Shown here: one piece after another, positions 1 to 64,000 of the stretch | Layout: the number at the start of each line of letters is the position of its first letter | Position numbering within the stretch: position 1 is the stretch's first letter | Virus record (IMG/VR): IMGVR_UViG_3300020442_000008 | Span: 64,599-128,598 of that record | Direction: 5' to 3' (one strand) | Length of the DNA stretch: 64,000 nt | Source: a virus | Position numbers and translations under genes: made by a program | The notes under the pieces: generated by a model | Told to the model about the DNA's origin: nothing | The model's input: the letters and a program-made list of their open reading frames with translations, nothing else | Databases searched by the model: none

Positions 1-36
1 TGAATTTTATGACAAATATAATAAAGATGAGGATGA

Positions 37-246
37 ATGATGAGTGAATTAACACGAAATATAAATGCTTTGTTAGATGAATATAATAATATTAAACAAA
101 ATAAATCAAATACAGACGACACTATTGAAAATATAATTAGTGATATAAATAAATTAACTAATAATGGTCGAAATGTTAGTGATATATTTACAAATATATA
201 TTATATAAACGATAATATGGAAGATAAGCGTTGTGCAGTTAGCTGA
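37..246 (+). CDS. hypothetical protein (very AT-rich)
   Basis: ORF with GAGGA upstream; no recognisable motif. Confidence 0.45.
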   Translation: MMSELTRNINALLDEYNNIKQNKSNTDDTIENIISDINKLTNNGRNVSDIFTNIYYINDNMEDKRCAVS

Positions 247-460
247 AGATCAGATTGCAAGTGAGATTTTGGCAAATAAACACAATGCCACTAATATTGA
301 TCTTTATAAACTAGAAATAATTGATAAAACAATTAATGAAATTATATTGATTTATGAAAATAAAAATATAAATGATTTAATCGAAATTATGAATGGTTTT
401 GACCTCAATAAATATAGTAGAAGATTGACTGGAACTGATATGTATTTGTGGGAAACTTAA
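233..460 (+). CDS. hypothetical protein
   Basis: ORF overlapping the previous one; start uncertain. Confidence 0.4.
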   Translation: MQLAEDQIASEILANKHNATNIDLYKLEIIDKTINEIILIYENKNINDLIEIMNGFDLNKYSRRLTGTDMYLWET

Positions 461-599
461 TATTGCATTATATATCAAGCAATAAACGAAATTAAGATTG
501 AATTTGAGCCAAATAAGATTATATCTCACCTTTATGCCTTATATATCAAGCAGTTATGTCGATAAAATGAAAAAAAATCGACATTTCAAAAAAAAAGTG

Positions 600-628
600 T
601 TGACAAGGGCGACATATTTTGCGATACT
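600..628 (+). promoter_or_regulatory. sigma70-type promoter, leaderless
   Basis: TTGACA(600)-17 bp-GATACT(623), A-tract upstream, ATG 6 nt after the -10 box. Confidence 0.8.
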
Positions 629-634
629 TAAACC

Positions 635-880
635 ATGACAACGATTAAAAGCACTCTTGAAACGCTCCGCAAGCAACGCAACCTTGCGGATGAGGTATCT
701 AACTTAGGTTCATACATGAGCGGAAACACATCCGAGCTTGTACAACACATAGGTTTTCTAGGAGATAAGATAGAAGACCAAGCACAAATGACTAATGGTT
801 ATTTAGATGATATAAGATCATCAATAGATAAGAATACAGAAGCTTTACAAAGAATTGCAGATATAATTGCAAGAAGATAA
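635..880 (+). CDS. hypothetical early protein (coiled-coil like)
   Basis: ORF starts at the predicted TSS of the 600-628 promoter. Confidence 0.75.
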   Translation: MTTIKSTLETLRKQRNLADEVSNLGSYMSGNTSELVQHIGFLGDKIEDQAQMTNGYLDDIRSSIDKNTEALQRIADIIARR

Positions 881-906
881 ATAATAACACTAATATAAAT
901 ATAATT

Positions 907-1107
907 ATGAGTATTGCGAAAAACGCTAGAGCATCACAGATTATGTCGAATGTCAGCAACGGACATTATGTAAAGAACGGAAAGTTTGCGAATTTCGGGT
1001 CTATTCCCGAAGATAGCATCTACTACCACACTTGGTTGGCAGAGAAGGCAGATCGTAAACGCAAAGAGCGAGAAGCTCAAGCCCTTGCGAAAGGAGTTCG
1101 GGCATGA
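907..1107 (+). CDS. hypothetical protein
   Basis: ORF co-oriented in the early cluster. Confidence 0.7.
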   Translation: MSIAKNARASQIMSNVSNGHYVKNGKFANFGSIPEDSIYYHTWLAEKADRKRKEREAQALAKGVRA

Positions 1108-1280
1108 TTGACGCTTTTGATAAACAATCAGTTAATATATGTAAAAAGATTCGGGGTATACTTGAAGCAGAACTCGATCTTAATATAAAGGATCATGGAT
1201 TATGGAGGATACAATGCTTAATACATGATGAACTGAAAGAAAATAAAGAAATTCAAAAAAAGGTATTGACAAATAACTAA
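1104..1280 (+). CDS. hypothetical 58-aa protein (below ORF-track cutoff)
   Basis: ATGA overlap with the previous ORF, open to TAA at 1278. Confidence 0.55.
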   Translation: MIDAFDKQSVNICKKIRGILEAELDLNIKDHGLWRIQCLIHDELKENKEIQKKVLTNN

Positions 1281-1294
1281 ATATATAGTATTAT
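1266..1294 (+). promoter_or_regulatory. sigma70-type promoter of ncRNA candidate
   Basis: TTGACA(1266)-17 bp-TATTAT(1289). Confidence 0.8.
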
Positions 1295-1306
1295 TAATAC
1301 ATAACA

Positions 1307-1352
1307 ATTGAGAAAGAAACTCAATCAAATAAAATATAATTGATCTTTAACA
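1307..1352 (+). promoter_or_regulatory. boxB-like hairpin plus boxA-like antitermination signal
   Basis: ATTGAG-AAAGAAA-CTCAAT hairpin (1307-1325); TGATCTTTAACA (1341-1352) is one mismatch from rrn boxA TGCTCTTTAACA. Confidence 0.55.
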
Positions 1353-1364
1353 TTTTTTTAACAC

Positions 1365-1667
1365 TTTGGAAGGGCTTATAATCCTTCCTGTGGGTGACTG
1401 AATAAGCCTGTCGTGAGCGGGCTAAAGTACGCAGACTTCCTGTGGTGGGAGTGCAGAGTCCAATCGGATGAGCAAAAGATGTAGACCTTGTCTAGTCTGT
1501 GGTTTGAAGTAGGTACACCATTGAACTGATGTTCACGCCGAAAAAATGGAGGTATTCAGTAGTCCTCCCCCACATCTATTTACATAGGCAAATATGCGGA
1601 GGTTGTGTGTTGCCTCTAGTGACTATCATCGCCTGTTGGGTAACTCAATAAAAGCCTAGCAAACTCT
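1365..1667 (+). ncRNA. candidate structured non-coding RNA, family not recognised
   Basis: GC-richer, no ORF of 60 aa or more, between a promoter and an intrinsic terminator; nested stems including ACTGAATA(1397)/TATTCAGT(1553) and GTGGG(1390)/CCCAC(1569). Confidence 0.65.
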
Positions 1668-1702
1668 AAAAACCCTCATCTTTCGAGATGGGGGTTTTTT
1701 TT
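1668..1702 (+). terminator. intrinsic terminator
   Basis: AAAAACCCTCATCT-TTCG-AGATGGGGGTTTTT hairpin with T-tract. Confidence 0.85.
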
Positions 1703-1739
1703 GTTTGACAAGATCCACCACCTAGTCTACTATGGTAGC

Positions 1740-1997
1740 ATGATTACATTAAAAAACATACTATCACACTACGGGTACATCAACTCAGATCAACTCGCAG
1801 AACTTAACGAACACTTCCCTCACATGAAGGTGGTAATTAAATGGGGTGGACTTCCTCGTGAACGAGTCCCTGTTTGGAAGGCAATAGAAACCATCGAGAG
1901 AGTCGAGAGGGAGAACATTGACTATTGCAGAGAGGTATTTCTCTCGGCAACCGATTGCGAGAATCTTCGCAAAGCTTTACATATAGCCACTAATTAA
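1740..1997 (+). CDS. hypothetical protein (start revised to 1740)
   Basis: TTGACA(1705)-17-TACTAT(1728), ATG 6 nt later. Confidence 0.7.
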   Translation: MITLKNILSHYGYINSDQLAELNEHFPHMKVVIKWGGLPRERVPVWKAIETIERVERENIDYCREVFLSATDCENLRKALHIATN

Positions 1998-2005
1998 CAT
2001 ATATT

Positions 2006-2251
2006 ATGAAGTATCAAGCAGAACGAAATGCAGTTGAGTTTGGTTTATTGGATATTGAAGATAGAATACATGACAATGACCATAGACTAGACTTCGCTCA
2101 AAAACAAGAGATTCAAGGTAGAACAGACTTAATCAGATTACTATTGAAAAGAAATCTACCATTGAAAGCTAAACAACAATTAAAATTCTTAGATAGATAT
2201 ATTGATCAATGCTTATATAATGATTATATGATACATGATTATTTATCTTGA
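2006..2251 (+). CDS. hypothetical protein
   Basis: ORF in operon-like spacing. Confidence 0.65.
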   Translation: MKYQAERNAVEFGLLDIEDRIHDNDHRLDFAQKQEIQGRTDLIRLLLKRNLPLKAKQQLKFLDRYIDQCLYNDYMIHDYLS

Positions 2252-2282
2252 CCTTTATTCTAAACTTAACTAGTATTATACT

Positions 2283-2864
2283 ATGATAAATCCACTAGAA
2301 GTAACTAACTACAATCGTTCTCAATCCGAACTACAGGAGTTCCTGTTGTTTTGCATCAATGTCGCAGGTAAGAAATCTGCTGTCGAAGCACCCAAGCTAG
2401 AAGTATTCCTGCAGAGGGTAAGAGACCTCACGAAGTCGGACTCACCATTTGAAGGACTCAGGATACTCCAGAAAGAAGGGAACCTGCAGTCCATCATGCA
2501 TTGGGCAGCAATCAGTCCATACAGGCAGCGTTACAACAGTTACCAAGATGTTCTATCCCTAGGCAACCTGCGTTCAGTAACACTTCCAAGACTCATGAAG
2601 GTTCGAGGCGTTGGGCTTAAAACTGCACGATTCTTCCTTTCGCATTCTCGTGAAGACTTCGACGAACCAATGCTGGACACACACATTCTACAGTTCCTGA
2701 GAGACCAAGGATATCGTAACGCCCCGAAGAGCACCCCACAAAACGAAGGTATTTATAATTATTACGCAAATGTCTTCAAGATGTTTGCTCGGACACTTGG
2801 TCAATCTGTAACCGACTTAGACTTGACCATCTGGAAACAGTACTCACAAACCACAAACAACTAA
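2283..2864 (+). CDS. HhH-GPD superfamily DNA glycosylase (Ogg/N-glycosylase-lyase-like)
   Basis: helix-hairpin-helix LMKVRGVGLKTARFFL followed by LDTHI (catalytic Lys/Asp pattern); own leaderless promoter TTGACC(2248)/TAGTAT(2271). Confidence 0.75.
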   Translation: MINPLEVTNYNRSQSELQEFLLFCINVAGKKSAVEAPKLEVFLQRVRDLTKSDSPFEGLRILQKEGNLQSIMHWAAISPYRQRYNSYQDVLSLGNLRSVTLPRLMKVRGVGLKTARFFLSHSREDFDEPMLDTHILQFLRDQGYRNAPKSTPQNEGIYNYYANVFKMFARTLGQSVTDLDLTIWKQYSQTTNN

Positions 2865-2865
2865 A

Positions 2866-2940
2866 TTGGAACTATTAATTATACTGGTAACAGGTATACT
2901 TATGGGAATAAAATTAGCAATAGAAAGTTGGAAAGATTAA
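2866..2940 (+). CDS. small single-pass membrane peptide (24 aa)
   Basis: TTG start 1 nt after the previous stop; MELLIILVTGILMGIKLAIESWKD. Confidence 0.4.
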   Translation: MELLIILVTGILMGIKLAIESWKD

Positions 2941-3038
2941 TTGCTTAGATATATGAACTAATGAAATTCGAAATAAGTGAATCGCAAATATGAAAATATT
3001 AAATAACAAGTCAATATATTTTAATCAGAGGGCGCCGC

Positions 3039-3118
3039 CCATCATACTGACTATCAAGGACTTATGAAATTTCGCCAAGTCAAAAACTTGCGTAAGTCTC
3101 CGGCAATCAAAGACTTAC
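3039..3118. repeat. paired 27-bp pseudo-palindrome element 1
   Basis: CCATCATACTG-ACTAT-CAAGGACTTAT (3039) and GTAAGTCTCCG-GCAAT-CAAAGACTTAC (3092); 53-bp period. Confidence 0.75.
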
Positions 3119-3184
3119 AACAAAAGTAATTAAAAAGCAAAAAAGGTGTTGACAGGACGACATTCTTTCTCTAGTATAGTATAC

Positions 3185-3553
3185 ATGATGAAAAACGATA
3201 TGCCTATAAACGAATTATTAAACTTCGATGATCTTGTTTTCAAGCCACATCGCCATGCCGACGGAGTTCAAGCTGTGCTTGACTTGGGAAACGATCTTTC
3301 GATCTCTGTCGTTGCAAACAATGACGGAGGGCAAGGGTTATATGGTCAAGTCAGTGATGGTCTGTACGAAGTTGCAGTCTTTTACAAGAATGATATGATT
3401 CCTCTCTCTCCTGCAGATGATGTTGTGGGTTGGCAATCTCCTAACCAAATCTCTTATATGATGATGAAGGCTCAAGTAGAAGGGTTTTATTGGGTTGATG
3501 AGCTTAAGGATGCAAAAAGAGAGTATAGAAGAGAATTCGAGCTTGACAATTAA
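3185..3553 (+). CDS. hypothetical phage protein (start revised to 3185)
   Basis: TTGACA(3149)-17-TAGTAT(3172), then ATG; contains GLYG...GLYEVAV. Confidence 0.75.
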   Translation: MMKNDMPINELLNFDDLVFKPHRHADGVQAVLDLGNDLSISVVANNDGGQGLYGQVSDGLYEVAVFYKNDMIPLSPADDVVGWQSPNQISYMMMKAQVEGFYWVDELKDAKREYRREFELDN

Positions 3554-3577
3554 TTACCATTAGTATAGGATGATATT

Positions 3578-3802
3578 ATGACAGACGCAGAATTAGTAAT
3601 GCAAATCGTTAAAGGAAATCTTGCTTGGCAAGATCCAATGTCTAAGGTTTGCCTCGATCAACATGAGCGACATCCCGAAAAGTTCCCTTTGGGTAGTACC
3701 TTTCAGTCATTCGATGAAGTTTTAGACGACATCATTTTTGACTTGACATCTTTACGAGATGAGCGTAGAATAGAATCATCTTTTCAATCAGCACAACTAT
3801 AA
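3578..3802 (+). CDS. hypothetical protein
   Basis: leaderless promoter TTGACA(3543)/TAGGAT(3566). Confidence 0.7.
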   Translation: MTDAELVMQIVKGNLAWQDPMSKVCLDQHERHPEKFPLGSTFQSFDEVLDDIIFDLTSLRDERRIESSFQSAQL

Positions 3803-3813
3803 CCAAAGAAATT

Positions 3814-4038
3814 ATGTTAACAGATAAAAACCAAATCGCAGAGTTTAGACTCCGCACTCTTCACAAAATGCTAAAGCTTGAAATTCTTGGGATGAAACGC
3901 AGAGGTCAATCGGCTTATGCAATCATAAAGCAAGAAACGGGTCTCACGGGATCAAAGCAAAAAGTTTACGACAAACTAGATGCTTTTCTGAATCCTCAAC
4001 ATGATGTAGAAATGGAAAGGGCAATCTACAATGGGTAA
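3814..4038 (+). CDS. hypothetical protein
   Basis: ORF in cluster. Confidence 0.7.
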   Translation: MLTDKNQIAEFRLRTLHKMLKLEILGMKRRGQSAYAIIKQETGLTGSKQKVYDKLDAFLNPQHDVEMERAIYNG

Positions 4039-4241
4039 GAAGAATAAAGAAAAAGGCATTCCTAGCCAAGAAGCTCATTTGCACTTGCATAAAGTGGCAA
4101 AGAAATCCTCTCACACGGGCAACAAACCTCTTGTTCCACACATTAACAATCCTAATGTTATGGTTACTCAAAAGGTGAGAAAAGCCCAAGAATCGAAAAA
4201 AAACTCTTGACTTTTAACCCATAATTTGAGATACTTATATC

Positions 4242-4511
4242 ATGTTAGATTATATTGAAGCAAACTGCGTTTTACCGCCACTTGAAAACAAACCATCCTA
4301 CAACGAAGAATCGGGCTTATGGGAACTATACTTTGAGGAGCTTTTACCATCATGGTATGTTAGAGGTGAAGACGAACACCCCGACCTTATCACTCTCAAT
4401 TTCGAGACTTGGGATCAAGTCCAAAACACTTTACTACAACTAGAACAAATCAAACATGAAAGGGACGCTTATGAAGCTACTGAGCAAGATCAAGAATCTG
4501 TTCTCTCCTAA
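4242..4511 (+). CDS. acidic hypothetical protein
   Basis: leaderless promoter TTGACT(4207)/GATACT(4230). Confidence 0.7.
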   Translation: MLDYIEANCVLPPLENKPSYNEESGLWELYFEELLPSWYVRGEDEHPDLITLNFETWDQVQNTLLQLEQIKHERDAYEATEQDQESVLS

Positions 4512-4701
4512 GTACCAAGTGGTATATACCACTCAAGACGGACGGACTGAACGCTATACAATCAACAAACCATCATATGAGTATGAGTTTGGCAACAATC
4601 ACGAAGGAAAGAAAGTCGTTGGCTTTCGCTCCTACTGCCACAATCGGCATGGTGTACGCTCTTTTCGTTACGATAGAGTTGTCGCACTAGAAAGGGCATA
4701 A
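4456..4701 (+). CDS. stand-alone WYL-like domain protein
   Basis: YTTQDGRTERYTI...FRSYCHNRHGVRSFRYDRV matches the WYL pattern; start may be 4471. Confidence 0.65.
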   Translation: MKGTLMKLLSKIKNLFSPKYQVVYTTQDGRTERYTINKPSYEYEFGNNHEGKKVVGFRSYCHNRHGVRSFRYDRVVALERA

Positions 4702-4704
4702 TCC

Positions 4705-4863
4705 ATGAATATAATTGCCTTAAAGAAACAGATTCGCCAACTCGGCTACGAGCTAATGCTTGCAGAAGTTAGCGATTCTTATTGCGAAGACTTCGTAGAG
4801 AAAAGGAAGCTCCACGACTCCTTGCTAGAGCAACTCTACAAGGCGGAAAAAAGAGTTTTCTGA
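4705..4863 (+). CDS. hypothetical 52-aa protein
   Basis: ATG 3 nt after the previous stop; ends just before element 2. Confidence 0.5.
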   Translation: MNIIALKKQIRQLGYELMLAEVSDSYCEDFVEKRKLHDSLLEQLYKAEKRVF

Positions 4864-4874
4864 TCTTTACCCTC

Positions 4875-4956
4875 CTAAACCATTATCCCCCAAGCACTTG
4901 GGGGATTTTTGGCATAGGCCGGCCGGCCCGTAAGTCCTTGGTATAGAGTGAGTTAA
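4875..4956. repeat. paired 27-bp pseudo-palindrome element 2
   Basis: CTAAACCATTA-TCCCC-CAAGCACTTGG (4875) and GTAAGTCCTTG-GTATA-GAGTGAGTTAA (4930); 55-bp period; first unit overlaps a terminator-like hairpin ATCCCCCAAG/CTTGGGGGAT-TTTT. Confidence 0.7.
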
Positions 4957-5027
4957 GCAACAAAAAAAATGTGTTTATTAGTCATTTTATGCTTGCAGTT
5001 TGCACCGATTCTGTCATACTTATAGTT

Positions 5028-5261
5028 ATGATAATTAATGAAGAATACCAATCGGATGAAAACCCTAACGCTGAACTCGTTGTCGAGGCAATCATGGATC
5101 AGATCGCAACTATCCTTATTCAACCTATGCACGACAAACTTACCGCTGAAGATCAACTGACCCTTGGTCTTGTGGCAAATGCCCTAAAAGTATTGGGCAA
5201 GAAAGCTCAAGCATATGAAAACTTGGAAAACGGAGAACTTCCCCAAGATTGGAAAAATTAG
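5028..5261 (+). CDS. hypothetical protein (start revised to 5028)
   Basis: TTGCAG(4993)/CATACT(5015) promoter-like site, then ATG. Confidence 0.65.
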   Translation: MIINEEYQSDENPNAELVVEAIMDQIATILIQPMHDKLTAEDQLTLGLVANALKVLGKKAQAYENLENGELPQDWKN

Positions 5262-5331
5262 TGCTTGACTTTTTATATATTTTCACTTATACTTATATCA
5301 TAACAATCGAAAATCCTAAACTTAAAAAATT

Positions 5332-6129
5332 ATGTTAGATACAACTCAAGAAACTCCTCGTCTTAACCTTCGCATTTGCGGTAACAGATCAACAATCGTT
5401 GACATGGATGCCGTTCGTAGAGTACCAACTCCACAAGCAACGAATCGTTGGAAACCTATTGCACACTCAAAAGTTGTCGATACAACTCGAAACACTCTTG
5501 AGGATAAAGGTTTTGAAATTCTCAACGAATGTCACAATGTCACCAAAGGTGGCGAGCATTACTTTGGAATGTTCCAAGTTAATCATGCTGACCTTTCCGA
5601 TAATGGCGGTGAGCGTGGTTGCGTTGTGGGCATGAGAAATTCCCATGACAAACTTTTCGCAGCAGGTCTGTGTGCAGGTGACGCACCATTCATCTGTGAC
5701 AATCTTATTTTTCACAACGAAGTTGTCTTCACTCGCAAACATGTTGGCGATGTTTATGGAGAACTCGTAACAAGGGTGAACAAAATCACCGAGTATCTTA
5801 TTCCTATGTGGACTCGTCAAAATGATCGTGTGCAAGCCTACAAAGACCTTGCGGTCAATGATCGTGAAGCTCAGCATCTCATTTTCGATGTTTACGAAGC
5901 AGGAATTAAGACTAATTTGATTGGCAAGTCTATGCTCGCTCAAGCGTGGGAGCAATGGAAAGATTCTGACCACAAGGTTTTCCAAGACCGCAATCTCAAT
6001 TCATTGTACAATGCTTTCACAGAAGTGAGCAAAGGACGCAATGTTATGCACTTGCCCAAACGCTCTGAAATTTTCCACAACGCTTTTGATCCTGTCGCAG
6101 GGGTTGAAGCAGTCGAACTTGTCGCTTAA
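5332..6129 (+). CDS. DUF932-family phage/plasmid protein
   Basis: GMRNSHDK...FICDNL motif; promoter TTGACT(5265)/TATACT(5288). Confidence 0.75.
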   Translation: MLDTTQETPRLNLRICGNRSTIVDMDAVRRVPTPQATNRWKPIAHSKVVDTTRNTLEDKGFEILNECHNVTKGGEHYFGMFQVNHADLSDNGGERGCVVGMRNSHDKLFAAGLCAGDAPFICDNLIFHNEVVFTRKHVGDVYGELVTRVNKITEYLIPMWTRQNDRVQAYKDLAVNDREAQHLIFDVYEAGIKTNLIGKSMLAQAWEQWKDSDHKVFQDRNLNSLYNAFTEVSKGRNVMHLPKRSEIFHNAFDPVAGVEAVELVA

Positions 6130-6158
6130 TTTTAACACTAAAACAAAGGATATACATT

Positions 6159-6386
6159 ATGAAATGCCGTAATCTCAACGAAGTACTCGATTCACGCAAA
6201 GGACGATTTGTTTCCGTCCTTCTAAAGAATGGTCTGAAGCGTGAGCTTTATTCAGCTAAAGTTCACGACTACAATTCTAAAGTCGTCCGTTTCCGTGACA
6301 CTAATGGAGGCGAGCGTAGAGTTGACCGCTCTATGGTTGTAAGGGCTAAGGTTGCCGAGCGTTATTTCAAACGCTCAAGGAGTTAA
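6159..6386 (+). CDS. small basic hypothetical protein
   Basis: AAGGA SD upstream; followed by a terminator. Confidence 0.7.
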   Translation: MKCRNLNEVLDSRKGRFVSVLLKNGLKRELYSAKVHDYNSKVVRFRDTNGGERRVDRSMVVRAKVAERYFKRSRS

Positions 6387-6401
6387 CCAAAGCTCTCCTT
6401 C

Positions 6402-6433
6402 AAAAAACCCTTGGGAAACCAAGGGTTTTTTTT
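6402..6433 (+). terminator. intrinsic terminator
   Basis: AAAAAACCCTTGG-GAAA-CCAAGGGTTTTTTTT. Confidence 0.85.
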
Positions 6434-6438
6434 GTGCC

Positions 6439-6520
6439 CTAAGTTATTTACTATCAAGGACTTCCAGGCTTGCCGGCCCAGGCAAAACTTGGCGTAAGTC
6501 TTTGATTATCAGGTGTTTGA
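6439..6520. repeat. paired 27-bp pseudo-palindrome element 3
   Basis: CTAAGTTATTT-ACTAT-CAAGGACTTCC (6439) and GTAAGTCTTTG-ATTAT-CAGGTGTTTGA (6494); 55-bp period. Confidence 0.8.
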
Positions 6521-6575
6521 AGCTTAAGAAAAAAAAGTGTTGACAGGTGCCTAGTTATAGTGTTATAGTATAGGT

Positions 6576-6977
6576 ATGATTAGAACAAAGACAGACTCTC
6601 GCTACGACATCGACTATGACCGTAAGGTGTTCGTATATAAAAACCTTCACAAGAATTGCTGGAGCATCCGCCAGGACGGGTTAGTCAAAGCTCATTCAGA
6701 TGGTTCACCAATTTGCTTATATTCAGCAGTCATGAAAGTTAACCAAAAAGGTCGAGAGCGTGTGATTCGAGAAAAGAGTAAAAATGTTCATGCAGGTATT
6801 TTGGGTTACCTTAGATTTCCTATGATGGAAGTATGGCACGGATGGGTTGACATGATCGAGATTACATATAACCCTTACAAGTATCATTCTTTTGTAGATG
6901 TTGAAAACAAGAAGACAAGATACTTCGCAAGCTTCTGTAAACTTTATCAAGATAAAGTTTTAGTTGATCGTTATTAA
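6576..6977 (+). CDS. conserved-looking phage hypothetical protein
   Basis: VYKNLHKNCWSIR...KNVHAG...ITYNPYK motifs; leaderless promoter TTGACA(6540)/TATAGT(6564). Confidence 0.75.
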   Translation: MIRTKTDSRYDIDYDRKVFVYKNLHKNCWSIRQDGLVKAHSDGSPICLYSAVMKVNQKGRERVIREKSKNVHAGILGYLRFPMMEVWHGWVDMIEITYNPYKYHSFVDVENKKTRYFASFCKLYQDKVLVDRY

Positions 6978-7015
6978 GGGTTGACAAGTTAATTTATTTT
7001 TATTAGTATAGTATC

Positions 7016-7756
7016 ATGATTAAAACAACACTTCTCACATCAGGTAATCAAAAAATTCTCAAAGGAGAAAAAATGGGTTACATCACGAAAGGCATCCACC
7101 TTGCCCCTGCCAATCTTGCGGGCTATGAAGTTTGCCAATGGCGTTCCAAAGGATGCACTGCTTCTTGTCTCAACACGGCTGGTCGTGGGCAAATGAACTC
7201 TGTTCAGCAGTCACGCATTGCCAAGACAAAGCTATTCTTCGAGCAACGCAAAGATTTCATGATTAAGCTTTGCAAAGAAATTGCTTCGACCATTAAGTCG
7301 GCAAGCAAGAAAGAGATGAAAGCAGTTTTCCGTCTCAATCTCACAAGTGACATTAAATGGGAGGATGTTTACATGAAAGATCCAAACTATAACATTTTTG
7401 AATACTTTTGTGCAGAACAATTCTACGACTACACAAAGTCATTTAAGAGAATGTGTGCTTATCTTGGCAAGCCATTCACCAAAGATGAAGCAAAGTTTCC
7501 GTCCAATTATCATCTAACTTTTTCTCGTTCAGAACACAACGATAAGAAGTGTGAAATGGTTCTTGCTATGGGTGGCAATGTTGCCGTGGTGTTTCGCAAT
7601 CAATTACCAAAGACTTGGAAAGGTTACGAAGTTGTTAATGGTGATGAAACTGATTTGCGTTTCCTTGACAAAAAAGGTGTTGTCGTTGGGCTTATCGAAA
7701 AAGGTATGGCAAAGAAAGATGAGACAGGATTCGTGCAAGAAGGTATTGACTCTTAA
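7016..7756 (+). CDS. Gp88-like phage protein with Cys cluster
   Basis: C-x6-C-x3-C (VCQWRSKGCTASCLNTAGRG), RLNLTSDI, FYDYTK, YHLTFSRSE; leaderless promoter TTGACA(6981)/TAGTAT(7004). Confidence 0.65.
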   Translation: MIKTTLLTSGNQKILKGEKMGYITKGIHLAPANLAGYEVCQWRSKGCTASCLNTAGRGQMNSVQQSRIAKTKLFFEQRKDFMIKLCKEIASTIKSASKKEMKAVFRLNLTSDIKWEDVYMKDPNYNIFEYFCAEQFYDYTKSFKRMCAYLGKPFTKDEAKFPSNYHLTFSRSEHNDKKCEMVLAMGGNVAVVFRNQLPKTWKGYEVVNGDETDLRFLDKKGVVVGLIEKGMAKKDETGFVQEGIDS

Positions 7757-7779
7757 TTGCAATTTGATATAATTATAGT

Positions 7780-7989
7780 ATGAGAAAAACAAAATTCATA
7801 TTGACTTTATCAAACGACAAAATTCCAATCATTGCAGAAGTTTGTGCTTTAAGAGTTTTAGAGAATGATGAAAAAGTATTAGGCAAAGCTTGCGTGGAAG
7901 CAAACATTAAGTCAAAAAACTTCATAGACATAACAAGAAAAGCCAACTATAAAGAAGGAAAGTTATATGCTCATGCGGATTATGTATAA
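7780..7989 (+). CDS. hypothetical protein
   Basis: leaderless promoter TTGACT(7746)/TATAAT(7768). Confidence 0.65.
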   Translation: MRKTKFILTLSNDKIPIIAEVCALRVLENDEKVLGKACVEANIKSKNFIDITRKANYKEGKLYAHADYV

Positions 7990-8067
7990 GCGAAAAACCG
8001 CCACGCAAATAGAAGAATGACAAATAGATAAATAGCAAATAGTATATATTTACCAATAAAAAATTCC

Positions 8068-8149
8068 ATAACCTTTTCATTATCAATGACTTATGGGATT
8101 TTTTTGCTAGGCCAGGGTTTGCGTAAGTCTCCGACAATCAAGGACTTAC
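8068..8149. repeat. paired 27-bp pseudo-palindrome element 4 (at convergence point)
   Basis: ATAACCTTTTC-ATTAT-CAATGACTTAT (8068) and GTAAGTCTCCG-ACAAT-CAAGGACTTAC (8123); 55-bp period. Confidence 0.8.
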
Positions 8150-8150
8150 A

Positions 8151-8318
8151 TCACGAGAAAAAAGGATGCTTGACCACTGAAGACATCGGGACACAAACCC
8201 GCCTCTGTGAGCGGTAGACCCTCGCAAGGACGAAGGTCTCGGCTCCGTCTTTGTAAGTGCCCTCGACATGGAGGATTCGCTTTTTATAGTCTACCACGAC
8301 ATCATTTTTTTTAATCAT
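8151..8318 (-). CDS. hypothetical 55-aa protein
   Basis: MIKKNDVVVDYKKRILHVEG...; stop lies 1 nt from element 4. Confidence 0.55.
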   Translation of the reverse strand: MIKKNDVVVDYKKRILHVEGTYKDGAETFVLARVYRSQRRVCVPMSSVVKHPFFS

Positions 8319-8332
8319 AATTTTATCCTATT

Positions 8333-8413
8333 CTATCGGCTCAACTCGCCTTTGATCAATTCTTTTATTAATGCGAACAATCCCACAACACCTAGCAATG
8401 TGACCAATTCCAT
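8333..8413 (-). CDS. small single-pass membrane peptide (26 aa)
   Basis: MELVTLLGVVGLFALIKELIKGELSR; starts 3 nt after the upstream stop. Confidence 0.45.
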   Translation of the reverse strand: MELVTLLGVVGLFALIKELIKGELSR

Positions 8414-8416
8414 TAT

Positions 8417-8638
8417 TTATTTGTCTGAAGGAACAAAGTCAAGCTCACGATTGTCAAGGATGTATCCTATGACTTTATTGACCTTTTCGATTGTATCGTC
8501 GAGGGTCTTTTTGGAATGTTCTGTGGCTTTCATTTCTTCAAGCACGGAACGCAAGAACTTGAGATTTCCGTTTGCGGAAGCAAGCTTCATTGCGGTATTG
8601 TCGAGGAGTTTTTCGTCTTTGAGTGTTTCGATAATCAT
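8417..8638 (-). CDS. hypothetical protein, weakly similar to 11320-11538
   Basis: LASANGNLKFL vs LSKAEGNLNFL; leaderless TTGACT promoter upstream. Confidence 0.7.
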   Translation of the reverse strand: MIIETLKDEKLLDNTAMKLASANGNLKFLRSVLEEMKATEHSKKTLDDTIEKVNKVIGYILDNRELDFVPSDK

Positions 8639-8682
8639 AAGTCTATTCTAAGGATTTAAGGTTAAAAGTCAAGCTTTTTTTT

Positions 8683-8868
8683 TCACTCCCACTCGGAGTG
8701 ATGACCGAAGTCGATGTCCTCGACCTCTTGGAAGTCAAGGAGGGAAATCCTGTCTTGCAGGTCTCCGATTTCGTTGCGGTACGCAACGAGGTCAGCGGAG
8801 GTGAGGACGGAATCCGCGATGATTTCGCGGAGGAGAGAAATTTTGTTGAGCATTTCGGATTTTGTCAT
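8683..8868 (-). CDS. hypothetical protein
   Basis: ORF in the minus-strand early arm. Confidence 0.6.
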   Translation of the reverse strand: MTKSEMLNKISLLREIIADSVLTSADLVAYRNEIGDLQDRISLLDFQEVEDIDFGHHSEWE

Positions 8869-9100
8869 AATTTTTTGTGTTAGGTTTTCTTTATTTTATA
8901 TTTACAATGTATCAGAGTTTTGCGGAAAAGTCAAGAACTTTTTTTACTTTTTTTCAATTTTGGAATTACGAATTTGCAGAGGATTTTTTCTCTTTCTGTG
9001 AGTTGGGCTTTTTCAATCTTAATCATACCTATAATGTAGCACAAAAACCCCGAAAAGTCAAGAAAAATCTTTAACTATTTTTTTGCACAATTCTCCTAGC

Positions 9101-9182
9101 GTAAGTTGTTCTTTACCAAAGACTTCCGGCATAGCCGGCAGGGGCGACCGGCGCCCTAAGTCTTTGATGGTGTGTGACTTAG
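9101..9182. repeat. paired 27-bp pseudo-palindrome element 5
   Basis: GTAAGTTGTTC-TTTAC-CAAAGACTTCC (9101) and CTAAGTCTTTG-ATGGT-GTGTGACTTAG (9156); 55-bp period. Confidence 0.85.
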
Positions 9183-9487
9183 AACACGAGAGATTCAAGA
9201 TTCTGATTTTGAACGGCAAACCAATCGGATGGGTTAATGATGTGACCGTTTAGTACAGGCTCAAAGTTGACCTGATGAACTCCGGCATTGACTATTCCGT
9301 TCACTCGCTCACGAGTGGTTGGAGTGTTCCAGCCAGCCAGAGACCATATCACAAACCCGCTTGCATCACGCTTGATTATAGCGTTGCCATGCAACCAAAC
9401 GGTGTTGCCGTCAGTGCGAGTGTTGCCAACTGTCAAAGGTTGGCGAGATTCAAAAGCTTGTTTTATTTGTTGTGTTACTTTTCTCAT
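9179..9487 (-). CDS. phage hypothetical protein
   Basis: 102-aa ORF (LHGNAI...AGWNTPTTRERVNG); stop lies inside element 5. Confidence 0.75.
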   Translation of the reverse strand: MRKVTQQIKQAFESRQPLTVGNTRTDGNTVWLHGNAIIKRDASGFVIWSLAGWNTPTTRERVNGIVNAGVHQVNFEPVLNGHIINPSDWFAVQNQNLESLVF

Positions 9488-9496
9488 TGTTATATA

Positions 9497-9682
9497 TTAA
9501 GATTTTTTTTCGGGTTTTGCAAGTAAAAAGTTCAAGAAAGTTTCTTGAGCCTTTTGGTTGTCCAGGAGTTCGTCAAGTTCAATTTGTGCATTTATTACCA
9601 TCTGCTGGCTTTGAATGTGTCCTGCTTCTGCGATAGGGTTGAAAACCCTGATGAGTTCTTTGAGTTCTTTGATTCTATCCAT
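9497..9682 (-). CDS. hypothetical protein
   Basis: ORF in the minus arm. Confidence 0.6.
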   Translation of the reverse strand: MDRIKELKELIRVFNPIAEAGHIQSQQMVINAQIELDELLDNQKAQETFLNFLLAKPEKKS

Positions 9683-9873
9683 GGCTTGAGAGAATTGGGG
9701 CTTGGGTTTTGACTTGTAACTGCTTTGCTTTTTTCATGGCTTTTGCGTGAGTCTTTGCGTTGTCTACGATTTTCCCAAAAAGTCGGATATCGAACCAATT
9801 TGAGAAGTTTGGGTTTTTGTCAACATTTATCATAAGCTTTTATACTATATCTTAAGGTTTAAAAAGTCAAGCT

Positions 9874-10146
9874 TTATCTCCAACTTTTTAGAGAAAAATT
9901 TGTCTGATGTGCCGAGACGGGCAAACCTTGCGTTGGCAAGTCTTTTGCGAAGTCATCAAAAAAGGCAACCGCTTCCGATAGCTCGTCAGCGTGGATTTGC
10001 TCCTCAAGCTTTTTCAACTCGTCCTGTGCATGGCTGAGATGCAACGCCCGAATGGAACGCAAGGATTCCTTGCGAGAGCGGTTGAGTTTGTCTTGCCAAA
10101 AGGCAATTTCCTTTTGGAGCTTTTCTATCTTTTCAATTTTATTCAT
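9874..10146 (-). CDS. hypothetical coiled-coil protein (start revised to 10146)
   Basis: TTGACT promoter at ~10176-10181 upstream. Confidence 0.65.
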   Translation of the reverse strand: MNKIEKIEKLQKEIAFWQDKLNRSRKESLRSIRALHLSHAQDELKKLEEQIHADELSEAVAFFDDFAKDLPTQGLPVSAHQTNFSLKSWR

Positions 10147-10177
10147 GCCTACAATATATCTCAAAAAGGTTGGGAAG

Positions 10178-10369
10178 TCAAGCTTTTTTTACATTATTTT
10201 TCATCGCAATCTTGTTTTGCAAATCCCATTCGTCGAGCCAAGCTTGGTTTTTTGCCAAAGCATCCTTGGCAATTTCAACCACGACAGGGTCGCTATCGTG
10301 GGCAATGGTCTCCCGAAGGAATACCATATCGGCTTTGACTTTAGAGATGAGTCTTATTGAATTAAACAT
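10178..10369 (-). CDS. hypothetical protein
   Basis: leaderless promoter directly downstream of element 6. Confidence 0.65.
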   Translation of the reverse strand: MFNSIRLISKVKADMVFLRETIAHDSDPVVVEIAKDALAKNQAWLDEWDLQNKIAMKNNVKKA

Positions 10370-10443
10370 ACCTATAAGGTATCAGAAAAACCGACATTTG
10401 TAAAGCCTAAAATTAAACTATTTTTTTGCACGATTCTGCTGTC

Positions 10444-10525
10444 GTAAGTCATTGTTAGTTAGAGACTTCCGGCGCAGCCGGCCTGGCCGGCCAGGCCCGC
10501 AAGTCCTTGGCTAACAAAGGTTTAG
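10444..10525. repeat. paired 27-bp pseudo-palindrome element 6
   Basis: GTAAGTCATTG-TTAGT-TAGAGACTTCC (10444) and GCAAGTCCTTG-GCTAA-CAAAGGTTTAG (10499); 55-bp period. Confidence 0.85.
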
Positions 10526-10704
10526 GTCGTTTTTTCGAGGCTTTCGACCCATCTTCCGACTAGCTCTATATCGTGAAAAATGTGGTCAATCGGCTTATCT
10601 TCGCATTCGTCGTAATGCTTTGCCTCGTCGAAGTAGTAAGTGCAAACGATTTTTTGAATGGAATTGATAACAGGTTCAGGTATGTCTTGCATTTTCATTT
10701 TCAT
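10522..10704 (-). CDS. hypothetical protein
   Basis: ORF whose stop lies inside element 6. Confidence 0.65.
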   Translation of the reverse strand: MKMKMQDIPEPVINSIQKIVCTYYFDEAKHYDECEDKPIDHIFHDIELVGRWVESLEKTT

Positions 10705-10706
10705 TT

Positions 10707-10904
10707 TTAGTTTAACTCGTTAAAGTAGTTTTCTTCAATGATTTCTGTACCGATAAACTCACGGCATCGAGATAGGTCTTGCTCTAAGTAGTACCGAACG
10801 GCTTTGGCTACAATTTGATTATCTTCCTTGTAGGGAAGTTCGTCTTTTACTCTCGCCACTATGGCGTCAATCCACTTTGGCACGATGTCTTTTTCAATTT
10901 TCAT
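10707..10904 (-). CDS. hypothetical protein
   Basis: TTGCAA/-10-like promoter immediately upstream. Confidence 0.65.
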   Translation of the reverse strand: MKIEKDIVPKWIDAIVARVKDELPYKEDNQIVAKAVRYYLEQDLSRCREFIGTEIIEENYFNELN

Positions 10905-10973
10905 GAGTATGATTTTAGTAATTTTTGAGCCGATTGCAAGATTTTTTTTCGTTTTAGTTAAGTTTTTTTTGGT

Positions 10974-11074
10974 TATCTGCGGGGAGCCAAGTCCCGCCGT
11001 TTACGGCTCTTAGTTTGGGATTTTCATTTTCATATCTGCGGGGAGCCAAGTCCCGCCGTTTACGGCTCTTAGTT
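10974..11074. repeat. two exact copies of a 42-bp GC-rich unit, 59-bp period
   Basis: TATCTGCGGGGAGCCAAGTCCCGCCGTTTACGGCTCTTAGTT at 10974 and 11033. Confidence 0.9.
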
Positions 11075-11098
11075 GGGAATTTTCTTAATCATACCTAT

Positions 11099-11127
11099 AA
11101 CATAGCACAGAAACTCAGAAAAGTCAA
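11099..11127 (-). promoter_or_regulatory. sigma70-type leaderless promoter
   Basis: TTGACT-17 bp-TATGTT, ATG at 11092; near-identical copy at ~9018-9083. Confidence 0.75.
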
Positions 11128-11161
11128 GAAAAATCTTTAACTATTTTTTCAGATTTGTGTC

Positions 11162-11243
11162 GTAACTCTTTGAACTGGAGCGACTTGCGACAGATTTTCG
11201 GGGGGCGACCGGCGCCCTAAGTCTTTGATTACCAAGGCTTTTC
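11162..11243. repeat. paired 27-bp pseudo-palindrome element 7
   Basis: GTAACTCTTTG-AACTG-GAGCGACTTGC (11162) and CTAAGTCTTTG-ATTAC-CAAGGCTTTTC (11217); 55-bp period. Confidence 0.85.
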
Positions 11244-11315
11244 GTCTTCTTTCATATCTTGCCACATGAGATAGAAAACTACAAGCCAAGGAGAGAATAG
11301 GATAATTTCGATCAT
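11229..11315 (-). CDS. small single-pass membrane peptide (28 aa)
   Basis: MIEIILFSPWLVVFYLMWQDMKEDEKPW; stop lies inside element 7. Confidence 0.5.
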   Translation of the reverse strand: MIEIILFSPWLVVFYLMWQDMKEDEKPW

Positions 11316-11319
11316 AATG

Positions 11320-11538
11320 TTATTTTTTGCGTTGTTCGTGCAGTATGGTCTGAAGCTTTTTTCGGGCTTCTTGGACTGCGTGGAGAGCGTCGAGGATCGC
11401 GATGCCTTGCGTGATGCTCAAGGTTTGGTCTCCTTCGGTGTTGGTTGACCCAGCAAGAAAGTTGAGATTGCCTTCTGCTTTAGAGAGAGCAAGTCCGAGA
11501 TCCAACTCGGGAAAATCCATTTTGCTTGATTCGTTCAT
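11320..11538 (-). CDS. hypothetical protein
   Basis: ORF; weak paralogy to 8417-8638. Confidence 0.65.
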   Translation of the reverse strand: MNESSKMDFPELDLGLALSKAEGNLNFLAGSTNTEGDQTLSITQGIAILDALHAVQEARKKLQTILHEQRKK

Positions 11539-11698
11539 GCTACTGATTTCGTTTTGATTGTTTGGTGTTCGCTTTTTAAAGCTTTGGTGATCTTGCTCAT
11601 GGCAAGGGCGTTTAAACTAATTTGTTTTAAGAATGTTTCAATCTTTATCATATTACTAATCTATAAAAGTTTTGGGCAAAAGTCAAGTTTTTTTTAAA

Positions 11699-11974
11699 TT
11701 ATTTTTCCCATATTTGGTTGATGTAAAAAACGGCTTGATCTCCTTCTTTTGGAAACATTCCCCTTTGAAGTTGCACTTTTGTTTGCAACTTGCGAACCAT
11801 AGCAAAAAACTTGCGTCTAGCTTCAGGCTTGTCTTCAGCTTCAACGGAGAGAATGTTGTTTGTCATGTGCGTATCAACAAAGGAATTTGTGTTTGTGTTC
11901 CATAAAGGAAGCTTTTCCTTGCTATCAATGGAAGAGACATGAATGTTTGCAGTGAATGTTTTATTTTTAATCAT
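11699..11974 (-). CDS. hypothetical protein
   Basis: leaderless TTGACT promoter upstream. Confidence 0.7.
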   Translation of the reverse strand: MIKNKTFTANIHVSSIDSKEKLPLWNTNTNSFVDTHMTNNILSVEAEDKPEARRKFFAMVRKLQTKVQLQRGMFPKEGDQAVFYINQIWEK

Positions 11975-12199
11975 GTATATAATTTAAAGGATTTCTTTGT
12001 AAAAGTCAAACTTTTTTTTAATTATTTTACAGCTTGTTTGATCATTTCAAAAGTCCAAACGTGACCTCCTGGGCATTCCCAAAGGTCGAAAGCCTCGGAC
12101 ATCGGGCTTGCTTGGATACGCTGAAGACCATTTTCTTCAATGAATTTTTGTATTTCTTTAGTTAACATATTTTCTATTATAAGGATTTAAGGTTTAAAG

Positions 12200-12424
12200 T
12201 CAAGCGTTTCTTTCAACGGATCTCCAACCATAACGAGCGACTTCGTCATTATAGCGAGCTTCGGGAAGCCTTGATTTTAGGCTTTTGATATTGGCGAGAA
12301 TCATCTCGCGAGTGTGACCTGTGGCGGGCACGAAGCCTTTACCACTTTCGTAGTGATGTTTTTCGAGGCTAGACTCGAGCATTTGAATGTCGAACTTTAT
12401 TGATTCTGTTTCTGTCATTTTCAT
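12200..12424 (-). CDS. hypothetical protein
   Basis: TTGACT promoter upstream; TGA stop overlaps the next -35 box. Confidence 0.65.
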   Translation of the reverse strand: MKMTETESIKFDIQMLESSLEKHHYESGKGFVPATGHTREMILANIKSLKSRLPEARYNDEVARYGWRSVERNA

Positions 12425-12467
12425 ATTTACAATCTACTATATTTTTACTAAAAAGTCAAGCTTTATT

Positions 12468-12641
12468 TTACTTTTTTTTACTTATTCTTGCACCTGTGGT
12501 GATGGTGTTTGGAAGTTCTTTTTTAAGCCTTTCAGCTATTTGCATAGCTTGGGCGTGTGTCCTTGCGTTGTCTACTAGCACATCATTAACTAGCACATTA
12601 AACCATTCTGAGAAGTTAGCATTTCGTATTATCTTAATCAT
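12468..12641 (-). CDS. hypothetical 57-aa protein
   Basis: MIKIIRNANFSEWFNV...; leaderless promoter downstream of element 8. Confidence 0.55.
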   Translation of the reverse strand: MIKIIRNANFSEWFNVLVNDVLVDNARTHAQAMQIAERLKKELPNTITTGARISKKK

Positions 12642-12711
12642 ACTAACAACATAGCACTATATGGGGCAAAAGTCAAGTATTATTTTACTTTTTTTTTATT
12701 TTTTTTCTATT

Positions 12712-12793
12712 ATAACTTACTGATTATTAAAGACTTACAGCATAGCCGGCAGGGGCGGCCGGCGCCCTAAGTCATTGGCTATTAAGGGTTTAG
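12712..12793. repeat. paired 27-bp pseudo-palindrome element 8
   Basis: ATAACTTACTG-ATTAT-TAAAGACTTAC (12712) and CTAAGTCATTG-GCTAT-TAAGGGTTTAG (12767); 55-bp period; spacer nearly identical to element 5. Confidence 0.85.
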
Positions 12794-13014
12794 AACTCGT
12801 CCATCAAGAACTCGTCAAGTGCATAGGTGTCTAGGTCGGGGTCTTGGTAGCTTGCACCATCAGGTGTGTTGTATGTGCCCGATTCTACTAGATGATTGGC
12901 TAGATCTTTGTATTGCACAAAACGCCTAGCGAGTTTATATAAACTCTCGTCGTTGCCTAACCATAGGGCAACATTCCATGTTGCCCAATTTGCCCAGCCG
13001 TTGTAATCGCTCAT
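12790..13014 (-). CDS. phage hypothetical protein with YNGWxNWxTWNVALW motif (start revised)
   Basis: motif recurrent in phage early regions; stop lies inside element 8. Confidence 0.7.
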   Translation of the reverse strand: MSDYNGWANWATWNVALWLGNDESLYKLARRFVQYKDLANHLVESGTYNTPDGASYQDPDLDTYALDEFLMDEF

Positions 13015-13201
13015 GGTCTTATGCGTTAGGGTTGACAGCGAAAAGCCCATAACGACGCGAGCCGTCATTGTGCTTCATGCGAGAGCGTAGGAGACGCTCA
13101 GCGTCACGCCTCCGCAACGCTATGGATTCGACTTGCCAAACGGCGCCCGCTTGGTTGAGGATAGACTTAAGGATGTACATGTTAACCTTTCTGTTGAGGG
13201 T

Positions 13202-13498
13202 TTAGGATTCAAAAATTTCACGCATTGCACCGCTCACGCAGTCCATGTCAACGAGGTTCTCGTCGTTGTCGAAGTCGTCGTCTTCTTGTGCTTCGACTGC
13301 ATCAAGAGAAACGAATTCGTCTTCGATGTCACGCTCGGATGCGTGTTGCACTCCATGTTCAAGGGTAAACTCTTCGTTTGCGATTTGCTCCTGTATGTCA
13401 GCGAGCAAGTCAGCGAATTGACCTGTGACTTTGTTGTTGTTCGCTTCAGCGAGTTCAACGGCTTTACGGATTGCTTCGATATTATTTTCGTTATTCAT
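13202..13498 (-). CDS. highly acidic hypothetical protein (start revised)
   Basis: D/E-rich C-terminal half; TTGCAA promoter upstream. Confidence 0.7.
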   Translation of the reverse strand: MNNENNIEAIRKAVELAEANNNKVTGQFADLLADIQEQIANEEFTLEHGVQHASERDIEDEFVSLDAVEAQEDDDFDNDENLVDMDCVSGAMREIFES

Positions 13499-13695
13499 AG
13501 TTATGTATATTAAGGATTTTTTGAAGAATTGCAAGAAAAAAGTTTCAGCAAAAGCACTTTTTTTTGTGCTTCGCTTTGCGTGGAAGCACTTTGTTTTTAA
13601 GCTTGTGAGGTCTTGCCTTGGTGAAGACCATTGGAATTCGTACTTTTACTTTCATGATTATATTCTAAGGATTTAAGGTGTGGAGTCAAGCTTTA

Positions 13696-13887
13696 TTATG
13701 CAACCCACTCCACAAGCTCAAACTTGCGAGGCAAGCCAAACTTTGCAAGATCTTTGTTGAGATCTTCGACGGATGCGTGGTGTTCGCATTTCATCATGAC
13801 ATTACGCTGTACGATCTCGCCGCTCTTGCGGTCAATGATGTTGACCTTGGCGATGAAACCATTTACTTGTTTATCATTTTTTATCAT
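13696..13887 (-). CDS. hypothetical protein (start revised)
   Basis: same TATGTTATAGGT-ATG leaderless context as 11092. Confidence 0.65.
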   Translation of the reverse strand: MIKNDKQVNGFIAKVNIIDRKSGEIVQRNVMMKCEHHASVEDLNKDLAKFGLPRKFELVEWVA

Positions 13888-14144
13888 ACCTATAACATAG
13901 CAAAAAAAACGGAAAAAAGCGAGAAAAAAAACGCTTATTTTGCACATTAAAGCTGAGCTAATGAGCTTATTATTAAGGCTAATTATACCCCCCCGGTGCC
14001 CAAACCCCCACCCTTTTGTGAAATGAAAAGGAATCTAAGCTTTCAGATTTTGGCGGGGGGTGGTGTTTTTCAATATCTGAATCGTTTCCGTTTTAATTAA
14101 CAAATGGGCCGACCAAAAAAAATCCACGGGGTGTATTTCTAGGT

Positions 14145-14360
14145 ATGGCTGATGAACAAGAAATGTATTGGTTGAAGAGTATGCAATTCCAGCTCCAACA
14201 AAAGGATCGGGAAATTGCTGATTTGCTAGTTATCATAGACACACTTCAGACTAACATGAGGAGCGTGTCTACATATGTCCCTGAGGATAAGATTAAAGAA
14301 GTTACAACCCAGAGTTATAACTGGAGCCTTAATTGGAGACCAGGGCAAGATAAGTCGTAG
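14145..14360 (+). CDS. hypothetical coiled-coil protein
   Basis: GTGTA(14131)-9 nt-ATG. Confidence 0.65.
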   Translation: MADEQEMYWLKSMQFQLQQKDREIADLLVIIDTLQTNMRSVSTYVPEDKIKEVTTQSYNWSLNWRPGQDKS

Positions 14361-14368
14361 TGCCTTAA

Positions 14369-14471
14369 TGTCACATTGTGACACGCACGGGGGTCGCTAA
14401 AGGGCATTTTGTCACTTTGGCGACCCTTTTTGCTTAATTTTAAGGCTCTAAAAGTTGGCATGAAGATTGCA
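14369..14471 (+). promoter_or_regulatory. sigma54 (-24/-12) promoter with upstream palindromic activator-like site
   Basis: TTGGCATGAAGATTGCA (14455-14471) fits TGGCAC-N5-TTGC with one mismatch; TGTCACA-T-TGTGACA palindrome at 14369-14383. Confidence 0.65.
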
Positions 14472-14484
14472 ACTATATACGCAT

Positions 14485-14871
14485 ATGAAATATTCACTTA
14501 TTAATCAATTGTTTGAGCAGGCGAACCTGCTTAATGCCATGGACGACAAAGTTTGTAACGTCATCGATTCTAGTTTGGACTCCTATAAATACAGGACAAC
14601 CTTAAATGAGCAAGAAAATGAATACATTATTCATGCTCAAGTCCCAGGACTAAGCAAAGAAGATATAAATATTACTTTAGATAATAATATTTTAAAGATT
14701 TGCGGCGAAAAAGCTATAAATGACCATATGACATGTTCAATTAATAAAGAACTTTCGCTTGGAAGAGATATTAATGCATCAAAAATAACTGCAAAAGTAG
14801 AGAATGGAATACTAGAACTTAATATTCCTAAATCAGAAAAATGCAAAACTAAGAAGATTAAAATTAATTAA
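14485..14871 (+). CDS. hsp20: small heat-shock protein (Hsp20/alpha-crystallin)
   Basis: VPGLSKEDINITLDNNILKICGEK and ITAKVENGILELNIPK motifs; start revised to ATG 14485. Confidence 0.9.
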   Translation: MKYSLINQLFEQANLLNAMDDKVCNVIDSSLDSYKYRTTLNEQENEYIIHAQVPGLSKEDINITLDNNILKICGEKAINDHMTCSINKELSLGRDINASKITAKVENGILELNIPKSEKCKTKKIKIN

Positions 14872-15729
14872 TTATAATATATCTTTTATTTCTGAGTATT
14901 TTTTGGAAAAATCCTCTCCCCATGGGTAGCCGAGCTCCTTGTGGAGCATTTGTGTCCGAATTTCCCGGAATTTTTGACTAGTTGCGGTTGGGTTGATGCC
15001 AGCAGAATCATGTTCGAGACTTCGGCGGTCGCCCTCGATACTATCTTGAGGTCTATAAGCGTATACTGGTATGCCATTTTTACTTGCCCTTAAACAAAAA
15101 GCTATATCATCTCCAATTAATCTTATATCATCCGTTATATCTTCGGCAAACAGATATTTTAATGAAGATCTATTAAAAGCCATACCTCCGCAAAGGTAGT
15201 CTACCTTCTTGAGCATTGGTTTATCTGGATTCCTATGGTTTTTTAAGCTATAATAGGTTCCAAACATATCTGTAATCCCCTTAAAGACTAAAGATGTTTC
15301 TTCGTCAAAATCAGGTTGTCGGTTTATATTATACTTATAGGTTTCACTTCTGTCTAAAATCCAGCCATAATTTTGCACCAAACAGTTTTCGTGATGTAAA
15401 ATGCTCACCATTGCCCTACAATAGTCTGGCATAGGGAATCTATCGTCATCCAATGTTATTATTTTTTCAGTTGGAGCAGATAAAGCGACTTGATATCTTC
15501 CAATGTGCTTAAAATTTAAATCAGAATAAGCTGTATAAACATTATTCATATTTTTTGTTCTATCTAACCATACTTTCATAAAGTTAGATTTTTCATCTGG
15601 AAGCCCAAGAAAACAGCCGATTATATACTTCGGCGGCAAACTCTGACTAAAAACCCGATCTAATTGCCTATTTAAAAGCTCTTCTGTTTTATTATAATAA
15701 TTAAGTATAAGAGTATAATCTGTATCCAT
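14872..15729 (-). CDS. GT-A fold glycosyltransferase
   Basis: ITLDDDRFP (DxD), VDYLCGG, GDDIAF. Confidence 0.7.
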   Translation of the reverse strand: MDTDYTLILNYYNKTEELLNRQLDRVFSQSLPPKYIIGCFLGLPDEKSNFMKVWLDRTKNMNNVYTAYSDLNFKHIGRYQVALSAPTEKIITLDDDRFPMPDYCRAMVSILHHENCLVQNYGWILDRSETYKYNINRQPDFDEETSLVFKGITDMFGTYYSLKNHRNPDKPMLKKVDYLCGGMAFNRSSLKYLFAEDITDDIRLIGDDIAFCLRASKNGIPVYAYRPQDSIEGDRRSLEHDSAGINPTATSQKFREIRTQMLHKELGYPWGEDFSKKYSEIKDIL

Positions 15730-15744
15730 GGATAATAATACACA

Positions 15745-16500
15745 TTACTTTTGTACAAAACCAAATATACCTAGACCATCTCTTTCTACAGGATCATAGA
15801 ACCAACTTTCGTGGCTATCTTTTAATATTTCATTTAATTTATTGAATAATGTGGATTGTGTTGGCGCATCTGGGCTGTAATCCTCGAATCCGTGCCATTC
15901 TCCCATGATAGCCTTTGTTTTCTTGAGTATATCTAGGTCTTGGCAGTCATCTCTAAGGAAACCGTTTTCTCCGCCCTCACAGTCTAACTTCAATAAATCT
16001 ATACTCTCTATATTATATTCTTCCATTAATGATCTTAAAGTATAATGCTTAACATCAAAATCTTCATGTAATTTATATACTTGTTCTTCTGCTTGTTCAA
16101 CACTTTCTTTAGTAGGTATTAATTCATTAGTAAGAAAACCTCCACCAGTAGCTTCTTTAACACTTCTATAGAAATATACTTTATCAGGATAATAATTAAG
16201 AACACCTCTAATAAGAGTATTGTTATTATTTTCTAAATTTAATTTGCACATTTGATAATTGTCTACGTCAGGCTCGACAGTATACGTTCTGCAATCGGGA
16301 AATAGGGAATGACAACGCTTGGAAAAGCTACCTATGTGTCCTCCAATATCAACTACAACTTTCGGCGCACAGTTGATAAACTGATTGATGGGGTAATTCT
16401 CCTCACTAAACACTTCTCCCAAAACATTCTTATCTTCTTGTTGAAAATGCTCTCTAATTTTAAATGGAATATTGTTGAATAAAATATCTTTTGTTTGCAT
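15745..16500 (-). CDS. FkbM-family SAM-dependent methyltransferase
   Basis: VVDIGGHIGSF, VEP, IDLLKLDCEGGE. Confidence 0.85.
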   Translation of the reverse strand: MQTKDILFNNIPFKIREHFQQEDKNVLGEVFSEENYPINQFINCAPKVVVDIGGHIGSFSKRCHSLFPDCRTYTVEPDVDNYQMCKLNLENNNNTLIRGVLNYYPDKVYFYRSVKEATGGGFLTNELIPTKESVEQAEEQVYKLHEDFDVKHYTLRSLMEEYNIESIDLLKLDCEGGENGFLRDDCQDLDILKKTKAIMGEWHGFEDYSPDAPTQSTLFNKLNEILKDSHESWFYDPVERDGLGIFGFVQK

Positions 16501-16679
16501 ATAGTATTATATTGTTTGATTCAGAAAAGATACATAATATCTTTTATATTTTGTTTTTAATGCCAATCAGGCGATTTCGGCGAGAGCCGAAGATAAATTT
16601 TATAGATTTAATCATAATTAATAATATTATTTGGAATCGCCTCGGAAGTCTTGGCATATAGTTTCAAATGCTAAATGAT

Positions 16680-18206
16680 TTATCCAATTTTTTGATGAAC
16701 AATAATGGTTTCCGGATAATTAGATTCTAGGAAATAAAGCGGGAGTTTCGCATCTTTTGCTTGAGATAGGTTTGAAATCAATTTTATATCCTTGAGTTGA
16801 TTGGGTTCTTCGTCTGGATAAAATATAGGGAATCCTACAGCGCTTTGAGCAAAGGAGTGAATTGCCACATCAAAGCTTAAAAACTCTTGGTTCCCAGATC
16901 TGACGGATTCAGAAATTAATCTAATCGCCCCATCAAGAAGATATTTCAGCTTGGTTCCGGTTTTATATACCGCAACACCGTTTAAATGTCCAGACCACGG
17001 CTGTATAGAGCCTAGCGGAGAAAGACAGCCTTTTGGTCTAGAGCCTGCAATGGTAAAATCATTATCGCAATATTCAATAAAAGGATCTAACCATTTTTCT
17101 TTAATATTCCTGGTGTCGGTTTCTAGCATAAGTATATTTTTATAATCCCCATGCTTTCCTTCGAGAATGTTGAACATTGCTTCAAAGAATAATTTATTAG
17201 GTCCAGAAGAAAAGCCTAAAATAGGAACATAATTATTTTCTTCTTTAAATTTTCTCTGATCCGACCCAGGTAATATATAGATATCCTCTTTTGGATCTAT
17301 TTCCGCAGAGAAGAAACATATAGAATTAATATTTTTATGATATTGAAAGTATTTGCTTTTTTCATCTATTATTTCTTTATTTGTATAAACTATAATATCT
17401 ACTGCATGATTGTCTGAGGCGGTTGATGAAAAATATCTAGAAAACAACTTATATAGCCTTCCATCTTTTATTTCTGCTTCGGTTGTTAATATTAATAATA
17501 ATAATTTGTTTGAGAATGTTTTTTTAAGCCGATCTCCAGGCTTCTCCCAGAATTTGTATTCTGGAGATTTTAGGATCGCCGCCTCCTCTTCTCTGTCGAG
17601 CTTTTCGCTTGATTTAAAGAAAAAGTTCTCAGTCTTTTTTACTGCTTGAAATCTTTTATGGGCAATGGGATGGTTAACTCTTTTATCTTTGCAATTCTCT
17701 ATATACTTCGGTAATGTACAGGGGATTGTATTAGATTCTGGCATGTTATTAATAAGTTTTTGCGCCCCAGATTTATTTATAATATAACAGACGCTTCCTT
17801 CATGGTATATGCTGGCAAGATCTATGTAGTCCGAATCTATTTTGAGTGGAGAATTTAATAAACCAAATAGATCTGTGACCGAATGATAGTTTTCTGCGAT
17901 AATGTAAAACTCCTCTTCTGATTTGTAAAGCTGATTCCATAGAAAAAAATGAGTCAAAAATCTACCATATTCCGCAGGTTTCGCTGAGAAGCTTATATTA
18001 TCCTCTTGTGTTACTGGATTTAACTTTATCGAGAAGGAGCCTGAGTGGTCATAGTCTGAAAAAGTACAGAACTGCTCGAAAATCTCAAATTTTGATTTAA
18101 AAACTGGATCGACAAGTAGCGTGTTTCTTATCTCTGATATCCCTTCTTCACGGGATTCAATGTCTGAATGATTGATATAAATTATTTTAAATTTGTTAGT
18201 TTCCAT
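16680..18206 (-). CDS. two-domain glycosyltransferase-like protein (N-terminal GT25-like)
   Basis: IYIN...EYGRFLTHFFLW...YIIAE...YIINKSGAQKLI; second domain with MLETD and HLNGVAVY. Confidence 0.6.
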   Translation of the reverse strand: METNKFKIIYINHSDIESREEGISEIRNTLLVDPVFKSKFEIFEQFCTFSDYDHSGSFSIKLNPVTQEDNISFSAKPAEYGRFLTHFFLWNQLYKSEEEFYIIAENYHSVTDLFGLLNSPLKIDSDYIDLASIYHEGSVCYIINKSGAQKLINNMPESNTIPCTLPKYIENCKDKRVNHPIAHKRFQAVKKTENFFFKSSEKLDREEEAAILKSPEYKFWEKPGDRLKKTFSNKLLLLILTTEAEIKDGRLYKLFSRYFSSTASDNHAVDIIVYTNKEIIDEKSKYFQYHKNINSICFFSAEIDPKEDIYILPGSDQRKFKEENNYVPILGFSSGPNKLFFEAMFNILEGKHGDYKNILMLETDTRNIKEKWLDPFIEYCDNDFTIAGSRPKGCLSPLGSIQPWSGHLNGVAVYKTGTKLKYLLDGAIRLISESVRSGNQEFLSFDVAIHSFAQSAVGFPIFYPDEEPNQLKDIKLISNLSQAKDAKLPLYFLESNYPETIIVHQKIG

Positions 18207-18300
18207 TTATTAATGTTTAAGGTTATATATTCTACACGTTGTTGCGTTTTTTGCAAGTAAAAAATATTATATAAGTGTAATTTTATTAAAGGTTTAAGGA

Positions 18301-18792
18301 ATGTACGATTTAGATAATTTAGCTACAGATAAAAAGCAGGGCTATATCAGGGCTTTGTCTCATTCAGATATCAATATGTTAATGACTGATTTGATCGATG
18401 AAGATAAATTTTTTGCTCAGTCGAATAAGTACATTTCTCACCTTGATATGATCGCTAAAACAGTGATGCATTCTGAGGTTGGTTACAGTATAATTGATCC
18501 TGATGGAAATTTTTGTTCCGCTTTCGGGGTGATTCCTCTAGAAAAAGCTGATACAGCACTCATATGGTTGTTGAGTTGTAATAATTACAAGAAAAATTAT
18601 AATAAAATACATGTTGCGAAAAGATTGTTAGATTTATCCAATAAAGTTCTTGATGAAGTGAATAAAAAATACAAATATATACTGTGTCATATAGAGAAAA
18701 ATAATTTCATTGCTGCTCGAAGAACTAAGCTTATGGGGTTCAAGAAATCAAAGGAGTTGGATTTTGTAGACGAGTACATAAGGGAAGTGTAG
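18301..18792 (+). CDS. GNAT-fold protein resembling T7 gp13-type internal virion proteins
   Basis: AFGV...ALIWLL...N..A.R..KLMGF pattern. Confidence 0.5.
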   Translation: MYDLDNLATDKKQGYIRALSHSDINMLMTDLIDEDKFFAQSNKYISHLDMIAKTVMHSEVGYSIIDPDGNFCSAFGVIPLEKADTALIWLLSCNNYKKNYNKIHVAKRLLDLSNKVLDEVNKKYKYILCHIEKNNFIAARRTKLMGFKKSKELDFVDEYIREV

Positions 18793-18793
18793 C

Positions 18794-21700
18794 ATGGGAG
18801 GTAGTGGTTATCAAATTCACGGCTTACCCGGCGGTTATGCTCCCGCAATTTCCGAAAAAGGGGTTGATATATATGGTGGACCTAGAGGTTCTTTAGCGGG
18901 CACTCTGCCGTCTTGGATTGCATGGTGGACCACTGGCTTCAGGTATCAGCCTGGGCATATTGTATATATGCCTGGCGTGTATGAGAGAGATTATAATGTG
19001 GCTGGGCAAGTTATAAACCAAGGATCTTTTTCTCCTGGACAGGCATACGACGATGGCAGAGGAAACCTGTCTTATAAAAGAGACGAGCTTGCTTGGGATC
19101 AAGATATCCAGGTACAAAGCCTTCAAGAAGGAGGAGATCTTACAGGAGGAAGCATGTCTAGGGGCGCCGGTTCAATCAAGTCTGAAGGGGCTAAGCAGTA
19201 CTTTGAATATGGATCTCATACATTATGGGTTAAATTATTTGGAGGTCAGGATAATGCGGCGACAAACGACTCTTCATTAACAAAGGATGCAGATTTTTTT
19301 GATGTAAACAAGCGGCGAAAAAACGGGTGGTATTGTTTTTACGAGCTAATGAGGGAAACAGATCCTATTGTTGGAGGAAACCTTGAAATCGCTTTTCCTG
19401 GAAATTATGATATACAAAGTAATCAGTGGGACAGTAATAAAAAAAGATATACAGTTAAAGTAAATAACCAAGAAACTTTAAAGGTTGTCTATGGTTCCTG
19501 GGGTGAAGATCTTTTTAGACAAATTCCTTGCGAACCAAATAGCGCTACAGAAATCGCAGTTTTTCACGATGAGACCATATTGAACATGTGTGATACTTTT
19601 GCTCTTCTAGCTTCAACTCTTGCAGCTAGCAAGCATTTAGTAAATTTTGTTGTATGTAAAAGTGTTCTTAGGTCACCTGGATCTTTAGGAGAAGATGAAT
19701 CTGCAAGCCCTGTTGAGGTTGCAATTCTTCCGACCGATAAAATTACTATCGGAGGAAATGTTCTCAGAAGCCCTCAAAAGGTTGCCATTAGGGATACGGT
19801 TGATAATAGTTTTGATAAGGATAGTAGTTTTTTTGAAAACGACAGCGGTTCAGATGAAGAAATAACGATGCTCTCTGCAGGTTACCCTGGAATTATGAAT
19901 CCTGAGGCATTATTTCATGCCGCTCGAAACGCAGACGATTTTGATGCAAAAATAAGCGATATTGCCAAGGGTAATGTTGTAGGAAGTGACGTTATTGTGG
20001 GCGAGCAAATTCTAGCAGATTCTGAGCAATTATATTTAGATAAAATAAAATTTGGTAAAATGCCTGCTTACGATCCTAGATTTGGTGAAGCTGCAACTTC
20101 GTTAAATAGTTTTATAAGTTCTGTTTATAATTTTTCCCTACCCATGTCAACTAGTGCGAGCATTGATTTCTGGGAAGCAAATATATTATACAAAGTTGGC
20201 AAGGTTGTAAGGCTGTCTCCCAACGCAACCGAATATAATGCGGCAGAGGCGGAGAAAAACTTTAAAGATGTTGTCTGGGTTTGTAAAAAAGAGCATACAT
20301 CTGGCGTTTTTGCTGGAGAAAAGTGTCCGCCTTTGGGAAGTGGTGGTTCTCGCTCTGTTCCCGAGGTTTTTGAAAACACCTATTGGAGAAGTTATGGAGT
20401 CTTGGCGAATCAACCAAATTCATCGCTTCTTCAGTTGAATGATTTATATAGAGATTCTGAAATATTTGTCCCCACAATTAATGTAACAAAAAGTGCTTCT
20501 GAAAATCTAAACCTTGGAGAAGCTGATTTTTCGCGAAGCTTACTGGGTTCTTCTAGGAGAATTAGAATGTCTGAAATGTCTGGAGGTTGCAGATTGTATG
20601 CGAGTTTAACCATTTCACCTGCCAAAAAATTTGACGTAAAATATTATCGAAAAAGAAATTCATGGGGAAGAAGAAGAACCGTATCTTTTAGATTTCCACC
20701 TCAGAGGTCCGATGCAGCTCAAGCAGACTTATGGTTGTATGCCAATAACTTCAGGAAGGATCATGCAGGATCTATAAATTTTGCAGTTACATTTGTTGAG
20801 CATACTGGTTTTGTTTGGGCTCAGGCAAAAAGGAGAAGAGGTTCATTTTTTGGAGTTTTACTGGGAGTGGCTTTTGCGGTTGTTGGAATCCTTAATCCCG
20901 CTTTATTTCTTACTGCAGGTATGCAATGCGCTGCGTGGGGTTTTGGTGGCGGGCTTGCTTTAGGGGCTTTGGGTGGAGCGGTGGGATTAGGTATTGGTAC
21001 TGCTCTAGGGGCAAGCGCTGAAGCGGTTTACGCAAACCTGGGAAAAGGGGTTGGTAGAAAAAAAGCTTTTACTAGGCAATCTTTTTCTAAAATCGTGAGT
21101 AAGGTTGCTGCTGATGCACCATCTTTGGACTATGTTCTTCAACGTGGTCAAAGCCCAGACAATGGAGTTGTTATAGGAAAAAATAGTAGTGATGTTGCGC
21201 AAGATATGTATGATAGCAGTAGTGATACTAAAAACGAAAATGATATAATTAGATTTAATTTTGGTAATCTTTATCCATATCTATATGAAAGCAAGCATAA
21301 TAATACAATTCATGTTACTGGAGAATATCAGTTTATGATCCAAGATTTGAATTCAGCGCAAACAATAAAGGTTGATTTTAAGTATGAAGAAATTAGCCGC
21401 AGAAGATCTAGGAATTTTAATGATTCCTTTGGTCAAACCTTTTCAGGTTACCCGCGAGGAACACCAGAAAGCCCGCATGCTAGTGCAAGCTCAACCCTTT
21501 ACAATGCATACGTAAGCGCAGCAAATGATATTATTAGCGGAAGCACAAGTTCTGGACAAAATCTTAAGTTAATTGCAACAAGAAATTATTTTAATTATCT
21601 ATTAATTGGCCAAGAAAATGTAAGAGACGCTAATGATCCCCTAAAAGCTTTAACGATGTGGTCTGTCGATTTGAGTAATGCTCAATTTAATGCTTTGATA

Positions 21701-24700
21701 GGTATGATGCAAACGGGTTTTAGGGATTTGGTGTTTTCTGGGGATGGCAGTTTCGCTGATCAGGATGGACTTAGTGATTATCATGAGTTTTATACAGAAA
21801 ACCCTCCTATTGCCGCTGCGGAGAATGAAGCTGCACCAGGTTACCAACTAGAAATAGAAAACAACAGTATCAAGGCTGTGATCAAGGATCCAGGTTTAGA
21901 AACAGAGCGTAGGGTGGGAGTATTAACCAGTGTATCACAGACCCAAAGTTTGGATCGCGAAGAAGCAGAGGTGCTTGCGAAAGGTCTCGTTCCTGGGGAA
22001 TTTAAATTAGGAAAAGAATTAAGTGAATCGACCCCTCAATATATAAATTTTTTAAACACTCCGTCTATTACTGATTCTATAAAGTGGGGGGATATTCAAA
22101 GCGGTATAAAGATTAATGGTGGTAGTGTTATTGAGCATGACTCTAAATTCTACTTCGTAAATTCTACTTTTATTAAGGGCAGTCAAAACTTGACTGATGT
22201 CGCAACTCTGGTTCCAGGCTCCTCGTCTAGTATATATACTGCAGACTCTTTCTCCCCAAGTTTGACACTCACTAAACAGTGGCAAAAAATGATTGAGTCC
22301 GAGTTTTACTTAGAGAGAGCAATAGATCGAAGCCCGACCTATTCTGTCGTGGGTAGAAAACTAGATTTTTCATTTATTGTTAAAGAAAGCGCGGATTCTT
22401 CATTGATTAATTTATTCTTGTTTGGTTTTTCTGATTTTGTGCCGAGGTTCTCTATGAGTAATTTTAGAACTTATTTTGTAGATTCTGTGGCGACGATTAG
22501 TATACAAAGGCCAATCAAAGATATCAGCGGCCAGTTGCTTGGAGAGGGTACGGCCAGTTGGTCTCAAGCAGATACAAAAGATACTCAAGACCACGTATTT
22601 AGATTAAAAGAAGATATTCCTGACAAGGAAAATCCTAATATAGGAACCATTCCTGGCTTTAAGGATGAAACTTCTTGGGAATATATTGGAATGCCTCCTG
22701 ATTTATCGAATAATGCTTTTGATTGGTCGTTACCAGTATTAAATGAAATCAGTGAGTTTTCCGCAGGAGACGACCTGCTGACTGGATCCAGAACGCGTTC
22801 CATAGGCTTTTTAACTTCTAATTCAGAAAGGTTTAGGCTTGTTTCTAGCGATACAATAGAAGACGTTTTGGCCAGATCTGATGCGAATTCTATTAATTTT
22901 CCATGGATCAAAAGAGATTCACAAGAATCAGGCGGAACATATATATCTAAAACGGATCGGAATGGAGACTTGGTGCATCTTTTATGCCCATATAATTCAA
23001 CTAATCAAGATCAATGGGGACCTAGTAATGTATCATCCGTATGGAAAAGCGTAATGAATTCAATAATCGGTGCATCAAATGTATCGCATTTACTAGATGC
23101 ATACCTTACAAATGAATTAGATACTGCTCGCAGTTTTTCGGATGGCGCAGTAGATCTAACTCATATTCAATTTGTTATATCACCTGTAAGTGATATAATT
23201 TCCTCTCTTGAGGTTTGGGATGCAAGTAAGAATTACAATAATGGAGATGTCGTTGCCGTGCATCATACAAATTACCATTACGTAGATAAGTCTACAGGAA
23301 ACATTAACTCACGAAGTAGTCAGTTTGGCAAGCTTTGGATGTTTGCAAAAGCAAGAAAAAATATAGTTGCAAATACAAACATTCCTTTGTTTGATGATAA
23401 TGGAGATCCTGGAGCTGCTTTAGGAAAATCCACTTCAGAGCTTGCGACCATGGTTTTACCAATAGAAACAAAATACTGGGAATGTGCAACAGCGAGAGAG
23501 GGTACTGGTAAGGAGGCAGTGACTAGCGCTATTGGCTCTAAGAAGTTATCTAAATCTTACTACGGAACAGATTTGGATGTTAAAAGTTACGGCATCTCAA
23601 TGGGTTCTCCAGACACTTACCAACAGAAGGACAGGGCGACGAAGACCACAGTCGCATACGTTCCTCAGCAAAGAATGATTTACAACAATAACGTAAACAC
23701 CGACTTTCAAAACGTTAATAATTTAATCTTTACCACAACTATATCTGAAGACGCCAAAATCGTAGGTAGACTTCCTGCGGAATCTATATTATATACAAAC
23801 CAGGGAGGAACTTGGCCTGGTACAGTTGGGGATAAAGCTTCCACTTACTTATCTAGAGTTGATTGGGCGAACTTATATCCCGAGAATCAATTGATAAGCT
23901 TATTTCTTCAAAGAACTGTAAATGCCGGAGCCAAATGGACAACCTGGCTAGACGCGTATGGTGAGTTGGCTTATGGAGAGCAAAATAAAGCCAAAGCATA
24001 CGAGACGGTTACTTTTTCTCAAGGAGATGAATTTAATCAATTTCAAACGATTCCAAATGTAACACTTGGCGTTTCTAAAGACGACGGTACAACATTTTCT
24101 TCGTATGAAGCTTTTAGAAATTTTGACCCAAATTACCCCGTATTTCACAAGGGTTATACCGTACCTATTGGAATCAAAGCTTCAGTTACTAACACGGCAG
24201 GATTGATCGTGAAGCCTTCGTCCACCGATGGCTCAAACCTTTATGGCTACGCCTCTTGTTTGGCTGGTCCTGGTGAAAGCATAGTAGGTGGGCAATACGG
24301 CAAAATTACATATGTTCACGAAGGTTCTGGCAGTGAAAATGTAAAAATTATGGATTCTTCAGGTAGTGTTATAAACAATGTGGAAATATCTGAAAGATTT
24401 CGATCACTAGTGGCTGGAGATAAAAGCGGGGTAATAGGATATGGTCCAGAATGCTTAACTACTGAGTTCAATATTCATAGTATTTCTGGGATTGATATGG
24501 CCAATTTTACTTCAGCTTTGTCGGTTAAATTACCTGAAAAATGCGCAACTCGTGAAATTGCAGATTTATGTACGCAGAAGTGCGTACTGGTACTTGGAAT
24601 AAGAGATGGAAACGATGGAACTACTCTAAATAGAACTAGATTTAAAAATTTTTATACTGGAAGTGGTATAAATTTTGAATTTGATAATTGGTTCGCAAGA

Positions 24701-27700
24701 AGAGATTCTAGTGGAAATTACAAGGATTCATTTGGAGAGTCCTGGCCAGATTCTATGAGGACACATGGCGAAGACGATGAAATCATAAAGGTTGTTTCCA
24801 AGCTGAATACAGTTTCAGAAGCGGTAACTGGACTTATTGATGTTTGTGGGGCAGGGGAAGCGGATTCTCATAAAGATAAAACGATAAAGTTGTCTGATAC
24901 GGAAACTCATTATCATGGATTTGAGCAAGAGTTCTTGCCTTATGATGATATAGGCTTGGCGTATATAACTGAAATATTGAAGGGTGCTGGGCAATTTATC
25001 GGATCGCAAGTCGGCGCAGGTTTTAATGCAAGTGGCACTTATATAGGTGGTTCAGGATTAACCCAGACAACCATGGCTACTGCAGAGTTTATGGCGATAT
25101 CTCAGCCAGCATTTGAGGATGGGTTGATGCACGGAAAACCTCCTGGCTCGGATAAAATTTATTTTTATTCAAATTCAAATTATGATTTTAAACTTGATGT
25201 ATCAATTCCATCTCTTTTGTATAAAAAATATGTTAATAATGATGATCCTTCAGATGTGATTAATAAAAACTATTACGATACATTGTTTGATAGTAATTCT
25301 CCAGGAGGAGGAGATGCAAAAAATGATTTTTATGAAGAATACGTATTCTTGCCTGAATTTAAAATTTATTTAAATAATAATTTACAAAACACCTATAATC
25401 AGTCTAGTTCTGAATTTAGTGAAATAAATGGATATATAGGAAGATTTACTTTAAATAAAGCGAAATTAGGAAATCCTTCTAATAATAGTATTATTAAATT
25501 TACTATTGATGACGGAATAACCTGTCCACATGGGGCTAATTTCAAAGAATTGAGTTTAACCGCCAAAGTTGTTCAGCCTCCGTCTTTTAGTGCAATGGAG
25601 AATAATATCAATGGAAAGTTATATTATTATACAAACGATGATCATCTTTATTCTTTTGGCGTGGCTTTTCCGAATAGTAGCACCTTTGGTGGAAGAGTCG
25701 TTATTAATGACGGCGTCTCAGGGGATCAATTTTTCGAATCATCCAGTGGAGCTCCGAATGTAGATTTCACTGGGCCTGGTGCTGGCTCAACGCAAGTAAC
25801 TATTACTGTAGATGATGGAATACCTTTTGGGTTCGGCAAGGCCAGAACGGGTGCAGCGGGACATAATTTAATTTACCCCTCTAATTTTGATCCTGTTCAG
25901 ATTTTTCCTGTTGCAAAAATTCCTGTTGGTGATATCTTTTTAACTTTGAGTACGACCGGAGATGGTTTTATAGCAAACAAGACAATCGGTACACCTCCAG
26001 ACATAGAAGTTGTGGATATTATGAAGCAATATATTTATAATAAATATGACCACGAATACTCTGGACTCATTGCAAACATTCCCGCCTTTGCGGTTGATGA
26101 TGTCACTGATCGAACGCATTTCGTGTCGAGCTCTTCAATTACAGGTGAAGCAGCGGGGTCTTCTACCCAATTAGCGCTCTATTTTAATCCGTTTTTCTTT
26201 TTTTCCGCGGGTCAGGGCCTAGTTACGTTAAAGGAAGATATGTTTCCAGAGGAGGAAGAGGGAATTCAGAATTTTACAATTCAAGACGGAACATTTTTAA
26301 GTTCACCCAAGTCTTCGGCGGTAGTGCAAATTCCGTATGTTAGAATAAATAGACCTCACGCAACGATTACTGGAATTGATTTTAGTGAAACTTTTAAACT
26401 TTGGAATGATTCACCATTGGTTGCATCTGGAGAATTCGAAATTGAAGGGCTTATTAGTTGCTCTGAATTTGCTAACATAAAGATCACAACTGATAGGGGC
26501 GAATACAATCTTTCTGACGAAGATGGTTTGGAAAATCCTCCTGATGGTGGCTTTACAAATTTTAGGTGGAATTTTACTGATTACAATTTAGATTCTAGTA
26601 TTAATGGCGAGGCGGATCTTATTGATGGATTGTATGTAACAATTTTAGATCGAAACCGAGGGACTAACGAAGGTACAGACACTTGGGAAACATATAATTA
26701 TACCACCTCAGAAACAATCGACTTGTTTCTTGATAGTAATGAATATAAAAGTAATTATGCAAGTGGAGACATCGTTACCACTGATCCGTTAAAGAGAATT
26801 AGGTTTAGCAAGAGCATTAGCGGAATTCCTCTTACCGTTCGAATACAGGACAATGTTTTGAAAGATAATGGAATCATTGAAACCAAGGATATCGAGCTAC
26901 CTGGGCAGATGAGTGTTGCAAATATACCAATTTATAGCAAGCTTAAAAGTTTATTTAAGTATGAAGATCAGAGTGATAGCTTGATTAAAAATAGAATGGG
27001 TGGTCAGTTTAATATAGTTGACAAGGATTGGAATCCTGGATTTGCTTCGCTTGAAGACTTTCAAGTCCGAAGGTATTCTGCTGCAAATAGTGCTTTGCTT
27101 TATTCTTCTTATACTGTATTAAGCTCTCTTCGAATTAATTATCATCATAGTGCAAATGTATCACGGACAAAAAATATTTTTGAAACCGGAAATAGGACAA
27201 GCTATGATGCACACGACGCTAGGATAGCTTATGATTCCGCAAGGCATGGTAATAATGAACCCAACGTATGGGCAGAGAATTCAGGCACCGAAGACTGGAG
27301 TCAATATTGCACCACTGCAATGTCAAATGGAGCGATCGATTTGTGTCCGAATGCTATGGGCGATTTAATTTGGTCAGATGATGCAAAATGGCTAAGGCAT
27401 GAAGATGTCGACCCATCTTCCCCAACGTCGCCAGATGAAAGGGCTTATGACGATTTTGTAATTTGGCACCCTAAAGACCACAAGGGAGAAGATAACTGGG
27501 AAATTGTTGGTAGGTCAGATAAAGATGATAATGATGAATCTTCCATGAGACTTCCTGATTGGGTGGGAGATGACGACGGTCTTGTTTCGTCAGATCAAGA
27601 CTGGTTTTCTACAACAAGACTCATGGGGTGGCGTGTAACTTGCCCTCATTTGAGTTTTATAGGGAATTTGGCAAACTGCGCGCAGGATACAGAAAAGCGT

Positions 27701-30337
27701 TATGTTCACCTTCATAAAAATGGATCTGCTGTCTGGGGAGGATTAAGCTTGTCAGATATCTGGAAAACTGACTCTTCAGGAGATACTTCGGAGAATTGGT
27801 TTGGTTATGATAGAAAATCATATATCGGATTGCAAACTGGGCAGGCCTCAAGGATCACCAAGTTTGTTTACGGTCTTTCTCCTGGGGTTACATATAGATT
27901 ATACCTATCCGCAGCATACAGGCCTGATTATGGACCCTCAGGGGCTAGGGTTTATATTTGCGAACCTGACCAATCTCAATCCGAATCAGGCGATTTAAAT
28001 AATGAATTGATTGCTTATGGAGAATTTACTTGCAATGCTTCTAGATCTATAGATTATAATGCAAAAAATCATTTTGGCGGAAGAGGGGTTCAAACAAACT
28101 TTGTGAACAATAAACCTTTTTCTGGAAATACTGCCGAGGGCTCAACGACTATAACTAATGATAGCGAGGCAAATTTACATAGCAAGGTGGGGGAAGATGG
28201 ATTTAGATTATATTATGTAGAATTTACTCCCACTCTAGGATCTGGAGTAGTGGAAATAAGAATCGAGAATGCATTTGTTGATGGATTGTATAACGGCGTG
28301 GGCAGGGGTGATCTTTCAAGTTATGATTATACTTGGCAAGCTCCCACTCAAGGGCATATGTTTGATGTTTCTGAAGGATGGTTTTCTTCATCAAGGAAAA
28401 ACTGGACTGAGTATTCTGGCATTTGGGCGTCAAATGGAATACAAGGTAGTTCTGGAGATCAGACGGTTTTTATTGGAGATGTGTTTATTCGTTCGGTTAG
28501 GCCTCTTTACGTAGAGTCTTTAGAGTTTAATGCTTCTTGCGACCAAGGTGGTTACGAAATTATTGTTAAAAATGGAGACACTGAAAATTCTGCAATTCCG
28601 AAAACTTATTTAAGGAGTCCTGACGCCCATCGGGATATATTTAAGAAAATGGCGGATTCTGGATACAGCGGCCCAATCCTTGACATGTTTGGAGAAGATT
28701 ACGACTCGTTTGGGTGGTTTGAGAACGGCACCGATTACGAAGTAGATATAGTTCGCCCGCATCCATATTTATTAAATTGGGATCCTTTTGCAGTTGATGC
28801 TCAAAATTTTCCAGCAGTAGGATCAAGCCAGGGGTATATTGCTAAGAAGTTTATTCCAGATGTTTTTGGTGATAGCGAGCATGGCGTATATGATCTTGAT
28901 GCGGTCGTCGATGAAGAGTCTGTTGAGGCACTTTACGAAATAATGCTAGGTAGAGCTTCCGACGAGGCCGGAAGGAATGCAAAAATCAACAGTCAAATGA
29001 CAGTTGACGAAGTTATAACAGAAATGTTAGATAGCGCAGAATACGCAAGCAATAAAGCAAGTCTTAATCTTCCGGATGATCCTAGACCCGAAATGTCAAA
29101 AGATAGACCCTTTCATCCAAATTTAATGCCAGGATTTTATCTAGGACACACATGCTTTTTTAGCGATGGAATATGGAGAATCTCTAAAGATCACCGAAAA
29201 TATTCTAACTCTGATTATACAAAGCGTAGGCCAGGCTACGATAATTGGAACTGGGCGGATGATTACGATGCTTATGTGCCTAAGTCAACCTCAGATAATT
29301 GGGAAAATATTAGTGATCTTAACGCTGCGCAAATCTTTTCTGATGCAGCTGCTGGAACTGGAGCGTATCACAATAGCTCGTTAAACTCGGTAAGAGTTTA
29401 TGACTCGTCTAAATTTACTGAGAGTGATAAAGAAATGATGTGGAGCGCCCATTTCTTGGATTCATTTTTCAGAAGACCCTTTGTTCAGGAACATCTAAAA
29501 GAGGAAACGATTGATTACATAGGAGACTTGGGAAGAATTAATAATTTTCCATATGCAATGCTTATTGGCGAAAACCCTCAAGCCCGAGATGAAGGTGATT
29601 CTTCAGAGCAGCCAGAATTTAGATTTGGAGACGTTTTTGAATTGGCCGCTTCTGATATCAATAAATGGACTAATGCTGACGGCTGGCTTCAAGCAACCAT
29701 GTCCACTCCAACCGATGTTGAAAGACAATGGCATATTCCCCTTGGCTTCTTCTTTTCTCCTGTTTATTCTGGAGCTCTCAGTAAACTGGGAGGTATTTAC
29801 TCGTCAAACTCAGATGCGGAATTTGTAATATATAAAGGCGGCTGGGGCCAAACCGTGGGTCCAAACTATCCAATTGTCCATGCGTCATTCTATGATTCTG
29901 CTACGTCGCTATGGACGGCGCGATATGATCGTGAGGAATTTTTAATGGACCCAATCGGCGCAAGTCTTTCTAGTAGCGGTGAAGCTTTAAATGCAAACCA
30001 AACCAAAAGAATGATAGGCAACTCAAAACATTCCGTGTCTTACGCTTTTGGGATCGGAACTGCCATCGAGTTTTCCTCAAGGGGAGAATCAAGACTTTCT
30101 AGAATAGAGCTTCCAATTAATATCGGTCAAAATGGATCGGGTATAGTTAGTCGTATTGGCGATAATTATTATGGCGGGGCGAATCCAGTTCCGCATTATG
30201 GCTTGGCACACGAAGTTAATAATGCGGGCTACTTTGATGATTACGATTCATATAATTCAATAACTGATAAGTATAAATATACCTCATCAAGCTTAAGCTT
30301 AGCTTTCAGCGGAAGACAGCGTAGAAATTTAATTTAA
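18794..30337 (+). CDS. giant (3847 aa) multidomain virion/tail-associated protein
   Basis: uninterrupted 11.5-kb ORF, G/S/N/D-rich; W-x5-Y-x2-G-x2-V carbohydrate-binding-like repeats; Gly-rich hydrophobic hairpin; DUF4214-like segment. Confidence 0.75.
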   Translation: MGGSGYQIHGLPGGYAPAISEKGVDIYGGPRGSLAGTLPSWIAWWTTGFRYQPGHIVYMPGVYERDYNVAGQVINQGSFSPGQAYDDGRGNLSYKRDELAWDQDIQVQSLQEGGDLTGGSMSRGAGSIKSEGAKQYFEYGSHTLWVKLFGGQDNAATNDSSLTKDADFFDVNKRRKNGWYCFYELMRETDPIVGGNLEIAFPGNYDIQSNQWDSNKKRYTVKVNNQETLKVVYGSWGEDLFRQIPCEPNSATEIAVFHDETILNMCDTFALLASTLAASKHLVNFVVCKSVLRSPGSLGEDESASPVEVAILPTDKITIGGNVLRSPQKVAIRDTVDNSFDKDSSFFENDSGSDEEITMLSAGYPGIMNPEALFHAARNADDFDAKISDIAKGNVVGSDVIVGEQILADSEQLYLDKIKFGKMPAYDPRFGEAATSLNSFISSVYNFSLPMSTSASIDFWEANILYKVGKVVRLSPNATEYNAAEAEKNFKDVVWVCKKEHTSGVFAGEKCPPLGSGGSRSVPEVFENTYWRSYGVLANQPNSSLLQLNDLYRDSEIFVPTINVTKSASENLNLGEADFSRSLLGSSRRIRMSEMSGGCRLYASLTISPAKKFDVKYYRKRNSWGRRRTVSFRFPPQRSDAAQADLWLYANNFRKDHAGSINFAVTFVEHTGFVWAQAKRRRGSFFGVLLGVAFAVVGILNPALFLTAGMQCAAWGFGGGLALGALGGAVGLGIGTALGASAEAVYANLGKGVGRKKAFTRQSFSKIVSKVAADAPSLDYVLQRGQSPDNGVVIGKNSSDVAQDMYDSSSDTKNENDIIRFNFGNLYPYLYESKHNNTIHVTGEYQFMIQDLNSAQTIKVDFKYEEISRRRSRNFNDSFGQTFSGYPRGTPESPHASASSTLYNAYVSAANDIISGSTSSGQNLKLIATRNYFNYLLIGQENVRDANDPLKALTMWSVDLSNAQFNALIGMMQTGFRDLVFSGDGSFADQDGLSDYHEFYTENPPIAAAENEAAPGYQLEIENNSIKAVIKDPGLETERRVGVLTSVSQTQSLDREEAEVLAKGLVPGEFKLGKELSESTPQYINFLNTPSITDSIKWGDIQSGIKINGGSVIEHDSKFYFVNSTFIKGSQNLTDVATLVPGSSSSIYTADSFSPSLTLTKQWQKMIESEFYLERAIDRSPTYSVVGRKLDFSFIVKESADSSLINLFLFGFSDFVPRFSMSNFRTYFVDSVATISIQRPIKDISGQLLGEGTASWSQADTKDTQDHVFRLKEDIPDKENPNIGTIPGFKDETSWEYIGMPPDLSNNAFDWSLPVLNEISEFSAGDDLLTGSRTRSIGFLTSNSERFRLVSSDTIEDVLARSDANSINFPWIKRDSQESGGTYISKTDRNGDLVHLLCPYNSTNQDQWGPSNVSSVWKSVMNSIIGASNVSHLLDAYLTNELDTARSFSDGAVDLTHIQFVISPVSDIISSLEVWDASKNYNNGDVVAVHHTNYHYVDKSTGNINSRSSQFGKLWMFAKARKNIVANTNIPLFDDNGDPGAALGKSTSELATMVLPIETKYWECATAREGTGKEAVTSAIGSKKLSKSYYGTDLDVKSYGISMGSPDTYQQKDRATKTTVAYVPQQRMIYNNNVNTDFQNVNNLIFTTTISEDAKIVGRLPAESILYTNQGGTWPGTVGDKASTYLSRVDWANLYPENQLISLFLQRTVNAGAKWTTWLDAYGELAYGEQNKAKAYETVTFSQGDEFNQFQTIPNVTLGVSKDDGTTFSSYEAFRNFDPNYPVFHKGYTVPIGIKASVTNTAGLIVKPSSTDGSNLYGYASCLAGPGESIVGGQYGKITYVHEGSGSENVKIMDSSGSVINNVEISERFRSLVAGDKSGVIGYGPECLTTEFNIHSISGIDMANFTSALSVKLPEKCATREIADLCTQKCVLVLGIRDGNDGTTLNRTRFKNFYTGSGINFEFDNWFARRDSSGNYKDSFGESWPDSMRTHGEDDEIIKVVSKLNTVSEAVTGLIDVCGAGEADSHKDKTIKLSDTETHYHGFEQEFLPYDDIGLAYITEILKGAGQFIGSQVGAGFNASGTYIGGSGLTQTTMATAEFMAISQPAFEDGLMHGKPPGSDKIYFYSNSNYDFKLDVSIPSLLYKKYVNNDDPSDVINKNYYDTLFDSNSPGGGDAKNDFYEEYVFLPEFKIYLNNNLQNTYNQSSSEFSEINGYIGRFTLNKAKLGNPSNNSIIKFTIDDGITCPHGANFKELSLTAKVVQPPSFSAMENNINGKLYYYTNDDHLYSFGVAFPNSSTFGGRVVINDGVSGDQFFESSSGAPNVDFTGPGAGSTQVTITVDDGIPFGFGKARTGAAGHNLIYPSNFDPVQIFPVAKIPVGDIFLTLSTTGDGFIANKTIGTPPDIEVVDIMKQYIYNKYDHEYSGLIANIPAFAVDDVTDRTHFVSSSSITGEAAGSSTQLALYFNPFFFFSAGQGLVTLKEDMFPEEEEGIQNFTIQDGTFLSSPKSSAVVQIPYVRINRPHATITGIDFSETFKLWNDSPLVASGEFEIEGLISCSEFANIKITTDRGEYNLSDEDGLENPPDGGFTNFRWNFTDYNLDSSINGEADLIDGLYVTILDRNRGTNEGTDTWETYNYTTSETIDLFLDSNEYKSNYASGDIVTTDPLKRIRFSKSISGIPLTVRIQDNVLKDNGIIETKDIELPGQMSVANIPIYSKLKSLFKYEDQSDSLIKNRMGGQFNIVDKDWNPGFASLEDFQVRRYSAANSALLYSSYTVLSSLRINYHHSANVSRTKNIFETGNRTSYDAHDARIAYDSARHGNNEPNVWAENSGTEDWSQYCTTAMSNGAIDLCPNAMGDLIWSDDAKWLRHEDVDPSSPTSPDERAYDDFVIWHPKDHKGEDNWEIVGRSDKDDNDESSMRLPDWVGDDDGLVSSDQDWFSTTRLMGWRVTCPHLSFIGNLANCAQDTEKRYVHLHKNGSAVWGGLSLSDIWKTDSSGDTSENWFGYDRKSYIGLQTGQASRITKFVYGLSPGVTYRLYLSAAYRPDYGPSGARVYICEPDQSQSESGDLNNELIAYGEFTCNASRSIDYNAKNHFGGRGVQTNFVNNKPFSGNTAEGSTTITNDSEANLHSKVGEDGFRLYYVEFTPTLGSGVVEIRIENAFVDGLYNGVGRGDLSSYDYTWQAPTQGHMFDVSEGWFSSSRKNWTEYSGIWASNGIQGSSGDQTVFIGDVFIRSVRPLYVESLEFNASCDQGGYEIIVKNGDTENSAIPKTYLRSPDAHRDIFKKMADSGYSGPILDMFGEDYDSFGWFENGTDYEVDIVRPHPYLLNWDPFAVDAQNFPAVGSSQGYIAKKFIPDVFGDSEHGVYDLDAVVDEESVEALYEIMLGRASDEAGRNAKINSQMTVDEVITEMLDSAEYASNKASLNLPDDPRPEMSKDRPFHPNLMPGFYLGHTCFFSDGIWRISKDHRKYSNSDYTKRRPGYDNWNWADDYDAYVPKSTSDNWENISDLNAAQIFSDAAAGTGAYHNSSLNSVRVYDSSKFTESDKEMMWSAHFLDSFFRRPFVQEHLKEETIDYIGDLGRINNFPYAMLIGENPQARDEGDSSEQPEFRFGDVFELAASDINKWTNADGWLQATMSTPTDVERQWHIPLGFFFSPVYSGALSKLGGIYSSNSDAEFVIYKGGWGQTVGPNYPIVHASFYDSATSLWTARYDREEFLMDPIGASLSSSGEALNANQTKRMIGNSKHSVSYAFGIGTAIEFSSRGESRLSRIELPINIGQNGSGIVSRIGDNYYGGANPVPHYGLAHEVNNAGYFDDYDSYNSITDKYKYTSSSLSLAFSGRQRRNLI

Positions 30338-30366
30338 TTTATAAAAACATATTCATATAATATTGT

Positions 30367-31179
30367 ATGGATCATATAATGCGAGGTTTATTAAATGCTA
30401 ATGTAGTGGAAGTGCAATATTTTAAGCTAGGCTTTTTTCCTACTCGAGGTCTTTTTACTTTAAATAAAAATTTTATTAAAGAGCCTGAGCGCTTAGACGA
30501 TGTGGACGGGGATTCGTTCTTTTCTGCTTTTGATGTCTTAAGGGGTAGGGTCGTGAATTTTGATAGCGAAGAGCAGATTTTGTCAACTAATGTATTTAAT
30601 CCTCATGGATTAGATCCAATGCAGCTATGGCAGAAGGGGTTCTCTGCAGATAAAAAAGATATTGAGCGGGCTATAGATGAATTTAGAGGCAAGCGCCTGC
30701 AAAGTATAACCAGTGTGGGAGATGTTTCTAAGTTAAGTTCAAAGAGCAAGGCAACGTTAGTGGACTTGTTTATGGCCACAGGAAATTCAATAACTGACCC
30801 AATTGAGCTTAGTAGACATATAGAGGATATATATTTTGCTGACCCTACGATAAGAACAATGACTCAGATTAGGTATGGGTTTTTCTTTGCTATGGATTAC
30901 GACTGGAAAAGCGAGAAGGAAGCTTTAAGGTTTGCTGCAAAAAAATGGTTTTCATTAATAGATGTATACAAAGAGCTGTTTCTACAAACCGCATCCGATA
31001 GAACAATAAAAAACATTGAAAATATAAAATACCCAGACGCTGATCAATTTGATACTTACGAGAAAATAATAGACTATTGGCCTTACGCTTTAACTCCAAG
31101 GCCAGTTGAGATATTAGAATCTCACCTGGTCGCGATTTATGAAACTAGCGAATCAACCCTCTCGGATAAGGCTTCGTAA
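30367..31179 (+). CDS. hypothetical protein, possibly a partner of the giant protein
   Basis: ORF directly downstream and co-oriented. Confidence 0.65.
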   Translation: MDHIMRGLLNANVVEVQYFKLGFFPTRGLFTLNKNFIKEPERLDDVDGDSFFSAFDVLRGRVVNFDSEEQILSTNVFNPHGLDPMQLWQKGFSADKKDIERAIDEFRGKRLQSITSVGDVSKLSSKSKATLVDLFMATGNSITDPIELSRHIEDIYFADPTIRTMTQIRYGFFFAMDYDWKSEKEALRFAAKKWFSLIDVYKELFLQTASDRTIKNIENIKYPDADQFDTYEKIIDYWPYALTPRPVEILESHLVAIYETSESTLSDKAS

Positions 31180-32198
31180 CCCGCGTTCCAAAACCTTACT
31201 CCTCCTAGAAAATACTTCTGAAAGTTTTTTTCACTTAAATTTTTATCAAGACAAATTATGTTATCCGTTAAGCTAAAAAGGTTATTTGCGTCGTTTTTCG
31301 GGCGACCGCTATACATAATACTTGTTGCTGGAAACTTCTTCATTAGTTTGTTTATGTCTGTTTTTTTCTCAGAAAATAGACCTAATCTATCCAGTAATTC
31401 TTCTTCTATGAATTCATCTATGTAATACCTGAAGTTTGAGTTCGGCATTTTTGAAAAAAGTATTTGCTTTATTTTTTCTGAATCTCTACCTTCAATTGTA
31501 TCTATTAGGAACTTGGGATATTTATATTTTTCAACCTCTTCTTGATTAATTCCTCCTAATATTGTGAATAAATTCGACATTTTCTTTAAGGAGGGTCTGA
31601 TCTGTTGATCTAATATTTCTGCGTTATAAATTAATTTAAAGTCTCCTGTACATCTTTCTGTGTCGTTTGATTTGGGGTGGTCTATCCAGTTTAATATGTC
31701 ATGTATGTTTGCGCATTTTGAGATACACTCAAAGAAATCTTCGTTTGAAACGTTGTGGCTTTTAAATATACTGTGCCATTGACTTTTTCGGAGGGATATC
31801 GACTCTGTTCTGCTGTCCAGTATAACCATTTTATATTGATTAAAATTCACCACATCCGCTAAAGCATGAACCATGAATAAATTTGGGTAAGAGAAAAATC
31901 TAAGTTCTTCAACGGTCCTACCTGCGCAAAGAGTTCGAAATAAATTATGCAGTTCAGTGGATTGCAATAATTTGGCCCTGCGATCAAAAGACTTTAGTTC
32001 GTGGGACTGGATTGTTGGATAGCTGTTTAGAATAAAGTCTACCTCGTGACCTAGTTCGCATAAATAATGAGAAAGGTTTCTTGAACAGTTTTTTGTTTGA
32101 AGGAATCCTTTTGATCTACAAAATCTAGATGTCGGCCATATATTAACTTGATTGAATATACCTGCAGAACAATTTGTCAAGTATAATATTTTTGCCAT
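31137..32198 (-). CDS. hypothetical protein
   Basis: 353-aa ORF coupled (TAATG) to the upstream small ORF. Confidence 0.65.
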   Translation of the reverse strand: MAKILYLTNCSAGIFNQVNIWPTSRFCRSKGFLQTKNCSRNLSHYLCELGHEVDFILNSYPTIQSHELKSFDRRAKLLQSTELHNLFRTLCAGRTVEELRFFSYPNLFMVHALADVVNFNQYKMVILDSRTESISLRKSQWHSIFKSHNVSNEDFFECISKCANIHDILNWIDHPKSNDTERCTGDFKLIYNAEILDQQIRPSLKKMSNLFTILGGINQEEVEKYKYPKFLIDTIEGRDSEKIKQILFSKMPNSNFRYYIDEFIEEELLDRLGLFSEKKTDINKLMKKFPATSIMYSGRPKNDANNLFSLTDNIICLDKNLSEKNFQKYFLGGVRFWNAGYEALSERVDSLVS

Positions 32199-32392
32199 TA
32201 TTTCTTCTTTGACTTTATGCGTTTTATTTCTTTATCAAGTATTTTTTCCACACTCTCGGGGTTTCCTTCTAACATTACTTCCGCAGGGCTTTTACCATCA
32301 AGAAGGGAGTTTTCGGACTTTAGCCAAGATGTAGACTCGTATCCGTTTAAATTTTTACTTAGGGAAGTTAGTATTTTTTTTGCGTTTTTCAT
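32198..32392 (-). CDS. Xre/MbcA/ParS-type antitoxin C-terminal domain protein (start revised)
   Basis: WLKSENSLLDGKSPAEVMLEGNPESVEKIL fits the WL-x2-pN-x2-L-xG-xsP pattern; GTGTA-10 nt-ATG. Confidence 0.6.
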   Translation of the reverse strand: MKNAKKILTSLSKNLNGYESTSWLKSENSLLDGKSPAEVMLEGNPESVEKILDKEIKRIKSKKK

Positions 32393-32439
32393 ATATAATA
32401 TATACACATATTGTAATTAGGTGTACTATATAGTCGTAC

Positions 32440-33168
32440 ATGACAAGGAAAAAATCCACGTTAAAAGAGGATTCCTTTAAGATTCCGCAATTGGAGCAAT
32501 CGATTCATATTGCGTCTTTAAGGCTTACTGAAAAGCAAAAAAGATTTTTATCTATAGCTTTTCAAGAAGATACAAAAATTATGTTCGTCGCGGGGCCTGC
32601 GGGCTCTACTAAGACATATATGGCAGTTTACTCTGCTCTTAGATTATTGAGTGCATTTAATGAGCTCGATTTACTCTATGTTCGAACGGTAGCAGAAAGT
32701 GCCGAAAAGGGGTTGGGTGCTTTACCTGGAGATATTGATGAAAAATTTAACCCATATATGGCCCCTTTGGAGGATAAGTTATATGAAATGCTTCCAAAAA
32801 ATGATACCTCAAGGAGAGAATTGTTAGAAACTGGAAGAATTTCTGCAATGCCAATTAATTACCTTAGGGGTTCGAGCTGGAAAAATAAAATAGTTGTTGC
32901 AGATGAAGCGCAAAACTTTACGTATAAAGAATTAACGACACTAATTACCAGAATCGGAGATAACTGTAAACTGTTCATTTGTGGGGACTTTATGCAGAGC
33001 GATATCAACGGGAAAAGCGGTTTTGCTCCGATGTTTGATCTCTTTAATGATGAAGAAAGTGTATCTAAAGGTATACATTCTTTCAAGTTTGGCAAGGAGG
33101 ACATATTACGAAGTGAAATACTTAAATTCATTATTAAAAAGCTCGATAGCAAAAGCTATACTCGCTAG
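32440..33168 (+). CDS. phoH: PhoH-family ATPase
   Basis: GPAGSTKT, LGALPGD, YLRGSSW, DEAQN, GDFMQSD. Confidence 0.92.
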   Translation: MTRKKSTLKEDSFKIPQLEQSIHIASLRLTEKQKRFLSIAFQEDTKIMFVAGPAGSTKTYMAVYSALRLLSAFNELDLLYVRTVAESAEKGLGALPGDIDEKFNPYMAPLEDKLYEMLPKNDTSRRELLETGRISAMPINYLRGSSWKNKIVVADEAQNFTYKELTTLITRIGDNCKLFICGDFMQSDINGKSGFAPMFDLFNDEESVSKGIHSFKFGKEDILRSEILKFIIKKLDSKSYTR

Positions 33169-34042
33169 TAGTTTTAGGCGAAAGCCCTTAACCGTTCCAG
33201 TTCAGCCAATTGACAAAAGAGATTGGCCTATGCCCAGCATGCATATAAAGGGCACTATAGCTTTGGCCAACTTTTCCTTGAGGAATCAAACTTTACCCGT
33301 TAAAAACCAGGGGCGAATAGGTTCCTGCGTTGGACAAAGCGGGCGGGTTGTTTATGGTTTCTGCAAGGAGTTTGAGAATGACGAGCCCAGTGTTATGCAT
33401 ATATATAAAACGGGGCAAAAATTTGATCCTTGGCCTGGAGAAGAATACTCTGGAACAACCATTCGTGGTGCAGCAGTGGGGCTCAGGAATGAGGGTTGCT
33501 GCGAAGAAAAGTATTGGCCATATACAGGAAGAGAAGATGCCCCCATGAAAGAGGGAGCTAAGGAGAATGCTTTATCTAAAAAAATAGATGCTTTTTATGT
33601 AATTGATAAAAATGATGAAAACCTAATTAAGTCTACCTTATTAAAAGAACCTTTGTGGACATCAATTATGGTGCATGAGAATTTATATTATACTGATTCT
33701 TCTGGGGTTATAAATGATGAAGATTACTTATCGTCCAAGAAAGCTGGCGGACATGCAATCGCAATGATTGGGTGGAAGACGATTGGGGGTAAGTTGTATT
33801 GGGAGTTTCAAAATAGCTGGGGTAAATGGTTTGGAAATAAAGGTTATTTTTATTTATCTAATGACTTATATAAGAAGGTACTGATTAATGCTAATGGCCC
33901 TTTTTATATTCAAGCTCATTCTGAAAATAAGAAGCCTCCGCCTCCGCCTGACCCAGTGCCTAAAAAATCTAACTTTATTATCAGGTTATTAAATAAGCTG
34001 ATAGATCTAATAAAAAACATGTTAAAACGAAAGGATAAATAA
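33113..34042 (+). CDS. papain-like (C1A) cysteine peptidase
   Basis: VKNQGRIGSCVG, GGHAIAMIGW, FQNSWGKWFGNKGYF; start placed at GTG 33113 (AGGAGG upstream), uncertain. Confidence 0.85.
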   Translation: MKYLNSLLKSSIAKAILASSFRRKPLTVPVQPIDKRDWPMPSMHIKGTIALANFSLRNQTLPVKNQGRIGSCVGQSGRVVYGFCKEFENDEPSVMHIYKTGQKFDPWPGEEYSGTTIRGAAVGLRNEGCCEEKYWPYTGREDAPMKEGAKENALSKKIDAFYVIDKNDENLIKSTLLKEPLWTSIMVHENLYYTDSSGVINDEDYLSSKKAGGHAIAMIGWKTIGGKLYWEFQNSWGKWFGNKGYFYLSNDLYKKVLINANGPFYIQAHSENKKPPPPPDPVPKKSNFIIRLLNKLIDLIKNMLKRKDK

Positions 34043-34043
34043 A

Positions 34044-34229
34044 ATGGAAAAACAATTCTGGAAAAGTAAAAAATTCTGGGCTTCTGTTGCTGCTGTTTTT
34101 ATTCCTATGTCTAATCATTTTCTTGGTTGGAATATGGATCATAACGCAATTGTTACCATGATGGCTCCTATGATTGCTTATATTTTTGGGCAAGGTATGG
34201 CCGACATGGGTAAAAACGCTAAAAAGTAA
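34044..34229 (+). CDS. small holin-like membrane protein
   Basis: basic N-terminus WKSKKFW, two hydrophobic segments, YIFGQGMAD. Confidence 0.6.
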   Translation: MEKQFWKSKKFWASVAAVFIPMSNHFLGWNMDHNAIVTMMAPMIAYIFGQGMADMGKNAKK

Positions 34230-34663
34230 TGGGACCTATTTTAAATACAATCCTCGGCGCCGGGATTAAAATAGGCGCCAATTTAATTAATGCCTGGCTT
34301 GAGCAAAAGCGCCAAGATCAGCTGGCTCTGGCCGCAAGGGATAAAGATACTCTTGATGCGCTTATAGCAAGTCAAAAAGCTCAAGCTAGTGATCCTTTTG
34401 TTAAGGTTACTAGAAGGGTTTTGTTTATGTCTATAACTTTCACCCTGTGTTATTTAATGTTGTATTATGCTCATAACCCTAATATAAGCTACGACATGAT
34501 TGTTCCTTACGGAGAAAATACTAGATGGGGAATTTTTTCGTGGTTTTTTGGTGGGAAAGATTTTCACGTTGTAAAGCTAACTGGTGGCTTAATGTTATCC
34601 TCTTTTATGGATCTGTGTTTTATGGTGGTTGGTTTTTACGCAATACCCAGTAAAAGAAAATGA
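34229..34663 (+). CDS. multi-pass membrane protein (3TM holin-like)
   Basis: hydrophobic helices, basic C-terminus, coupled to neighbouring ORFs. Confidence 0.55.
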   Translation: MGPILNTILGAGIKIGANLINAWLEQKRQDQLALAARDKDTLDALIASQKAQASDPFVKVTRRVLFMSITFTLCYLMLYYAHNPNISYDMIVPYGENTRWGIFSWFFGGKDFHVVKLTGGLMLSSFMDLCFMVVGFYAIPSKRK

Positions 34664-34932
34664 AAAGAATATTATTATTATTAACTTTATTTTTTTATTC
34701 TTGTAATCCTATTGCTAAAATTAAAAAGGAATCAAATCCTGGTATTGCGCCTATATCTTTCAGTGATTTAGATATTGATAATAATGGAACTATAGATAAA
34801 TTGGAATATTATAAATCTATGTCTGAGGTTGATAGTAAAAAACCTGCTTACGGATTATTGCTGATATTGGGTGGTGTGGCGATTTGTGCTTTTGCTCCAT
34901 CTTTGTTCTATAGAAATAAAAAAGACGTGTAA
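34660..34932 (+). CDS. putative lipoprotein with EF-hand and C-terminal TM
   Basis: MKRILLLLTLFFYSC lipobox-like; DIDNNGTIDKLE. Confidence 0.55.
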   Translation: MKRILLLLTLFFYSCNPIAKIKKESNPGIAPISFSDLDIDNNGTIDKLEYYKSMSEVDSKKPAYGLLLILGGVAICAFAPSLFYRNKKDV

Positions 34933-34940
34933 TCCATTTT

Positions 34941-35534
34941 ATGGAAAATATTGCTATAATAATTGCATCCATAGTTTCTGCAATTGGTGGGGTAGTTGCT
35001 GTTTGGGTGAAAAATAAATTTGAGTACAGGAAAAAGGAATGTATTCAAGAGATTGCGAGTTCTGGGGTTAATGTATATAAGGCTTTAGACTTTGTATTAA
35101 GTGAAACTGGTGCTGCCAGGGCTTATGTTTTTGAGTTTCATAATGGTGAGAAATTCTTCTCTGGAAAAGGTCAGCAGAAGTTTAGTTGTACTTATGAAAA
35201 AGTGAGGCCAGGGGTTAGTGCGGAGTGTTTAAATTCTCAGAACCATAGAATATCTAATTATAATGAATATATTCATACTTTGATTTGTGATGGTAAATAT
35301 TATTCTACAGACACAAGCTCTATAAAAGATTCTGCTTTATCTTCAATACTTCAAAATAAGGGTGTGCATTCTTTTTATAACGTTCCAATTAAAACTTTGA
35401 ATGGAAAAATTATTGGCATACTTGGAATAGATTACATCTGTCCTATAGAGAAATTTGAGTTTAATACGGATTGTCCTGATCCCGAGGTTTTTATGAAACG
35501 CCAGGCCAGAATTATAAGCGGTTACCTGATCTAG
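34941..35534 (+). CDS. N-terminal TM plus GAF-domain protein
   Basis: RAYVFEFHNG...GVHSFYNVPIKTLNGKIIGILGIDY. Confidence 0.65.
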   Translation: MENIAIIIASIVSAIGGVVAVWVKNKFEYRKKECIQEIASSGVNVYKALDFVLSETGAARAYVFEFHNGEKFFSGKGQQKFSCTYEKVRPGVSAECLNSQNHRISNYNEYIHTLICDGKYYSTDTSSIKDSALSSILQNKGVHSFYNVPIKTLNGKIIGILGIDYICPIEKFEFNTDCPDPEVFMKRQARIISGYLI

Positions 35535-35568
35535 TTGATTTTTTAAAATATAATACTTATTATTATGT

Positions 35569-35889
35569 ATGTCTTTTACATATTGTAAATCCTGTGGTCA
35601 TAAAAATATATATGCTGTAAATCCACCCAATTTTTGCGGAGGATGCGGGGCAAGTTTAGGCTCTGTTTCAAAAACTATGCCTATAAAAAAAGTTCGCCGA
35701 ACAAGGGTCAAACCTGAAGAGGTTGATTCGGAAGACGGCGAAGACATAAATGAAGTACCAAATATTGGCGATTTTAAATTCTCTGTATCCAACGATGGCT
35801 TGTATAAAGAAAAGATTAAGCTGGGTCAGATAGTTCCTAATATCGACACCATCGCCAAAGAACAGCTAGGCGATGAAGAAACCCAATGA
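35569..35889 (+). CDS. zinc-ribbon protein
   Basis: CKSCG...NFCGGCG. Confidence 0.7.
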   Translation: MSFTYCKSCGHKNIYAVNPPNFCGGCGASLGSVSKTMPIKKVRRTRVKPEEVDSEDGEDINEVPNIGDFKFSVSNDGLYKEKIKLGQIVPNIDTIAKEQLGDEETQ

Positions 35890-36652
35890 AGAGCAAGTTA
35901 AAAATTTTACTTTTGAAGAAAAATACGAAGAAATTTCAGTAGAAATTAAAAAAAGGCGGGGCAAATGGTTTCTTAATTCTTTGGCCTGGTTTGATTTTCA
36001 AGATGTAGAACAAATAATTTGCGCCCACATAAGTAAAAAGTGGCATCAGTGGGATCAATCCCGACCACTAGGGCCGTGGATTAATAAAATTATTACCAAT
36101 CAGATGAAGAACATCTTGCGTAATAATTACTCTAATTTTGTTAGACCATGCCTGAGTTGCCCATTTAATCAATCTAGGTCTAGTATAGATTCTGGAATAT
36201 CTAATGGCAGTTTATGCGGATTTACTAGTAGTGGATTACAGGATTCGGAATGCCCATTATACTCTAAGTGGGAGAAGACTAAAAAATCAGCATATGATAT
36301 CAAGATGGCTGTCACGATAGAGAACCATGCTGGAGAGGTTGCATGCATGTGTGATAAGCAAATAGATATTGATCGCGCCGCCGCAAAGCTAAACGAGCAA
36401 ATGAAAAAGGTTTTGCCCGAAAAACAGTATAAAGTATATAAAATGCTTTACGTAGATCATATGGATGAGGTAGAGGTGGCCAAAATTATGGGCTACAAGA
36501 CAAGCGAAAAGGGAAGAAAGGCAGGGTATAAGCAGTTGAAAAATTTAAAAAAGATTTTCAAAGAAAAGGCAGTAAATATATTAAAGAAAGGAGAGATTGT
36601 AGCGTATGAAACCGCAGCTAGAATTAACCAAGGATCAAAAGGAATTTCTTAG
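35873..36652 (+). CDS. phage sigma70-family-like sigma factor with Cys-rich insert
   Basis: region-2-like DFQDVEQ...WDQSRPLGPWINKIITNQMKNILR; region-4 HTH LPEKQYKVY...EVAKIMG. Confidence 0.7.
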   Translation: MKKPNEEQVKNFTFEEKYEEISVEIKKRRGKWFLNSLAWFDFQDVEQIICAHISKKWHQWDQSRPLGPWINKIITNQMKNILRNNYSNFVRPCLSCPFNQSRSSIDSGISNGSLCGFTSSGLQDSECPLYSKWEKTKKSAYDIKMAVTIENHAGEVACMCDKQIDIDRAAAKLNEQMKKVLPEKQYKVYKMLYVDHMDEVEVAKIMGYKTSEKGRKAGYKQLKNLKKIFKEKAVNILKKGEIVAYETAARINQGSKGIS

Positions 36653-37664
36653 AGAAAATATAGATAAGATTAATGATCTATCTGAGCTTACTCGTCGGGT
36701 TTTTAACCGAGACGATTTAGATGGTAGGTCTAGGGAGGGTAGGGCCGTTAGGGCTTACCTCGCTCAGCAGGAATTGGATTATTCCACAAGGCATATAGAC
36801 AAGAAAGAGGATATAGAGCTTAGTGAATCTCAGAAAGAGTTCTTAAGAAACAACGCTGCTCCTGGAGTCAGTAGTGTTGAGCTCGCAAAATTATGTTTTT
36901 CTGATAATAAAATAAAAAACTTAAGCAAGGAATTCTGGGCGGTTCATAACTTTATAACCGAAGAGGGTCTCGATGTTTTTGCTGAGGAGACAGGTTTAAA
37001 TGTGAAATACTCCCCACCCAAGGCTGATAGTAAGGTTTTGAAGAAAATAAACGACTTTGTTGGCACGGAGATTTCTGAGGAGAAAATGACAGTTCAGTAT
37101 AAAAGGTGCATAGAGTCCTTGAGAAAGTTTTTATGCGCCCCTAGGTTCTTGCAGGTTATTGAGACTTACACGTCCCTTGAAGATCGGGATTTGTTTGAGG
37201 CAGAATTCGTTCGGGCAACATGGGACAAACCAGACCTTTCTACTGACGAAATAAATTTATATATTAATGTATGCATGGATTACATTCAATTAAAAAGAAT
37301 TCAATCCGCAATGAATAAACTTAATCGAATGTTTGATGAGGCCGAAGATCAGCAAGATTTAACTGTTAGGCTCGCAGAGCTTTTGAAGACTAAAAGCGAA
37401 GAGTATAATCAGTGTGAAAAGAGAATGGAATCCTTGATTTCAAAACTGCAGGGTGATAGGTCAAAAAGGATACAAAATAATGTTGAAAAAAACGCCAGTA
37501 TATTAAATTTGGTTCAATTGTTTCAGGAAGAAGAGGAGAGATTAATTATGGTGAAGATGGCTGAAATGCAAAAGCAGAGTATAGCTGAAGAGGCCGAGCA
37601 ATTAGAGAAGATGCCAGAGTGGAAGGCTAGAGTCTTGGGCATTAAAAAAACCGATGTAATATGA
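36606..37664 (+). CDS. hypothetical protein with C-terminal coiled coil (possible small terminase)
   Basis: position upstream of TerL; function inferred from position only. Confidence 0.55.
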   Translation: MKPQLELTKDQKEFLRENIDKINDLSELTRRVFNRDDLDGRSREGRAVRAYLAQQELDYSTRHIDKKEDIELSESQKEFLRNNAAPGVSSVELAKLCFSDNKIKNLSKEFWAVHNFITEEGLDVFAEETGLNVKYSPPKADSKVLKKINDFVGTEISEEKMTVQYKRCIESLRKFLCAPRFLQVIETYTSLEDRDLFEAEFVRATWDKPDLSTDEINLYINVCMDYIQLKRIQSAMNKLNRMFDEAEDQQDLTVRLAELLKTKSEEYNQCEKRMESLISKLQGDRSKRIQNNVEKNASILNLVQLFQEEEERLIMVKMAEMQKQSIAEEAEQLEKMPEWKARVLGIKKTDVI

Positions 37665-38323
37665 GCTATGACAGGCAGATAATTAACCAAAAGTATATTT
37701 CAAATCAAGGAGCTCTAGTTTTATCTCCTGGCCTGAAAGAGTGCGCCATGAATTTTTATAGAAATCCTAGCGCCCCAATATTTAGAGTTTTATATACTAA
37801 TTGTACATTCGATGGAGCTAATACTTATTGGTCTGCTAAGTTTAACTTTGAATATTCTCAAAGTTTTGAGGGTTGCAAGTTTATTGGTGGGTCTAAGGGT
37901 ATTATTGATATTTGTAGGGGTGGAGATATTCAGTTTAAAAACTGCGATTTTGAAGGTAAGTCAAAAAATAGTCAAGTCTGTATTAGGGGTGGCGCAAAGA
38001 ATGTTGTGTTTGAGGATTGTAGTTTTCGGCGCTCAAGCGTAAGTCTTATTAGTCCAGTATTTACGTTTGGTGGTTGGTCTATTTTTGATTTTTTTGATCG
38101 GCCATTTTGCAGAAATATTAAGGTTGAAAATTGTAAATTTGTTAAAAGCCTTATTAAGGGTTTTACGATGTATTCAGAAAAAATAAATATAAAAAACTCA
38201 GGGGTTGGTTGGTTGGGGTTGCCCGTTTGGCTTGTTAACTTTTACTGGAAAATCAAACGCAGAATTTTAAAGCATAAAAATATTCCACCGTCCATAGCTG
38301 CTGTATACCCAGAAGAATTATGA
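37661..38323 (+). CDS. parallel beta-helix (pectin-lyase-like) repeat protein
   Basis: repeated motifs TNCTF, FEGCKF, FKNCDF, FEDCSF, VENCKF. Confidence 0.6.
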   Translation: MSYDRQIINQKYISNQGALVLSPGLKECAMNFYRNPSAPIFRVLYTNCTFDGANTYWSAKFNFEYSQSFEGCKFIGGSKGIIDICRGGDIQFKNCDFEGKSKNSQVCIRGGAKNVVFEDCSFRRSSVSLISPVFTFGGWSIFDFFDRPFCRNIKVENCKFVKSLIKGFTMYSEKINIKNSGVGWLGLPVWLVNFYWKIKRRILKHKNIPPSIAAVYPEEL

Positions 38324-39273
38324 TAACTTGTAAAGTTTGTGACAAAGAGTTTAAATCCGAGAGAGCCTTACATTGCCACCTGAAGGCTCACAATATGACC
38401 CTGGCCGAATATTATACTAAATTTTTTCCAAGAAAGAATAAGTTAACAGGAGACCCTATTCCTTTTAAGGATAAAGATACTTATTTTAATACAGACTTTA
38501 GTGATTACAGGCAGTTAAAAAAGTGGTGTGATACCGCTCCAGAAGAAGAGGTTAAGGAGTATATTATATCTTTATTAAAGAAGAGGGTTGATTTAAGATC
38601 TTTAACGAGGGCGCCTAGTCATTTGGAGCTTATAATAAATAAAATGCCTACGATTGATCATTATAAGAAACATTTTGGGTCTTACAGCGAAGCATCTAAG
38701 GCTATAGGCTTAAGGCCCTTATTTGAAAAAGCCTTACCTTTAGACTTTAATAATTGTGATGATTCGATGTTGAAAATATTTATAGATACTAGAGAGCAGA
38801 TGCCATTGACCTTTAATAACTCGGAGATTATGGCTTTAAATATAGGAGACTATACTGCCTCGGGAAGTTTTTATGATAGGACTTATGTAGATAGAAAAAG
38901 CACTAATGATTTTATAGGAACTTTAAGTCTTGGAAATATAGATCGATTTAAAAGAGAAATGGAACGGGTGAGAAATGCAGACTCTTATATGTTTGTTGTT
39001 GTGGAGTCTAATTTAAGAGATTTAGAATCTTACATGCGGGCCGCAAAGAGTAAAAAATTCGGTCCGCATAAGACTAATTTAAAATTCATATACCACAATA
39101 TGCGAGAAGTTATGCATGAGTTTGAAGACTGCTGTCAGTTTGTTTTTGCGGATAACAGAAAAGGTTTAGAAATTATCATTCCAAAGATATTATTTTTTGG
39201 TAGGATTATATGGGGAGTGGACTTACAATATTATATAGACAAAAATGAGCTGGACATCGGGAGAACAAAATAG
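38320..39273 (+). CDS. C2H2 zinc finger plus ERCC4-type nuclease
   Basis: CKVC...HCHLKAH; IFIDTREQ, GDY, VDRKSTNDF. Confidence 0.75.
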   Translation: MITCKVCDKEFKSERALHCHLKAHNMTLAEYYTKFFPRKNKLTGDPIPFKDKDTYFNTDFSDYRQLKKWCDTAPEEEVKEYIISLLKKRVDLRSLTRAPSHLELIINKMPTIDHYKKHFGSYSEASKAIGLRPLFEKALPLDFNNCDDSMLKIFIDTREQMPLTFNNSEIMALNIGDYTASGSFYDRTYVDRKSTNDFIGTLSLGNIDRFKREMERVRNADSYMFVVVESNLRDLESYMRAAKSKKFGPHKTNLKFIYHNMREVMHEFEDCCQFVFADNRKGLEIIIPKILFFGRIIWGVDLQYYIDKNELDIGRTK

Positions 39274-41113
39274 AGAGATTAATAATTCTATTAATCAAGA
39301 GCTTCTTGCAAAAGAGGGTTTTCTTGAGGAAAGGGAGGCGAAGATTTTGTTGTATAAATTTCTGAGAGAAAATACAACATTTACTACAGAGCTTATCTCT
39401 GGCATTAAATTATTTCCTTTTCAGCACATGGCTATTAAGGCTATGTTTGAGACTGATTATTTTATGGGAGTTTGGAGTCGTGGTATGTCTAAGTCTTTTA
39501 CTACAGGTATATATGCTTTCTTGGATGCTATATTAAACCAGGGTGTTGAAATTGGTATACTCTCCAAGTCTTTTCGTCAGGCGAAAATGATCTTTAAAAA
39601 GATAGAGGATATCGCCGCTAAACCTGAGGCTTCTTTTTTGTCGCAATGTATAACTAGAAAATCTAAAAGCAATGACGAATGGCTTATGGAAATCGGATCT
39701 TCAAGAATTCGCGCGCTACCTTTGGGCGATGGTGAGAAACTTCGTGGTTTCAGGTTTCATAGAATTATCATCGATGAGTTTTTATTGATGCCAGAGAGAA
39801 TTTATAATGAGGTTATTGTACCCTTCCTTTCTGTTGTAGAGAACCCAACCCAAAGACAAGAACTTTATGATCTTGAAAGCAAATTAATTGAAGAGGGTAA
39901 GATGGAAGAAAAGGATAGATATAGGTGGCCAAACAATAAATTAATAATGCTATCTTCGGCTAGTTATAAATTTGAATATATGTATAAGTTGTATTGTCAG
40001 TTTGAGGATTTGATTCAGGACCCTTCTCAGGACAAGAACGACGCGCACCGCACGATCATGCAATTTAGTTATGACTGTGCCCCTCAGCAGCTTTACGATC
40101 AGAACCTAATCGATCAAGCAAAAGCAACCATGAGCCATAGTCAGTTTGAGCGAGAGTTTGGCGCAGTTTTTACTGACGATAGTAGTGGTTATTTTAAAAC
40201 ATCTCGTATGGCGGGATGCACTGTTGACGAAGGTTCTAATCCGTGTGTAGAGGTTAAGGGTGAGGCGGGCGCAAAATACATATTATCCTTTGACCCAAGT
40301 TGGGCAGAGTCTGAAAGTTCGGATGATTTTGCTATGACGGTTTTTAAATTAAACCCAGAAACAAAAATGGGGACAATGGTTCACGGTTATGCTTTAAGTG
40401 GTACAAATTTAAAACAACATATTGAATATTTTGATTATATACTTAAAAATTTTAATATAATATTTATTGTGGGCGACTATAACGGCGGAGTTCAATTTAT
40501 TAACGCCGTAAATGAAAGTTCTATATTTAAAAAGCAGAATAAGAAAATCGGAGTAATATCTTCGTCTCTTGATAAGCCAGAAGAGTATCATGGCGACTTG
40601 ATTGAATTAAAAAAACAATACGATCTTGATTCTAATAAAATATGTTATCTGAGAAAGCCTTCTTCGTCATGGATTCGGGTGGCTAACGAATTGCTTCAAG
40701 CTAACTTTGATCACAAAAGGATTTGGTTTGGATGTAGGGCAACCGACGATCAGTATCACGAGCAAGTTAGAAAAAAGATTCCTATTTCAAAAATTAAATT
40801 CTTAAGGACAGCGGATTCCGAAGACAAGCAAAGTGACAGAGCTAAAATGATTGACTTTGTAGAACATCAATATGATATGATTGAGCTAACCAAGTCTCAG
40901 TGTGCTTTAATACAAATAAAAACATCTCCCCAGGGTACTCAAACTTTTGATTTACCTGACAATTTGAGAAGACAGACTGGTCCAGATAAGGCAAGAAAAG
41001 ATAGTTATTCTTCACTTGTACTTGGTAATTGGATGATTAAAATATATAATGATATGAACGATCTAAAAATAGACAATATTCAATCTACATTTACTCCAAT
41101 GTTTATCGGTTAA
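39245..41113 (+). CDS. terL: terminase large subunit
   Basis: LFPFQ, SRGMSKS Walker A, LRGFRFHRIIIDE Walker B, LSSA, ILSFDP nuclease, RKDSYSS. Confidence 0.9.
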   Translation: MSWTSGEQNREINNSINQELLAKEGFLEEREAKILLYKFLRENTTFTTELISGIKLFPFQHMAIKAMFETDYFMGVWSRGMSKSFTTGIYAFLDAILNQGVEIGILSKSFRQAKMIFKKIEDIAAKPEASFLSQCITRKSKSNDEWLMEIGSSRIRALPLGDGEKLRGFRFHRIIIDEFLLMPERIYNEVIVPFLSVVENPTQRQELYDLESKLIEEGKMEEKDRYRWPNNKLIMLSSASYKFEYMYKLYCQFEDLIQDPSQDKNDAHRTIMQFSYDCAPQQLYDQNLIDQAKATMSHSQFEREFGAVFTDDSSGYFKTSRMAGCTVDEGSNPCVEVKGEAGAKYILSFDPSWAESESSDDFAMTVFKLNPETKMGTMVHGYALSGTNLKQHIEYFDYILKNFNIIFIVGDYNGGVQFINAVNESSIFKKQNKKIGVISSSLDKPEEYHGDLIELKKQYDLDSNKICYLRKPSSSWIRVANELLQANFDHKRIWFGCRATDDQYHEQVRKKIPISKIKFLRTADSEDKQSDRAKMIDFVEHQYDMIELTKSQCALIQIKTSPQGTQTFDLPDNLRRQTGPDKARKDSYSSLVLGNWMIKIYNDMNDLKIDNIQSTFTPMFIG

Positions 41114-41148
41114 TATCTATTTTAAATAAATAAAGTGTATCAAAAAAT

Positions 41149-42714
41149 GTGAAAAAGTATAAATATTCTACTAAATTTAATTTTGAAGTTTCCGCTGCAT
41201 CTCTAGATGAATATCAAAATGTATCGGAAGCTTCCTTAAAATCCTTAAGGGACTTGATACCTGATGATGTTGACCTCGAGAGAAATATTGATATTACTGC
41301 CGTGGCTTTTAATGCCGCAGTGGTTAATAAGTTTAATAAAAACGGAGATGGAATAGATAGCAAGTCCGCAATAGAGATAAAAGATTTATTTATACATAAG
41401 CCCTGTAATATAGAGCACCAAAAAGATAACGTTGTTGGTCATATCATTTCTGCAGGGTTTTCCGAATATAAGTCAGATAATCAGTTTATGGATCCTGACC
41501 CCGAGTCTTCTGAGCCTTTTAATATTTGCCTAGGTGCTATTGTTTATAAAACTGTACAGCCGGAATTTGCAGAACAAATAATTGACTCAGTTGATGAAGC
41601 TAGCGAGAATTACCAATCTGTATCCGCAAGCTGGGAAATTGGTTTTAATGAATATGCTGTTGTCGTGGGGTCTGGCCCGTTTGATCAACGAAAGGTTATT
41701 AGGGATAAAGATGAAATTGAATCTTTGAGTTCTAATTTAAAATCTTTCGGAGGAAAGGGTGTGACTGAAGATGGCGAAGAAATTAATAGACTTATTGAGG
41801 GTGAAATTTTTCCACTTGGCATAGGGTTTACAAATAATCCTGCAGCAGACGTCAAGGGTGTCGTAATGAAAGAAGATGATGATGAAATTGAAAATGTTGA
41901 TAACTCGAGCGTTACGAAAAAAACCGACGATCAAGAAAAAAGTTCTCATTTAAATGACAGCGCTGTAATACAAGAGGAACAAAACTTTTTTTCAAAAACT
42001 ATGGAAAAGCAAGAACTACTAAAAGATATTGAACAGCTCCTTTCTGAAAAGGCGGCTGCAAAAGACTTTTCGGATGAAGCTATCGCTAACATTACTAAGG
42101 TCTTTCACGATGCTATTCGTGAAAAGAGCGAGGAGTATGTTGAGCAGATTGAAAAAGCGAAAGCTGAGCAAGCCGAAGCGCAAACTCAAAAAGATGAGCT
42201 AGCAAAAACCTTATCGGAACTTCAAAGCAAGCTTGAAGAAACCGAGCAAAAACTTGAGTCCCTTGAGGTTGAAAAATCTGAAAGAGAATCTCAGGCAAGA
42301 TTTGATTCAAGAATGAGCTTGATTGAAGAATCTTATACTTTGGAAGACGAGGACAGAAAAATTATCGCTGCCGAACTTTCTGAGATTGATGATTCTGAAG
42401 AGGCGTTTGCTTCGTATCAGGAAAAGCTTTCTGTAGTATTCAAATCCAAGAGCAATGAGTATATTAAAAAGCTCGCAGAAGAGATGGAAGCTAAGATTCA
42501 AGAAGAAGTCGCTAAAAGATTAAATTCTGAAACATCAGAAGCAACTGAAGTGACTGCTGAAGAAGGCTCAAAAGTTATTGAAGAATCTTTAGAAAAAGCC
42601 GAAGCAACAGAAGAGGTTATTCCTAATAATAATGGCGCAACCTCCGAGACCGAAGAATCATTGAGAGATCGGTTTGCTCAAGCATTTAAAGATTCTGTGA
42701 AAGTTACATACTAA
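41149..42714 (+). CDS. prohead protease fused to scaffold
   Basis: NKNGD, NIEH, VVGHI, SASWE, GIGFTNNPAA, then a long acidic coiled coil. Confidence 0.8.
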   Translation: MKKYKYSTKFNFEVSAASLDEYQNVSEASLKSLRDLIPDDVDLERNIDITAVAFNAAVVNKFNKNGDGIDSKSAIEIKDLFIHKPCNIEHQKDNVVGHIISAGFSEYKSDNQFMDPDPESSEPFNICLGAIVYKTVQPEFAEQIIDSVDEASENYQSVSASWEIGFNEYAVVVGSGPFDQRKVIRDKDEIESLSSNLKSFGGKGVTEDGEEINRLIEGEIFPLGIGFTNNPAADVKGVVMKEDDDEIENVDNSSVTKKTDDQEKSSHLNDSAVIQEEQNFFSKTMEKQELLKDIEQLLSEKAAAKDFSDEAIANITKVFHDAIREKSEEYVEQIEKAKAEQAEAQTQKDELAKTLSELQSKLEETEQKLESLEVEKSERESQARFDSRMSLIEESYTLEDEDRKIIAAELSEIDDSEEAFASYQEKLSVVFKSKSNEYIKKLAEEMEAKIQEEVAKRLNSETSEATEVTAEEGSKVIEESLEKAEATEEVIPNNNGATSETEESLRDRFAQAFKDSVKVTY

Positions 42715-42734
42715 ATTTTAAGGAAAAATAAAAA

Positions 42735-43370
42735 ATGGCTACTAGATTAGAACCATACAGAGACTACAGTGAACACGAGGTGGTAAACCTCTTTTCGCTA
42801 GCCGTTGCTGACGACCAAGACTTACGTCTTTGGGGTCCTGGCGACGCACTCTCGGGCGATCAGGATGCGGGCGTTATTGTTACAGCAGATGCTGCTGCTG
42901 CAGAATTGCCCGGGGATATTCCTGGTTTTTCCGATAAAGATGCAGGAGGCGCAACAACTGCCCTAAGAAAATTTCTTGGTGCAAGCGGGCAACCTCATGT
43001 AGGATATAATGCTTACCCAGTTGTGGGATTGAATGTGAAAGCCGCTACAAATGGTGGCGATGCACCTTTAGGCATTACTTTAAAGCAAACTCTCGCTTAC
43101 GATGAGAATGACGAGAACCTTCTTCGTTATCCTCTTAAGAAAGATGAGCTTCAAGCTGTTCTTCCTGGACAAGCAGTACCAATTTTGACAAGAGGTCTTG
43201 TACTTCTTAATGGTCTTGCTTTCGAGAACGGAGCAACTCCAGCAGTTGGAGAAGGTCTTGACCTTTCTGCAACTGATGATGGTAAATTCGCCGCTGGCGG
43301 AGCAGGATCGCTTGGAAAAATCATCGCATCTGGTGCAGGTGGGAAGTTTCTTTGCAAAATTTCTTTCTAA
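42735..43370 (+). CDS. capsid decoration/cement-like protein
   Basis: G/A-rich; lies between scaffold and capsid genes; AAGGA SD. Confidence 0.65.
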   Translation: MATRLEPYRDYSEHEVVNLFSLAVADDQDLRLWGPGDALSGDQDAGVIVTADAAAAELPGDIPGFSDKDAGGATTALRKFLGASGQPHVGYNAYPVVGLNVKAATNGGDAPLGITLKQTLAYDENDENLLRYPLKKDELQAVLPGQAVPILTRGLVLLNGLAFENGATPAVGEGLDLSATDDGKFAAGGAGSLGKIIASGAGGKFLCKISF

Positions 43371-43388
43371 CATTAGGAGATAAACGAC

Positions 43389-44525
43389 ATGGAAATTAAA
43401 ATCGAAAGAACCGCAGAGCAGGTCGAGCTTGTAAAAGCTATGGCCTCTAAGAATCGCGAGGTTGCATACGAAGCCCAGGCTGCACTCGGAGACTTTATTG
43501 GTCCCGTTTTGGCTGAGGTTATTGCTCAAGCTCCTACTCTTAGTAATCTTTTTACTTCGCTTCAGTTTAACTCTGAAGATAACGCAAGTATCCCGTTAGA
43601 TCTATATCACGATATTACAGACGAAGACTACATTCAGATCTGGTCGCAAAACGCCCCTGGTGGTTTGCCAACCAATCACGTAGCACCCGTACAACAAGAA
43701 ATGAAGTTTACAACTTACCGTTTGGACAGTGCGCTCTCTTTTGACAAGAGATTCGCTGCTCGTTCCAGAATGGACGTTGTAAGCAAGACTTTCACTCGTA
43801 TGGCTCAAGAAATCCTGTTGAAGCAAGATAAAACATCTGCTTCCATGATCTTGACTGCTCTTGGTAATGCTAGTTTCACCGATAACGCTGGAGCAACTCA
43901 GTTCCACGTTCAAGACGCTGTAACTCCTGGCAGATTTCTGCTCGCAGACTTGAATAAGCTCTTTACTCTTTGTAAGAGACTTAACACTTCCTGGGCTGGA
44001 GGAACTCCTGCAGACCGTCGTGGTCGTGGAGTAACTGACTTGATTGTCTCGCCTGAAATCGTAGAAGAAATTCGCGGAATGGCTTATAACCCAATCAATA
44101 CTGTAAGTAACCGTAAGGTTAGTGATGGTGCTGGTGGGACTGTTGATGGCGGTGGAGACATTGCTGGAACAGAAGCTCTTCGTGAACGCGTATTCAACAG
44201 TGCTGGAATCCCTGAATTCTATGGAGTTTCCATTATGGAAATTAACGAAATGGGTAAAGACCAGAAATGGAATAACCTTTTCGGTCAAGTTAAGGATGCA
44301 GGAATCAGCTTTAACCCATCAACTCAAGAAGTTATTGTTGGTGTTGATTTGTCCCGCGAATCAATGCTTCGCGCAGTAGCTACAGACGCCGAAAGCGGCT
44401 CTGAGTTTGACTTGGTTGTTGACGATCAATTCGTATCCAGATCTCAAAAGGTTGGGTACTACGGATCTCTTGAAGAAGGCCGCATGCTTCTCGACGACAG
44501 AGTTCTGACAGGTATTATTGTTTAA
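43389..44525 (+). CDS. major capsid protein (HK97-type, inferred)
   Basis: 378 aa, AGGAG SD, synteny after protease and decoration genes, followed by a terminator. Confidence 0.8.
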   Translation: MEIKIERTAEQVELVKAMASKNREVAYEAQAALGDFIGPVLAEVIAQAPTLSNLFTSLQFNSEDNASIPLDLYHDITDEDYIQIWSQNAPGGLPTNHVAPVQQEMKFTTYRLDSALSFDKRFAARSRMDVVSKTFTRMAQEILLKQDKTSASMILTALGNASFTDNAGATQFHVQDAVTPGRFLLADLNKLFTLCKRLNTSWAGGTPADRRGRGVTDLIVSPEIVEEIRGMAYNPINTVSNRKVSDGAGGTVDGGGDIAGTEALRERVFNSAGIPEFYGVSIMEINEMGKDQKWNNLFGQVKDAGISFNPSTQEVIVGVDLSRESMLRAVATDAESGSEFDLVVDDQFVSRSQKVGYYGSLEEGRMLLDDRVLTGIIV

Positions 44526-44546
44526 GAGTAAATACTTCTTAAGTTT

Positions 44547-44579
44547 AAAAAAATCCACCTTTTTAGGTGGATTTTTTTT
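44547..44579 (+). terminator. intrinsic terminator
   Basis: AAAAAATCCACCT-TTTT-AGGTGGATTTTTTTT. Confidence 0.85.
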
Positions 44580-44629
44580 GTGTTCACGAAGAATATATAT
44601 TTGTGTACATTTTATAGGAAAAAGGACTT

Positions 44630-45067
44630 ATGAGTAATACAAGAAAAAACAAAAAGAGTAGTTCTTCTAGGGCCAAGGCAAGCAAAAGCTCGACACCTAA
44701 AAGAAAGAAAACATCACTAGAAAACCTTCAACAAACAAACGGAAAGCTTTATGAACCAACTGTTGATCAGGTTAGAAAGTTGGAAGAAATTTTAGAAGTT
44801 AAGAAAACAAACCCGTTTGGGACAACTGATTTAAGAATATTCGAAGAAAACGTAGCGTCAATGAATTTGACCGATCTTCAAGAAGTTGCAGTAAGGGCTG
44901 GAGTTTTTCCAAATGGTAATAAAACTGTTTTAAAAAATAAATTAATTAAAGCTTTTAAGTCAGAGGGTTTTGGAATAAATAAAAGTGTTGTTGAGTCAGA
45001 TAAGCAAATTGTACTTGACCCTAAAAACAAAGCCCATAAAGAAATTATTGATTATTTAAATAGCTAA
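44630..45067 (+). CDS. hypothetical protein with basic N-terminus
   Basis: AAGGA SD; GTGTA at 44603. Confidence 0.7.
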   Translation: MSNTRKNKKSSSSRAKASKSSTPKRKKTSLENLQQTNGKLYEPTVDQVRKLEEILEVKKTNPFGTTDLRIFEENVASMNLTDLQEVAVRAGVFPNGNKTVLKNKLIKAFKSEGFGINKSVVESDKQIVLDPKNKAHKEIIDYLNS

Positions 45068-45068
45068 A

Positions 45069-45569
45069 ATGACTGCGCTATCTTCAATTGCAGAATCTAT
45101 ATTTGACGAAGAGTTCTACTGGAAGGAAGAACTAAAAGATACTCGCTACTCTTCTGGCGAAGAGGAGAGGGAGAAGGAGATAGTGATTATAACTGACTGG
45201 CTTGAGGCTCACTTGGGCGAGCTTAACTTAATGATTAATACTGATTTTGCTGCAGAAAACGGAGTTGTCCCTGACTTAAAAAATGAGGAGTCTGCAATTC
45301 TTAGAGAAATGTATATGATGAATTACTATCGCAAGCAAGGGAGAAATCTCTTGAGGACAATCGATGGATCTGCTGCAAGTTTAAACTTTAAAACTATTCG
45401 AGAAGGAGATTCCGTTATTACTGCGGCATCTATAGGAGAGAAACAAAGCGTTGCTAGAAGTTATCGAATGTTAATGGAGGACGCTAGGGAGAAAATAGAG
45501 AAGTTAGTTCATTCTTACAATATGTATCAGTCTAAGCCTAATCAGGTGTCAGGTAATGATGCAAATTAA
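45069..45569 (+). CDS. putative head-tail adaptor
   Basis: size and position after the capsid gene; TIREGDSVI. Confidence 0.5.
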   Translation: MTALSSIAESIFDEEFYWKEELKDTRYSSGEEEREKEIVIITDWLEAHLGELNLMINTDFAAENGVVPDLKNEESAILREMYMMNYYRKQGRNLLRTIDGSAASLNFKTIREGDSVITAASIGEKQSVARSYRMLMEDAREKIEKLVHSYNMYQSKPNQVSGNDAN

Positions 45570-45592
45570 TTTTTTTTAGTGTAATATATCTT

Positions 45593-46129
45593 ATGGAAAA
45601 TCCAGAACCCAGGAAACTACATTTCAAGGAATCTAACGAAGCAGAATCCAATGATAGCCGTATGTATAAATCAACGCTATTTCAGGCAGCAAAAAATGCA
45701 CAAAAGATTTTTGATTTTCTGAACGAAGGGGTTGAGTTGGACGAATGGATGAAACAAGAAATCATATCTGCCGGGGAAGAGCTTTCTCAAGTTGCCCAGA
45801 GCCTTGAGTATGATAAAGAATACCCAAGAAAAGCAGAATCATTACCTGACGAATCAGAGGTTGAAAATAATTACTTATCTAACGAGGATAAAAGGTACCC
45901 CATGCCTCAAGAGTCAGAAAGCAGCGAGCAATTCATGACTAGATGCATATATGATGCGAACATGAAAAATAGATACCCCGAGCAAGGAGATCGATTTATG
46001 GCGTGTATGCTTATATTAAATGGGCCAAACGAAAATAAGGCAGATAATCCAGGTGAAAAATTTGAAGATCCGATGGATCCAAGTAAGTCTGAAGTAGACC
46101 TTGATCCTCAGAAACCTATACTTCCTTAA
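45593..46129 (+). CDS. acidic hypothetical protein
   Basis: GTGTA(45579)-9 nt-ATG. Confidence 0.65.
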   Translation: MENPEPRKLHFKESNEAESNDSRMYKSTLFQAAKNAQKIFDFLNEGVELDEWMKQEIISAGEELSQVAQSLEYDKEYPRKAESLPDESEVENNYLSNEDKRYPMPQESESSEQFMTRCIYDANMKNRYPEQGDRFMACMLILNGPNENKADNPGEKFEDPMDPSKSEVDLDPQKPILP

Positions 46130-48593
46130 TGGTATGAACTACCTTACCTTTTCTTACGGAGAAAAGGATTCGAGAGCCTTCTTTAAGTTTGGAGGATATC
46201 AAAAGAGTTGCTAGGGGATCTTCGATTTGTTTTTGAATAATTCTAGCTATTGGTCTTGCGCCAAATTTAGAATCTTTTAGGTCTTTTATTATTTCTTCCT
46301 TTAAAGTTTTAGACACAGATAAGGTAATTCTTCTTTTCTTCAGTTTTTCTTTTACAGGTTTTAATTCTAAGTCTATAATTTTATTTAAAGATTTTTCGTC
46401 AAAAGGCTTAAACATAACCACTTCAGTTAGCCTGTTTACGAATTCTGGCCTAAGGGCTTGACTAGCCTTTTCAATAAGTTTTTCTGTATACTTCTCGTCC
46501 TCATTTTCAAACTGAGCAAACCCTACTCCGGGCTTTTTATGAGCTAGCTCGCTACCTATATTTCCAGTAATTATAATAATTGCATTCCTAAAGTCCCCAA
46601 CTCTTCCCAGGCCATCAGTTAACCTACCTTCTTCTAGGATTTGAAGCATCGACTGTATTACATCTGGGTGGGCTTTTTCTATTTCATCAAATAATACAAC
46701 ACTGTGTGGGTTTTTCATTATTTTATCAATTAATACCGAGCCTTCTTCGTAACCTACATAACCTGGAGAAGCCCCAGCTAAACGTGTGCTTGCAGTTTTC
46801 TCAGAGTATTCGCTCATGTCTAAATGAATAATTTCTGATTTTTCCCCAAGCAAGCATTTTGAGATTTGTTTTGCGGTATGAGTTTTTCCGAGGCCGCTTT
46901 GCCCTAAAAGTAAAAAACTTCCTATTGGTTTGCATTCATTTCTTAGTCCAGATTTTGATCTCAATATAGCTTGACATATCGAATCTATTGCCTCTTCTTG
47001 TCCGATTATTTTGGTTGCCAATTTTTTATTTAAATTTAAAAACTTTTCAGATTCAGTCATTGATAGCTCGCTCATTGGGATTGACGTGATCTGACTTACT
47101 GTGCGAATAATGTCTTCTTCTTTGATATTGATCTTATTTTTAAATCTTTTTGCAGCCCACTGATTTAGTTTGTCAGAGTATTTTTCTAAAAGCTCATCTT
47201 GTTTTTGTATAATATCGTACTTTGCTAGGTCGTCTATTGCTTGCTCCTCTTGCTTCATAAGTTCTTCTAGTTCTAGCTCCATGTTTTTTATAGATTTTGG
47301 CCTAGTGAATGCTTTTATTTTAATCTTTGCTCCAGTTTGATCCATGATATCAATAGCTTTATCTGGAAACTGCCTGCTGGGTAAGTATCTGTTTGCTAGA
47401 TTTACTATTAAATCTAACGATTCTTTAGAAAAAGAAACATGGTGGAATTTTTCATATTTAGAAACTATTCCATTTAGAATCTCTCTAGTTTCTTGAGCCG
47501 ATGGTGGCATACATTTTATTGGCTGAAATCTTCTGTCTAGCGCGGCGTCTTTGAGTATGCTTTTTTTGTATTCGTTATGCGTCGTTGCACCAATGCATCT
47601 TATATCTCCCCTGGCTAACATGGGCTTGAGGATGTTGGCTGCATCCATGGTGCCTTCTGCGCTTCCTGCTCCAACAAGGGTATGTATTTCGTCAATAAAT
47701 ATAATGAACCTCTCCGACTCTTTAACTTCTTCTAGCAAACCCTTTAATCGTTCTTCAAATTGGCCCCTGTATTTGGTTCCAGCAATCATGCCCGCTAGGT
47801 CTAAGGCTAGGATATTTTTATCTAATAAATGCTCTGGAGCATTTCCTTTCGCGATCATTTGCGCCAGCCCTTCTACTAGTGCTGTTTTACCCACTCCCGC
47901 CTCTCCTAGTAGTACAGGATTGTTTTTGGTTCTTCTGCATAGGGTTTCACACATTTCTAATGTTTCTGATTCCCTACCAATGATTTTGTCAAATTTACCC
48001 TGAGATGCCAGAAGGGTATAGTTAAGCGTATACTTCTCTATAAGCGAAGGATTCTTAGAGGACTTTTGGGGTTGTGGTGGTGCAGAAGGGTTATTCATAT
48101 TATTATACATATCATATGTATTCATAATAAAAGGTGTGTCATTACTAATAGAAAGTTTAAAATAATTTTTGATCTCTTCAATAATGATATCTTCTGGTAT
48201 ATTTATATCTTTAAAATATTGATTAATTGGAGAGTTTTCGTACTTTAGCATAGCAAGTAATAAATGTTCTATACCTACATAGTCATGTCCAAAGTTATGG
48301 CTGATTAGTGTTGAAATTTCTAATACTTGCTTAAATTTTTTATCAAAAGGTACATCTTTGATATCCTTGCTTGATGTTCTTCTCCATTTTCTCGCTACAG
48401 ATTCAATGAGCGACGCAGGGTCTAACCCGACCGAAATTAAAACTTCATGTACTATCCCTGCCTTAAGATTTAAAATGCCCAAAAATAAATGCTCCAGAGA
48501 AACCTTAGGATGTCCTAGTTCTTTGCAGCATTTTTTAGCTATTTCAATAGCTCTTTGGGCTCGTGGTGTAAAGTTTGGCTTATGTTCCATCAT
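46116..48593 (-). CDS. clpC: ClpC-like AAA+ chaperone/protease ATPase
   Basis: Clp-N repeats, GEAGVGKT, FIDEIH, PDKAID, GQSGLGKT, DMSEY, FDEIEKAHP, VGF tripeptide loop, GARP. Confidence 0.9.
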   Translation of the reverse strand: MMEHKPNFTPRAQRAIEIAKKCCKELGHPKVSLEHLFLGILNLKAGIVHEVLISVGLDPASLIESVARKWRRTSSKDIKDVPFDKKFKQVLEISTLISHNFGHDYVGIEHLLLAMLKYENSPINQYFKDINIPEDIIIEEIKNYFKLSISNDTPFIMNTYDMYNNMNNPSAPPQPQKSSKNPSLIEKYTLNYTLLASQGKFDKIIGRESETLEMCETLCRRTKNNPVLLGEAGVGKTALVEGLAQMIAKGNAPEHLLDKNILALDLAGMIAGTKYRGQFEERLKGLLEEVKESERFIIFIDEIHTLVGAGSAEGTMDAANILKPMLARGDIRCIGATTHNEYKKSILKDAALDRRFQPIKCMPPSAQETREILNGIVSKYEKFHHVSFSKESLDLIVNLANRYLPSRQFPDKAIDIMDQTGAKIKIKAFTRPKSIKNMELELEELMKQEEQAIDDLAKYDIIQKQDELLEKYSDKLNQWAAKRFKNKINIKEEDIIRTVSQITSIPMSELSMTESEKFLNLNKKLATKIIGQEEAIDSICQAILRSKSGLRNECKPIGSFLLLGQSGLGKTHTAKQISKCLLGEKSEIIHLDMSEYSEKTASTRLAGASPGYVGYEEGSVLIDKIMKNPHSVVLFDEIEKAHPDVIQSMLQILEEGRLTDGLGRVGDFRNAIIIITGNIGSELAHKKPGVGFAQFENEDEKYTEKLIEKASQALRPEFVNRLTEVVMFKPFDEKSLNKIIDLELKPVKEKLKKRRITLSVSKTLKEEIIKDLKDSKFGARPIARIIQKQIEDPLATLLISSKLKEGSRILFSVRKGKVVHTIKEV

Positions 48594-48604
48594 ATTGAAT
48601 TACA

Positions 48605-51160
48605 CTATTTTACGTCAGCTAGCTTCATATAGATGCTTTCATCCATGATTTTTAAGTTACGGATAAAAAATGTCTCATCTCCCTTAGACCCATATGCTGC
48701 AACTATACTGTTTTTCTCTGGGACTTCGTTATGCTCCAGAAACTCGTCGAGGCTTTTACTTCTTCTGTTGTTGCAGAGCATGCATTGGAAAATGCCATTT
48801 TCATCTGCGATTTCAACTTTCATATATTTATTACCTGACCTACTAGTTCTAACGAAACTATCCTGAACTAATCCAATAATGCTACCTGAGTCGTTTTGCT
48901 GCATGTTTAGGTATTCTGAAAAATTGATGAATTTTTGGTTTCCTTTGGCGAAGATTTGCTTTAAGTTTTGACTATAAGAATAACCTAATAGCTGGTTTTC
49001 GAAATACCAGTCAGCGAAGTTGCTGCTTTGTATATTTTTTTGATAAATTTTTCTATAAGGCTCATATTTCTTTTTGAAGTTTTGAAACCTAGACTCCTTA
49101 AACAAAGGTTTTCCATCGTCCGCAGGAATTTCATTATCTCTTGCATATACTATGCTGTCCAGTAATTTATATTTAAATTTTTCTCCAAGTTCCACAAAGT
49201 TTCTTTTTTCCCTTGGGGTTAAGATATTAAAAACTTGAGCTTCTAAAACCAATAAGGGTCTACTGCCTTCGAAGTTTGATAACGCTCCAGCCTGTATAAG
49301 AGAGCATAAGGTTCCTATATTTAAACCAGCTTGTTTTGCTGCAATAAACATATCGTATTTTGAGCTCGAGTCTTGACTCCTAAATTGTATTAACGAGTCA
49401 ATTGATTTCTCACTAATACCCTTGATGCTATTAAGTCCGTATCTTATGTTTTTACCTTCTTTCTTGAAATCCATGTCTGACTTCGCGAGGTTTGGTGGAA
49501 GCAGTTTGATATTAAAATAACTAAGCTCTTTGCTGATTCGGCTTATTTCTTCCTGCGGTGCTGGCTCAAATCTGGTCATTTTTAGAAGTGATAGAAAGAA
49601 CTCTTGAGGGTATTTAAATTTTAAATACGTAGTCCATGCAGATAGTGTCGAATATGCAATCGAGTGACTTTTATTAAAAGAATAGTTTGCGCTGTCTTCT
49701 GCAACCTTCCAGAGTATTTCTCCAATCTCTTTTGGTAATTTGTTTTCTTCAATTTTGTTTTTAATTTTACCTTTCCACTCGGACATTTTATCAACCTTTT
49801 TCTTGCCAACTATTCTTCTGAGTTGTTCTGATTCGTCTAAAGTAAAGCCAACTTTAACAGCCATTTTCATTAATTGCTCTTGATATAATGGTATGCCTCC
49901 TGTATATCCTAAAACCTCATCGAAGAAAGGGTGGATGCTTTGGAAGCTTCCTGTTTGCACATACCTCTCATAATTTGATAAAAATTCGAGAGCACCTGGG
50001 CGAGCAATCGCAAGTACTGCGCTTAGCTCTTCGATGTTTTTTGGTTTGATTTTTTTACAAACCTTATAATCTGTCTCTGCTTCAATTTGAAACAGTCCAT
50101 GTGGAGAGTTTAATTCTTGAAGAGGTAGGTAGACATCTTCTGAATGCATATCAATCTCTTCGGGCTTGATCCCTATGAGCTTACAGGTGTCATCTATTAC
50201 AGAAAGGGTTCTAAGGCCCAATATGTCAAATTTAACCATAAGCTCTGCAACCCAATTCATATCGTAGCCCGTAATTAAAACGCCGTCTGAATTTTTTTGT
50301 GTTGGGCAAATTTCGGATATTTTACTTCGGGAAATTGCTATACCTGATGGGTGTACGCCAGTGTTTTTGTTTAAACCCTCTATGCCTTTTGCTACCGAAA
50401 ATATTTCTTCATTTTCATCTGCCCATTTTTTAAAATCTTCACTTTCTTCGTAGGCTTGAGATAGGGGTAGGACTTTACCAAATTGCTTTGGAATCATATC
50501 GCTCACCCTTGACGCTTCGGACTCGTCAAGATCTCCAACGATTTTTATGCACTCTTTCATGCAGAGCTTTCCGCTTAAAGTATTTAAAGTCAGTATTTTT
50601 GCAGTTCTCCCTGGATGCTTCTTTTCGATATACTCAATAACTTTCGGTCTATGCTCATAGGCTATGTCGTTATCAATGTCCGCCAATAAACTACCATCCA
50701 AATAGGTCTTTCCTCGTTTTTCTATTTTTCTTGCACGACTCTTAGATACAAACCTTTCGAAAAAGAGATCGTTTTCTACGGGATCTATTTTAGTCACACC
50801 AATTAAATACAACACAAGAGACCCTGCGGCAGATCCTCTTCCTGGACCCGTAGGAATTTCATTGCGATGGCAAAACTCTAATATATCCCAATTTAATAAA
50901 ATATAATCAACAAAGCCTAATTCATTTAAAATATTAAGTTCTTCTTTTGCTCTGTCATAATATACCTGCTTATTTTCTTTTTTATTTATATCGTGATCTT
51001 TTATACCTTTTCTGCATAAAGATTTAAGGAATTCGAAATTATCTATATCCTTCTCTACGCCCAAGCTTTCGTATTCCTTATTACTTATATTAATATTTGG
51101 CAGCAGGACGCCTGGCTCCATGCAGTCTTTGTAATCTTTAAATCCTTCTTTAAAACTCAT
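48605..51160 (-). CDS. dnaE: DNA polymerase III alpha core lacking the N-terminal PHP domain
   Basis: GPGRGSAAGSLV, FERF, ADIDND, KFDILGL, YQEQ, YSFNKSH, C-terminal OB fold. Confidence 0.92.
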   Translation of the reverse strand: MSFKEGFKDYKDCMEPGVLLPNINISNKEYESLGVEKDIDNFEFLKSLCRKGIKDHDINKKENKQVYYDRAKEELNILNELGFVDYILLNWDILEFCHRNEIPTGPGRGSAAGSLVLYLIGVTKIDPVENDLFFERFVSKSRARKIEKRGKTYLDGSLLADIDNDIAYEHRPKVIEYIEKKHPGRTAKILTLNTLSGKLCMKECIKIVGDLDESEASRVSDMIPKQFGKVLPLSQAYEESEDFKKWADENEEIFSVAKGIEGLNKNTGVHPSGIAISRSKISEICPTQKNSDGVLITGYDMNWVAELMVKFDILGLRTLSVIDDTCKLIGIKPEEIDMHSEDVYLPLQELNSPHGLFQIEAETDYKVCKKIKPKNIEELSAVLAIARPGALEFLSNYERYVQTGSFQSIHPFFDEVLGYTGGIPLYQEQLMKMAVKVGFTLDESEQLRRIVGKKKVDKMSEWKGKIKNKIEENKLPKEIGEILWKVAEDSANYSFNKSHSIAYSTLSAWTTYLKFKYPQEFFLSLLKMTRFEPAPQEEISRISKELSYFNIKLLPPNLAKSDMDFKKEGKNIRYGLNSIKGISEKSIDSLIQFRSQDSSSKYDMFIAAKQAGLNIGTLCSLIQAGALSNFEGSRPLLVLEAQVFNILTPREKRNFVELGEKFKYKLLDSIVYARDNEIPADDGKPLFKESRFQNFKKKYEPYRKIYQKNIQSSNFADWYFENQLLGYSYSQNLKQIFAKGNQKFINFSEYLNMQQNDSGSIIGLVQDSFVRTSRSGNKYMKVEIADENGIFQCMLCNNRRSKSLDEFLEHNEVPEKNSIVAAYGSKGDETFFIRNLKIMDESIYMKLADVK

Positions 51161-51798
51161 ATTTCTATATCCCAGATCATTTTCTTAAAAACTTCCACAT
51201 TTCTTTCTATATCATATAGTGCGTCGTGAAGTTTTTCAGGGTCAAATTCTATATCGTAATCCTTGCAGCATTGCTGAAGGTTAACCTTTAGATTACGCTC
51301 CCTTATATTCAGTAGTCTATACTGCCAAGATACCATGTCTGTTTCTTTCTGTTTCTTTATGCCTTTTTTTATAGCCCTAGCAAGACAAACTGTATCTAGT
51401 GAGTTTTTAACATAACTGTAGTCTGTATTCTTGCCACAAAGTTTTCTGTGAGTATTATGCATGTAAAAGTCAAAGCCAAATATATTATGTCCAACTTTTA
51501 TAATGGAGTCGTCATATAAATATTTCTCAAAATGGGTCAACACTTTTTTTGCGCAGACATTATTCTTTTCATATTTTGCTTTATTAAATCCAGTAATTTT
51601 TGCTGCCTCTTTTGATACTTTTAGGTTCTTCCATTTTACGAGATAGTCTGCTTTATCTATTACTTTAGATAAATCTGTAACAATAAATGCTAATTGCCAT
51701 GGTTTGTTTTGTTCAGAAACAAGATTTAGGTTGCACGTTTCATAATCAAAAAACATATACTTTTGTTTCTTGTTGAACCTTAATAGTTTTTCTTTCAT
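51157..51798 (-). CDS. DEDDh 3'-5' exonuclease (DnaQ-like)
   Basis: FDYET, GHNIFGFD, LHDALYD. Confidence 0.85.
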   Translation of the reverse strand: MKEKLLRFNKKQKYMFFDYETCNLNLVSEQNKPWQLAFIVTDLSKVIDKADYLVKWKNLKVSKEAAKITGFNKAKYEKNNVCAKKVLTHFEKYLYDDSIIKVGHNIFGFDFYMHNTHRKLCGKNTDYSYVKNSLDTVCLARAIKKGIKKQKETDMVSWQYRLLNIRERNLKVNLQQCCKDYDIEFDPEKLHDALYDIERNVEVFKKMIWDIEI

Positions 51799-52520
51799 TA
51801 GTTTTGGTTTTCTAGGTAGGATTCAAACGAGAACTCTCTGCTACCGAAGTGGTCTAAGTTTGGTTTGGATAGGGTTTTTTTTCCAAATTTTCTACTGCAA
51901 ATGCATTTGTAGGTTTGGAGTTTTGTTACGTCTGATCTTTTGTTATAATAGATTGATTTTACAATCTCTGTTTCAAGGTTAAATTGTTTTGCGTATTTTC
52001 GGACCTTTTCTTCCAGTACTTCGTCAAAGGGTAGCCCTCCCTTTTCTATAAAGAAAGTTGGCTTTAATTGGTTTAGGTCTGGAGCGCAACTATCAAAACT
52101 CATCATATTTTTAAAAATAAAAGAATCATAAAAAGGTATGCAGAGTTTTAAATTTTCTTCCTCCCAGACTTCCTTAAGCTTTGATTCATTGATACACTCT
52201 TGTCCTCCGTGAGCTATACTATATATTTTGTTTAATAGCTTCGCTCCTTTTGAGTTTTTAGCGAAAACAGCCACCTTGTGTTCCTGCTTGCAAATTTTAA
52301 CCAGCAATCCAAACCTCAGCTTGAAGCCAAGCTGTTCAGAGTTTTTTAAAGCTTCTGGGAATCCTGTTAAGCTATTTTCCAAAAGGAATAGTTCTTCCAT
52401 GTTTTGGTCTTCAAGGATAGAGAATATACTTGTGCTCCCCGAATCTTTATCTTTGCTTGGGGCGCCTAAAGTTAAAATACTTTTTCCTATACTATAATGC
52501 GAAGAGAATATTGGTATCAT
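51798..52520 (-). CDS. stand-alone PHP domain of DNA polymerase III alpha
   Basis: SHYSIGKSI, FAKNSKGAKLLNKIYS; TTGACA/TATACT promoter upstream. Confidence 0.75.
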   Translation of the reverse strand: MIPIFSSHYSIGKSILTLGAPSKDKDSGSTSIFSILEDQNMEELFLLENSLTGFPEALKNSEQLGFKLRFGLLVKICKQEHKVAVFAKNSKGAKLLNKIYSIAHGGQECINESKLKEVWEEENLKLCIPFYDSFIFKNMMSFDSCAPDLNQLKPTFFIEKGGLPFDEVLEEKVRKYAKQFNLETEIVKSIYYNKRSDVTKLQTYKCICSRKFGKKTLSKPNLDHFGSREFSFESYLENQN

Positions 52521-52566
52521 TTATGGATATAAGTATAGCCTAAAACTTCACTTATGTCAAGAATCT

Positions 52567-52704
52567 TTAAGGTTTATTTAATAGAGAAAGAAAAAAAACT
52601 ATTCCAATGGTGGCACATATATATATGCCAAATAAGGTTGACGCCCAAAATAAATAAAATAGTATAGATAGCGCTATACGCGCAATTTCAAGCAAATCTT
52701 TCAT
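52567..52704 (-). CDS. small hydrophobic membrane protein (45 aa)
   Basis: MKDLLEIARIALSILFYLFWASTLFGIYICATIGIVFFLSLLNKP fills the intergenic gap. Confidence 0.45.
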   Translation of the reverse strand: MKDLLEIARIALSILFYLFWASTLFGIYICATIGIVFFLSLLNKP

Positions 52705-52709
52705 GCAAA

Positions 52710-53165
52710 TTATTTAAGCAAATTCAGTAATTTTGTATCTATTGGATTTGGTAAAACTGATAGTTGTGATTTTTTAAACCATCCAGACTCTGTGTGTTCG
52801 TAGCATAAGTCTGGAGTTAATATGTCGTCTACTTCATATTTAAATATAGCTAACCTTTCTACTGTATCGACATACTTGAAGTTTTTCACTGGAAAATCAA
52901 AACCAGTTTCTTCTTTAAGTTCTCTTGCGGCGCATTGTAATGGCGTCTCACCTTTTTCTATTGAACCACAAAAACAGGACCAATACCCTGCATATGGCGG
53001 CGGCTGATTAGAGTAGGGGCAGATTTCTATTCTTCTTGCGAGTAGTACCAGCCCCTTATGGGTTACTACTGTTCCTGCGTAAAGTGGCGTTTTAGAGCTC
53101 AAACTCTCCTGAGCATTGCCATTTGGGGCAACCTTCGTATGATCTTTTTTCAATTCTTTTTTCAT
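52710..53165 (-). CDS. NUDIX hydrolase
   Basis: GSIEKGETPLQCAARELKEETG Nudix box. Confidence 0.88.
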   Translation of the reverse strand: MKKELKKDHTKVAPNGNAQESLSSKTPLYAGTVVTHKGLVLLARRIEICPYSNQPPPYAGYWSCFCGSIEKGETPLQCAARELKEETGFDFPVKNFKYVDTVERLAIFKYEVDDILTPDLCYEHTESGWFKKSQLSVLPNPIDTKLLNLLK

Positions 53166-54168
53166 CTTTCAACAAATCTTTCAGGGAGTCTTTGTCTTCT
53201 TTATACACACTTTTTTCTACGTTTCCATCTTTGTCTAAAAGAACGTAATAATCAAAGGGCTTTCTAAAAGCGCATATAAAGGCCCTTATAGGCTTTCCTT
53301 CTTTATCTTTGACCTCCTTCCCTCGACTCATCTTAAAACCGTCTTTACCGCATGCTAGTGGACCTCCAAACGTACCATCCTTTGGGTAGTCTTGGTCTGC
53401 TGCAAAATTATTTTTAGCATCCTGTTCGTCAAAATGATCTATAAAGTTCTGAATGGAAGAGAGTTCGAACTCAAAACCTTCTAATACATCATCGCTTAAA
53501 AAATCCATAGCAATTCGCCCTGGGCCTGGTTCGTCTAGTAGATTTTTTTCTAAATCAAATTTTAAAAATAAGAACTCGCTAATGCTTTTGTATTCTGGAA
53601 ATAGTTTTTTAACTGCAAGGCAATACATTAGGTCTTGCATGTTGTCTGTAATTTCTTTTCCTTTGAATTTTTGTTTACTGGTCTTGAAATCTCTTATTAT
53701 TGCGGTTTTATCTTTATATAAGAAAAGCTTATCTATAAAGCCTCTGATGTTATATTTTTTTCCATCTTCATCTATTGATAGGTTGAAATCTTTTTCTGAA
53801 TATGACTCATCTAGTTCTCCCCCTTCTTCCCCAAAGAAGTCGTAGTTTAATCCATTTAAGGTCATTTTATTTATATCCTCAAGATTTTCTGCATCGTTGA
53901 CATTTAATCTTCTGGCGTGTTTTTGCACCATCCTTGCGATAGATTCGACACACCAAATTGATTTATGTTTTAGTATTTCTTGAATATATTTTTGGTGACG
54001 TGGGTTGCCTAATACTTCGAAAATCAAATGACAAATCCAGCCCTTGCTTGCCCCATCGTTACTCTTGTCTGGAAGTTTTAGTATATATTTACACCAATAT
54101 GTCCAGGAGCACTGTTGTGCTGTTTTAATCCTGCTCGCAGAAAGGAAGATTTTTTTCTTTTCGATCAT
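53092..54168 (-). CDS. PD-(D/E)XK nuclease, Cas4/AddB-like
   Basis: LSASRI...C, RGFIDKL, IRDFKTS, Q-x3-Y, C-terminal Cys residues. Confidence 0.8.
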   Translation of the reverse strand: MIEKKKIFLSASRIKTAQQCSWTYWCKYILKLPDKSNDGASKGWICHLIFEVLGNPRHQKYIQEILKHKSIWCVESIARMVQKHARRLNVNDAENLEDINKMTLNGLNYDFFGEEGGELDESYSEKDFNLSIDEDGKKYNIRGFIDKLFLYKDKTAIIRDFKTSKQKFKGKEITDNMQDLMYCLAVKKLFPEYKSISEFLFLKFDLEKNLLDEPGPGRIAMDFLSDDVLEGFEFELSSIQNFIDHFDEQDAKNNFAADQDYPKDGTFGGPLACGKDGFKMSRGKEVKDKEGKPIRAFICAFRKPFDYYVLLDKDGNVEKSVYKEDKDSLKDLLKDEKRIEKRSYEGCPKWQCSGEFEL

Positions 54169-55214
54169 TTAATAAATTTAATTTTTTTAGAGAGGTTTTG
54201 AGAAAGCTTGCCTTCACTCCTTAGTTTTTCGCAGGCATCTTTAATTTTGGGAATTTGGTCGATTTCTAGGCAGGTGCTTAATTTTTTTGACCAGTTATCA
54301 AAATCCTCTGCACCCATGTCTCCAAAGTCTGACTGTGTGGGTAGGCATATTTTAATCGAGTCAGGAGAAAATAGAGTTGTCAGTTTTAGGAAATTTTTAA
54401 AGCAGGCATTCATGCCCCTGTTTTCTGTAGAAGTAAAATCGTTATTTAGTGATAGCACTATATTTTTTGTTGGTAATGAAACTAGGGATGTCGACAGCTT
54501 GCTTGAAATGTCTAAGCCAAAGGAGACTAATACATTATGGTATCCATTTTGTTTTAGGTTTAAAAGGTCACCTATACTTTCTACTATGATGACATAATTC
54601 TTTTCTTCTATATAACCCAGGGTTTTTTTATCTGTATGGAGGGGGTATATCCAGTTTGTCTTTCTACCTATATGCTTCCATTTTGGACGGTTTGTATTTG
54701 TCTGTTTGGACATATCTCTACCAGAAAAACCGTGAATTAATTCGTTTTCGTTAAAAATTGGAAATACGAATCTTTGATTTAACTGTCCAGTGCTAGCTAG
54801 GCCTCCTTTTAAATCTTTTAGTATATCTGTTGATATGCCTTTATCGTTATAAAACTTATAATGTGGTAAAAGTCGATCTAGAATATTTAAATCGTAAGTC
54901 TCTTCGACCTGAAGTTTTGGGGCGGAAGATTTAGTTATGGTAGTAAAACCTATGGAATCTTCAAGGTTTCCATCGATGTATTTTCCAATTTCCTTTGGGT
55001 CGTTAGTACCAAGTGTGATTTCTACTAACCTCGAAAAAGGAGACCAAGGGGTGTTTTCTACATAATCTTTCCAGATGCCTTTATCTTTATATATCTGAAT
55101 TGCAGTCTGATTATCTCCATTCCTGAAAATAGCGTTAGTCTGCCAATAAGAACCTCGGTCGTTTAATTTAAAACCAAGCGCGAGTAACGATTCTTTAATT
55201 TTTTCTGAATTCAT
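54165..55214 (-). CDS. DNA primase (TOPRIM)
   Basis: RFVFPI, GFSGR, PKW, IIVESIGD, LNND; adjacent to the helicase. Confidence 0.8.
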   Translation of the reverse strand: MNSEKIKESLLALGFKLNDRGSYWQTNAIFRNGDNQTAIQIYKDKGIWKDYVENTPWSPFSRLVEITLGTNDPKEIGKYIDGNLEDSIGFTTITKSSAPKLQVEETYDLNILDRLLPHYKFYNDKGISTDILKDLKGGLASTGQLNQRFVFPIFNENELIHGFSGRDMSKQTNTNRPKWKHIGRKTNWIYPLHTDKKTLGYIEEKNYVIIVESIGDLLNLKQNGYHNVLVSFGLDISSKLSTSLVSLPTKNIVLSLNNDFTSTENRGMNACFKNFLKLTTLFSPDSIKICLPTQSDFGDMGAEDFDNWSKKLSTCLEIDQIPKIKDACEKLRSEGKLSQNLSKKIKFIK

Positions 55215-56731
55215 GAAAACTGCGGAGCTTCAAAGAAATTATTACCATTTTCTGCCTCGATATCATTAAGATCCATATTGTCGGCCAGGTCTTTCAAGTC
55301 ACCCTTGTCTGTTACATTAAAATTATTTATTTCTAAATTTATAGAGTTTTTTCTTCTAGAACCATCTGGCATTTCTACGGGGGTTAATGCCCTGTATACA
55401 TCGGGACCTAGGTGTCTATGTTTTATGCACGTCAACCTATGTGTTCCAAAATCTGCAGGTTCATTCTGTAATTCGTCTAGAGTTTTTTGCCTTAAGCTTA
55501 ATAGGTGAGATGAGAATTGAATAATTCTATCACTCAAAGAAACTATACTTTCATCATCAACGATGGAATCAGAGTTTCTATTGCCAACTATACCTGACCT
55601 GTTACTTTGAACACTGGTCATCATGGCAATCATGGGCTCACCCTCAAATACAATTTCCTTCTGGACTAATCTTTTGAATTTATCAACCATTTCGCCAACT
55701 ACTTGCCATTCGGTTTTGGTGTTAAATTTTTCAAAAGTAGTTTTAATATAGTCAAAGCTTAATATCATTCTATTCCCCCTTCCAACTTTTGAGTAGTAGA
55801 ACCTTTTAACTACATTAATCATATTGTCCACTGACATTCCTCCTACGTTATAATAGTAGAATTTCATATCTTTAACTTGAGCCAATGCTTGCCTCATTTT
55901 TTTAACAACTTCTTCCCCTGCTCTTCTCCATTTTCCTGTTTCAATTAGGTGCAATTGCACTCCTGATAGGGCGGCACACTGCCTGTTCATGATTTCTTCC
56001 TTACTCATTTCCCCATTATCAAAATGAAGAACTGGAACATTTTTGTAAGCCATTGATGTCTTCGTGCAGAAGTCCATGCAAAATTGAGTCTTACCTACGC
56101 CAGACCTTGCGACGATAACAGTGATATTTCCTGGCCTAAGCAAAGAACCGTAAAGGTTATTTATTGTTTGGTGAGGCCCCATGAATCCATATTCTTCTAC
56201 TGGGTTTTCTCCACGCTCCTCGATGACATCTTCCATCTCTTCAAATATATTAACTGGAAGGTCGTCTCCTTCTTGGAATAGATCTACTTTTTTATTGTAA
56301 ATCTCGTCTGCGGTTTCTACGATCTCTGAATAAGTTGCTGTATTTGGTAGCTCCTGTATCTTTTTGGACATTTCTTCTGAGGCACTGCAAAGTGTCCGCT
56401 TTACTGTTAGTTTCTTTAATTCTCTTGCAGAAACTATTAGAGAGTCTTCCGAAACCCTCCTCATGGATAGTGCTTTAATATAGTCAAAGATATTTAAGTT
56501 ATCTTCAAATGATATCCCTAAGGAATTAACTCTTTCTGCAAGGATAATCTCATCAATCTTTTCTCCAGAAGATAAAGCCTGTCTGAGAACACAGAATATG
56601 GTTTTATTTACCTGGCTGGATAAATCGAAGAAATCTTCTTCAGAGATAAATGGTGCGATCTCGGCATACGCTCCGGGAAATTTTATTAAGCCCGCTAAAA
56701 GTTGTTGTTCGCATTCGTAGGAATATATCAT
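55211..56731 (-). CDS. dnaB: replicative DNA helicase
   Basis: EQQLLAGL N-domain, ARSGVGKT, EMS, FDYI, QSNR, KHR; TTGACA promoter upstream. Confidence 0.88.
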   Translation of the reverse strand: MIYSYECEQQLLAGLIKFPGAYAEIAPFISEEDFFDLSSQVNKTIFCVLRQALSSGEKIDEIILAERVNSLGISFEDNLNIFDYIKALSMRRVSEDSLIVSARELKKLTVKRTLCSASEEMSKKIQELPNTATYSEIVETADEIYNKKVDLFQEGDDLPVNIFEEMEDVIEERGENPVEEYGFMGPHQTINNLYGSLLRPGNITVIVARSGVGKTQFCMDFCTKTSMAYKNVPVLHFDNGEMSKEEIMNRQCAALSGVQLHLIETGKWRRAGEEVVKKMRQALAQVKDMKFYYYNVGGMSVDNMINVVKRFYYSKVGRGNRMILSFDYIKTTFEKFNTKTEWQVVGEMVDKFKRLVQKEIVFEGEPMIAMMTSVQSNRSGIVGNRNSDSIVDDESIVSLSDRIIQFSSHLLSLRQKTLDELQNEPADFGTHRLTCIKHRHLGPDVYRALTPVEMPDGSRRKNSINLEINNFNVTDKGDLKDLADNMDLNDIEAENGNNFFEAPQFS

Positions 56732-56780
56732 ATGTTTTATAATATAACAGCTATGGCTGTTTTTGTCAAGGAATTAAGTC

Positions 56781-57038
56781 TTATTCCCCAGGATTAATAT
56801 CTGGTCTTGTGAGCATAGAACACTCTTCGAGGTAGTCTTCTGCAGCCTTCCTTAAGCCCATATCTATGACTGCTGAGCATGATTGAGAAATTATCTGAGG
56901 TGTTCCAGACTGGTCTGCGAAGATTAAAATAAATCCTTTATTTTCCTCAGACGATCCAGAAAATTCATATATTTGATTCATTAAATTCGCCGGCATGGAG
57001 AATTCTGGCAAAGAATCTGGATTGATACCGTCACTCAT
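56781..57038 (-). CDS. hypothetical protein
   Basis: GTGTA-10 nt-ATG. Confidence 0.65.
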   Translation of the reverse strand: MSDGINPDSLPEFSMPANLMNQIYEFSGSSEENKGFILIFADQSGTPQIISQSCSAVIDMGLRKAAEDYLEECSMLTRPDINPGE

Positions 57039-57444
57039 CACATTTAATTACACTAGAAATTTTCTTTTTTGAGATTTCATCATCATAATATATCTCAACT
57101 AGCTTGATATCGTTTTTCTCGCAAAACTCTCTTTTCTGGTGATCTCTTCTTAATTGAGAGATGTAGTTTGCTTTATTTTTGCCATGAAAGAAAGGTGTGT
57201 ATTTTGTATGCTGTTTACCCTGAACTTCTATCGCTATTTTTTTTGTAGCATTATAGAAATCCAAAGTTAACTTTGAGCCTGCTACGGGAAATTCTTCGAA
57301 TACAACATGATTACCCCACAGTTCTTTTAGTATTTTTTTGACAGCGAATTGTATTTTGCTTCTACTAGGGCCGTTCCATTTTATTTTATACTTGTGGGAT
57401 TTAGGTACTCTTTTGAGCACCCCGAATAAAGTCTTAAACTGCAT
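57031..57444 (-). CDS. Vsr/DUF559-like endonuclease
   Basis: LDFY...IAIEVQGKQH...RDHQKREFC...LVEI. Confidence 0.75.
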   Translation of the reverse strand: MQFKTLFGVLKRVPKSHKYKIKWNGPSRSKIQFAVKKILKELWGNHVVFEEFPVAGSKLTLDFYNATKKIAIEVQGKQHTKYTPFFHGKNKANYISQLRRDHQKREFCEKNDIKLVEIYYDDEISKKKISSVIKCDE

Positions 57445-58525
57445 CGCTAAATTTCTTAAACTCTCCGTATAAAAAATTAGATAGACTTTCGTTTGATTCT
57501 AGATAGGTTAGTAGCTTTTGTTCTCCTTGAAATTTGCTTTCGTATTCAATTGAATTACTTTCCAGTTCTGCAATAAGTTCTTCTGAAAAAGATATCCATG
57601 CTCCCTTTTTTACTGCCATTTGAAATGCGAACATCATATCTAGAACTTCCTTTTCTTTCCATACAGAATTACCCCCAGTCCTGCCATACCTTATTGGGTA
57701 TCTGACTTGCGCCCCGGTCTTTTCATTGACGCTTTTACGAAATCTAATTTTACAATAATGCCCTATCGGGTCTCCCTTGTCCTCTATTCTTGTAGCAGAA
57801 GGGTTTGAGAACATTATATCTGAGGTATATCTTTCTTCAAATTCTAAAATAAAATTGGCGTAATGTTTTACTGCGTTACCTCCAGCTTGTTTGGTTTTGG
57901 GTCCACCTCTAGATGCATAGGGGTTGGTTGCAACCTCCACCCTAACTTGACTAGTGAGAATCATTAGATGTCCCATTTTGCTGACGGGTAGTACCATTTT
58001 CTTCAAGAAAACAGAAGTTATTAACGCTCCTCCGGCGACCTGCTCTGGTTCGTCAAAGCCTTTTTCTAGATCATTTATTCTACAGAGTGCGTCAACACTA
58101 TCTATTATAAACATATACTTTCTTTCGTCCTTGTTTTCCATTACTAGGTTTCTGACTAGTTCAAAAACCTTTTCGAACACATTGCAATCAAATACGAAAA
58201 AACGATTAGGGTCTGTATCTACCCCACTTCTTTCTAGTATATTTTGGCTGAGCCTTCCTTCAGATTTAACTACTACAACCATGGCTTTTTCTCCGAAATG
58301 ATCTTGGAAATTTTTAGCAAAAGATAGGGCACAGCTAGTCTTCCCTCCTTCGTTGACTCCCGTAAACCTATGTGCTCCTGATGTTAAACCTCCACCCATG
58401 GCGATATCTAAGTTTAAACTTCCAGAGGGTATTTTGTAGTTAAGTTCTTCAAAGTTATTGAAGTGGTATTTCTTGTTGTTTTTATCGTTTAAAAACTGCT
58501 CTATTTGTTCTTGCGTACTATTCAT
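57434..58525 (-). CDS. recA: RecA/UvsX-like recombinase
   Basis: IPSGSLNLDIAMGGG, GVNEGGKT, IIDSV, SQVR, GGNAVKHYA. Confidence 0.88.
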   Translation of the reverse strand: MNSTQEQIEQFLNDKNNKKYHFNNFEELNYKIPSGSLNLDIAMGGGLTSGAHRFTGVNEGGKTSCALSFAKNFQDHFGEKAMVVVVKSEGRLSQNILERSGVDTDPNRFFVFDCNVFEKVFELVRNLVMENKDERKYMFIIDSVDALCRINDLEKGFDEPEQVAGGALITSVFLKKMVLPVSKMGHLMILTSQVRVEVATNPYASRGGPKTKQAGGNAVKHYANFILEFEERYTSDIMFSNPSATRIEDKGDPIGHYCKIRFRKSVNEKTGAQVRYPIRYGRTGGNSVWKEKEVLDMMFAFQMAVKKGAWISFSEELIAELESNSIEYESKFQGEQKLLTYLESNESLSNFLYGEFKKFSDAV

Positions 58526-58838
58526 TTAAAAAATCTTTTATGTTTTTTGGTTTTTTTTCAATTTGTTTATCTTCTCCCCAAGAAAAGGAAAACGTATCTT
58601 GCTTCTCTTGGTCTTGTATGTAGTTTCTATATTTTAACGAAAGAATGTTGGCGCCTTTCTTTGTCTTGAAGAAAAATAGGCTTGTTATCTCAAAGTCAAA
58701 ACTAACGTTGTTCCAGAATAACTCTTCTGGGTATAGTTTGATTAAGCTTTTAAGTATTGATACTTGCTTGAAGTAAGCTTGAGAGCTTACAATTAGATCT
58801 TTTGAAATAAGTCTTTCTACAATCTTTCTCTTATTCAC
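58518..58838 (-). CDS. hypothetical protein
   Basis: TTGACT/TATACT leaderless promoter upstream. Confidence 0.65.
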   Translation of the reverse strand: MNKRKIVERLISKDLIVSSQAYFKQVSILKSLIKLYPEELFWNNVSFDFEITSLFFFKTKKGANILSLKYRNYIQDQEKQDTFSFSWGEDKQIEKKPKNIKDFLNE

Positions 58839-58861
58839 GAGTTGAGTATAGCATATAAATT

Positions 58862-60811
58862 TTATATAGTCAAGAAATTATATTTAGGAATATTGTATGT
58901 TATAAATTTTTTGATGGCTCTCTTGTATTCAAATTCTAGATCTGTTTCATCTTTTACTTCTTTTAATACATTAACAATTTCGTGGAAGTATTGATTTGAA
59001 AGCTTGCAGTGGTTTTCTGGAATAATGAATTGATGTATTCTGTTTCCTTCTTGAATTGATAAAAGCTTGCCAGATTCATGGTCTTGACATATCTCTTGTA
59101 TGTTTGTATTCTTTAAGATATCTATTACACTAGATGTATCTACCGCTTTTTGGTATGAATCTTCTAAGGATTTAATCATTTCCTCTTTGTCCTTTATTAG
59201 TTCGTTTTGTTTGGAAATTTTTATATTATTCTGATCTATTTGCTTTAGGGCGCTTTTATTTTTACTCTCAATCTGCCTGTTTTCGAGGGTAGATTCTTCA
59301 AGTATTTTTTTTATGTTTTGCATCTTTTCGTATTCTGATTGTTTTTCTTTTTCGAATGAATCTTTTTCTGATGCGTATTTTTCTTGATTTTTCTTTAGCT
59401 CATCCTGCTTTGGTTTGAGATCTTTGATCGCTAAATCATATTCTGATTGCTGTTTTTCTAATTCTTCTTTAAGGCCAGAAATTGCACTTGATATTTCTTT
59501 TTCTGCAGACTGTTGGTTTTTTACTAGGTTTTTCATATCAGTAAGCTCTTGATCTTTTAGGGATAATTCTTCTTTCTTTTTCCTAAGACTCTCTTCTGAT
59601 TCAGCTAGTTCATTTTGATTTTCCTCTACAGATTCATTCATGGACTTACAGGAATCTTTTTTATACGCAAGTTCCTTTTCTGAAGATTTAATCTTTGCGT
59701 TGATTTCGTCTAAATGTTTTTTTGCTTTCCTATATTCTGGTTGGCTTTTTGGAAGGTACTTTTCAATACTTATATTTGCTGCGATAACCAATAAAATTGC
59801 CAAGGGGTCGAATACTAAAACTAAAATAATGATTACTATTCTCACCGCTTGCGATATATCAAATTCTTTTCCTGTAAAATCTGCAATAGCTTCTGCCACA
59901 TACTTTACAGGTCCGACTTCTGCCTCAAGCTCTCTAGCGCTGTCCTGGAATCCTATTTTTTCAACTTCTAATAAGTCGATTCTTCCATGGGCTTCAGCAA
60001 TGTTTTTTGAGAACTCTTCTATTTGGGGTAGTGTGGACGTGTCTTTTTGGCTGCTAAGGTTTCTGAATGATGTAATTTTATCTTCAATTATTTTAATTTT
60101 GTTTTGCGCAGCGCTTCGGAAATTATCTATATTCGAGTTATAGGTTGATATTTTTTGAATTATAGACTCCCTTATTGGCGCTTGTTGGGTTTTTAATTCT
60201 TCAATTTTTTTCTTTTTATTAGAAAATAATCCTCCTGAAGATTTTTCTAGATCTTTTAAGGCTTCGTCTAGCTCTTCTAATTGTTCATTTTGTTGCACAA
60301 TCCTGCTTTGTTCAAAGGACATGTCTTTGTTTAATTGCTCTGTAATGTCTTTGATTTTTTGAGTTTCTTGGTCAATGTCTAGTCTTGCAGTACTGGCGGT
60401 ACTAGTGGTACTTTCTTTTAAGGATTGAATTTGTTGTTTTTGCCGCTCTATGTAATCTTTTTCTCTATCTATTTTACTGTCTATAGTCTCGGCCATAGCA
60501 ATAGATCTTTGGGTATTGGTTTCATGCTCAATATGAGCCCTTGATAGAAAACCAAAAATACCCATGCTGGTGATCCCCATTAATACTAAAGTCGCAAAGC
60601 TTAAATAGCTTTTAACTAAAAAGGGTGAACTTTTCCAGTTTCTATGAAGCCATATTGCGGTTACGATTTTACCTATCTCGAGTACTCCACCCATGATGAT
60701 AACGGATGTTATAGAGCCTGGGAAGATCGTGGCCAATCCAATAACGCTAAAATAAGCTGCAACAGCAGATATGCTGAGGGCAGATAATAAATACAATATG
60801 CAGAAAAACAT
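58862..60811 (-). CDS. membrane-anchored long coiled-coil protein
   Basis: three N-terminal TM helices, IILVLVFDPLAILLVIAA internal TM, extensive heptads. Confidence 0.75.
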   Translation of the reverse strand: MFFCILYLLSALSISAVAAYFSVIGLATIFPGSITSVIIMGGVLEIGKIVTAIWLHRNWKSSPFLVKSYLSFATLVLMGITSMGIFGFLSRAHIEHETNTQRSIAMAETIDSKIDREKDYIERQKQQIQSLKESTTSTASTARLDIDQETQKIKDITEQLNKDMSFEQSRIVQQNEQLEELDEALKDLEKSSGGLFSNKKKKIEELKTQQAPIRESIIQKISTYNSNIDNFRSAAQNKIKIIEDKITSFRNLSSQKDTSTLPQIEEFSKNIAEAHGRIDLLEVEKIGFQDSARELEAEVGPVKYVAEAIADFTGKEFDISQAVRIVIIILVLVFDPLAILLVIAANISIEKYLPKSQPEYRKAKKHLDEINAKIKSSEKELAYKKDSCKSMNESVEENQNELAESEESLRKKKEELSLKDQELTDMKNLVKNQQSAEKEISSAISGLKEELEKQQSEYDLAIKDLKPKQDELKKNQEKYASEKDSFEKEKQSEYEKMQNIKKILEESTLENRQIESKNKSALKQIDQNNIKISKQNELIKDKEEMIKSLEDSYQKAVDTSSVIDILKNTNIQEICQDHESGKLLSIQEGNRIHQFIIPENHCKLSNQYFHEIVNVLKEVKDETDLEFEYKRAIKKFITYNIPKYNFLTI

Positions 60812-61035
60812 TACTTTCCTTCTTTGTTTGAGTTTGGGAAAAAGTTAGGGTGTGCTTGTTTGTTGTTTTCACCTAATCCGCTATTACAATTTGAGTAATA
60901 ATGCTCTGTGTTATCGTTACCATAGTATCCTCGATCTCCTTTTTTCTTACTGGGATCGTGCTCAGTTTGGTTTGAATAGTTTGGTTTACTAAGGTTTGAT
61001 GAATTGTTATTGTTCGGGTAATCTATATTACTCAT
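60811..61035 (-). CDS. hypothetical Asn-rich protein
   Basis: GTGTA-12 nt-ATG; coupled to the next ORF. Confidence 0.55.
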   Translation of the reverse strand: MSNIDYPNNNNSSNLSKPNYSNQTEHDPSKKKGDRGYYGNDNTEHYYSNCNSGLGENNKQAHPNFFPNSNKEGK

Positions 61036-61053
61036 GGCTATAATAATTACACA

Positions 61054-61248
61054 TTAATCAATGATTTCTAGAACTTCTTCTTTTTTTATATGAAGCTCTT
61101 CGTGTGACTCTTTATCTTGTATTACTACAAAACCCTGCCCGTCCAGTGGTCCTCCAGACTCTTCATATTCATCTATAATAAAACCTTTTCTGTTTTTACC
61201 TTTACATAGATATATGCAGGCTCTAGGATAATCTCCAAAATTTTTCAT
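61054..61248 (-). CDS. hypothetical protein
   Basis: GTGTA-9 nt-ATG. Confidence 0.6.
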   Translation of the reverse strand: MKNFGDYPRACIYLCKGKNRKGFIIDEYEESGGPLDGQGFVVIQDKESHEELHIKKEEVLEIID

Positions 61249-61270
61249 GTACGAAGGTACACTTTATCCT

Positions 61271-62284
61271 TTAAAAATCGTCTTCTAGGGCCCCGCTTTG
61301 TTGATATTCCCTAACTCTTCTTTCGAAAAAGTTACCCATGGCCTGCACATCAACAACTTCACTTAACCATGGAAAAGGGTTTTTATCACTTGGAAATCTA
61401 TAGTCTAACCCAATAGCTTCTAGTCTTCTATTTCCTATGTAGTACATGTAGTCTACAAACATTTCGGCATTTAGACCTAGAATTCCAGTTGGCAAAACAT
61501 CGTGTGCATACGCAATTTCTAGTTCTACAGCTTTCTTGATGTGGTTTGTGAACTCTTCTTGTATTGATTTTGTCCAAATTCCTGGGTTTTGTTCTATAAG
61601 GGTATTTATTAAATAGGTTCCAAAGGCTATGTGAGAACTTTCATCTCTTAATGTATATTTAATTTGATCTGATATTCCTTGGAGTTTGTTTTGCCTGCCT
61701 AGTGCAAGTAGCATGGCAAAGCCGCTGAAGAAAAAAGTTCCTTCGCAGACTATCCAGTATGTTAGGAAATTTCTTAAAATTTCTTGTTTTCCTTCTTTTG
61801 AGTGAGGGTTAAAGTCTTGCCTGCTAATGTCATTAGTAATCTCCATGAGGAAATCGTCTTTAGCTTTTATACTGGGAATTGTTTCGTATGCTGTGAATAC
61901 CTCATCTATATCTAGATCTAAGCTGTCGCATATATAAACTATCGTGAGGTTGTGAAGGCTTTCTTCAAACGCTTGACGAAGGATATACTGGCGGCACTCA
62001 GCGTCAGTAATAAATCTAAAGGCACTAAGCAAAAGATTATTACCAACCAGAGACTCAGATCCAGCAAAAAACCCAAGACAGCGTTTGACAAGTAGTTTCT
62101 CATCTTCTGTAATTTCATTATTTTTCCATTGTTTAATGTCGTTCTGCATAGATATTTCTGTGGGCATCCAGTTATTGGCGCAACTCTTAATAAAGAGATC
62201 CCATGCATATTTGTGTTTATGAGGTAAAATTCTATTTACGCCCGCGATATTTTTAGTAAGTAGTTCTCCTGTTTTGTCTTTCAT
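61271..62284 (-). CDS. nrdB: ribonucleotide reductase beta subunit, class Ic-like
   Basis: NWMPTEI, QAFEESLH, EGTFFFSGF, RDESSH, NFFERRVREY. Confidence 0.92.
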   Translation of the reverse strand: MKDKTGELLTKNIAGVNRILPHKHKYAWDLFIKSCANNWMPTEISMQNDIKQWKNNEITEDEKLLVKRCLGFFAGSESLVGNNLLLSAFRFITDAECRQYILRQAFEESLHNLTIVYICDSLDLDIDEVFTAYETIPSIKAKDDFLMEITNDISRQDFNPHSKEGKQEILRNFLTYWIVCEGTFFFSGFAMLLALGRQNKLQGISDQIKYTLRDESSHIAFGTYLINTLIEQNPGIWTKSIQEEFTNHIKKAVELEIAYAHDVLPTGILGLNAEMFVDYMYYIGNRRLEAIGLDYRFPSDKNPFPWLSEVVDVQAMGNFFERRVREYQQSGALEDDF

Positions 62285-62329
62285 GTTTTATTATATTAAT
62301 ATAAATAACGGAGCTAGTCAAGAAAAAGA

Positions 62330-62974
62330 TTACTCTTCTTTATTTTTTATGGGGCAAATCTGTATAATAAGTTGGTCTCTTATGTCCTGAGGAGAGTTAA
62401 ACCATTTGATCGACGTATCCTGTCTCATTTCTTGTATCTTCTTTTCTTTCTCAATGAGTGAAAGCTCTAACTCTTCAATTAAATCCATGCTAATATTAGA
62501 TATATCTATATCTAAATCAAATGAGATGTTAATTAAATCTTCTATTTTATTATTTTCTTTCGCTTCTGATGCGGTTATGAACATCTGCTTGGCTTCCTCT
62601 TCTTCGCCTGGGTTTTTGTCGGGGTGTGTCGCTTTTGCAATTTCTCTGTAAATTGATTTAACTTCTTCAGAGTCTTCCGTTTTGTCTTTGTCTTCCTTAT
62701 TATCTTGTTTTGGTATATTGCATAATGGACTGACTGCATCTGGGTTCTTTGCGCAAAAGTCTCTTATGGAGGAAAAGAATTCGTGCTTCGCTTTTTCAAG
62801 CAAGTCACTCGTTTCTTGGAACTCTATATCTAGGTATTTAGTTTTGTGCTTTAGCTTGCGAATTATCTTGGCTTTTTCTGGGTCAATCTCTTTATGCTGT
62901 TTCTTTTTGGATTTTCCAGATGTATTATATTTGTCAATTTCTTGACGTTTCCAATTTTTAAACATATCGAACAT
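62330..62974 (-). CDS. J-domain (DnaJ-like) protein (start revised)
   Basis: IYREIAKATHPDKNPG; GTGTA-9 nt-ATG at 62974. Confidence 0.75.
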   Translation of the reverse strand: MFDMFKNWKRQEIDKYNTSGKSKKKQHKEIDPEKAKIIRKLKHKTKYLDIEFQETSDLLEKAKHEFFSSIRDFCAKNPDAVSPLCNIPKQDNKEDKDKTEDSEEVKSIYREIAKATHPDKNPGEEEEAKQMFITASEAKENNKIEDLINISFDLDIDISNISMDLIEELELSLIEKEKKIQEMRQDTSIKWFNSPQDIRDQLIIQICPIKNKEE

Positions 62975-62988
62975 AATTTTATTTACAC

Positions 62989-63017
62989 AAAAAAAGGGGC
63001 TCCACAAGGGAGCCCCT
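62989..63017 (-). terminator. intrinsic terminator
   Basis: AGGGGCTCC-CTTGT-GGAGCCCCT followed by a T-tract on the minus strand. Confidence 0.8.
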
Positions 63018-63040
63018 AGGAACTTTAGCTTAGCTAAATA

Positions 63041-64000
63041 TTAGTCTGTGACAATGATGTCCATTTTGTAGTTATTTCCAACAAGATTGTCAGAAAATAC
63101 AAATTTACATCCTGTAGTTTCAACATCCCCGACAAGCATGGGAATAATAATTGAAGCCGAAGCGTCAGAATTCCTCATCATTCCAGCAACTGCTGGTGTG
63201 CTTGTGAAGGCAGTCATACCAAGATCACTCACGAAGTTAATCTCGACAGATTCATCTCCGCTATTAAGCGATAGAGTTGCAACCTGTGTTGTTTTTTCTT
63301 CGAGTCCAAGTCTGGTATCGATACTAGCAACCTTAGCGGCCTCGGTGCTTTCTTCAAGAGAAACACGAGTGTCAATGCTGGCTACGTCTGTAGAGCGATT
63401 GTCTTCTTCTGCGCCAACTCTTGTGTCAAGACTTCCGACCTTAGCGGCCTCGGTGCTTTCTTCAAGAGAAACACGAGTGTCAATGCTGGCTACGTCTGTA
63501 GAGCGATTGTCTTCTTCTGCGCCAACTCTTGTGTCAAGACTTCCGACCTTAGCGGCCTCGGTGCTTTCTTCAAGAGAAACGCGAGTGTCAATGCTGGCTA
63601 CGTCTGTAGAGCGATTGTCTTCTTCTGCGCCAACTCTTGTGTCAAGACTTCCAACCTTAGCGGCCTCGGTGCTTTCTTCAAGAGAAACGCGAGTGTCAAT
63701 GCTGGCTACGTCTGTAGAACGAGCATTTTCTTCTAGACCGATTCTTGTATCGATGCTGGCAATTTCTTCAGAGTCATTACCTGCATTAGCTGCGATTCTT
63801 GTATCGATACTATCTACGTCTGTAGAACGATTGTTTTCTTCTGCGCCGACTCTTGTGTCAAGACTTCCAACCTTAGCGGCCTCGGTGCTTTCTTCAAGAG
63901 AAACACGGGTGTCAATGCTGGCTACGTCTGAAGAACGATTGTCTTCTTCTGCGCCGACTCTTGTGTCAAGACTTCCGACCTTAGCGGCCTCGGTGCTTTC
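63041..64000 (-). CDS. 3' part of a coiled-coil fibre protein (5' end outside window)
   Basis: frame is open from the window end into the listed 63-aa ORF; 36-aa repeats. Confidence 0.8.
   Translation of the reverse strand, partial: ESTEAAKVGSLDTRVGAEEDNRSSDVASIDTRVSLEESTEAAKVGSLDTRVGAEENNRSTDVDSIDTRIAANAGNDSEEIASIDTRIGLEENARSTDVASIDTRVSLEESTEAAKVGSLDTRVGAEEDNRSTDVASIDTRVSLEESTEAAKVGSLDTRVGAEEDNRSTDVASIDTRVSLEESTEAAKVGSLDTRVGAEEDNRSTDVASIDTRVSLEESTEAAKVASIDTRLGLEEKTTQVATLSLNSGDESVEINFVSDLGMTAFTSTPAVAGMMRNSDASASIIIPMLVGDVETTGCKFVFSDNLVGNNYKMDIIVTD
63331..64000 (-). repeat. 108-bp coding tandem repeat
   Basis: CCTTAGCGGC recurs at 63331, 63439, 63547, 63655, 63871 and 63979; one divergent unit near 63763. 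Confidence 0.92.

Follow-up and report, generated by a model that had tools for sequence, protein, structure and literature searches.

What RNA is made from a stretch lacking any long reading frame amongst the early genes of an uncultured marine phage, and does it act on the gene beside it or elsewhere in the infected cell? The stretch, positions 1301-1702, lies in a window of 64,000 nucleotides, the whole length of DNA analysed here, which belongs to a viral record of 128,598 bp (IMG/VR IMGVR_UViG_3300020442_000008). A first-pass annotation, made from the letters alone, had described a stand-alone, multi-junction, non-coding transcript of possibly new type with a promoter and terminator of its own, and had suggested a decoy, a ribozyme or an RNP scaffold as its role. 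No ORF of 60 aa or more is present in 1301-1702, as had been stated, the longest being 40 aa on the + strand and 27 aa on the - strand. A coding reading was rejected, the ORFs of the unit being only 27-40 aa long and the 40-aa one sitting in an unconserved linker. The higher GC content that had been remarked upon holds against the AT-rich upstream region (0.40-0.47 versus 0.26-0.28), but not against the downstream genes, which reach 0.38-0.48.

The first part of this question is answered by an Rfam scan. Positions 1368-1578 (+ strand) match the manA RNA family, RF01745, at 84.4 bits (E 4.9e-20), above the gathering score of 55.2, and the match covers model positions 1-192 of 192 without truncation. 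Judged by its sequence, this segment is almost certainly a member of the manA family. The family was first described in 2010 (PMC2864571), and its curation was revised in Rfam 14.3 (PMC7779021). The RNA can consequently no longer be regarded as a new class, a strong match in Rfam being the very outcome that, according to the first-pass annotation, would rule this out; what the locus adds is context. No other Rfam family reaches its gathering score anywhere in the window, and a single manA copy is found across the 128,598-bp record, all of which was scanned. The earlier exclusion of tRNA, tmRNA, RNase P, SRP and 6S RNA stands, since none of these gives a gathering-score match in the window or, at positions 1200-1800, a match with an E value up to 1, and ARAGORN finds 0 tRNA or tmRNA genes in the window.

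Four of the five conserved single-stranded words of manA are present in the window (GUGACUGAAUAA, GUGGUG, the CUG loop and GGUAU.CAGUA), whilst the fifth, the ACCA loop, reads ACCU. The 5'-UTR position on which the Cis-reg label of the family is based is not found here, as a terminator and an independent promoter intervene before the next ORF. This position however belongs to the annotation of the family, the RNA model itself making no use of it, and the mismatch therefore leaves manA membership intact. Against RF01745, seven relatives of this type obtain 76.7-87.6 bits. The window RNA is part of a divergent subfamily of manA, with scores of 77-88 bits where the type from T4-like cyanophages reaches 172-183 bits, and the carriers of this subfamily are uncultured, non-T4-like marine phages.

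The fold agrees with this assignment. The 402-nt stretch has a predicted energy of -115.3 kcal/mol (z -2.88), a stability that none of 100 shuffles equals, and its antisense strand one of -98.1 kcal/mol (z -2.11). When 40 unique window-type sequences were aligned, RNAalifold regained the manA architecture without the Rfam model, forming 40 pairs; compensatory changes, which the annotation had proposed to look for in homologues, occur in 16 of them. In this alignment 98.7% of paired cells are able to pair, versus 39-50% when the partners are slid by 1-3 columns, and none of 500 shuffles reaches any of five pairing measures. The core at 1368-1578 thus rests on the Rfam scan, on covariation within the subfamily and on identical metatranscriptome contigs. 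Its helices, numbered here in our own scheme after the Rfam order, all lie on the + strand. The first two are the P1 hairpin GGAAGG/CCTTCC (1368-1388) and the closing stem GTGGG/CCCAC (1390-1394 with 1569-1573). They are followed within the core by the conserved junction word GUGACUGAAUAA (1394-1405), the P3 hairpin (1405-1423), a junction stem (1431-1436 with 1495-1500), loop L5 with its GUGGUG (about 1441-1447), an extended P6 hairpin (about 1452-1474), P7 (1482-1494), the P8 region (1501-1547) and the P9 hairpin GGAGG/CCTCC (1548-1568, pairing 1548-1552 with 1564-1568), the loop of which is UAUUCAGUAGU.

Several helices proposed from the single sequence survive this comparison: GGAAGG/CCTTCC, GTGGG/CCCAC, AGCCTG/CGGGCT, GCAGAC/GTCTGT, CTTCC/GGGAG and TGAAC/GTTCA match the manA model, covary in relatives, or both. 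The closing stem is retained without the nested extension ACTGAATA/TATTCAGT that had been given to it, because TATTCAGT (1553-1560) forms the loop of the P9 hairpin, which had been missed; any pairing between the two words would thus be a pseudoknot or an intermolecular contact. The CCATT/AATGG helix has to be given up, as it overlaps the P9 hairpin and the 39 relatives do not share it. TAGAC/GTCTA is present in the window, but relatives have at this place a stem of 3-4 bp with an ACCA-containing loop. The hairpin AGGCAA/TTGCCT (1586-1615) is likewise real in the fold of the window RNA, but is specific to it, lying within a linker (1579-1667) that is unconserved in relatives. In the cmscan alignment five pairs of the outer P8 stem of the model are unformed in the window.

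The second part of the question depends upon how the RNA is transcribed. A sigma-70-type promoter, P1 (TTGACA-17-TATTAT, 1266-1294, + strand), matches at 11 of 12 positions, which places it among the best two candidates of the first 6 kb, and has a predicted start near 1301, in keeping with the promoter originally proposed. The TTGACAAATAA...-10 arrangement recurs at equal distance in the relatives L035, L037 and L038, and a promoter of TTGAC[AT] type is found at most 200 nt upstream of manA in 36 of 47 window-type contexts. Downstream of the predicted start, a leader element (1307-1335, + strand) can be read in two ways, as a small hairpin, ATTGAG/CTCAAT (1307-1325), or as a second, weaker promoter, TTGAGA-16-TAAAAT (1308-1335). 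TTGAG..CTCAA occurs within 200 nt upstream of manA in 34 of 47 contexts, and L014 and L033 have a strong TTGACA promoter at the position of this element. Alignment of the leaders also reveals a box, GATCTTTAACATTTT (1342-1356, + strand), outside the conserved core; with one change allowed it is present in about 18 of 44 leaders by eye count, the remaining leaders being unrelated. Pairing of this box with the core was considered and rejected, since RNAalifold predicts none and the box is confined to part of the subfamily.

At its other end the unit is closed by the intrinsic terminator that had been claimed, with a 14-pair stem, a 4-nt loop and a T run (1668-1704, the hairpin extending to 1699). 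It folds as a separate hairpin, and its T run abuts the promoter of the next gene (TTGACA-17-TACTAT, 1705-1733, + strand), which is part of the layout and lies outside the RNA. The gene itself is an 85-aa ORF (1740-1997, + strand) without a Pfam family. Its ATG lies 6 nt past the -10 box, and its mRNA is for this reason probably leaderless; no obvious Shine-Dalgarno sequence is seen by eye before this ATG in the window.

The same arrangement is repeated across the subfamily. A hairpin ending at a T run lies 3' of manA in 39 of 40 distinct window-type contexts, and the sequences of these hairpins are highly diverse. A stricter terminator finder reports 33 of 44; by eye, 10 of the 11 that it missed are terminators with larger loops, and L014 has none. 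Between manA and the terminator hairpin lie 13 to 96 nt, the intervening sequences being unrelated. Beyond the terminator, 41 of 44 contexts have a TTGAC[AT] promoter, and where both promoter and ORF are present the -10 box lies 5-7 nt from the next start codon in 28 of 32 cases, involving several gene families. BLAST sorts the 42 ORFs called downstream into 11 clusters, of which two appear to be one gene, giving about 10 families; with those two (clusters 1 and 2) taken as one, the 85-aa ORF family adjoins manA in about 25 of the 42. Upstream genes also vary between window-type loci. L078 lacks a promoter behind manA, and its next gene is convergent. In G001 (L011), a complete genome of 85 kb, manA, terminator and promoter come in the same order, although no homologue of the TerL or Pol III alpha of the phage studied here is detectable in that genome and the 85-aa ORF is absent beside its manA. 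Since terminators and new promoters accompany manA in nearly all contexts of the subfamily, it appears as a self-contained unit, unlike the annotated 5'-UTR layout, and the window manA very probably forms a stand-alone transcription unit. The stand-alone reading of the first-pass annotation is in this respect strengthened, and its picture of a non-coding phage RNA that has several junctions and is flanked by a promoter and a terminator of its own is borne out.

A different picture emerges for the cyanophage-type manA of T4-like Prochlorococcus and Synechococcus phages such as P-HM2. The two types share the covariance model and its helices, the words GUGACUGAAUAA, GUGGUG, CUG in L8 and GGUAU.CAGUA, and a phage-borne, marine location behind a TTGACA-type promoter. 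The window type however attains only about half the bit score, and has a longer P6 hairpin, an altered P8 and an outer 7-bp model stem that is unmatched; its closing stem, GUGGG/CCCAC where the cyanophage type has GGGAG/CUCCC, differs by two double, compensatory changes. Cyanophage-type manA starts right after its own promoter, and in none of 28 loci does a promoter lie between manA and the next ORF. Instead, a run of at least five T begins 8-16 nt past the last hairpin in 25 of 28, and an ORF on the same strand follows manA directly, after 31-162 nt, in 26 of 28, whereas the window type has a separate terminator and a new promoter. In the accessible part of the P-HM2 transcriptome paper (PMC5082946) nothing was found on the manA region.

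The carriers differ as well. Cyanophage-type manA matched 37 phage records by blastn, whilst the same search with positions 1300-1710 found no window-type manA in isolated phages. The window RNA is carried by a phage of 129 kb that encodes Pol III alpha, DnaB and RecA, in contrast to the T4-like carriers of the cyanophage type; positions 1-12000 of the window have no megablast match among isolated phages, and the TerL of this phage has only about 25% identity to that of any isolate. Neither psbA, sought in four window-type records, nor a cyanobacterial-type riboswitch, sought in the carrier genome, was found, and the DUF1549, DUF1553 and DUF1501 genes and the tmRNA tag of the carrier give no firm host assignment. 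A pattern scan of bacterial genomes gave 10 matches, of which only L152, on a 15.7-kb MAG contig, is manA-like, being of the cyanophage type; the other nine look by eye like chance matches.

A hint of expression comes from assembled contigs of one marine metatranscriptome sample, which cannot show transcript ends or rank genes and may include DNA carry-over. In two runs, the word depth is 32.7 for a contig identical to window positions 1373-1535 and 40.9 for one identical to 1369-1535, whilst the remaining contigs on positions 1-6000 from this sample have depths of 2-7.1; the uncovered parts of 1-6000 carry no weight either way. A third run, X3, yields contigs of neighbouring genes and no manA contig, the absence of a contig being uninformative in either direction.

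A possible mode of action is suggested by a preprint of July 2026, in which manA RNAs of less than 200 nt were found by cryo-EM to form octamers, decamers and a 60-mer T=1 cage in vitro (10.64898/2026.07.01.735769). The cages consist of RNA only and are built of pentamers via L5-L7' and L8-L9' kissing loops. The assemblies were seen only in vitro, with both RNA and Mg at high concentration, and the accessible text of the preprint says nothing on the biology of the cages (10.64898/2026.07.01.735769). When its loop numbers are mapped onto the sequence by helix order, following Rfam, L5 (GUGGUG) complements L7 (ACCA) and L8 (ACUGUA) complements L9 (UACAGU) in the family alignments, and the loops presumed to form these contacts are present and complementary in the subfamily. 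The presumed L5-L7 contact includes an A-U pair in most window-type sequences, which is G.U in L044 and L120 and G-C in L084, a covariation resting on three sequences. Most window-type sequences allow only 4 bp between L8 and L9, and the window RNA 5 bp; the search patterns used to collect the sample fixed the junction word and part of L9, so that no variation was possible there. L9 can also pair with the junction word ACUGAAUA, at 8 of 8 bases in the window. Variants CUGC and CAGG co-occur in one subclade but are not Watson-Crick partners in the obvious register, and were not counted as L8-L9 covariation.

The window RNA itself may well depart from the cage-forming RNAs of the preprint (10.64898/2026.07.01.735769). 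Its L7 is degenerate, reading GACCU and not UACCA, which leaves three bases (ACC) complementary to L5, and the alternative TAGAC/GTCTA stem can lock up the same bases. On account of both features the window RNA may assemble differently or not at all. Its peripheral helices also differ, and its predicted natural transcript has about 70 extra nt 5' and about 120 nt 3' of the core. ROOL and GOLLD are large phage-associated structured RNAs that multimerise. The window RNA resembles them in being phage-borne, ornate and non-coding, and like them may be expressed as a unit of its own, albeit with a much shorter core (about 200 nt) and no sequence or model match to them at Rfam gathering scores.

Together these observations suggest the following scheme. 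A host-type, sigma-70-like promoter at 1266-1294, possibly aided by a second at 1308-1335, would start a non-coding transcript of roughly 360-400 nt, and the strong intrinsic terminator at 1668-1699 would end it; the 211-nt manA core would stand in this transcript between a short leader and a linker, both of them variable. The next gene, with its own promoter directly past the terminator and a probably leaderless mRNA, would need no read-through from manA. The RNA would act in trans as an abundant early phage RNA, and the conserved 'unpaired' loops (GUGGUG with ACCA; CUG.. with UA.CAGU) would be intermolecular kissing contacts joining copies into pentamer-based closed particles, either decamers or a 60-subunit cage. 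Family membership, the covarying structure and the conserved layout of the unit are demonstrated by the analysis; from these we infer the trans action, the multimers of the window RNA and any role of particles in infection, and regard a trans-acting, self-assembling RNA as the best reading. Taken as a whole, the statement that manA is here a stand-alone early unit acting in trans via self-assembly is on balance favoured. Self-assembly as the mode of action, argued by analogy with the cages, is a real possibility that stops short of being probable. It is more doubtful that this early-expressed phage manA, being no riboswitch, forms RNA-only closed particles which work in trans in the infected cell, for example by enclosing or displaying something. 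Amongst the roles offered by the first-pass annotation nothing speaks for a ribozyme, and the scaffold comes nearest to the closed RNA-only oligomers of the preprint.

A monomeric RNA serving as a protein-binding decoy or RNP scaffold would draw upon the same evidence of stand-alone and early expression. Such a transcript would bind, through its conserved loops, some protein of the host or the phage, for example a nuclease, polymerase or defence sensor. The departure of the window L7 from the kissing-loop consensus, which weakens the case for self-assembly of this particular RNA, speaks in its favour, as does the frequent presence of the 85-aa ORF family next to manA. The adjacent ORF nevertheless varies by locus, the 85-aa ORF being absent beside manA in cyanophages as it is in G001. 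Furthermore, the conserved loops are complementary to one another, and the preprint identifies them as RNA-RNA contacts (10.64898/2026.07.01.735769). Protein binding is on this evidence an unlikely explanation.

Slightly less likely again is an attenuating riboswitch or other cis-regulator, in which manA would sense a ligand or the state of the cell and set the passage of polymerase past 1668-1699 into the 85-aa ORF and the early genes beyond. Rfam labels the family Cis-reg, and Weinberg et al. in 2010 graded its status as an RNA and its cis-regulatory role as certain, and a riboswitch function as probable (PMC2864571). The layout of the cyanophage loci points the same way, as do the many invariant unpaired bases of manA, typical of aptamers, and the short T run past the closing stem in many window-type copies. 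Like terminator-type riboswitches, the window type has an intrinsic terminator behind a domain of several helices that is highly conserved; domain and terminator do not overlap here, however, and the variable length and sequence of the linker between them argue against a switch. Nor does the terminator compete with the 3' region of manA for pairing, as a riboswitch expression platform would: in 39 contexts the duplexes of terminator arms with the last 51 nt of manA have a mean z of -0.77 (5' arm) and -0.64 (3' arm), barely beyond shuffled sequence in what is a crude test with mononucleotide shuffles and one target segment. Arms below z -2 number 4 of 39 (5') and 1 of 39 (3'), those four sharing one terminator sequence, so that consistent excess complementarity is lacking. 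The next gene almost always has its own promoter, read-through would place its usually leaderless-looking ATG internally, and in L078 the gene 3' of manA is convergent. No ligand for manA was found in the literature searched for the years since 2010, and two riboswitch reviews make no mention of manA, whilst the conserved loops are accounted for as RNA-RNA contacts in the preprint (10.64898/2026.07.01.735769). A cis role for the manA family as a whole is possible, given the cyanophage copies directly upstream of genes.

It is least probable, indeed very unlikely, that the RNA is chiefly a structured 3' UTR belonging to the early operon upstream (ORFs 635-1280), giving exonuclease protection or released by processing, with its own promoter secondary: no + strand terminator was found between the promoter at 600-628 and position 1668, for which reason upstream transcripts should cross manA and manA may also form their 3' end, but the dedicated promoter is one of the region's two best and keeps its distance in relatives, the upstream genes differ between loci, and cyanophage-type manA begins right behind a promoter of its own.

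The preferred reading, a self-contained RNA acting in trans, bears upon how the family is viewed. Hitherto a cis-regulatory or riboswitch role, with no ligand to go with it, has been taken as probable for manA. In at least two unrelated marine phage backbones, however, this subfamily has manA as a gene of its own with independent neighbours, and a dedicated promoter and terminator are hard to square with a purely cis-acting role. The stand-alone layout fits the RNA-only cages of the preprint, by analogy with the RNAs studied there. Should such particles form in infected cells, window-type loci would represent the natural, free-standing gene form of the particle RNA, and the 5'-UTR copies of cyanophages would give the same product, freed at the T run behind them. 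Thus the locus offers a concrete natural transcript, albeit a predicted one, with which to ask whether RNA particles exist and matter in infection.

The structured RNA at 1301-1702, described in the first-pass annotation as a stand-alone non-coding transcript and possibly new, is a new member of the known manA family. The Rfam scan proposed there as a check, run over the 64 kb at gathering thresholds, gave a single match, to manA RNA (RF01745) at 1368-1578 (+). Its bit score of 84.4 (E 4.9e-20) exceeds the threshold of 55.2 and the alignment spans the whole model (positions 1-192), a match strong enough to refute the novelty; the observation at 1301-1702 is itself confirmed. The stretch comprises the manA core, preceded by a leader and followed by a linker and the terminator. 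It holds the one manA copy in the whole viral record of 128,598 bp, which a tool estimates to be 95% complete and of which the window is the second half.

The signals ascribed to this transcript are borne out. Its own promoter, TTGACA-17-TATTAT at 1266-1294 (+), has 11/12 matches and is among the two best sigma-70-like sites in the first 6 kb, while the intrinsic terminator at 1668-1699 (+), with 14 pairs followed by a T run, has by far the longest stem of five terminator-like sites in the same region. No ORF of at least 60 aa is present in 1301-1702, and no tRNA or tmRNA gene was found in the window. Folding of the 402-nt stretch gives -115.3 kcal/mol (z -2.88), a stability equalled by none of 100 shuffles; its antisense reaches -98.1 kcal/mol. 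The higher GC content holds relative to the AT-rich upstream stretch, and only there. The majority of the proposed helices match manA helices, with some corrections. TATTCAGT (1553-1560) forms the loop of a GGAGG/CCTCC hairpin at 1548-1568 that had been overlooked, so its pairing with ACTGAATA is not a nested stem. CCATT/AATGG collides with the same hairpin and is missing from relatives. The hairpin at 1586-1615 (+) is real by folding, albeit situated in a non-conserved linker.

Pattern scans with conserved manA words yielded 30 viral contigs and 104 metagenome stretches, and a further scan with the window's own junction word (the conserved stretch 1394-1405) yielded 9 viral contigs. Two groups emerge by bit score: the cyanophage type, found in T4-like cyanophages (172-183, 4 loci tested), and a divergent window type (76.7-87.6, 7 loci tested). 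From 60 unique full-length sequences, 21 of cyanophage type were left out, giving an alignment of the window and 39 unique window-type sequences. On these 40, RNAalifold arrived at the manA layout without the Rfam model, with compensatory changes in 16 of 40 pairs. Pairing on this structure was found in 98.7% of cells, against 39-50% with the partners slid, and 0 of 500 shuffles reached any pairing measure. The P1 hairpin, mis-registered by MAFFT and lying outside the 98.7% count, was recovered by RNAalifold on a second alignment, its arms changing together between sequences. In the closing stem, two pairs are altered on both sides between the window type and the cyanophage type.

The two types differ in their carriers. 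Blastn hits for the cyanophage type fall in 37 phage records, by label 20 Prochlorococcus, 8 'Marine virus', 5 Cyanophage and 4 Synechococcus; the window type had no match among isolated phages. The carrier phage of the window encodes Pol III alpha, DnaB, RecA, an RNR small subunit and a Clp-like ATPase, and its terminase is ~25% identical to any isolate; given this gene set and terminase, it is not T4-like. Of the genomes compared, G003 shares its TerL (74% identity), and G002 and G003 its Pol III alpha (62-65%). Neither protein has a detectable homologue in G001, whose 85-kb genome is complete and bears terminal repeats. The carrier phage also has a tmRNA (G000:C1:20600-20957, L154:600-957; Rfam 145.7 bits, ARAGORN tag peptide AKNINSVEPFVSEELALAA), as do two other window-type manA contigs (L014:10941-11374 and L033:7424-7507), and three clustered tRNAs (Thr, Leu, Arg) lie at 43229-43477 of its genome. 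Adjoining genes at G000:C1:36530-40176 (L154:16530-20000) contain DUF1549/DUF1553 (PSCyt2/PSD1) and DUF1501 domains with strong scores. Such families are characteristic of Planctomycetes and Verrucomicrobia and might therefore point to the host. Within the window, a 3847-aa ORF at 18794-30337 (+) has no PHROG family at E 1e-5, and a 193-aa ORF at 2283-2864 (+) has a weak, sub-threshold match to the 8-oxoguanine DNA glycosylase HhH domain (21.6 bits, cut-off 27).

The transcription unit was compared in 47 distinct window-type flank contexts, of which 44 extend 200 nt or more downstream. Among these 44, a strict finder detected terminators in 33; ten of the 11 contexts missed have larger-loop terminators by eye, and one, L014, has none. 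A fold-based detector, applied to 40 distinct downstream contexts, was likewise negative for L014 alone and positive for the other 39. What is conserved is the presence of a terminator and not its sequence, since the hairpins are very diverse. A TTGAC[AT] promoter follows manA in 41/44 contexts, mostly abutting the T run, as at 1705-1733 (+) in the window (TTGACA-17-TACTAT); at L078, where a convergent gene follows manA, no such promoter was found. G001 has the window's order of manA, terminator, promoter and ORF. This promoter is accompanied by an ORF of 50 aa or longer in 32 contexts; in 28 of them, across several gene families, 5-7 nt separate the -10 box from the start codon, and genes following window-type manA are probably leaderless and reliant on their own start sites. 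The same spacing occurs in the window at 600-641, 1705-1742, 2248-2285 and 3543-3580, all except 1705-1742 identified by eye; with starts so close to the -10 box, many early genes with a TTGACA-type promoter probably give leaderless mRNAs. The 42 downstream ORF calls form 11 BLAST clusters, two of which (17 and 8 loci) appear to be one 85-aa family, since the second was called on the opposite strand of that gene, leaving ~10 distinct families. The window's 85-aa ORF (1740-1997, +), without a Pfam family, has homologues directly past the manA terminator in ~25/42 window-type contexts, which may reflect plain synteny or a functional link.

In the cyanophage type, by contrast, manA is followed by a T run and then a same-strand ORF in place of a terminator and fresh promoter. 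A run of at least 5 T begins 8-16 nt past the last hairpin in 25/28 loci, a same-strand ORF lies 31-162 nt past manA in 26/28, and none of the 28 has a promoter between the two. An upstream promoter pattern matches in 15/28, just upstream of P1 and ending 22-36 nt before the junction word. The exceptions lacking the ORF are L029, which ends 82 nt past manA, and L019, where a hairpin terminator follows manA and no same-strand ORF turned up in the next 400 nt; L019 also has a Glutamine-II riboswitch ~630 nt from manA (996-1053 and 1685-1876, respectively). In the cyanophage P-HM2, manA is flanked by a ferredoxin oxidoreductase gene and gp32, and the hypothetical-protein ORFs of 34 and 32 aa over or just past it (4849-5023; L157:1581-1755) are probably mis-annotations.

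Weinberg et al. 2010 (PMC2864571) grade manA a probable riboswitch situated in potential 5' UTRs; their examples came from marine metagenomes, T4-like cyanophages and two gamma-proteobacteria. Its alignment is described as re-imported in Rfam 14.3, with 48 significantly covarying pairs (PMC7779021), and later phage papers go no further than naming it among cis-regulatory elements (PMC9964418, PMC12197685). No ligand for manA and no tested function emerged from literature searches, and the word is missing from the riboswitch reviews searched. If manA were a sensor switching the terminator through anti-terminator pairing, its 3' part would be expected to pair with a terminator arm. A crude test on this premise, with the last 51 nt of manA in 39 contexts, does not support such a switch: duplexes were only slightly better than with shuffled arms (mean z -0.77 for the 5' arm, -0.64 for the 3' arm), z fell below -2 in 4/39 and 1/39, respectively, the four representing one terminator sequence, and the intervening gap of 13-96 nt is not conserved in sequence. 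The stand-alone arrangement is conserved across two or more unrelated phage backbones and speaks against manA acting purely as a cis-regulator.

A weak hint of manA RNA abundance comes from one sample of one study, a marine metatranscriptome in three runs, whose contigs include part of window 1-6000. The pieces listed from runs X1 and X2 have 0 or 1 mismatched letters over the aligned part. Word depth is 32.7 and 40.9 for those on manA (1373-1535 and 1369-1535, respectively) and 2-7.1 for the remainder on 1-6000, values that carry no ends, strand or level and may include DNA carry-over. Run X3 has pieces on neighbouring genes and none on manA.

A recent preprint (1 July 2026, 10.64898/2026.07.01.735769) describes manA RNAs of <200 nt as forming RNA-only closed oligomers in vitro by cryo-EM: octamers, decamers and a 60-subunit T=1 icosahedral cage. 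The particles are reported to be pentamer-built and joined by L5-L7' and L8-L9' kissing loops, with L6-P6' (GNRA loop-receptor), L5-L7' and L3-L8' contacts in a Photobacterium-derived set. We infer the correspondence of these loop numbers from helix order. In Rfam order, L5 is GUGGUG, L6 GAAA, L7 ACCA, L8 ACUGUA and L9 UAUACAGUAAU; L5/L7 and L8/L9 are complementary, and L6, a GNRA loop, fits the reported L6 contact. L5-L7 pairing in the window type is mostly A-U, with G.U in two loci (L044 and L120) and G-C in one (L084), a small covariation series. With moderate confidence, the likeliest mechanism for the subfamily would be one in which manA acts in trans, self-assembling through L5-L7 and L8-L9 contacts. 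Less confidence attaches to this reading for the window's individual RNA, since its L7, GACCU, retains 3 complementary bases that the TAGAC/GTCTA stem can bury, L8-L9 amounts to 5 bp, and L9 has an alternative partner in the junction word (8/8 bases). With its conserved stand-alone layout, the locus offers a natural setting in which the manA RNA particles of the preprint could be put to the test.

Follow-up and report, generated by a model that had tools for sequence, protein, structure and literature searches.

Paired pseudo-palindromes at the head of early phage gene modules as candidate docking sites for an IHF/HU-type protein

The early region of the genome of an uncultured marine phage is divided by eight copies of a paired palindrome, and the question is what these copies do for the phage. 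The window is the whole stretch of DNA that was analyzed, 64,000 nucleotides from a genome of 128,598 bp. The original prediction offered two readings, namely an undescribed system of cassette shuffling and a phased nucleoprotein array. The second is favoured by arms that look like duplex-DNA sites and by their set position before promoters, and the first found only partial support.

Eight elements and their promoters

The eight elements are 80–82 bp long and, as predicted, start at 3039, 4875, 6439, 8068, 9101, 10444, 11162 and 12712, with start-to-start distances of 1836, 1564, 1629, 1033, 1343, 718 and 1550 bp. Each consists of two 27-bp pseudo-palindromes (half-sites A and B) around a spacer of 28 nt, or 26 nt in element 3039. 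The copies are degenerate, since the strict consensus with at most three mismatches matches only 2 half-sites (0 in 100 shuffles). A symmetric weight matrix gives the 16 half-sites 14.6–31.7 bits, and no other place among the 128,598 bp of the genome scores above 11.3; when each element is left out of the matrix in turn, 15 of the 16 half-sites remain above this value. A sequence-only covariance model finds the same 8 places and no others in the genome. Both scans bear out the earlier impression that the elements end at 12.8 kb; the motif is not scattered over the genome, and arrays are also present in related phages. The elements and their surroundings are listed below.

3039..3118 (+): element 1 (weight matrix, covariance model); half-site A 3039-3065, 26-nt spacer, half-site B 3092-3118; the A-right and B-right arms fit the IHF-type core at 9/9 specified positions
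3149..3187 (+): promoter-like TTGACA-17-TAGTAT after element 1, its -35 hexamer beginning 30 nt past half-site B; ATG 3185, 122-aa ORF
4875..4956 (+): element 2 (weight matrix, covariance model); a terminator-like hairpin CCCCCAAG/CTTGGGGG with a T-run behind it overlaps half-site A
4993..5030 (+): weaker promoter-like TTGCAG-16-CATACT after element 2 (coordinates counted by hand on the sequence); 7 nt, then ATG 5028, in frame with a conserved ORF (family 41)
6404..6436 (+): intrinsic-terminator-like hairpin AAAACCCTTGG/CCAAGGGTTTT with T-run, read from the sequence, directly upstream of element 3
6439..6520 (+): element 3 (weight matrix, covariance model)
6540..6578 (+): promoter-like TTGACA-18-TATAGT (TG-extended) after element 3; 6 nt, then ATG 6576 of a 133-aa ORF (Pfam Phage_L5_gp82)
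8068..8149 (+): element 4, facing a zone of convergence between two gene arrays; downstream only a -35-like TTGACC, with no clear -10 or ATG
9101..9182 (-): element 5; upstream gene 9179-9487 has its stop codon in the outer arm
9024..9061 (-): promoter-like TTGACT-17-TACATT after element 5; 6 nt, then ATG 9026, 31-aa ORF
10444..10525 (-): element 6; spacer centre 10484 is one side of a natural joint
10367..10404 (-): promoter-like TTTACA-17-TACCTT after element 6; 6 nt, then ATG 10369, 63 aa
10485..11202 (-): 718 bp from the spacer centre of element 6 to that of element 7, a module missing in contigs from three metagenome studies
11162..11243 (-): element 7; spacer centre 11203 is the other side of the joint
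11090..11127 (-): promoter-like TTGACT-17-TATGTT after element 7; ATG 11092, with a stop after only 7 codons
12712..12793 (-): element 8; upstream gene 12790-13068 has its stop codon in the outer arm
12639..12676 (-): promoter-like TTGACT-17-TATGTT after element 8; 6 nt, then ATG 12641, 57-aa ORF (family 39, found in 10/11 loci)

Seven of the eight elements are followed by an A-tract, a sigma-70-like -35/-10 pair and a leaderless ATG, starting 19–39 nt past half-site B. The ATG lies 6–7 nt past the -10 and always in the local gene direction. The centre of the promoter-proximal site is situated ~68–88 bp upstream of the predicted transcription start. Activation by the elements is not obviously needed, because element-free promoters look as strong as element-linked ones. 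The genome carries no Shine-Dalgarno signal (the motif precedes 11/78 genes, versus 10% of random positions).

The same element forms arrays across many related marine phage contigs, with 7–13 copies per genome. Clustered matches were found in 14 of 20 searchable related records, and the perfect palindromic half-site pattern in 30 more IMG/VR stretches, likewise with arrays. The predicted 55-bp period is fixed inside the present genome but not across relatives, in which spacers range from 22 to 28 nt; the centre-to-centre distance of the paired sites is 49–55 bp and fixed within each genome. The best cultured TerL matches, which are ~25% identical, come from Clostridioides and Bacillus phages, and the family is not T4-like. 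TerL relatives occur in MAGs labelled as six different phyla.

What may read the half-sites

The consensus and covariation set comprised 69 non-redundant full-length elements from 11 loci. Their 138 half-sites give the consensus gTAAgTCnTTGAtnaTCAAcGACTTAc, with top conservation at AA (99/94%), T10 (95%), CAA (89/100/86%) and TTA (99/100/87%). They coincide with the positions that two inverted IHF cores (WATCAANNNNTTR) specify. At least 8 of the 9 specified core positions are matched by 22/69 A-left, 46/69 A-right, 34/69 B-left and 37/69 B-right arms, and by 0.155% of random genome 13-mers. The likeness to IHF was noticed after the fact, and full consensus matches in the 654 bp of elements number 6 versus 0.14 expected. 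As described in PMC1874591, the IHF consensus starts near the site centre and holds two AA steps 9 bp apart. Here, the two inverted cores share their central base, and the CAA/TTG steps are therefore 9 bp apart, a distance equal to that of the two proline-intercalation kinks of IHF. Unlike canonical IHF sites, which may carry a 5' A-tract, the present ones have none on that side. The NNNN positions inside the core are moderately conserved (G 60%, A 78%, C 66%) and identical in Stenotrophomonas phage DLP6, a sign that the reader may be more specific than IHF.

In DLP6, which is unrelated and T4-like, the same 11-mer as in the elements, CAACGACTTAG (at most one mismatch) occurs 25 times on the forward strand, versus 1 for a control. 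It is mostly paired and lies upstream of hairpin-plus-TTTACT-17-TATAAT early promoters. At a distance of only 25 bp, the DLP6 cores could not accommodate two ~34-bp IHF footprints simultaneously. A tblastn comparison of the present phage with DLP6 returned no shared DNA-binding protein, and the Pfam model Bac_DNA_binding found no phage HU/IHF gene in the present genome or in 4 relatives. Only the NNNN of the core distinguishes the two arm variants (..GACTT.. and ..GGTTT..). The arm variants, the absent phage HU/IHF gene and the DLP6 11-mer point to a conserved host factor. Counting against IHF, the lack of Shine-Dalgarno motifs in the present genome is unusual for Proteobacteria, from which canonical IHF is best known.

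The inner arms, the best-conserved portion of the element, are complementary to each other across the spacer, as had been noted, and could be part of folded RNA or single-stranded DNA, such as terminators, RNase III sites, mRNA-stabilising hairpins, attC-like folds or cruciforms. Certain copies fold well (z-score to -5.5), a T-run follows half-site A in elements 4875 and 8068, and a contig from an RNA library extends into elements 1 and 2, which is weak evidence. Nevertheless, such folds are largely refuted by the covariation counts and appear very improbable. Standard pairs occupy 68.9% of cells in the arm pairing of the 69 elements against a shuffled mean of 68.9% (255/500 shuffles were as high or higher), long-range arm pairing reaches 68.8% against 69.1%, and no covariation was detected in any of three pairing schemes. 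The spacers fold no better than shuffles (-6.09 versus -5.99 kcal/mol, p = 0.47), the RNAalifold consensus structure amounts to just -2.8 kcal/mol, and no Rfam family matches the elements. Non-complementary arm combinations recur and are conserved, and a separate canonical terminator precedes element 3. The predicted attC-like two-stem fold thus had to be given up. Since arm pairing stays at the shuffled level, protein binding to duplex DNA is favoured over a folded structure, and the elements probably are protein-binding sites upstream of promoters. The protein might be a phage-encoded regulator, e.g., a repressor that closes the early modules, and the IHF likeness would then be coincidental. 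Operators of this type have parallels in the stoperators of Cluster A mycobacteriophages and the CIRs of phiC31. Duplex sites without covariation, the confinement of the elements to early arrays and the partly conserved NNNN positions would suit a regulator, and so would the dyad symmetry of the spacers. Their mirror complementarity is 0.469 versus 0.30 for shuffles, and it is a genome-level trait with interchangeable halves (0.509 for halves from different elements of one genome, as high as within one element), as a co-evolving dimeric phage protein would give. This symmetry is unaccounted for by the IHF model and suggests a second, genome-specific partner. A precedent is SPBRE, described in PMC10516654 as the repeated promoter-region element of one master regulator in a large phage. 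However, Pfam found no DNA-binding domain in 20 early-region proteins, the genome has no YopR/MrpR homologue, and the sites lie upstream of the core promoter instead of over it. Moreover, TerL divergence down to about 71% leaves the arm consensus unaltered, and the consensus returns in DLP6, which is unrelated, T4-like and without a candidate protein in common. A phage regulator is consequently considered rather unlikely.

Gene order and module exchange

Compared between genomes, gene order is disrupted roughly twice as frequently where an element intervenes. Adjacency of gene pairs is kept in 20% of comparisons with an element between them and in 44.5% without one, and both flanks of an element are kept with one element of another genome in just 6/57 element-genome comparisons. 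This lends the cassette prediction partial support, and it could reflect dedicated site-specific exchange at the spacer centre by an unrecognised or host recombinase. In line with this, contigs X4, X5 and X9 from three marine metagenome studies join 10484 to 11203, spacer centre to spacer centre, with a 2-nt overlap. Elements 9101 and 11162 share an identical ~28-nt block from near the spacer centre, their other halves being unrelated, element 11162 and L089:13608 are alike from the centre onward, and in the relative L002 the element orthologous to 9101 is reduced to a single half. However, the centre joint may be one allele inherited by all three samples, and the remaining natural joints lie at promoters or gene ends. 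Most homology breakpoints (128/150 HSP ends) lie outside the elements, with 22/150 within 30 bp of one, and segment ends have no peak at the spacer centre that would mark a crossover hotspot. Over the 69 elements, linkage between adjacent segments is tightest, not loosest, between the two spacer halves (r = 0.35). That the modules carry their own promoters also counts against cassettes. No recombinase had been visible in the window, and the Pfam search, extended to the whole genome, detected neither a tyrosine (PF00589) nor a serine recombinase (PF00239) nor a Y1 transposase (PF01797); PF00589 and PF00239 were also absent from five relatives, of which three have a completeness of 90% or more. 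Such dedicated exchange is thus improbable. Even less credit is given to a reading as selfish palindromes, comparable to MITEs or REP/BIME repeats, that spread with a promoter and are functionless for the phage. Spacers do look homogenised per genome, as with three copies in L086 that are identical including ~100 bp of downstream flank, and the layout of paired palindromes plus linker resembles BIMEs as presented in PMC3333891. Against this, the genome yielded no Y1 transposase, REP-type hairpin complementarity is not maintained, orthologous elements hold their positions between the window and L002, orientation and promoter distance are constrained, and the arm consensus is kept across a deep phage family.

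The preferred account, which is held tentatively and with slightly less than even confidence as a whole, regards each element as a duplex docking platform for an architectural bending protein of the IHF/HU type. The platform would head an early transcription module, and the protein would most likely be supplied by the host; for an IHF/HU-type host protein as the binder, the chances appear evenly balanced. Each 27-bp half-site would be a dyad-symmetric IHF-type site, and the two sites, 49-55 bp apart from centre to centre, would flank a stiff G+C-rich spacer. Anatomy, promoter position, absent pairing covariation, consensus match, family-wide spread and reshuffling bias are observations. We infer from the sequence both the binder, IHF or a relative, and the effect of its binding: two sharp bends would fold the DNA upstream of the promoter, and the folded DNA would either stimulate a strong early promoter or insulate it from the read-through and supercoiling of the previous module. 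Secondarily, the elements may serve as preferred, non-exclusive junctions when modules are exchanged or lost among related phages, as is proposed for the PeSLs of T4-type phages, because they are the sole long conserved repeats amid fast-evolving small genes.

Comparison with known systems

Integron attC sites are likewise imperfect inverted repeats between small gene modules. They are recognised as folded single strands, with structure conserved rather than sequence. In the present elements, the sequence is conserved rather than the structure, the modules have their own promoters, and no integron-type integrase was found in the genome. IHF sites upstream of phage early promoters are known from lambda pL and Mu Pe, and the present elements share with them a location some 70–90 bp ahead of a sigma-70 promoter. 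The canonical site as given in PMC1874591 has the same WATCAANNNNTTR core with ApA steps 9 bp apart, but the present candidate sites are dyad-symmetric with two cores each, paired at a genome-fixed spacing and present in 7–13 copies per genome. BIME-1/REP elements of enterobacteria also combine two inverted palindromic units and a linker, include an IHF site and are intergenic; proposed roles are those of terminators and topological insulators (PMC3333891). According to this source, BIME-1 carries its IHF site in the linker, and its REPs form hairpins that have a GTAG head; in the present elements, the palindromes themselves are the IHF-like cores, joined by a G+C-rich linker. In addition, the present elements belong to a phage rather than a chromosome, and no RAYT transposase was found in the genome.

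Bacillus phage SPbeta, a distant TerL and DnaE relative of the present phage, likewise repeats one element about ten times in the promoter regions of its ~130-kb genome (SPBRE/MrpR; PMC10516654). SPBRE is a short motif of ~15 bp near the core promoter, and its binder is a repressor with a recombinase fold, of which the present genome has no homologue. The PeSLs of T4-type phages, as portrayed in PMC2839356 and PMC4122927, are likewise composite motifs that recur where small ORFans abound. In both systems, an AT-rich tract precedes a sigma-70-like early promoter, the motif contains the stop codon of the preceding gene, and relatives differ by indels or replacements at the motifs. In these sources, the PeSL is a G/C stem-loop in or near the promoter; the present element is a four-arm pseudo-palindrome of 80–82 bp upstream of the AT tract, without hairpin covariation, in a phage family that is not T4-like and has leaderless genes. 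T4-like DLP6 joins a PeSL-style hairpin-promoter with the same 11-mer upstream.

Paired elements in the early region of a marine phage family

The original prediction placed eight repeats of 80–82 bp in the window, and all eight starts (3039, 4875, 6439, 8068, 9101, 10444, 11162 and 12712, numbered here as elements 1–8) were confirmed. Each consists of two 27-bp pseudo-palindromes, half-site A (the first in the direction of transcription) and half-site B, each with a left and a right arm; as claimed, the spacer between them is 28 nt long in all but one of the eight copies, that of copy 3039 being 26 nt. The predicted absence beyond 12.8 kb extends to the whole genome, in which a covariance-model scan returned exactly these eight places (model R1, sequence-only, trained on 14 elements from the window and the relative L002). 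The strict consensus proposed at the outset, with up to three mismatches, recovered 2 half-sites, where 100 shuffles gave none, so the copies are degenerate. A symmetric weight matrix scored the 16 half-sites at 14.6–31.7 bits, the best score elsewhere in the genome being 11.3, and 15 of the 16 still exceeded 11.3 with a leave-one-element-out matrix.

The record, of which the window covers positions 64,599–128,598, is 128,598 bp long, with an estimated completeness of 95% and a G+C content of about 37%, and encodes a large terminase (TerL), a DnaE-type polymerase, a DnaB-type helicase and a PhoH-like protein. Megablast gave no match to a close cultured relative, and identity to the TerL of cultured phages does not exceed about 27%. 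The phage is found in marine metagenomes, and TerL relatives with 71–94% identity occur in at least 599 IMG/VR stretches; the family is frequent in marine viromes and is without a cultured member. A host search placed TerL matches in MAGs from six different phyla, which are probably mis-binned.

Of 25 related records requested, 20 were searchable and 14 contained clustered model matches at E <= 0.1, always confined to a single stretch of about 10–14 kb; the model search gave no element in G009, a complete related genome. The close relative L001/L002 (neighbouring protein 81% identical) has six complete copies and a half copy, mostly in orthologous places. The exact palindromic half-site pattern is present in 30 further IMG/VR stretches, where the covariance model finds arrays too. 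Copies number 7–13 per genome, and spacer length is fixed within a genome and ranges from 22 to 28 nt across genomes. The alignment comprised 69 full-length elements from 11 loci; the duplicate loci L088 (the same as L085) and L092 (the same as L086) and all partial matches were left out. At L086, three copies (4791–4990, 6429–6630 and 7592–7790) are followed downstream by roughly 100 bp of near-identical sequence, which suggests a recent duplication of element plus flank as a unit. In three relatives a tRNA gene lies 5–13 nt from an element (L084 4875–4949, Ile; L087 16476–16550, Ile; L086 13514–13590, Met). Literature searches under motif strings and repeat or shuffling terms gave no description of these elements; the relevant matches were only a terminator table of phage DLP6 and papers on the promoter-early stem-loops (PeSLs) of T4-type phages.

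Promoter context and the question of a folded strand

Two gene arrays converge, one rightward and reaching about 8.6 kb, the other leftward and extending from about 18.2 to 8.4 kb; the rightward one holds elements 1–4 and the leftward one elements 5–8. Along the direction of transcription the elements share one order: half-site A, spacer, half-site B, about 15–20 nt, an A-rich tract and a -35 hexamer, beyond which follow 16–18 nt, a -10 hexamer, 6–7 nt and an ATG.

Distance from half-site B to the -35 hexamer at the eight elements
3039, rightward: 30 nt
4875, rightward: 36 nt (hand count)
6439, rightward: 19 nt
8068, rightward: no distance given; a -35-like hexamer alone downstream
9101, leftward: 39 nt
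10444, leftward: 39 nt
11162, leftward: 34 nt
12712, leftward: 35 nt

Across both arrays (window 1700–13700), nearly all small early genes have their own predicted promoter, TTGAC(A/T)-16/18-TAnnnT, with the ATG 4–8 nt after the -10, so the mRNAs are predicted to be leaderless. The early arrays resemble a tight succession of single-gene units with predicted leaderless mRNAs. Over the whole genome, Shine-Dalgarno-like motifs show no enrichment (present at 11 of 78 ORFs, against 10% of random positions). The elements tag just a subset of the early promoters, the module heads, which are flagged by a conserved and easily modelled cis element. In three leftward copies, the outer element arm contains the stop codon of the upstream gene.

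Other features in and around the arrays
1368–1578 (+): full-length manA RNA motif (Rfam RF01745), directly before the first modules; 84.4 bits (gathering cut-off 55.2), E = 1.2e-20
6576–6977 (+): match to Phage_L5_gp82 (E = 2.9e-27), a family first described in mycobacteriophage L5
7016–7756 (+): match to GP88 (E = 2.7e-46), likewise first described in mycobacteriophage L5
9179–9487: ORF matching Kyano_Gp96, a family of T4-like cyanophages
9675–9833 (-): family 39 paralogue
11092–11069 (-): ORF behind the promoter of element 7, ending after 7 codons (MIKKIPN)
12468–12641 (-): family 39 paralogue, the first gene behind element 8
18794–30337 (+): ORF of 3847 aa

The counterpart of the seven-codon ORF behind element 5 has 31 codons and the same start (MIKIEK...), and the ORF of element 7 looks like a decayed module head. 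The 3847-aa ORF and its neighbours (about 14–32 kb) stand between the early array and the PhoH gene in the lineage of the window and L002; in nine other relatives, PhoH directly adjoins the early array. This ORF matched no PHROG, no PDB sequence and no Pfam family above threshold (DUF4214 alone, below the cut-off), and its reading as an N4-like virion RNA polymerase that recognizes hairpin promoters was rejected on these searches and because relatives that lack it still carry elements.

The original prediction held that a single strand of the element could fold into a two-stem structure, and this part of it found no support. Pairing was tested under three schemes on the 69 aligned elements. 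With local hairpins in each half-site, standard pairs filled 68.9% of cells, the same as the shuffled mean of 68.9% (255 of 500 shuffles were as high); with inner arms paired to inner and outer to outer, they filled 68.8%, against a shuffled mean of 69.1%. Double changes stood at chance level (69 cells, 75 expected), the spacers folded at -6.09 kcal/mol against -5.99 when shuffled (p = 0.47), and the RNAalifold consensus fold across the alignment reached just -2.8 kcal/mol. Arm pairs that are not complementary, such as GTAACTCGTTGA and CAACAACTTAC, recur between genomes. Only some element copies contain a hairpin followed by a T-run, an Rfam search placed no family on the elements, and the segment beyond element 4 has no unusual structure (z = -0.01). 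Folding of RNA or DNA was rejected, since neither the consensus fold, the single-sequence folds, the three pairing schemes nor the spacer folding supported it: the 69 elements display no covariation and no excess foldability. The palindromic look arises because each arm fits one consensus, not from selection for pairing, and this is the signature of a symmetric protein on duplex DNA. The element is probably a protein-binding site in duplex DNA upstream of promoters.

Resemblance to IHF-type sites and a parallel in phage DLP6

The consensus of the 138 half-sites is gTAAgTCnTTGAtnaTCAAcGACTTAc, and its most conserved positions are AA (99/94%), T10 (95%), C17 A18 A19 (89/100/86%) and T24 T25 A26 (99/100/87%). 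These coincide, in a match noticed post hoc, with the positions specified in the published IHF core, WATCAANNNNTTR, when two copies face each other in inverted orientation and share the central W. According to the available text of one study (PMC1874591), WATCAA begins near the centre of an IHF site of about 34 bp, with TTR four bases beyond, and the IHF prolines intercalate at two AA steps separated by 9 bp. The 27-mer has TTG (positions 9–11) and CAA (17–19) at exactly this distance; TTG occurs in 73 of the 138 half-sites, CAA in 111 and both in 53. The 5' half of the half-site has no A-tract and holds the inverted core instead. The family consensus arm matches the core at 9 of 9 specified positions, and at least 8 of 9 are matched by 22 of 69 A-left, 46 of 69 A-right, 34 of 69 B-left and 37 of 69 B-right arms, against 0.155% of random genome 13-mers. 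Counting both strands, the genome contains 27 copies of the full core, of which 6 lie inside the 654 bp of elements, where 0.14 would be expected. Two arm variants, of the GACTT and GGTTT types, differ solely inside the NNNN of the core, which is partly conserved and is identical in DLP6.

Taken together, the elements are best read as paired, dyad-symmetric predicted sites for a bending protein of the IHF/HU type that head early leaderless modules and act secondarily as recombination junctions, a reading drawn from sequence. Whether the binder is a host protein of this type is about evenly balanced; no gene of the HU/IHF family (PF00216) was detected in this phage or in 4 relatives, and if the IHF-type reading is right, the host would have to supply such a protein. 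The dearth of Shine-Dalgarno motifs in the genome, the partial conservation of the NNNN, the close spacing of the cores in DLP6 and the symmetry of the spacers call for caution over this reading. A pair of dyad-symmetric bending sites present in 7–13 copies per genome would be an unusual organisation of early transcription. The spacers have a dyad symmetry of their own, with a mirror complementarity of 0.469 against 0.30 in shuffles. Left and right spacer halves taken from different elements of the same genome are just as complementary (0.509), and across genomes the value is weaker (0.37), a pattern suggestive either of homogenisation among the copies or of an additional reader specific to each genome. 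A Pfam search for a binder among 20 early proteins gave no DNA-binding domain. One candidate for a genome-specific partner is the family 39 protein, which is small and basic (52–57 aa, pI about 10) and present in 10 of the 11 loci.

A text search located the arm sequence in a table of terminators published for Stenotrophomonas phage DLP6 (PMC5349666); the available text of that paper does not describe the repeats. The DLP6 genome (KU682439.2) has 25 forward-strand copies of the 11-mer with up to one mismatch, against 1 for a backwards control. Most copies form direct pairs at a distance of 25 bp, with AAA before each copy, and the pairs are followed by a G+C hairpin and an early-type promoter, TTTACT-17-TATAAT. 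About 15 such composite early-promoter units are present (e.g., 45312–45450 and 74441–74560), with two direct repeats (A)AATCAACGACTTA(C/G) 25 bp apart, a G+C hairpin overlapping the TTTACT -35 and a GTATAAT -10. DLP6 is a T4-like soil phage with a G+C content of 56%, and at E <= 0.001 it has only dCMP deaminase, PhoH and a few other proteins in common with the phage studied here. The simplest explanation of the recurring 11-mer is a host-type factor common to both phages; the DLP6 cores, being 25 bp apart, leave no room for a 34-bp footprint on both. The occurrence of the 11-mer before early promoters in two unrelated phages suggests a wider motif that has so far been overlooked, and DLP6, which grows in the laboratory, offers a culturable system for it.

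Gene reshuffling at the elements and comparison with known systems

The original prediction saw in the elements a possible cassette-shuffling system. Gene-order maps of the 11 loci show heavy reshuffling, and several homology blocks between the window and L002 terminate at or within elements: block 4206–8148 stops at the edge of element 8068, block 9153–9836 begins inside element 9101, and the DNA between these facing elements (8149–9153) is unrelated in the two phages. In L002, the orthologue of element 9101 is reduced to one half. Gene adjacency was kept elsewhere in 20% on average of 52 same-strand pairs with an element between them, against 44.5% of 191 pairs without one (Mann-Whitney p = 1e-4, the comparisons not being independent). 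Breakpoints among relatives are enriched near elements without being confined to them: in six locus pairs, 22 of 150 HSP ends (15%) fell no more than 30 bp from an element, compared with 8% of random positions (binomial p = 0.006 on ends that are not independent), but most homology breakpoints sit away from elements. In 57 element-genome comparisons, both flanks were found at the same element in 6 cases and at two different elements in 3, and a single flank beside an element in 48.

A clean joint, 10484->11203, occurs in contigs of three marine studies (X4, X5 and X9). It fuses spacer nucleotide 14 of element 10444 with spacer nucleotide 15 of element 11162, and these contigs are without the 718-bp module between the two spacer centres. 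With an overlap of only 2 nt, the joint is not a k-mer assembly artefact. Since elements 9101 and 12712 have spacers similar to the hybrid one, the 718-bp module may have been inserted into an older element. Further joints lie at promoters (11113->11674/11678) or gene ends; the contigs of the RNA-library run X19 are short pieces, contigs cannot reveal RNA ends, and an RNA library may include DNA.

A dedicated exchange system would turn the elements into synapsis sites of an undescribed kind, in which two bent IHF-type sites hold a G+C-rich, genome-specific core and a host enzyme or a recombinase of no known family carries out strand exchange at the dyad centre. Promoter-bearing modules would then be inserted, excised and swapped among co-infecting phages, and the 718-bp module would be one cassette seen in both states. 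The loss of adjacency at elements and the centre-to-centre joint speak for cassette shuffling. Against it, the ends of homology segments have no peak at the spacer centre, and of all neighbouring segments the two spacer halves show the tightest linkage (r = 0.35); a crossover hotspot at the spacer centre was rejected on segment linkage and breakpoint histograms. The claim that the window has no site-specific recombinase held up genome-wide, where neither a recombinase of a known family nor a Y1 transposase was detected (PF00589, PF00239 and PF01797; PF00589 was also not found in 5 relatives). A dedicated site-specific system does not fit well, and synapsis sites of this kind are improbable. 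The data fit conserved repeats that serve as exchange points for recombination, as proposed for PeSLs in the available text of PMC2839356.

Several known systems can be set beside the elements. The SPbeta element SPBRE with its repressor MrpR was rejected on account of its unlike architecture and the lack of a YopR homologue; YopR of SPBc2 matched nothing in the genome at E <= 10 and PF00589 is absent, in sequence searches that a divergent fold could escape. REP/BIME repeats with RAYT differ in combining hairpin REPs with a Y1 (HUH) transposase, neither of which was found here. Integron attC sites conserve a folded-strand structure over sequence and are accompanied by the tyrosine recombinase IntI, whereas the present elements are without such structure and no PF00589 protein was detected in this phage or the 5 relatives. 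There is a likeness to PeSLs: here too, ORFans are preceded by an early promoter of sigma-70-like type that has an AT-rich tract upstream. The stable terminator stem-loop of PeSLs is lacking, given that covariation and excess foldability are absent and the hairpin with a T-run is confined to some copies. Indels and replacements between relatives end at the copies of PeSLs; at the present elements there is an enrichment, seen in the lower adjacency (20% against 44.5%), the HSP ends near elements (15% against 8%) and the joints, but most breakpoints lie elsewhere. This reshuffling bias and the centre joint may provide a second, independent example for the PeSL idea of regulatory repeats as exchange points for accessory genes. 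The elements are akin to IHF-assisted promoters and PeSL-like regulatory cassettes, and are not integron-like.
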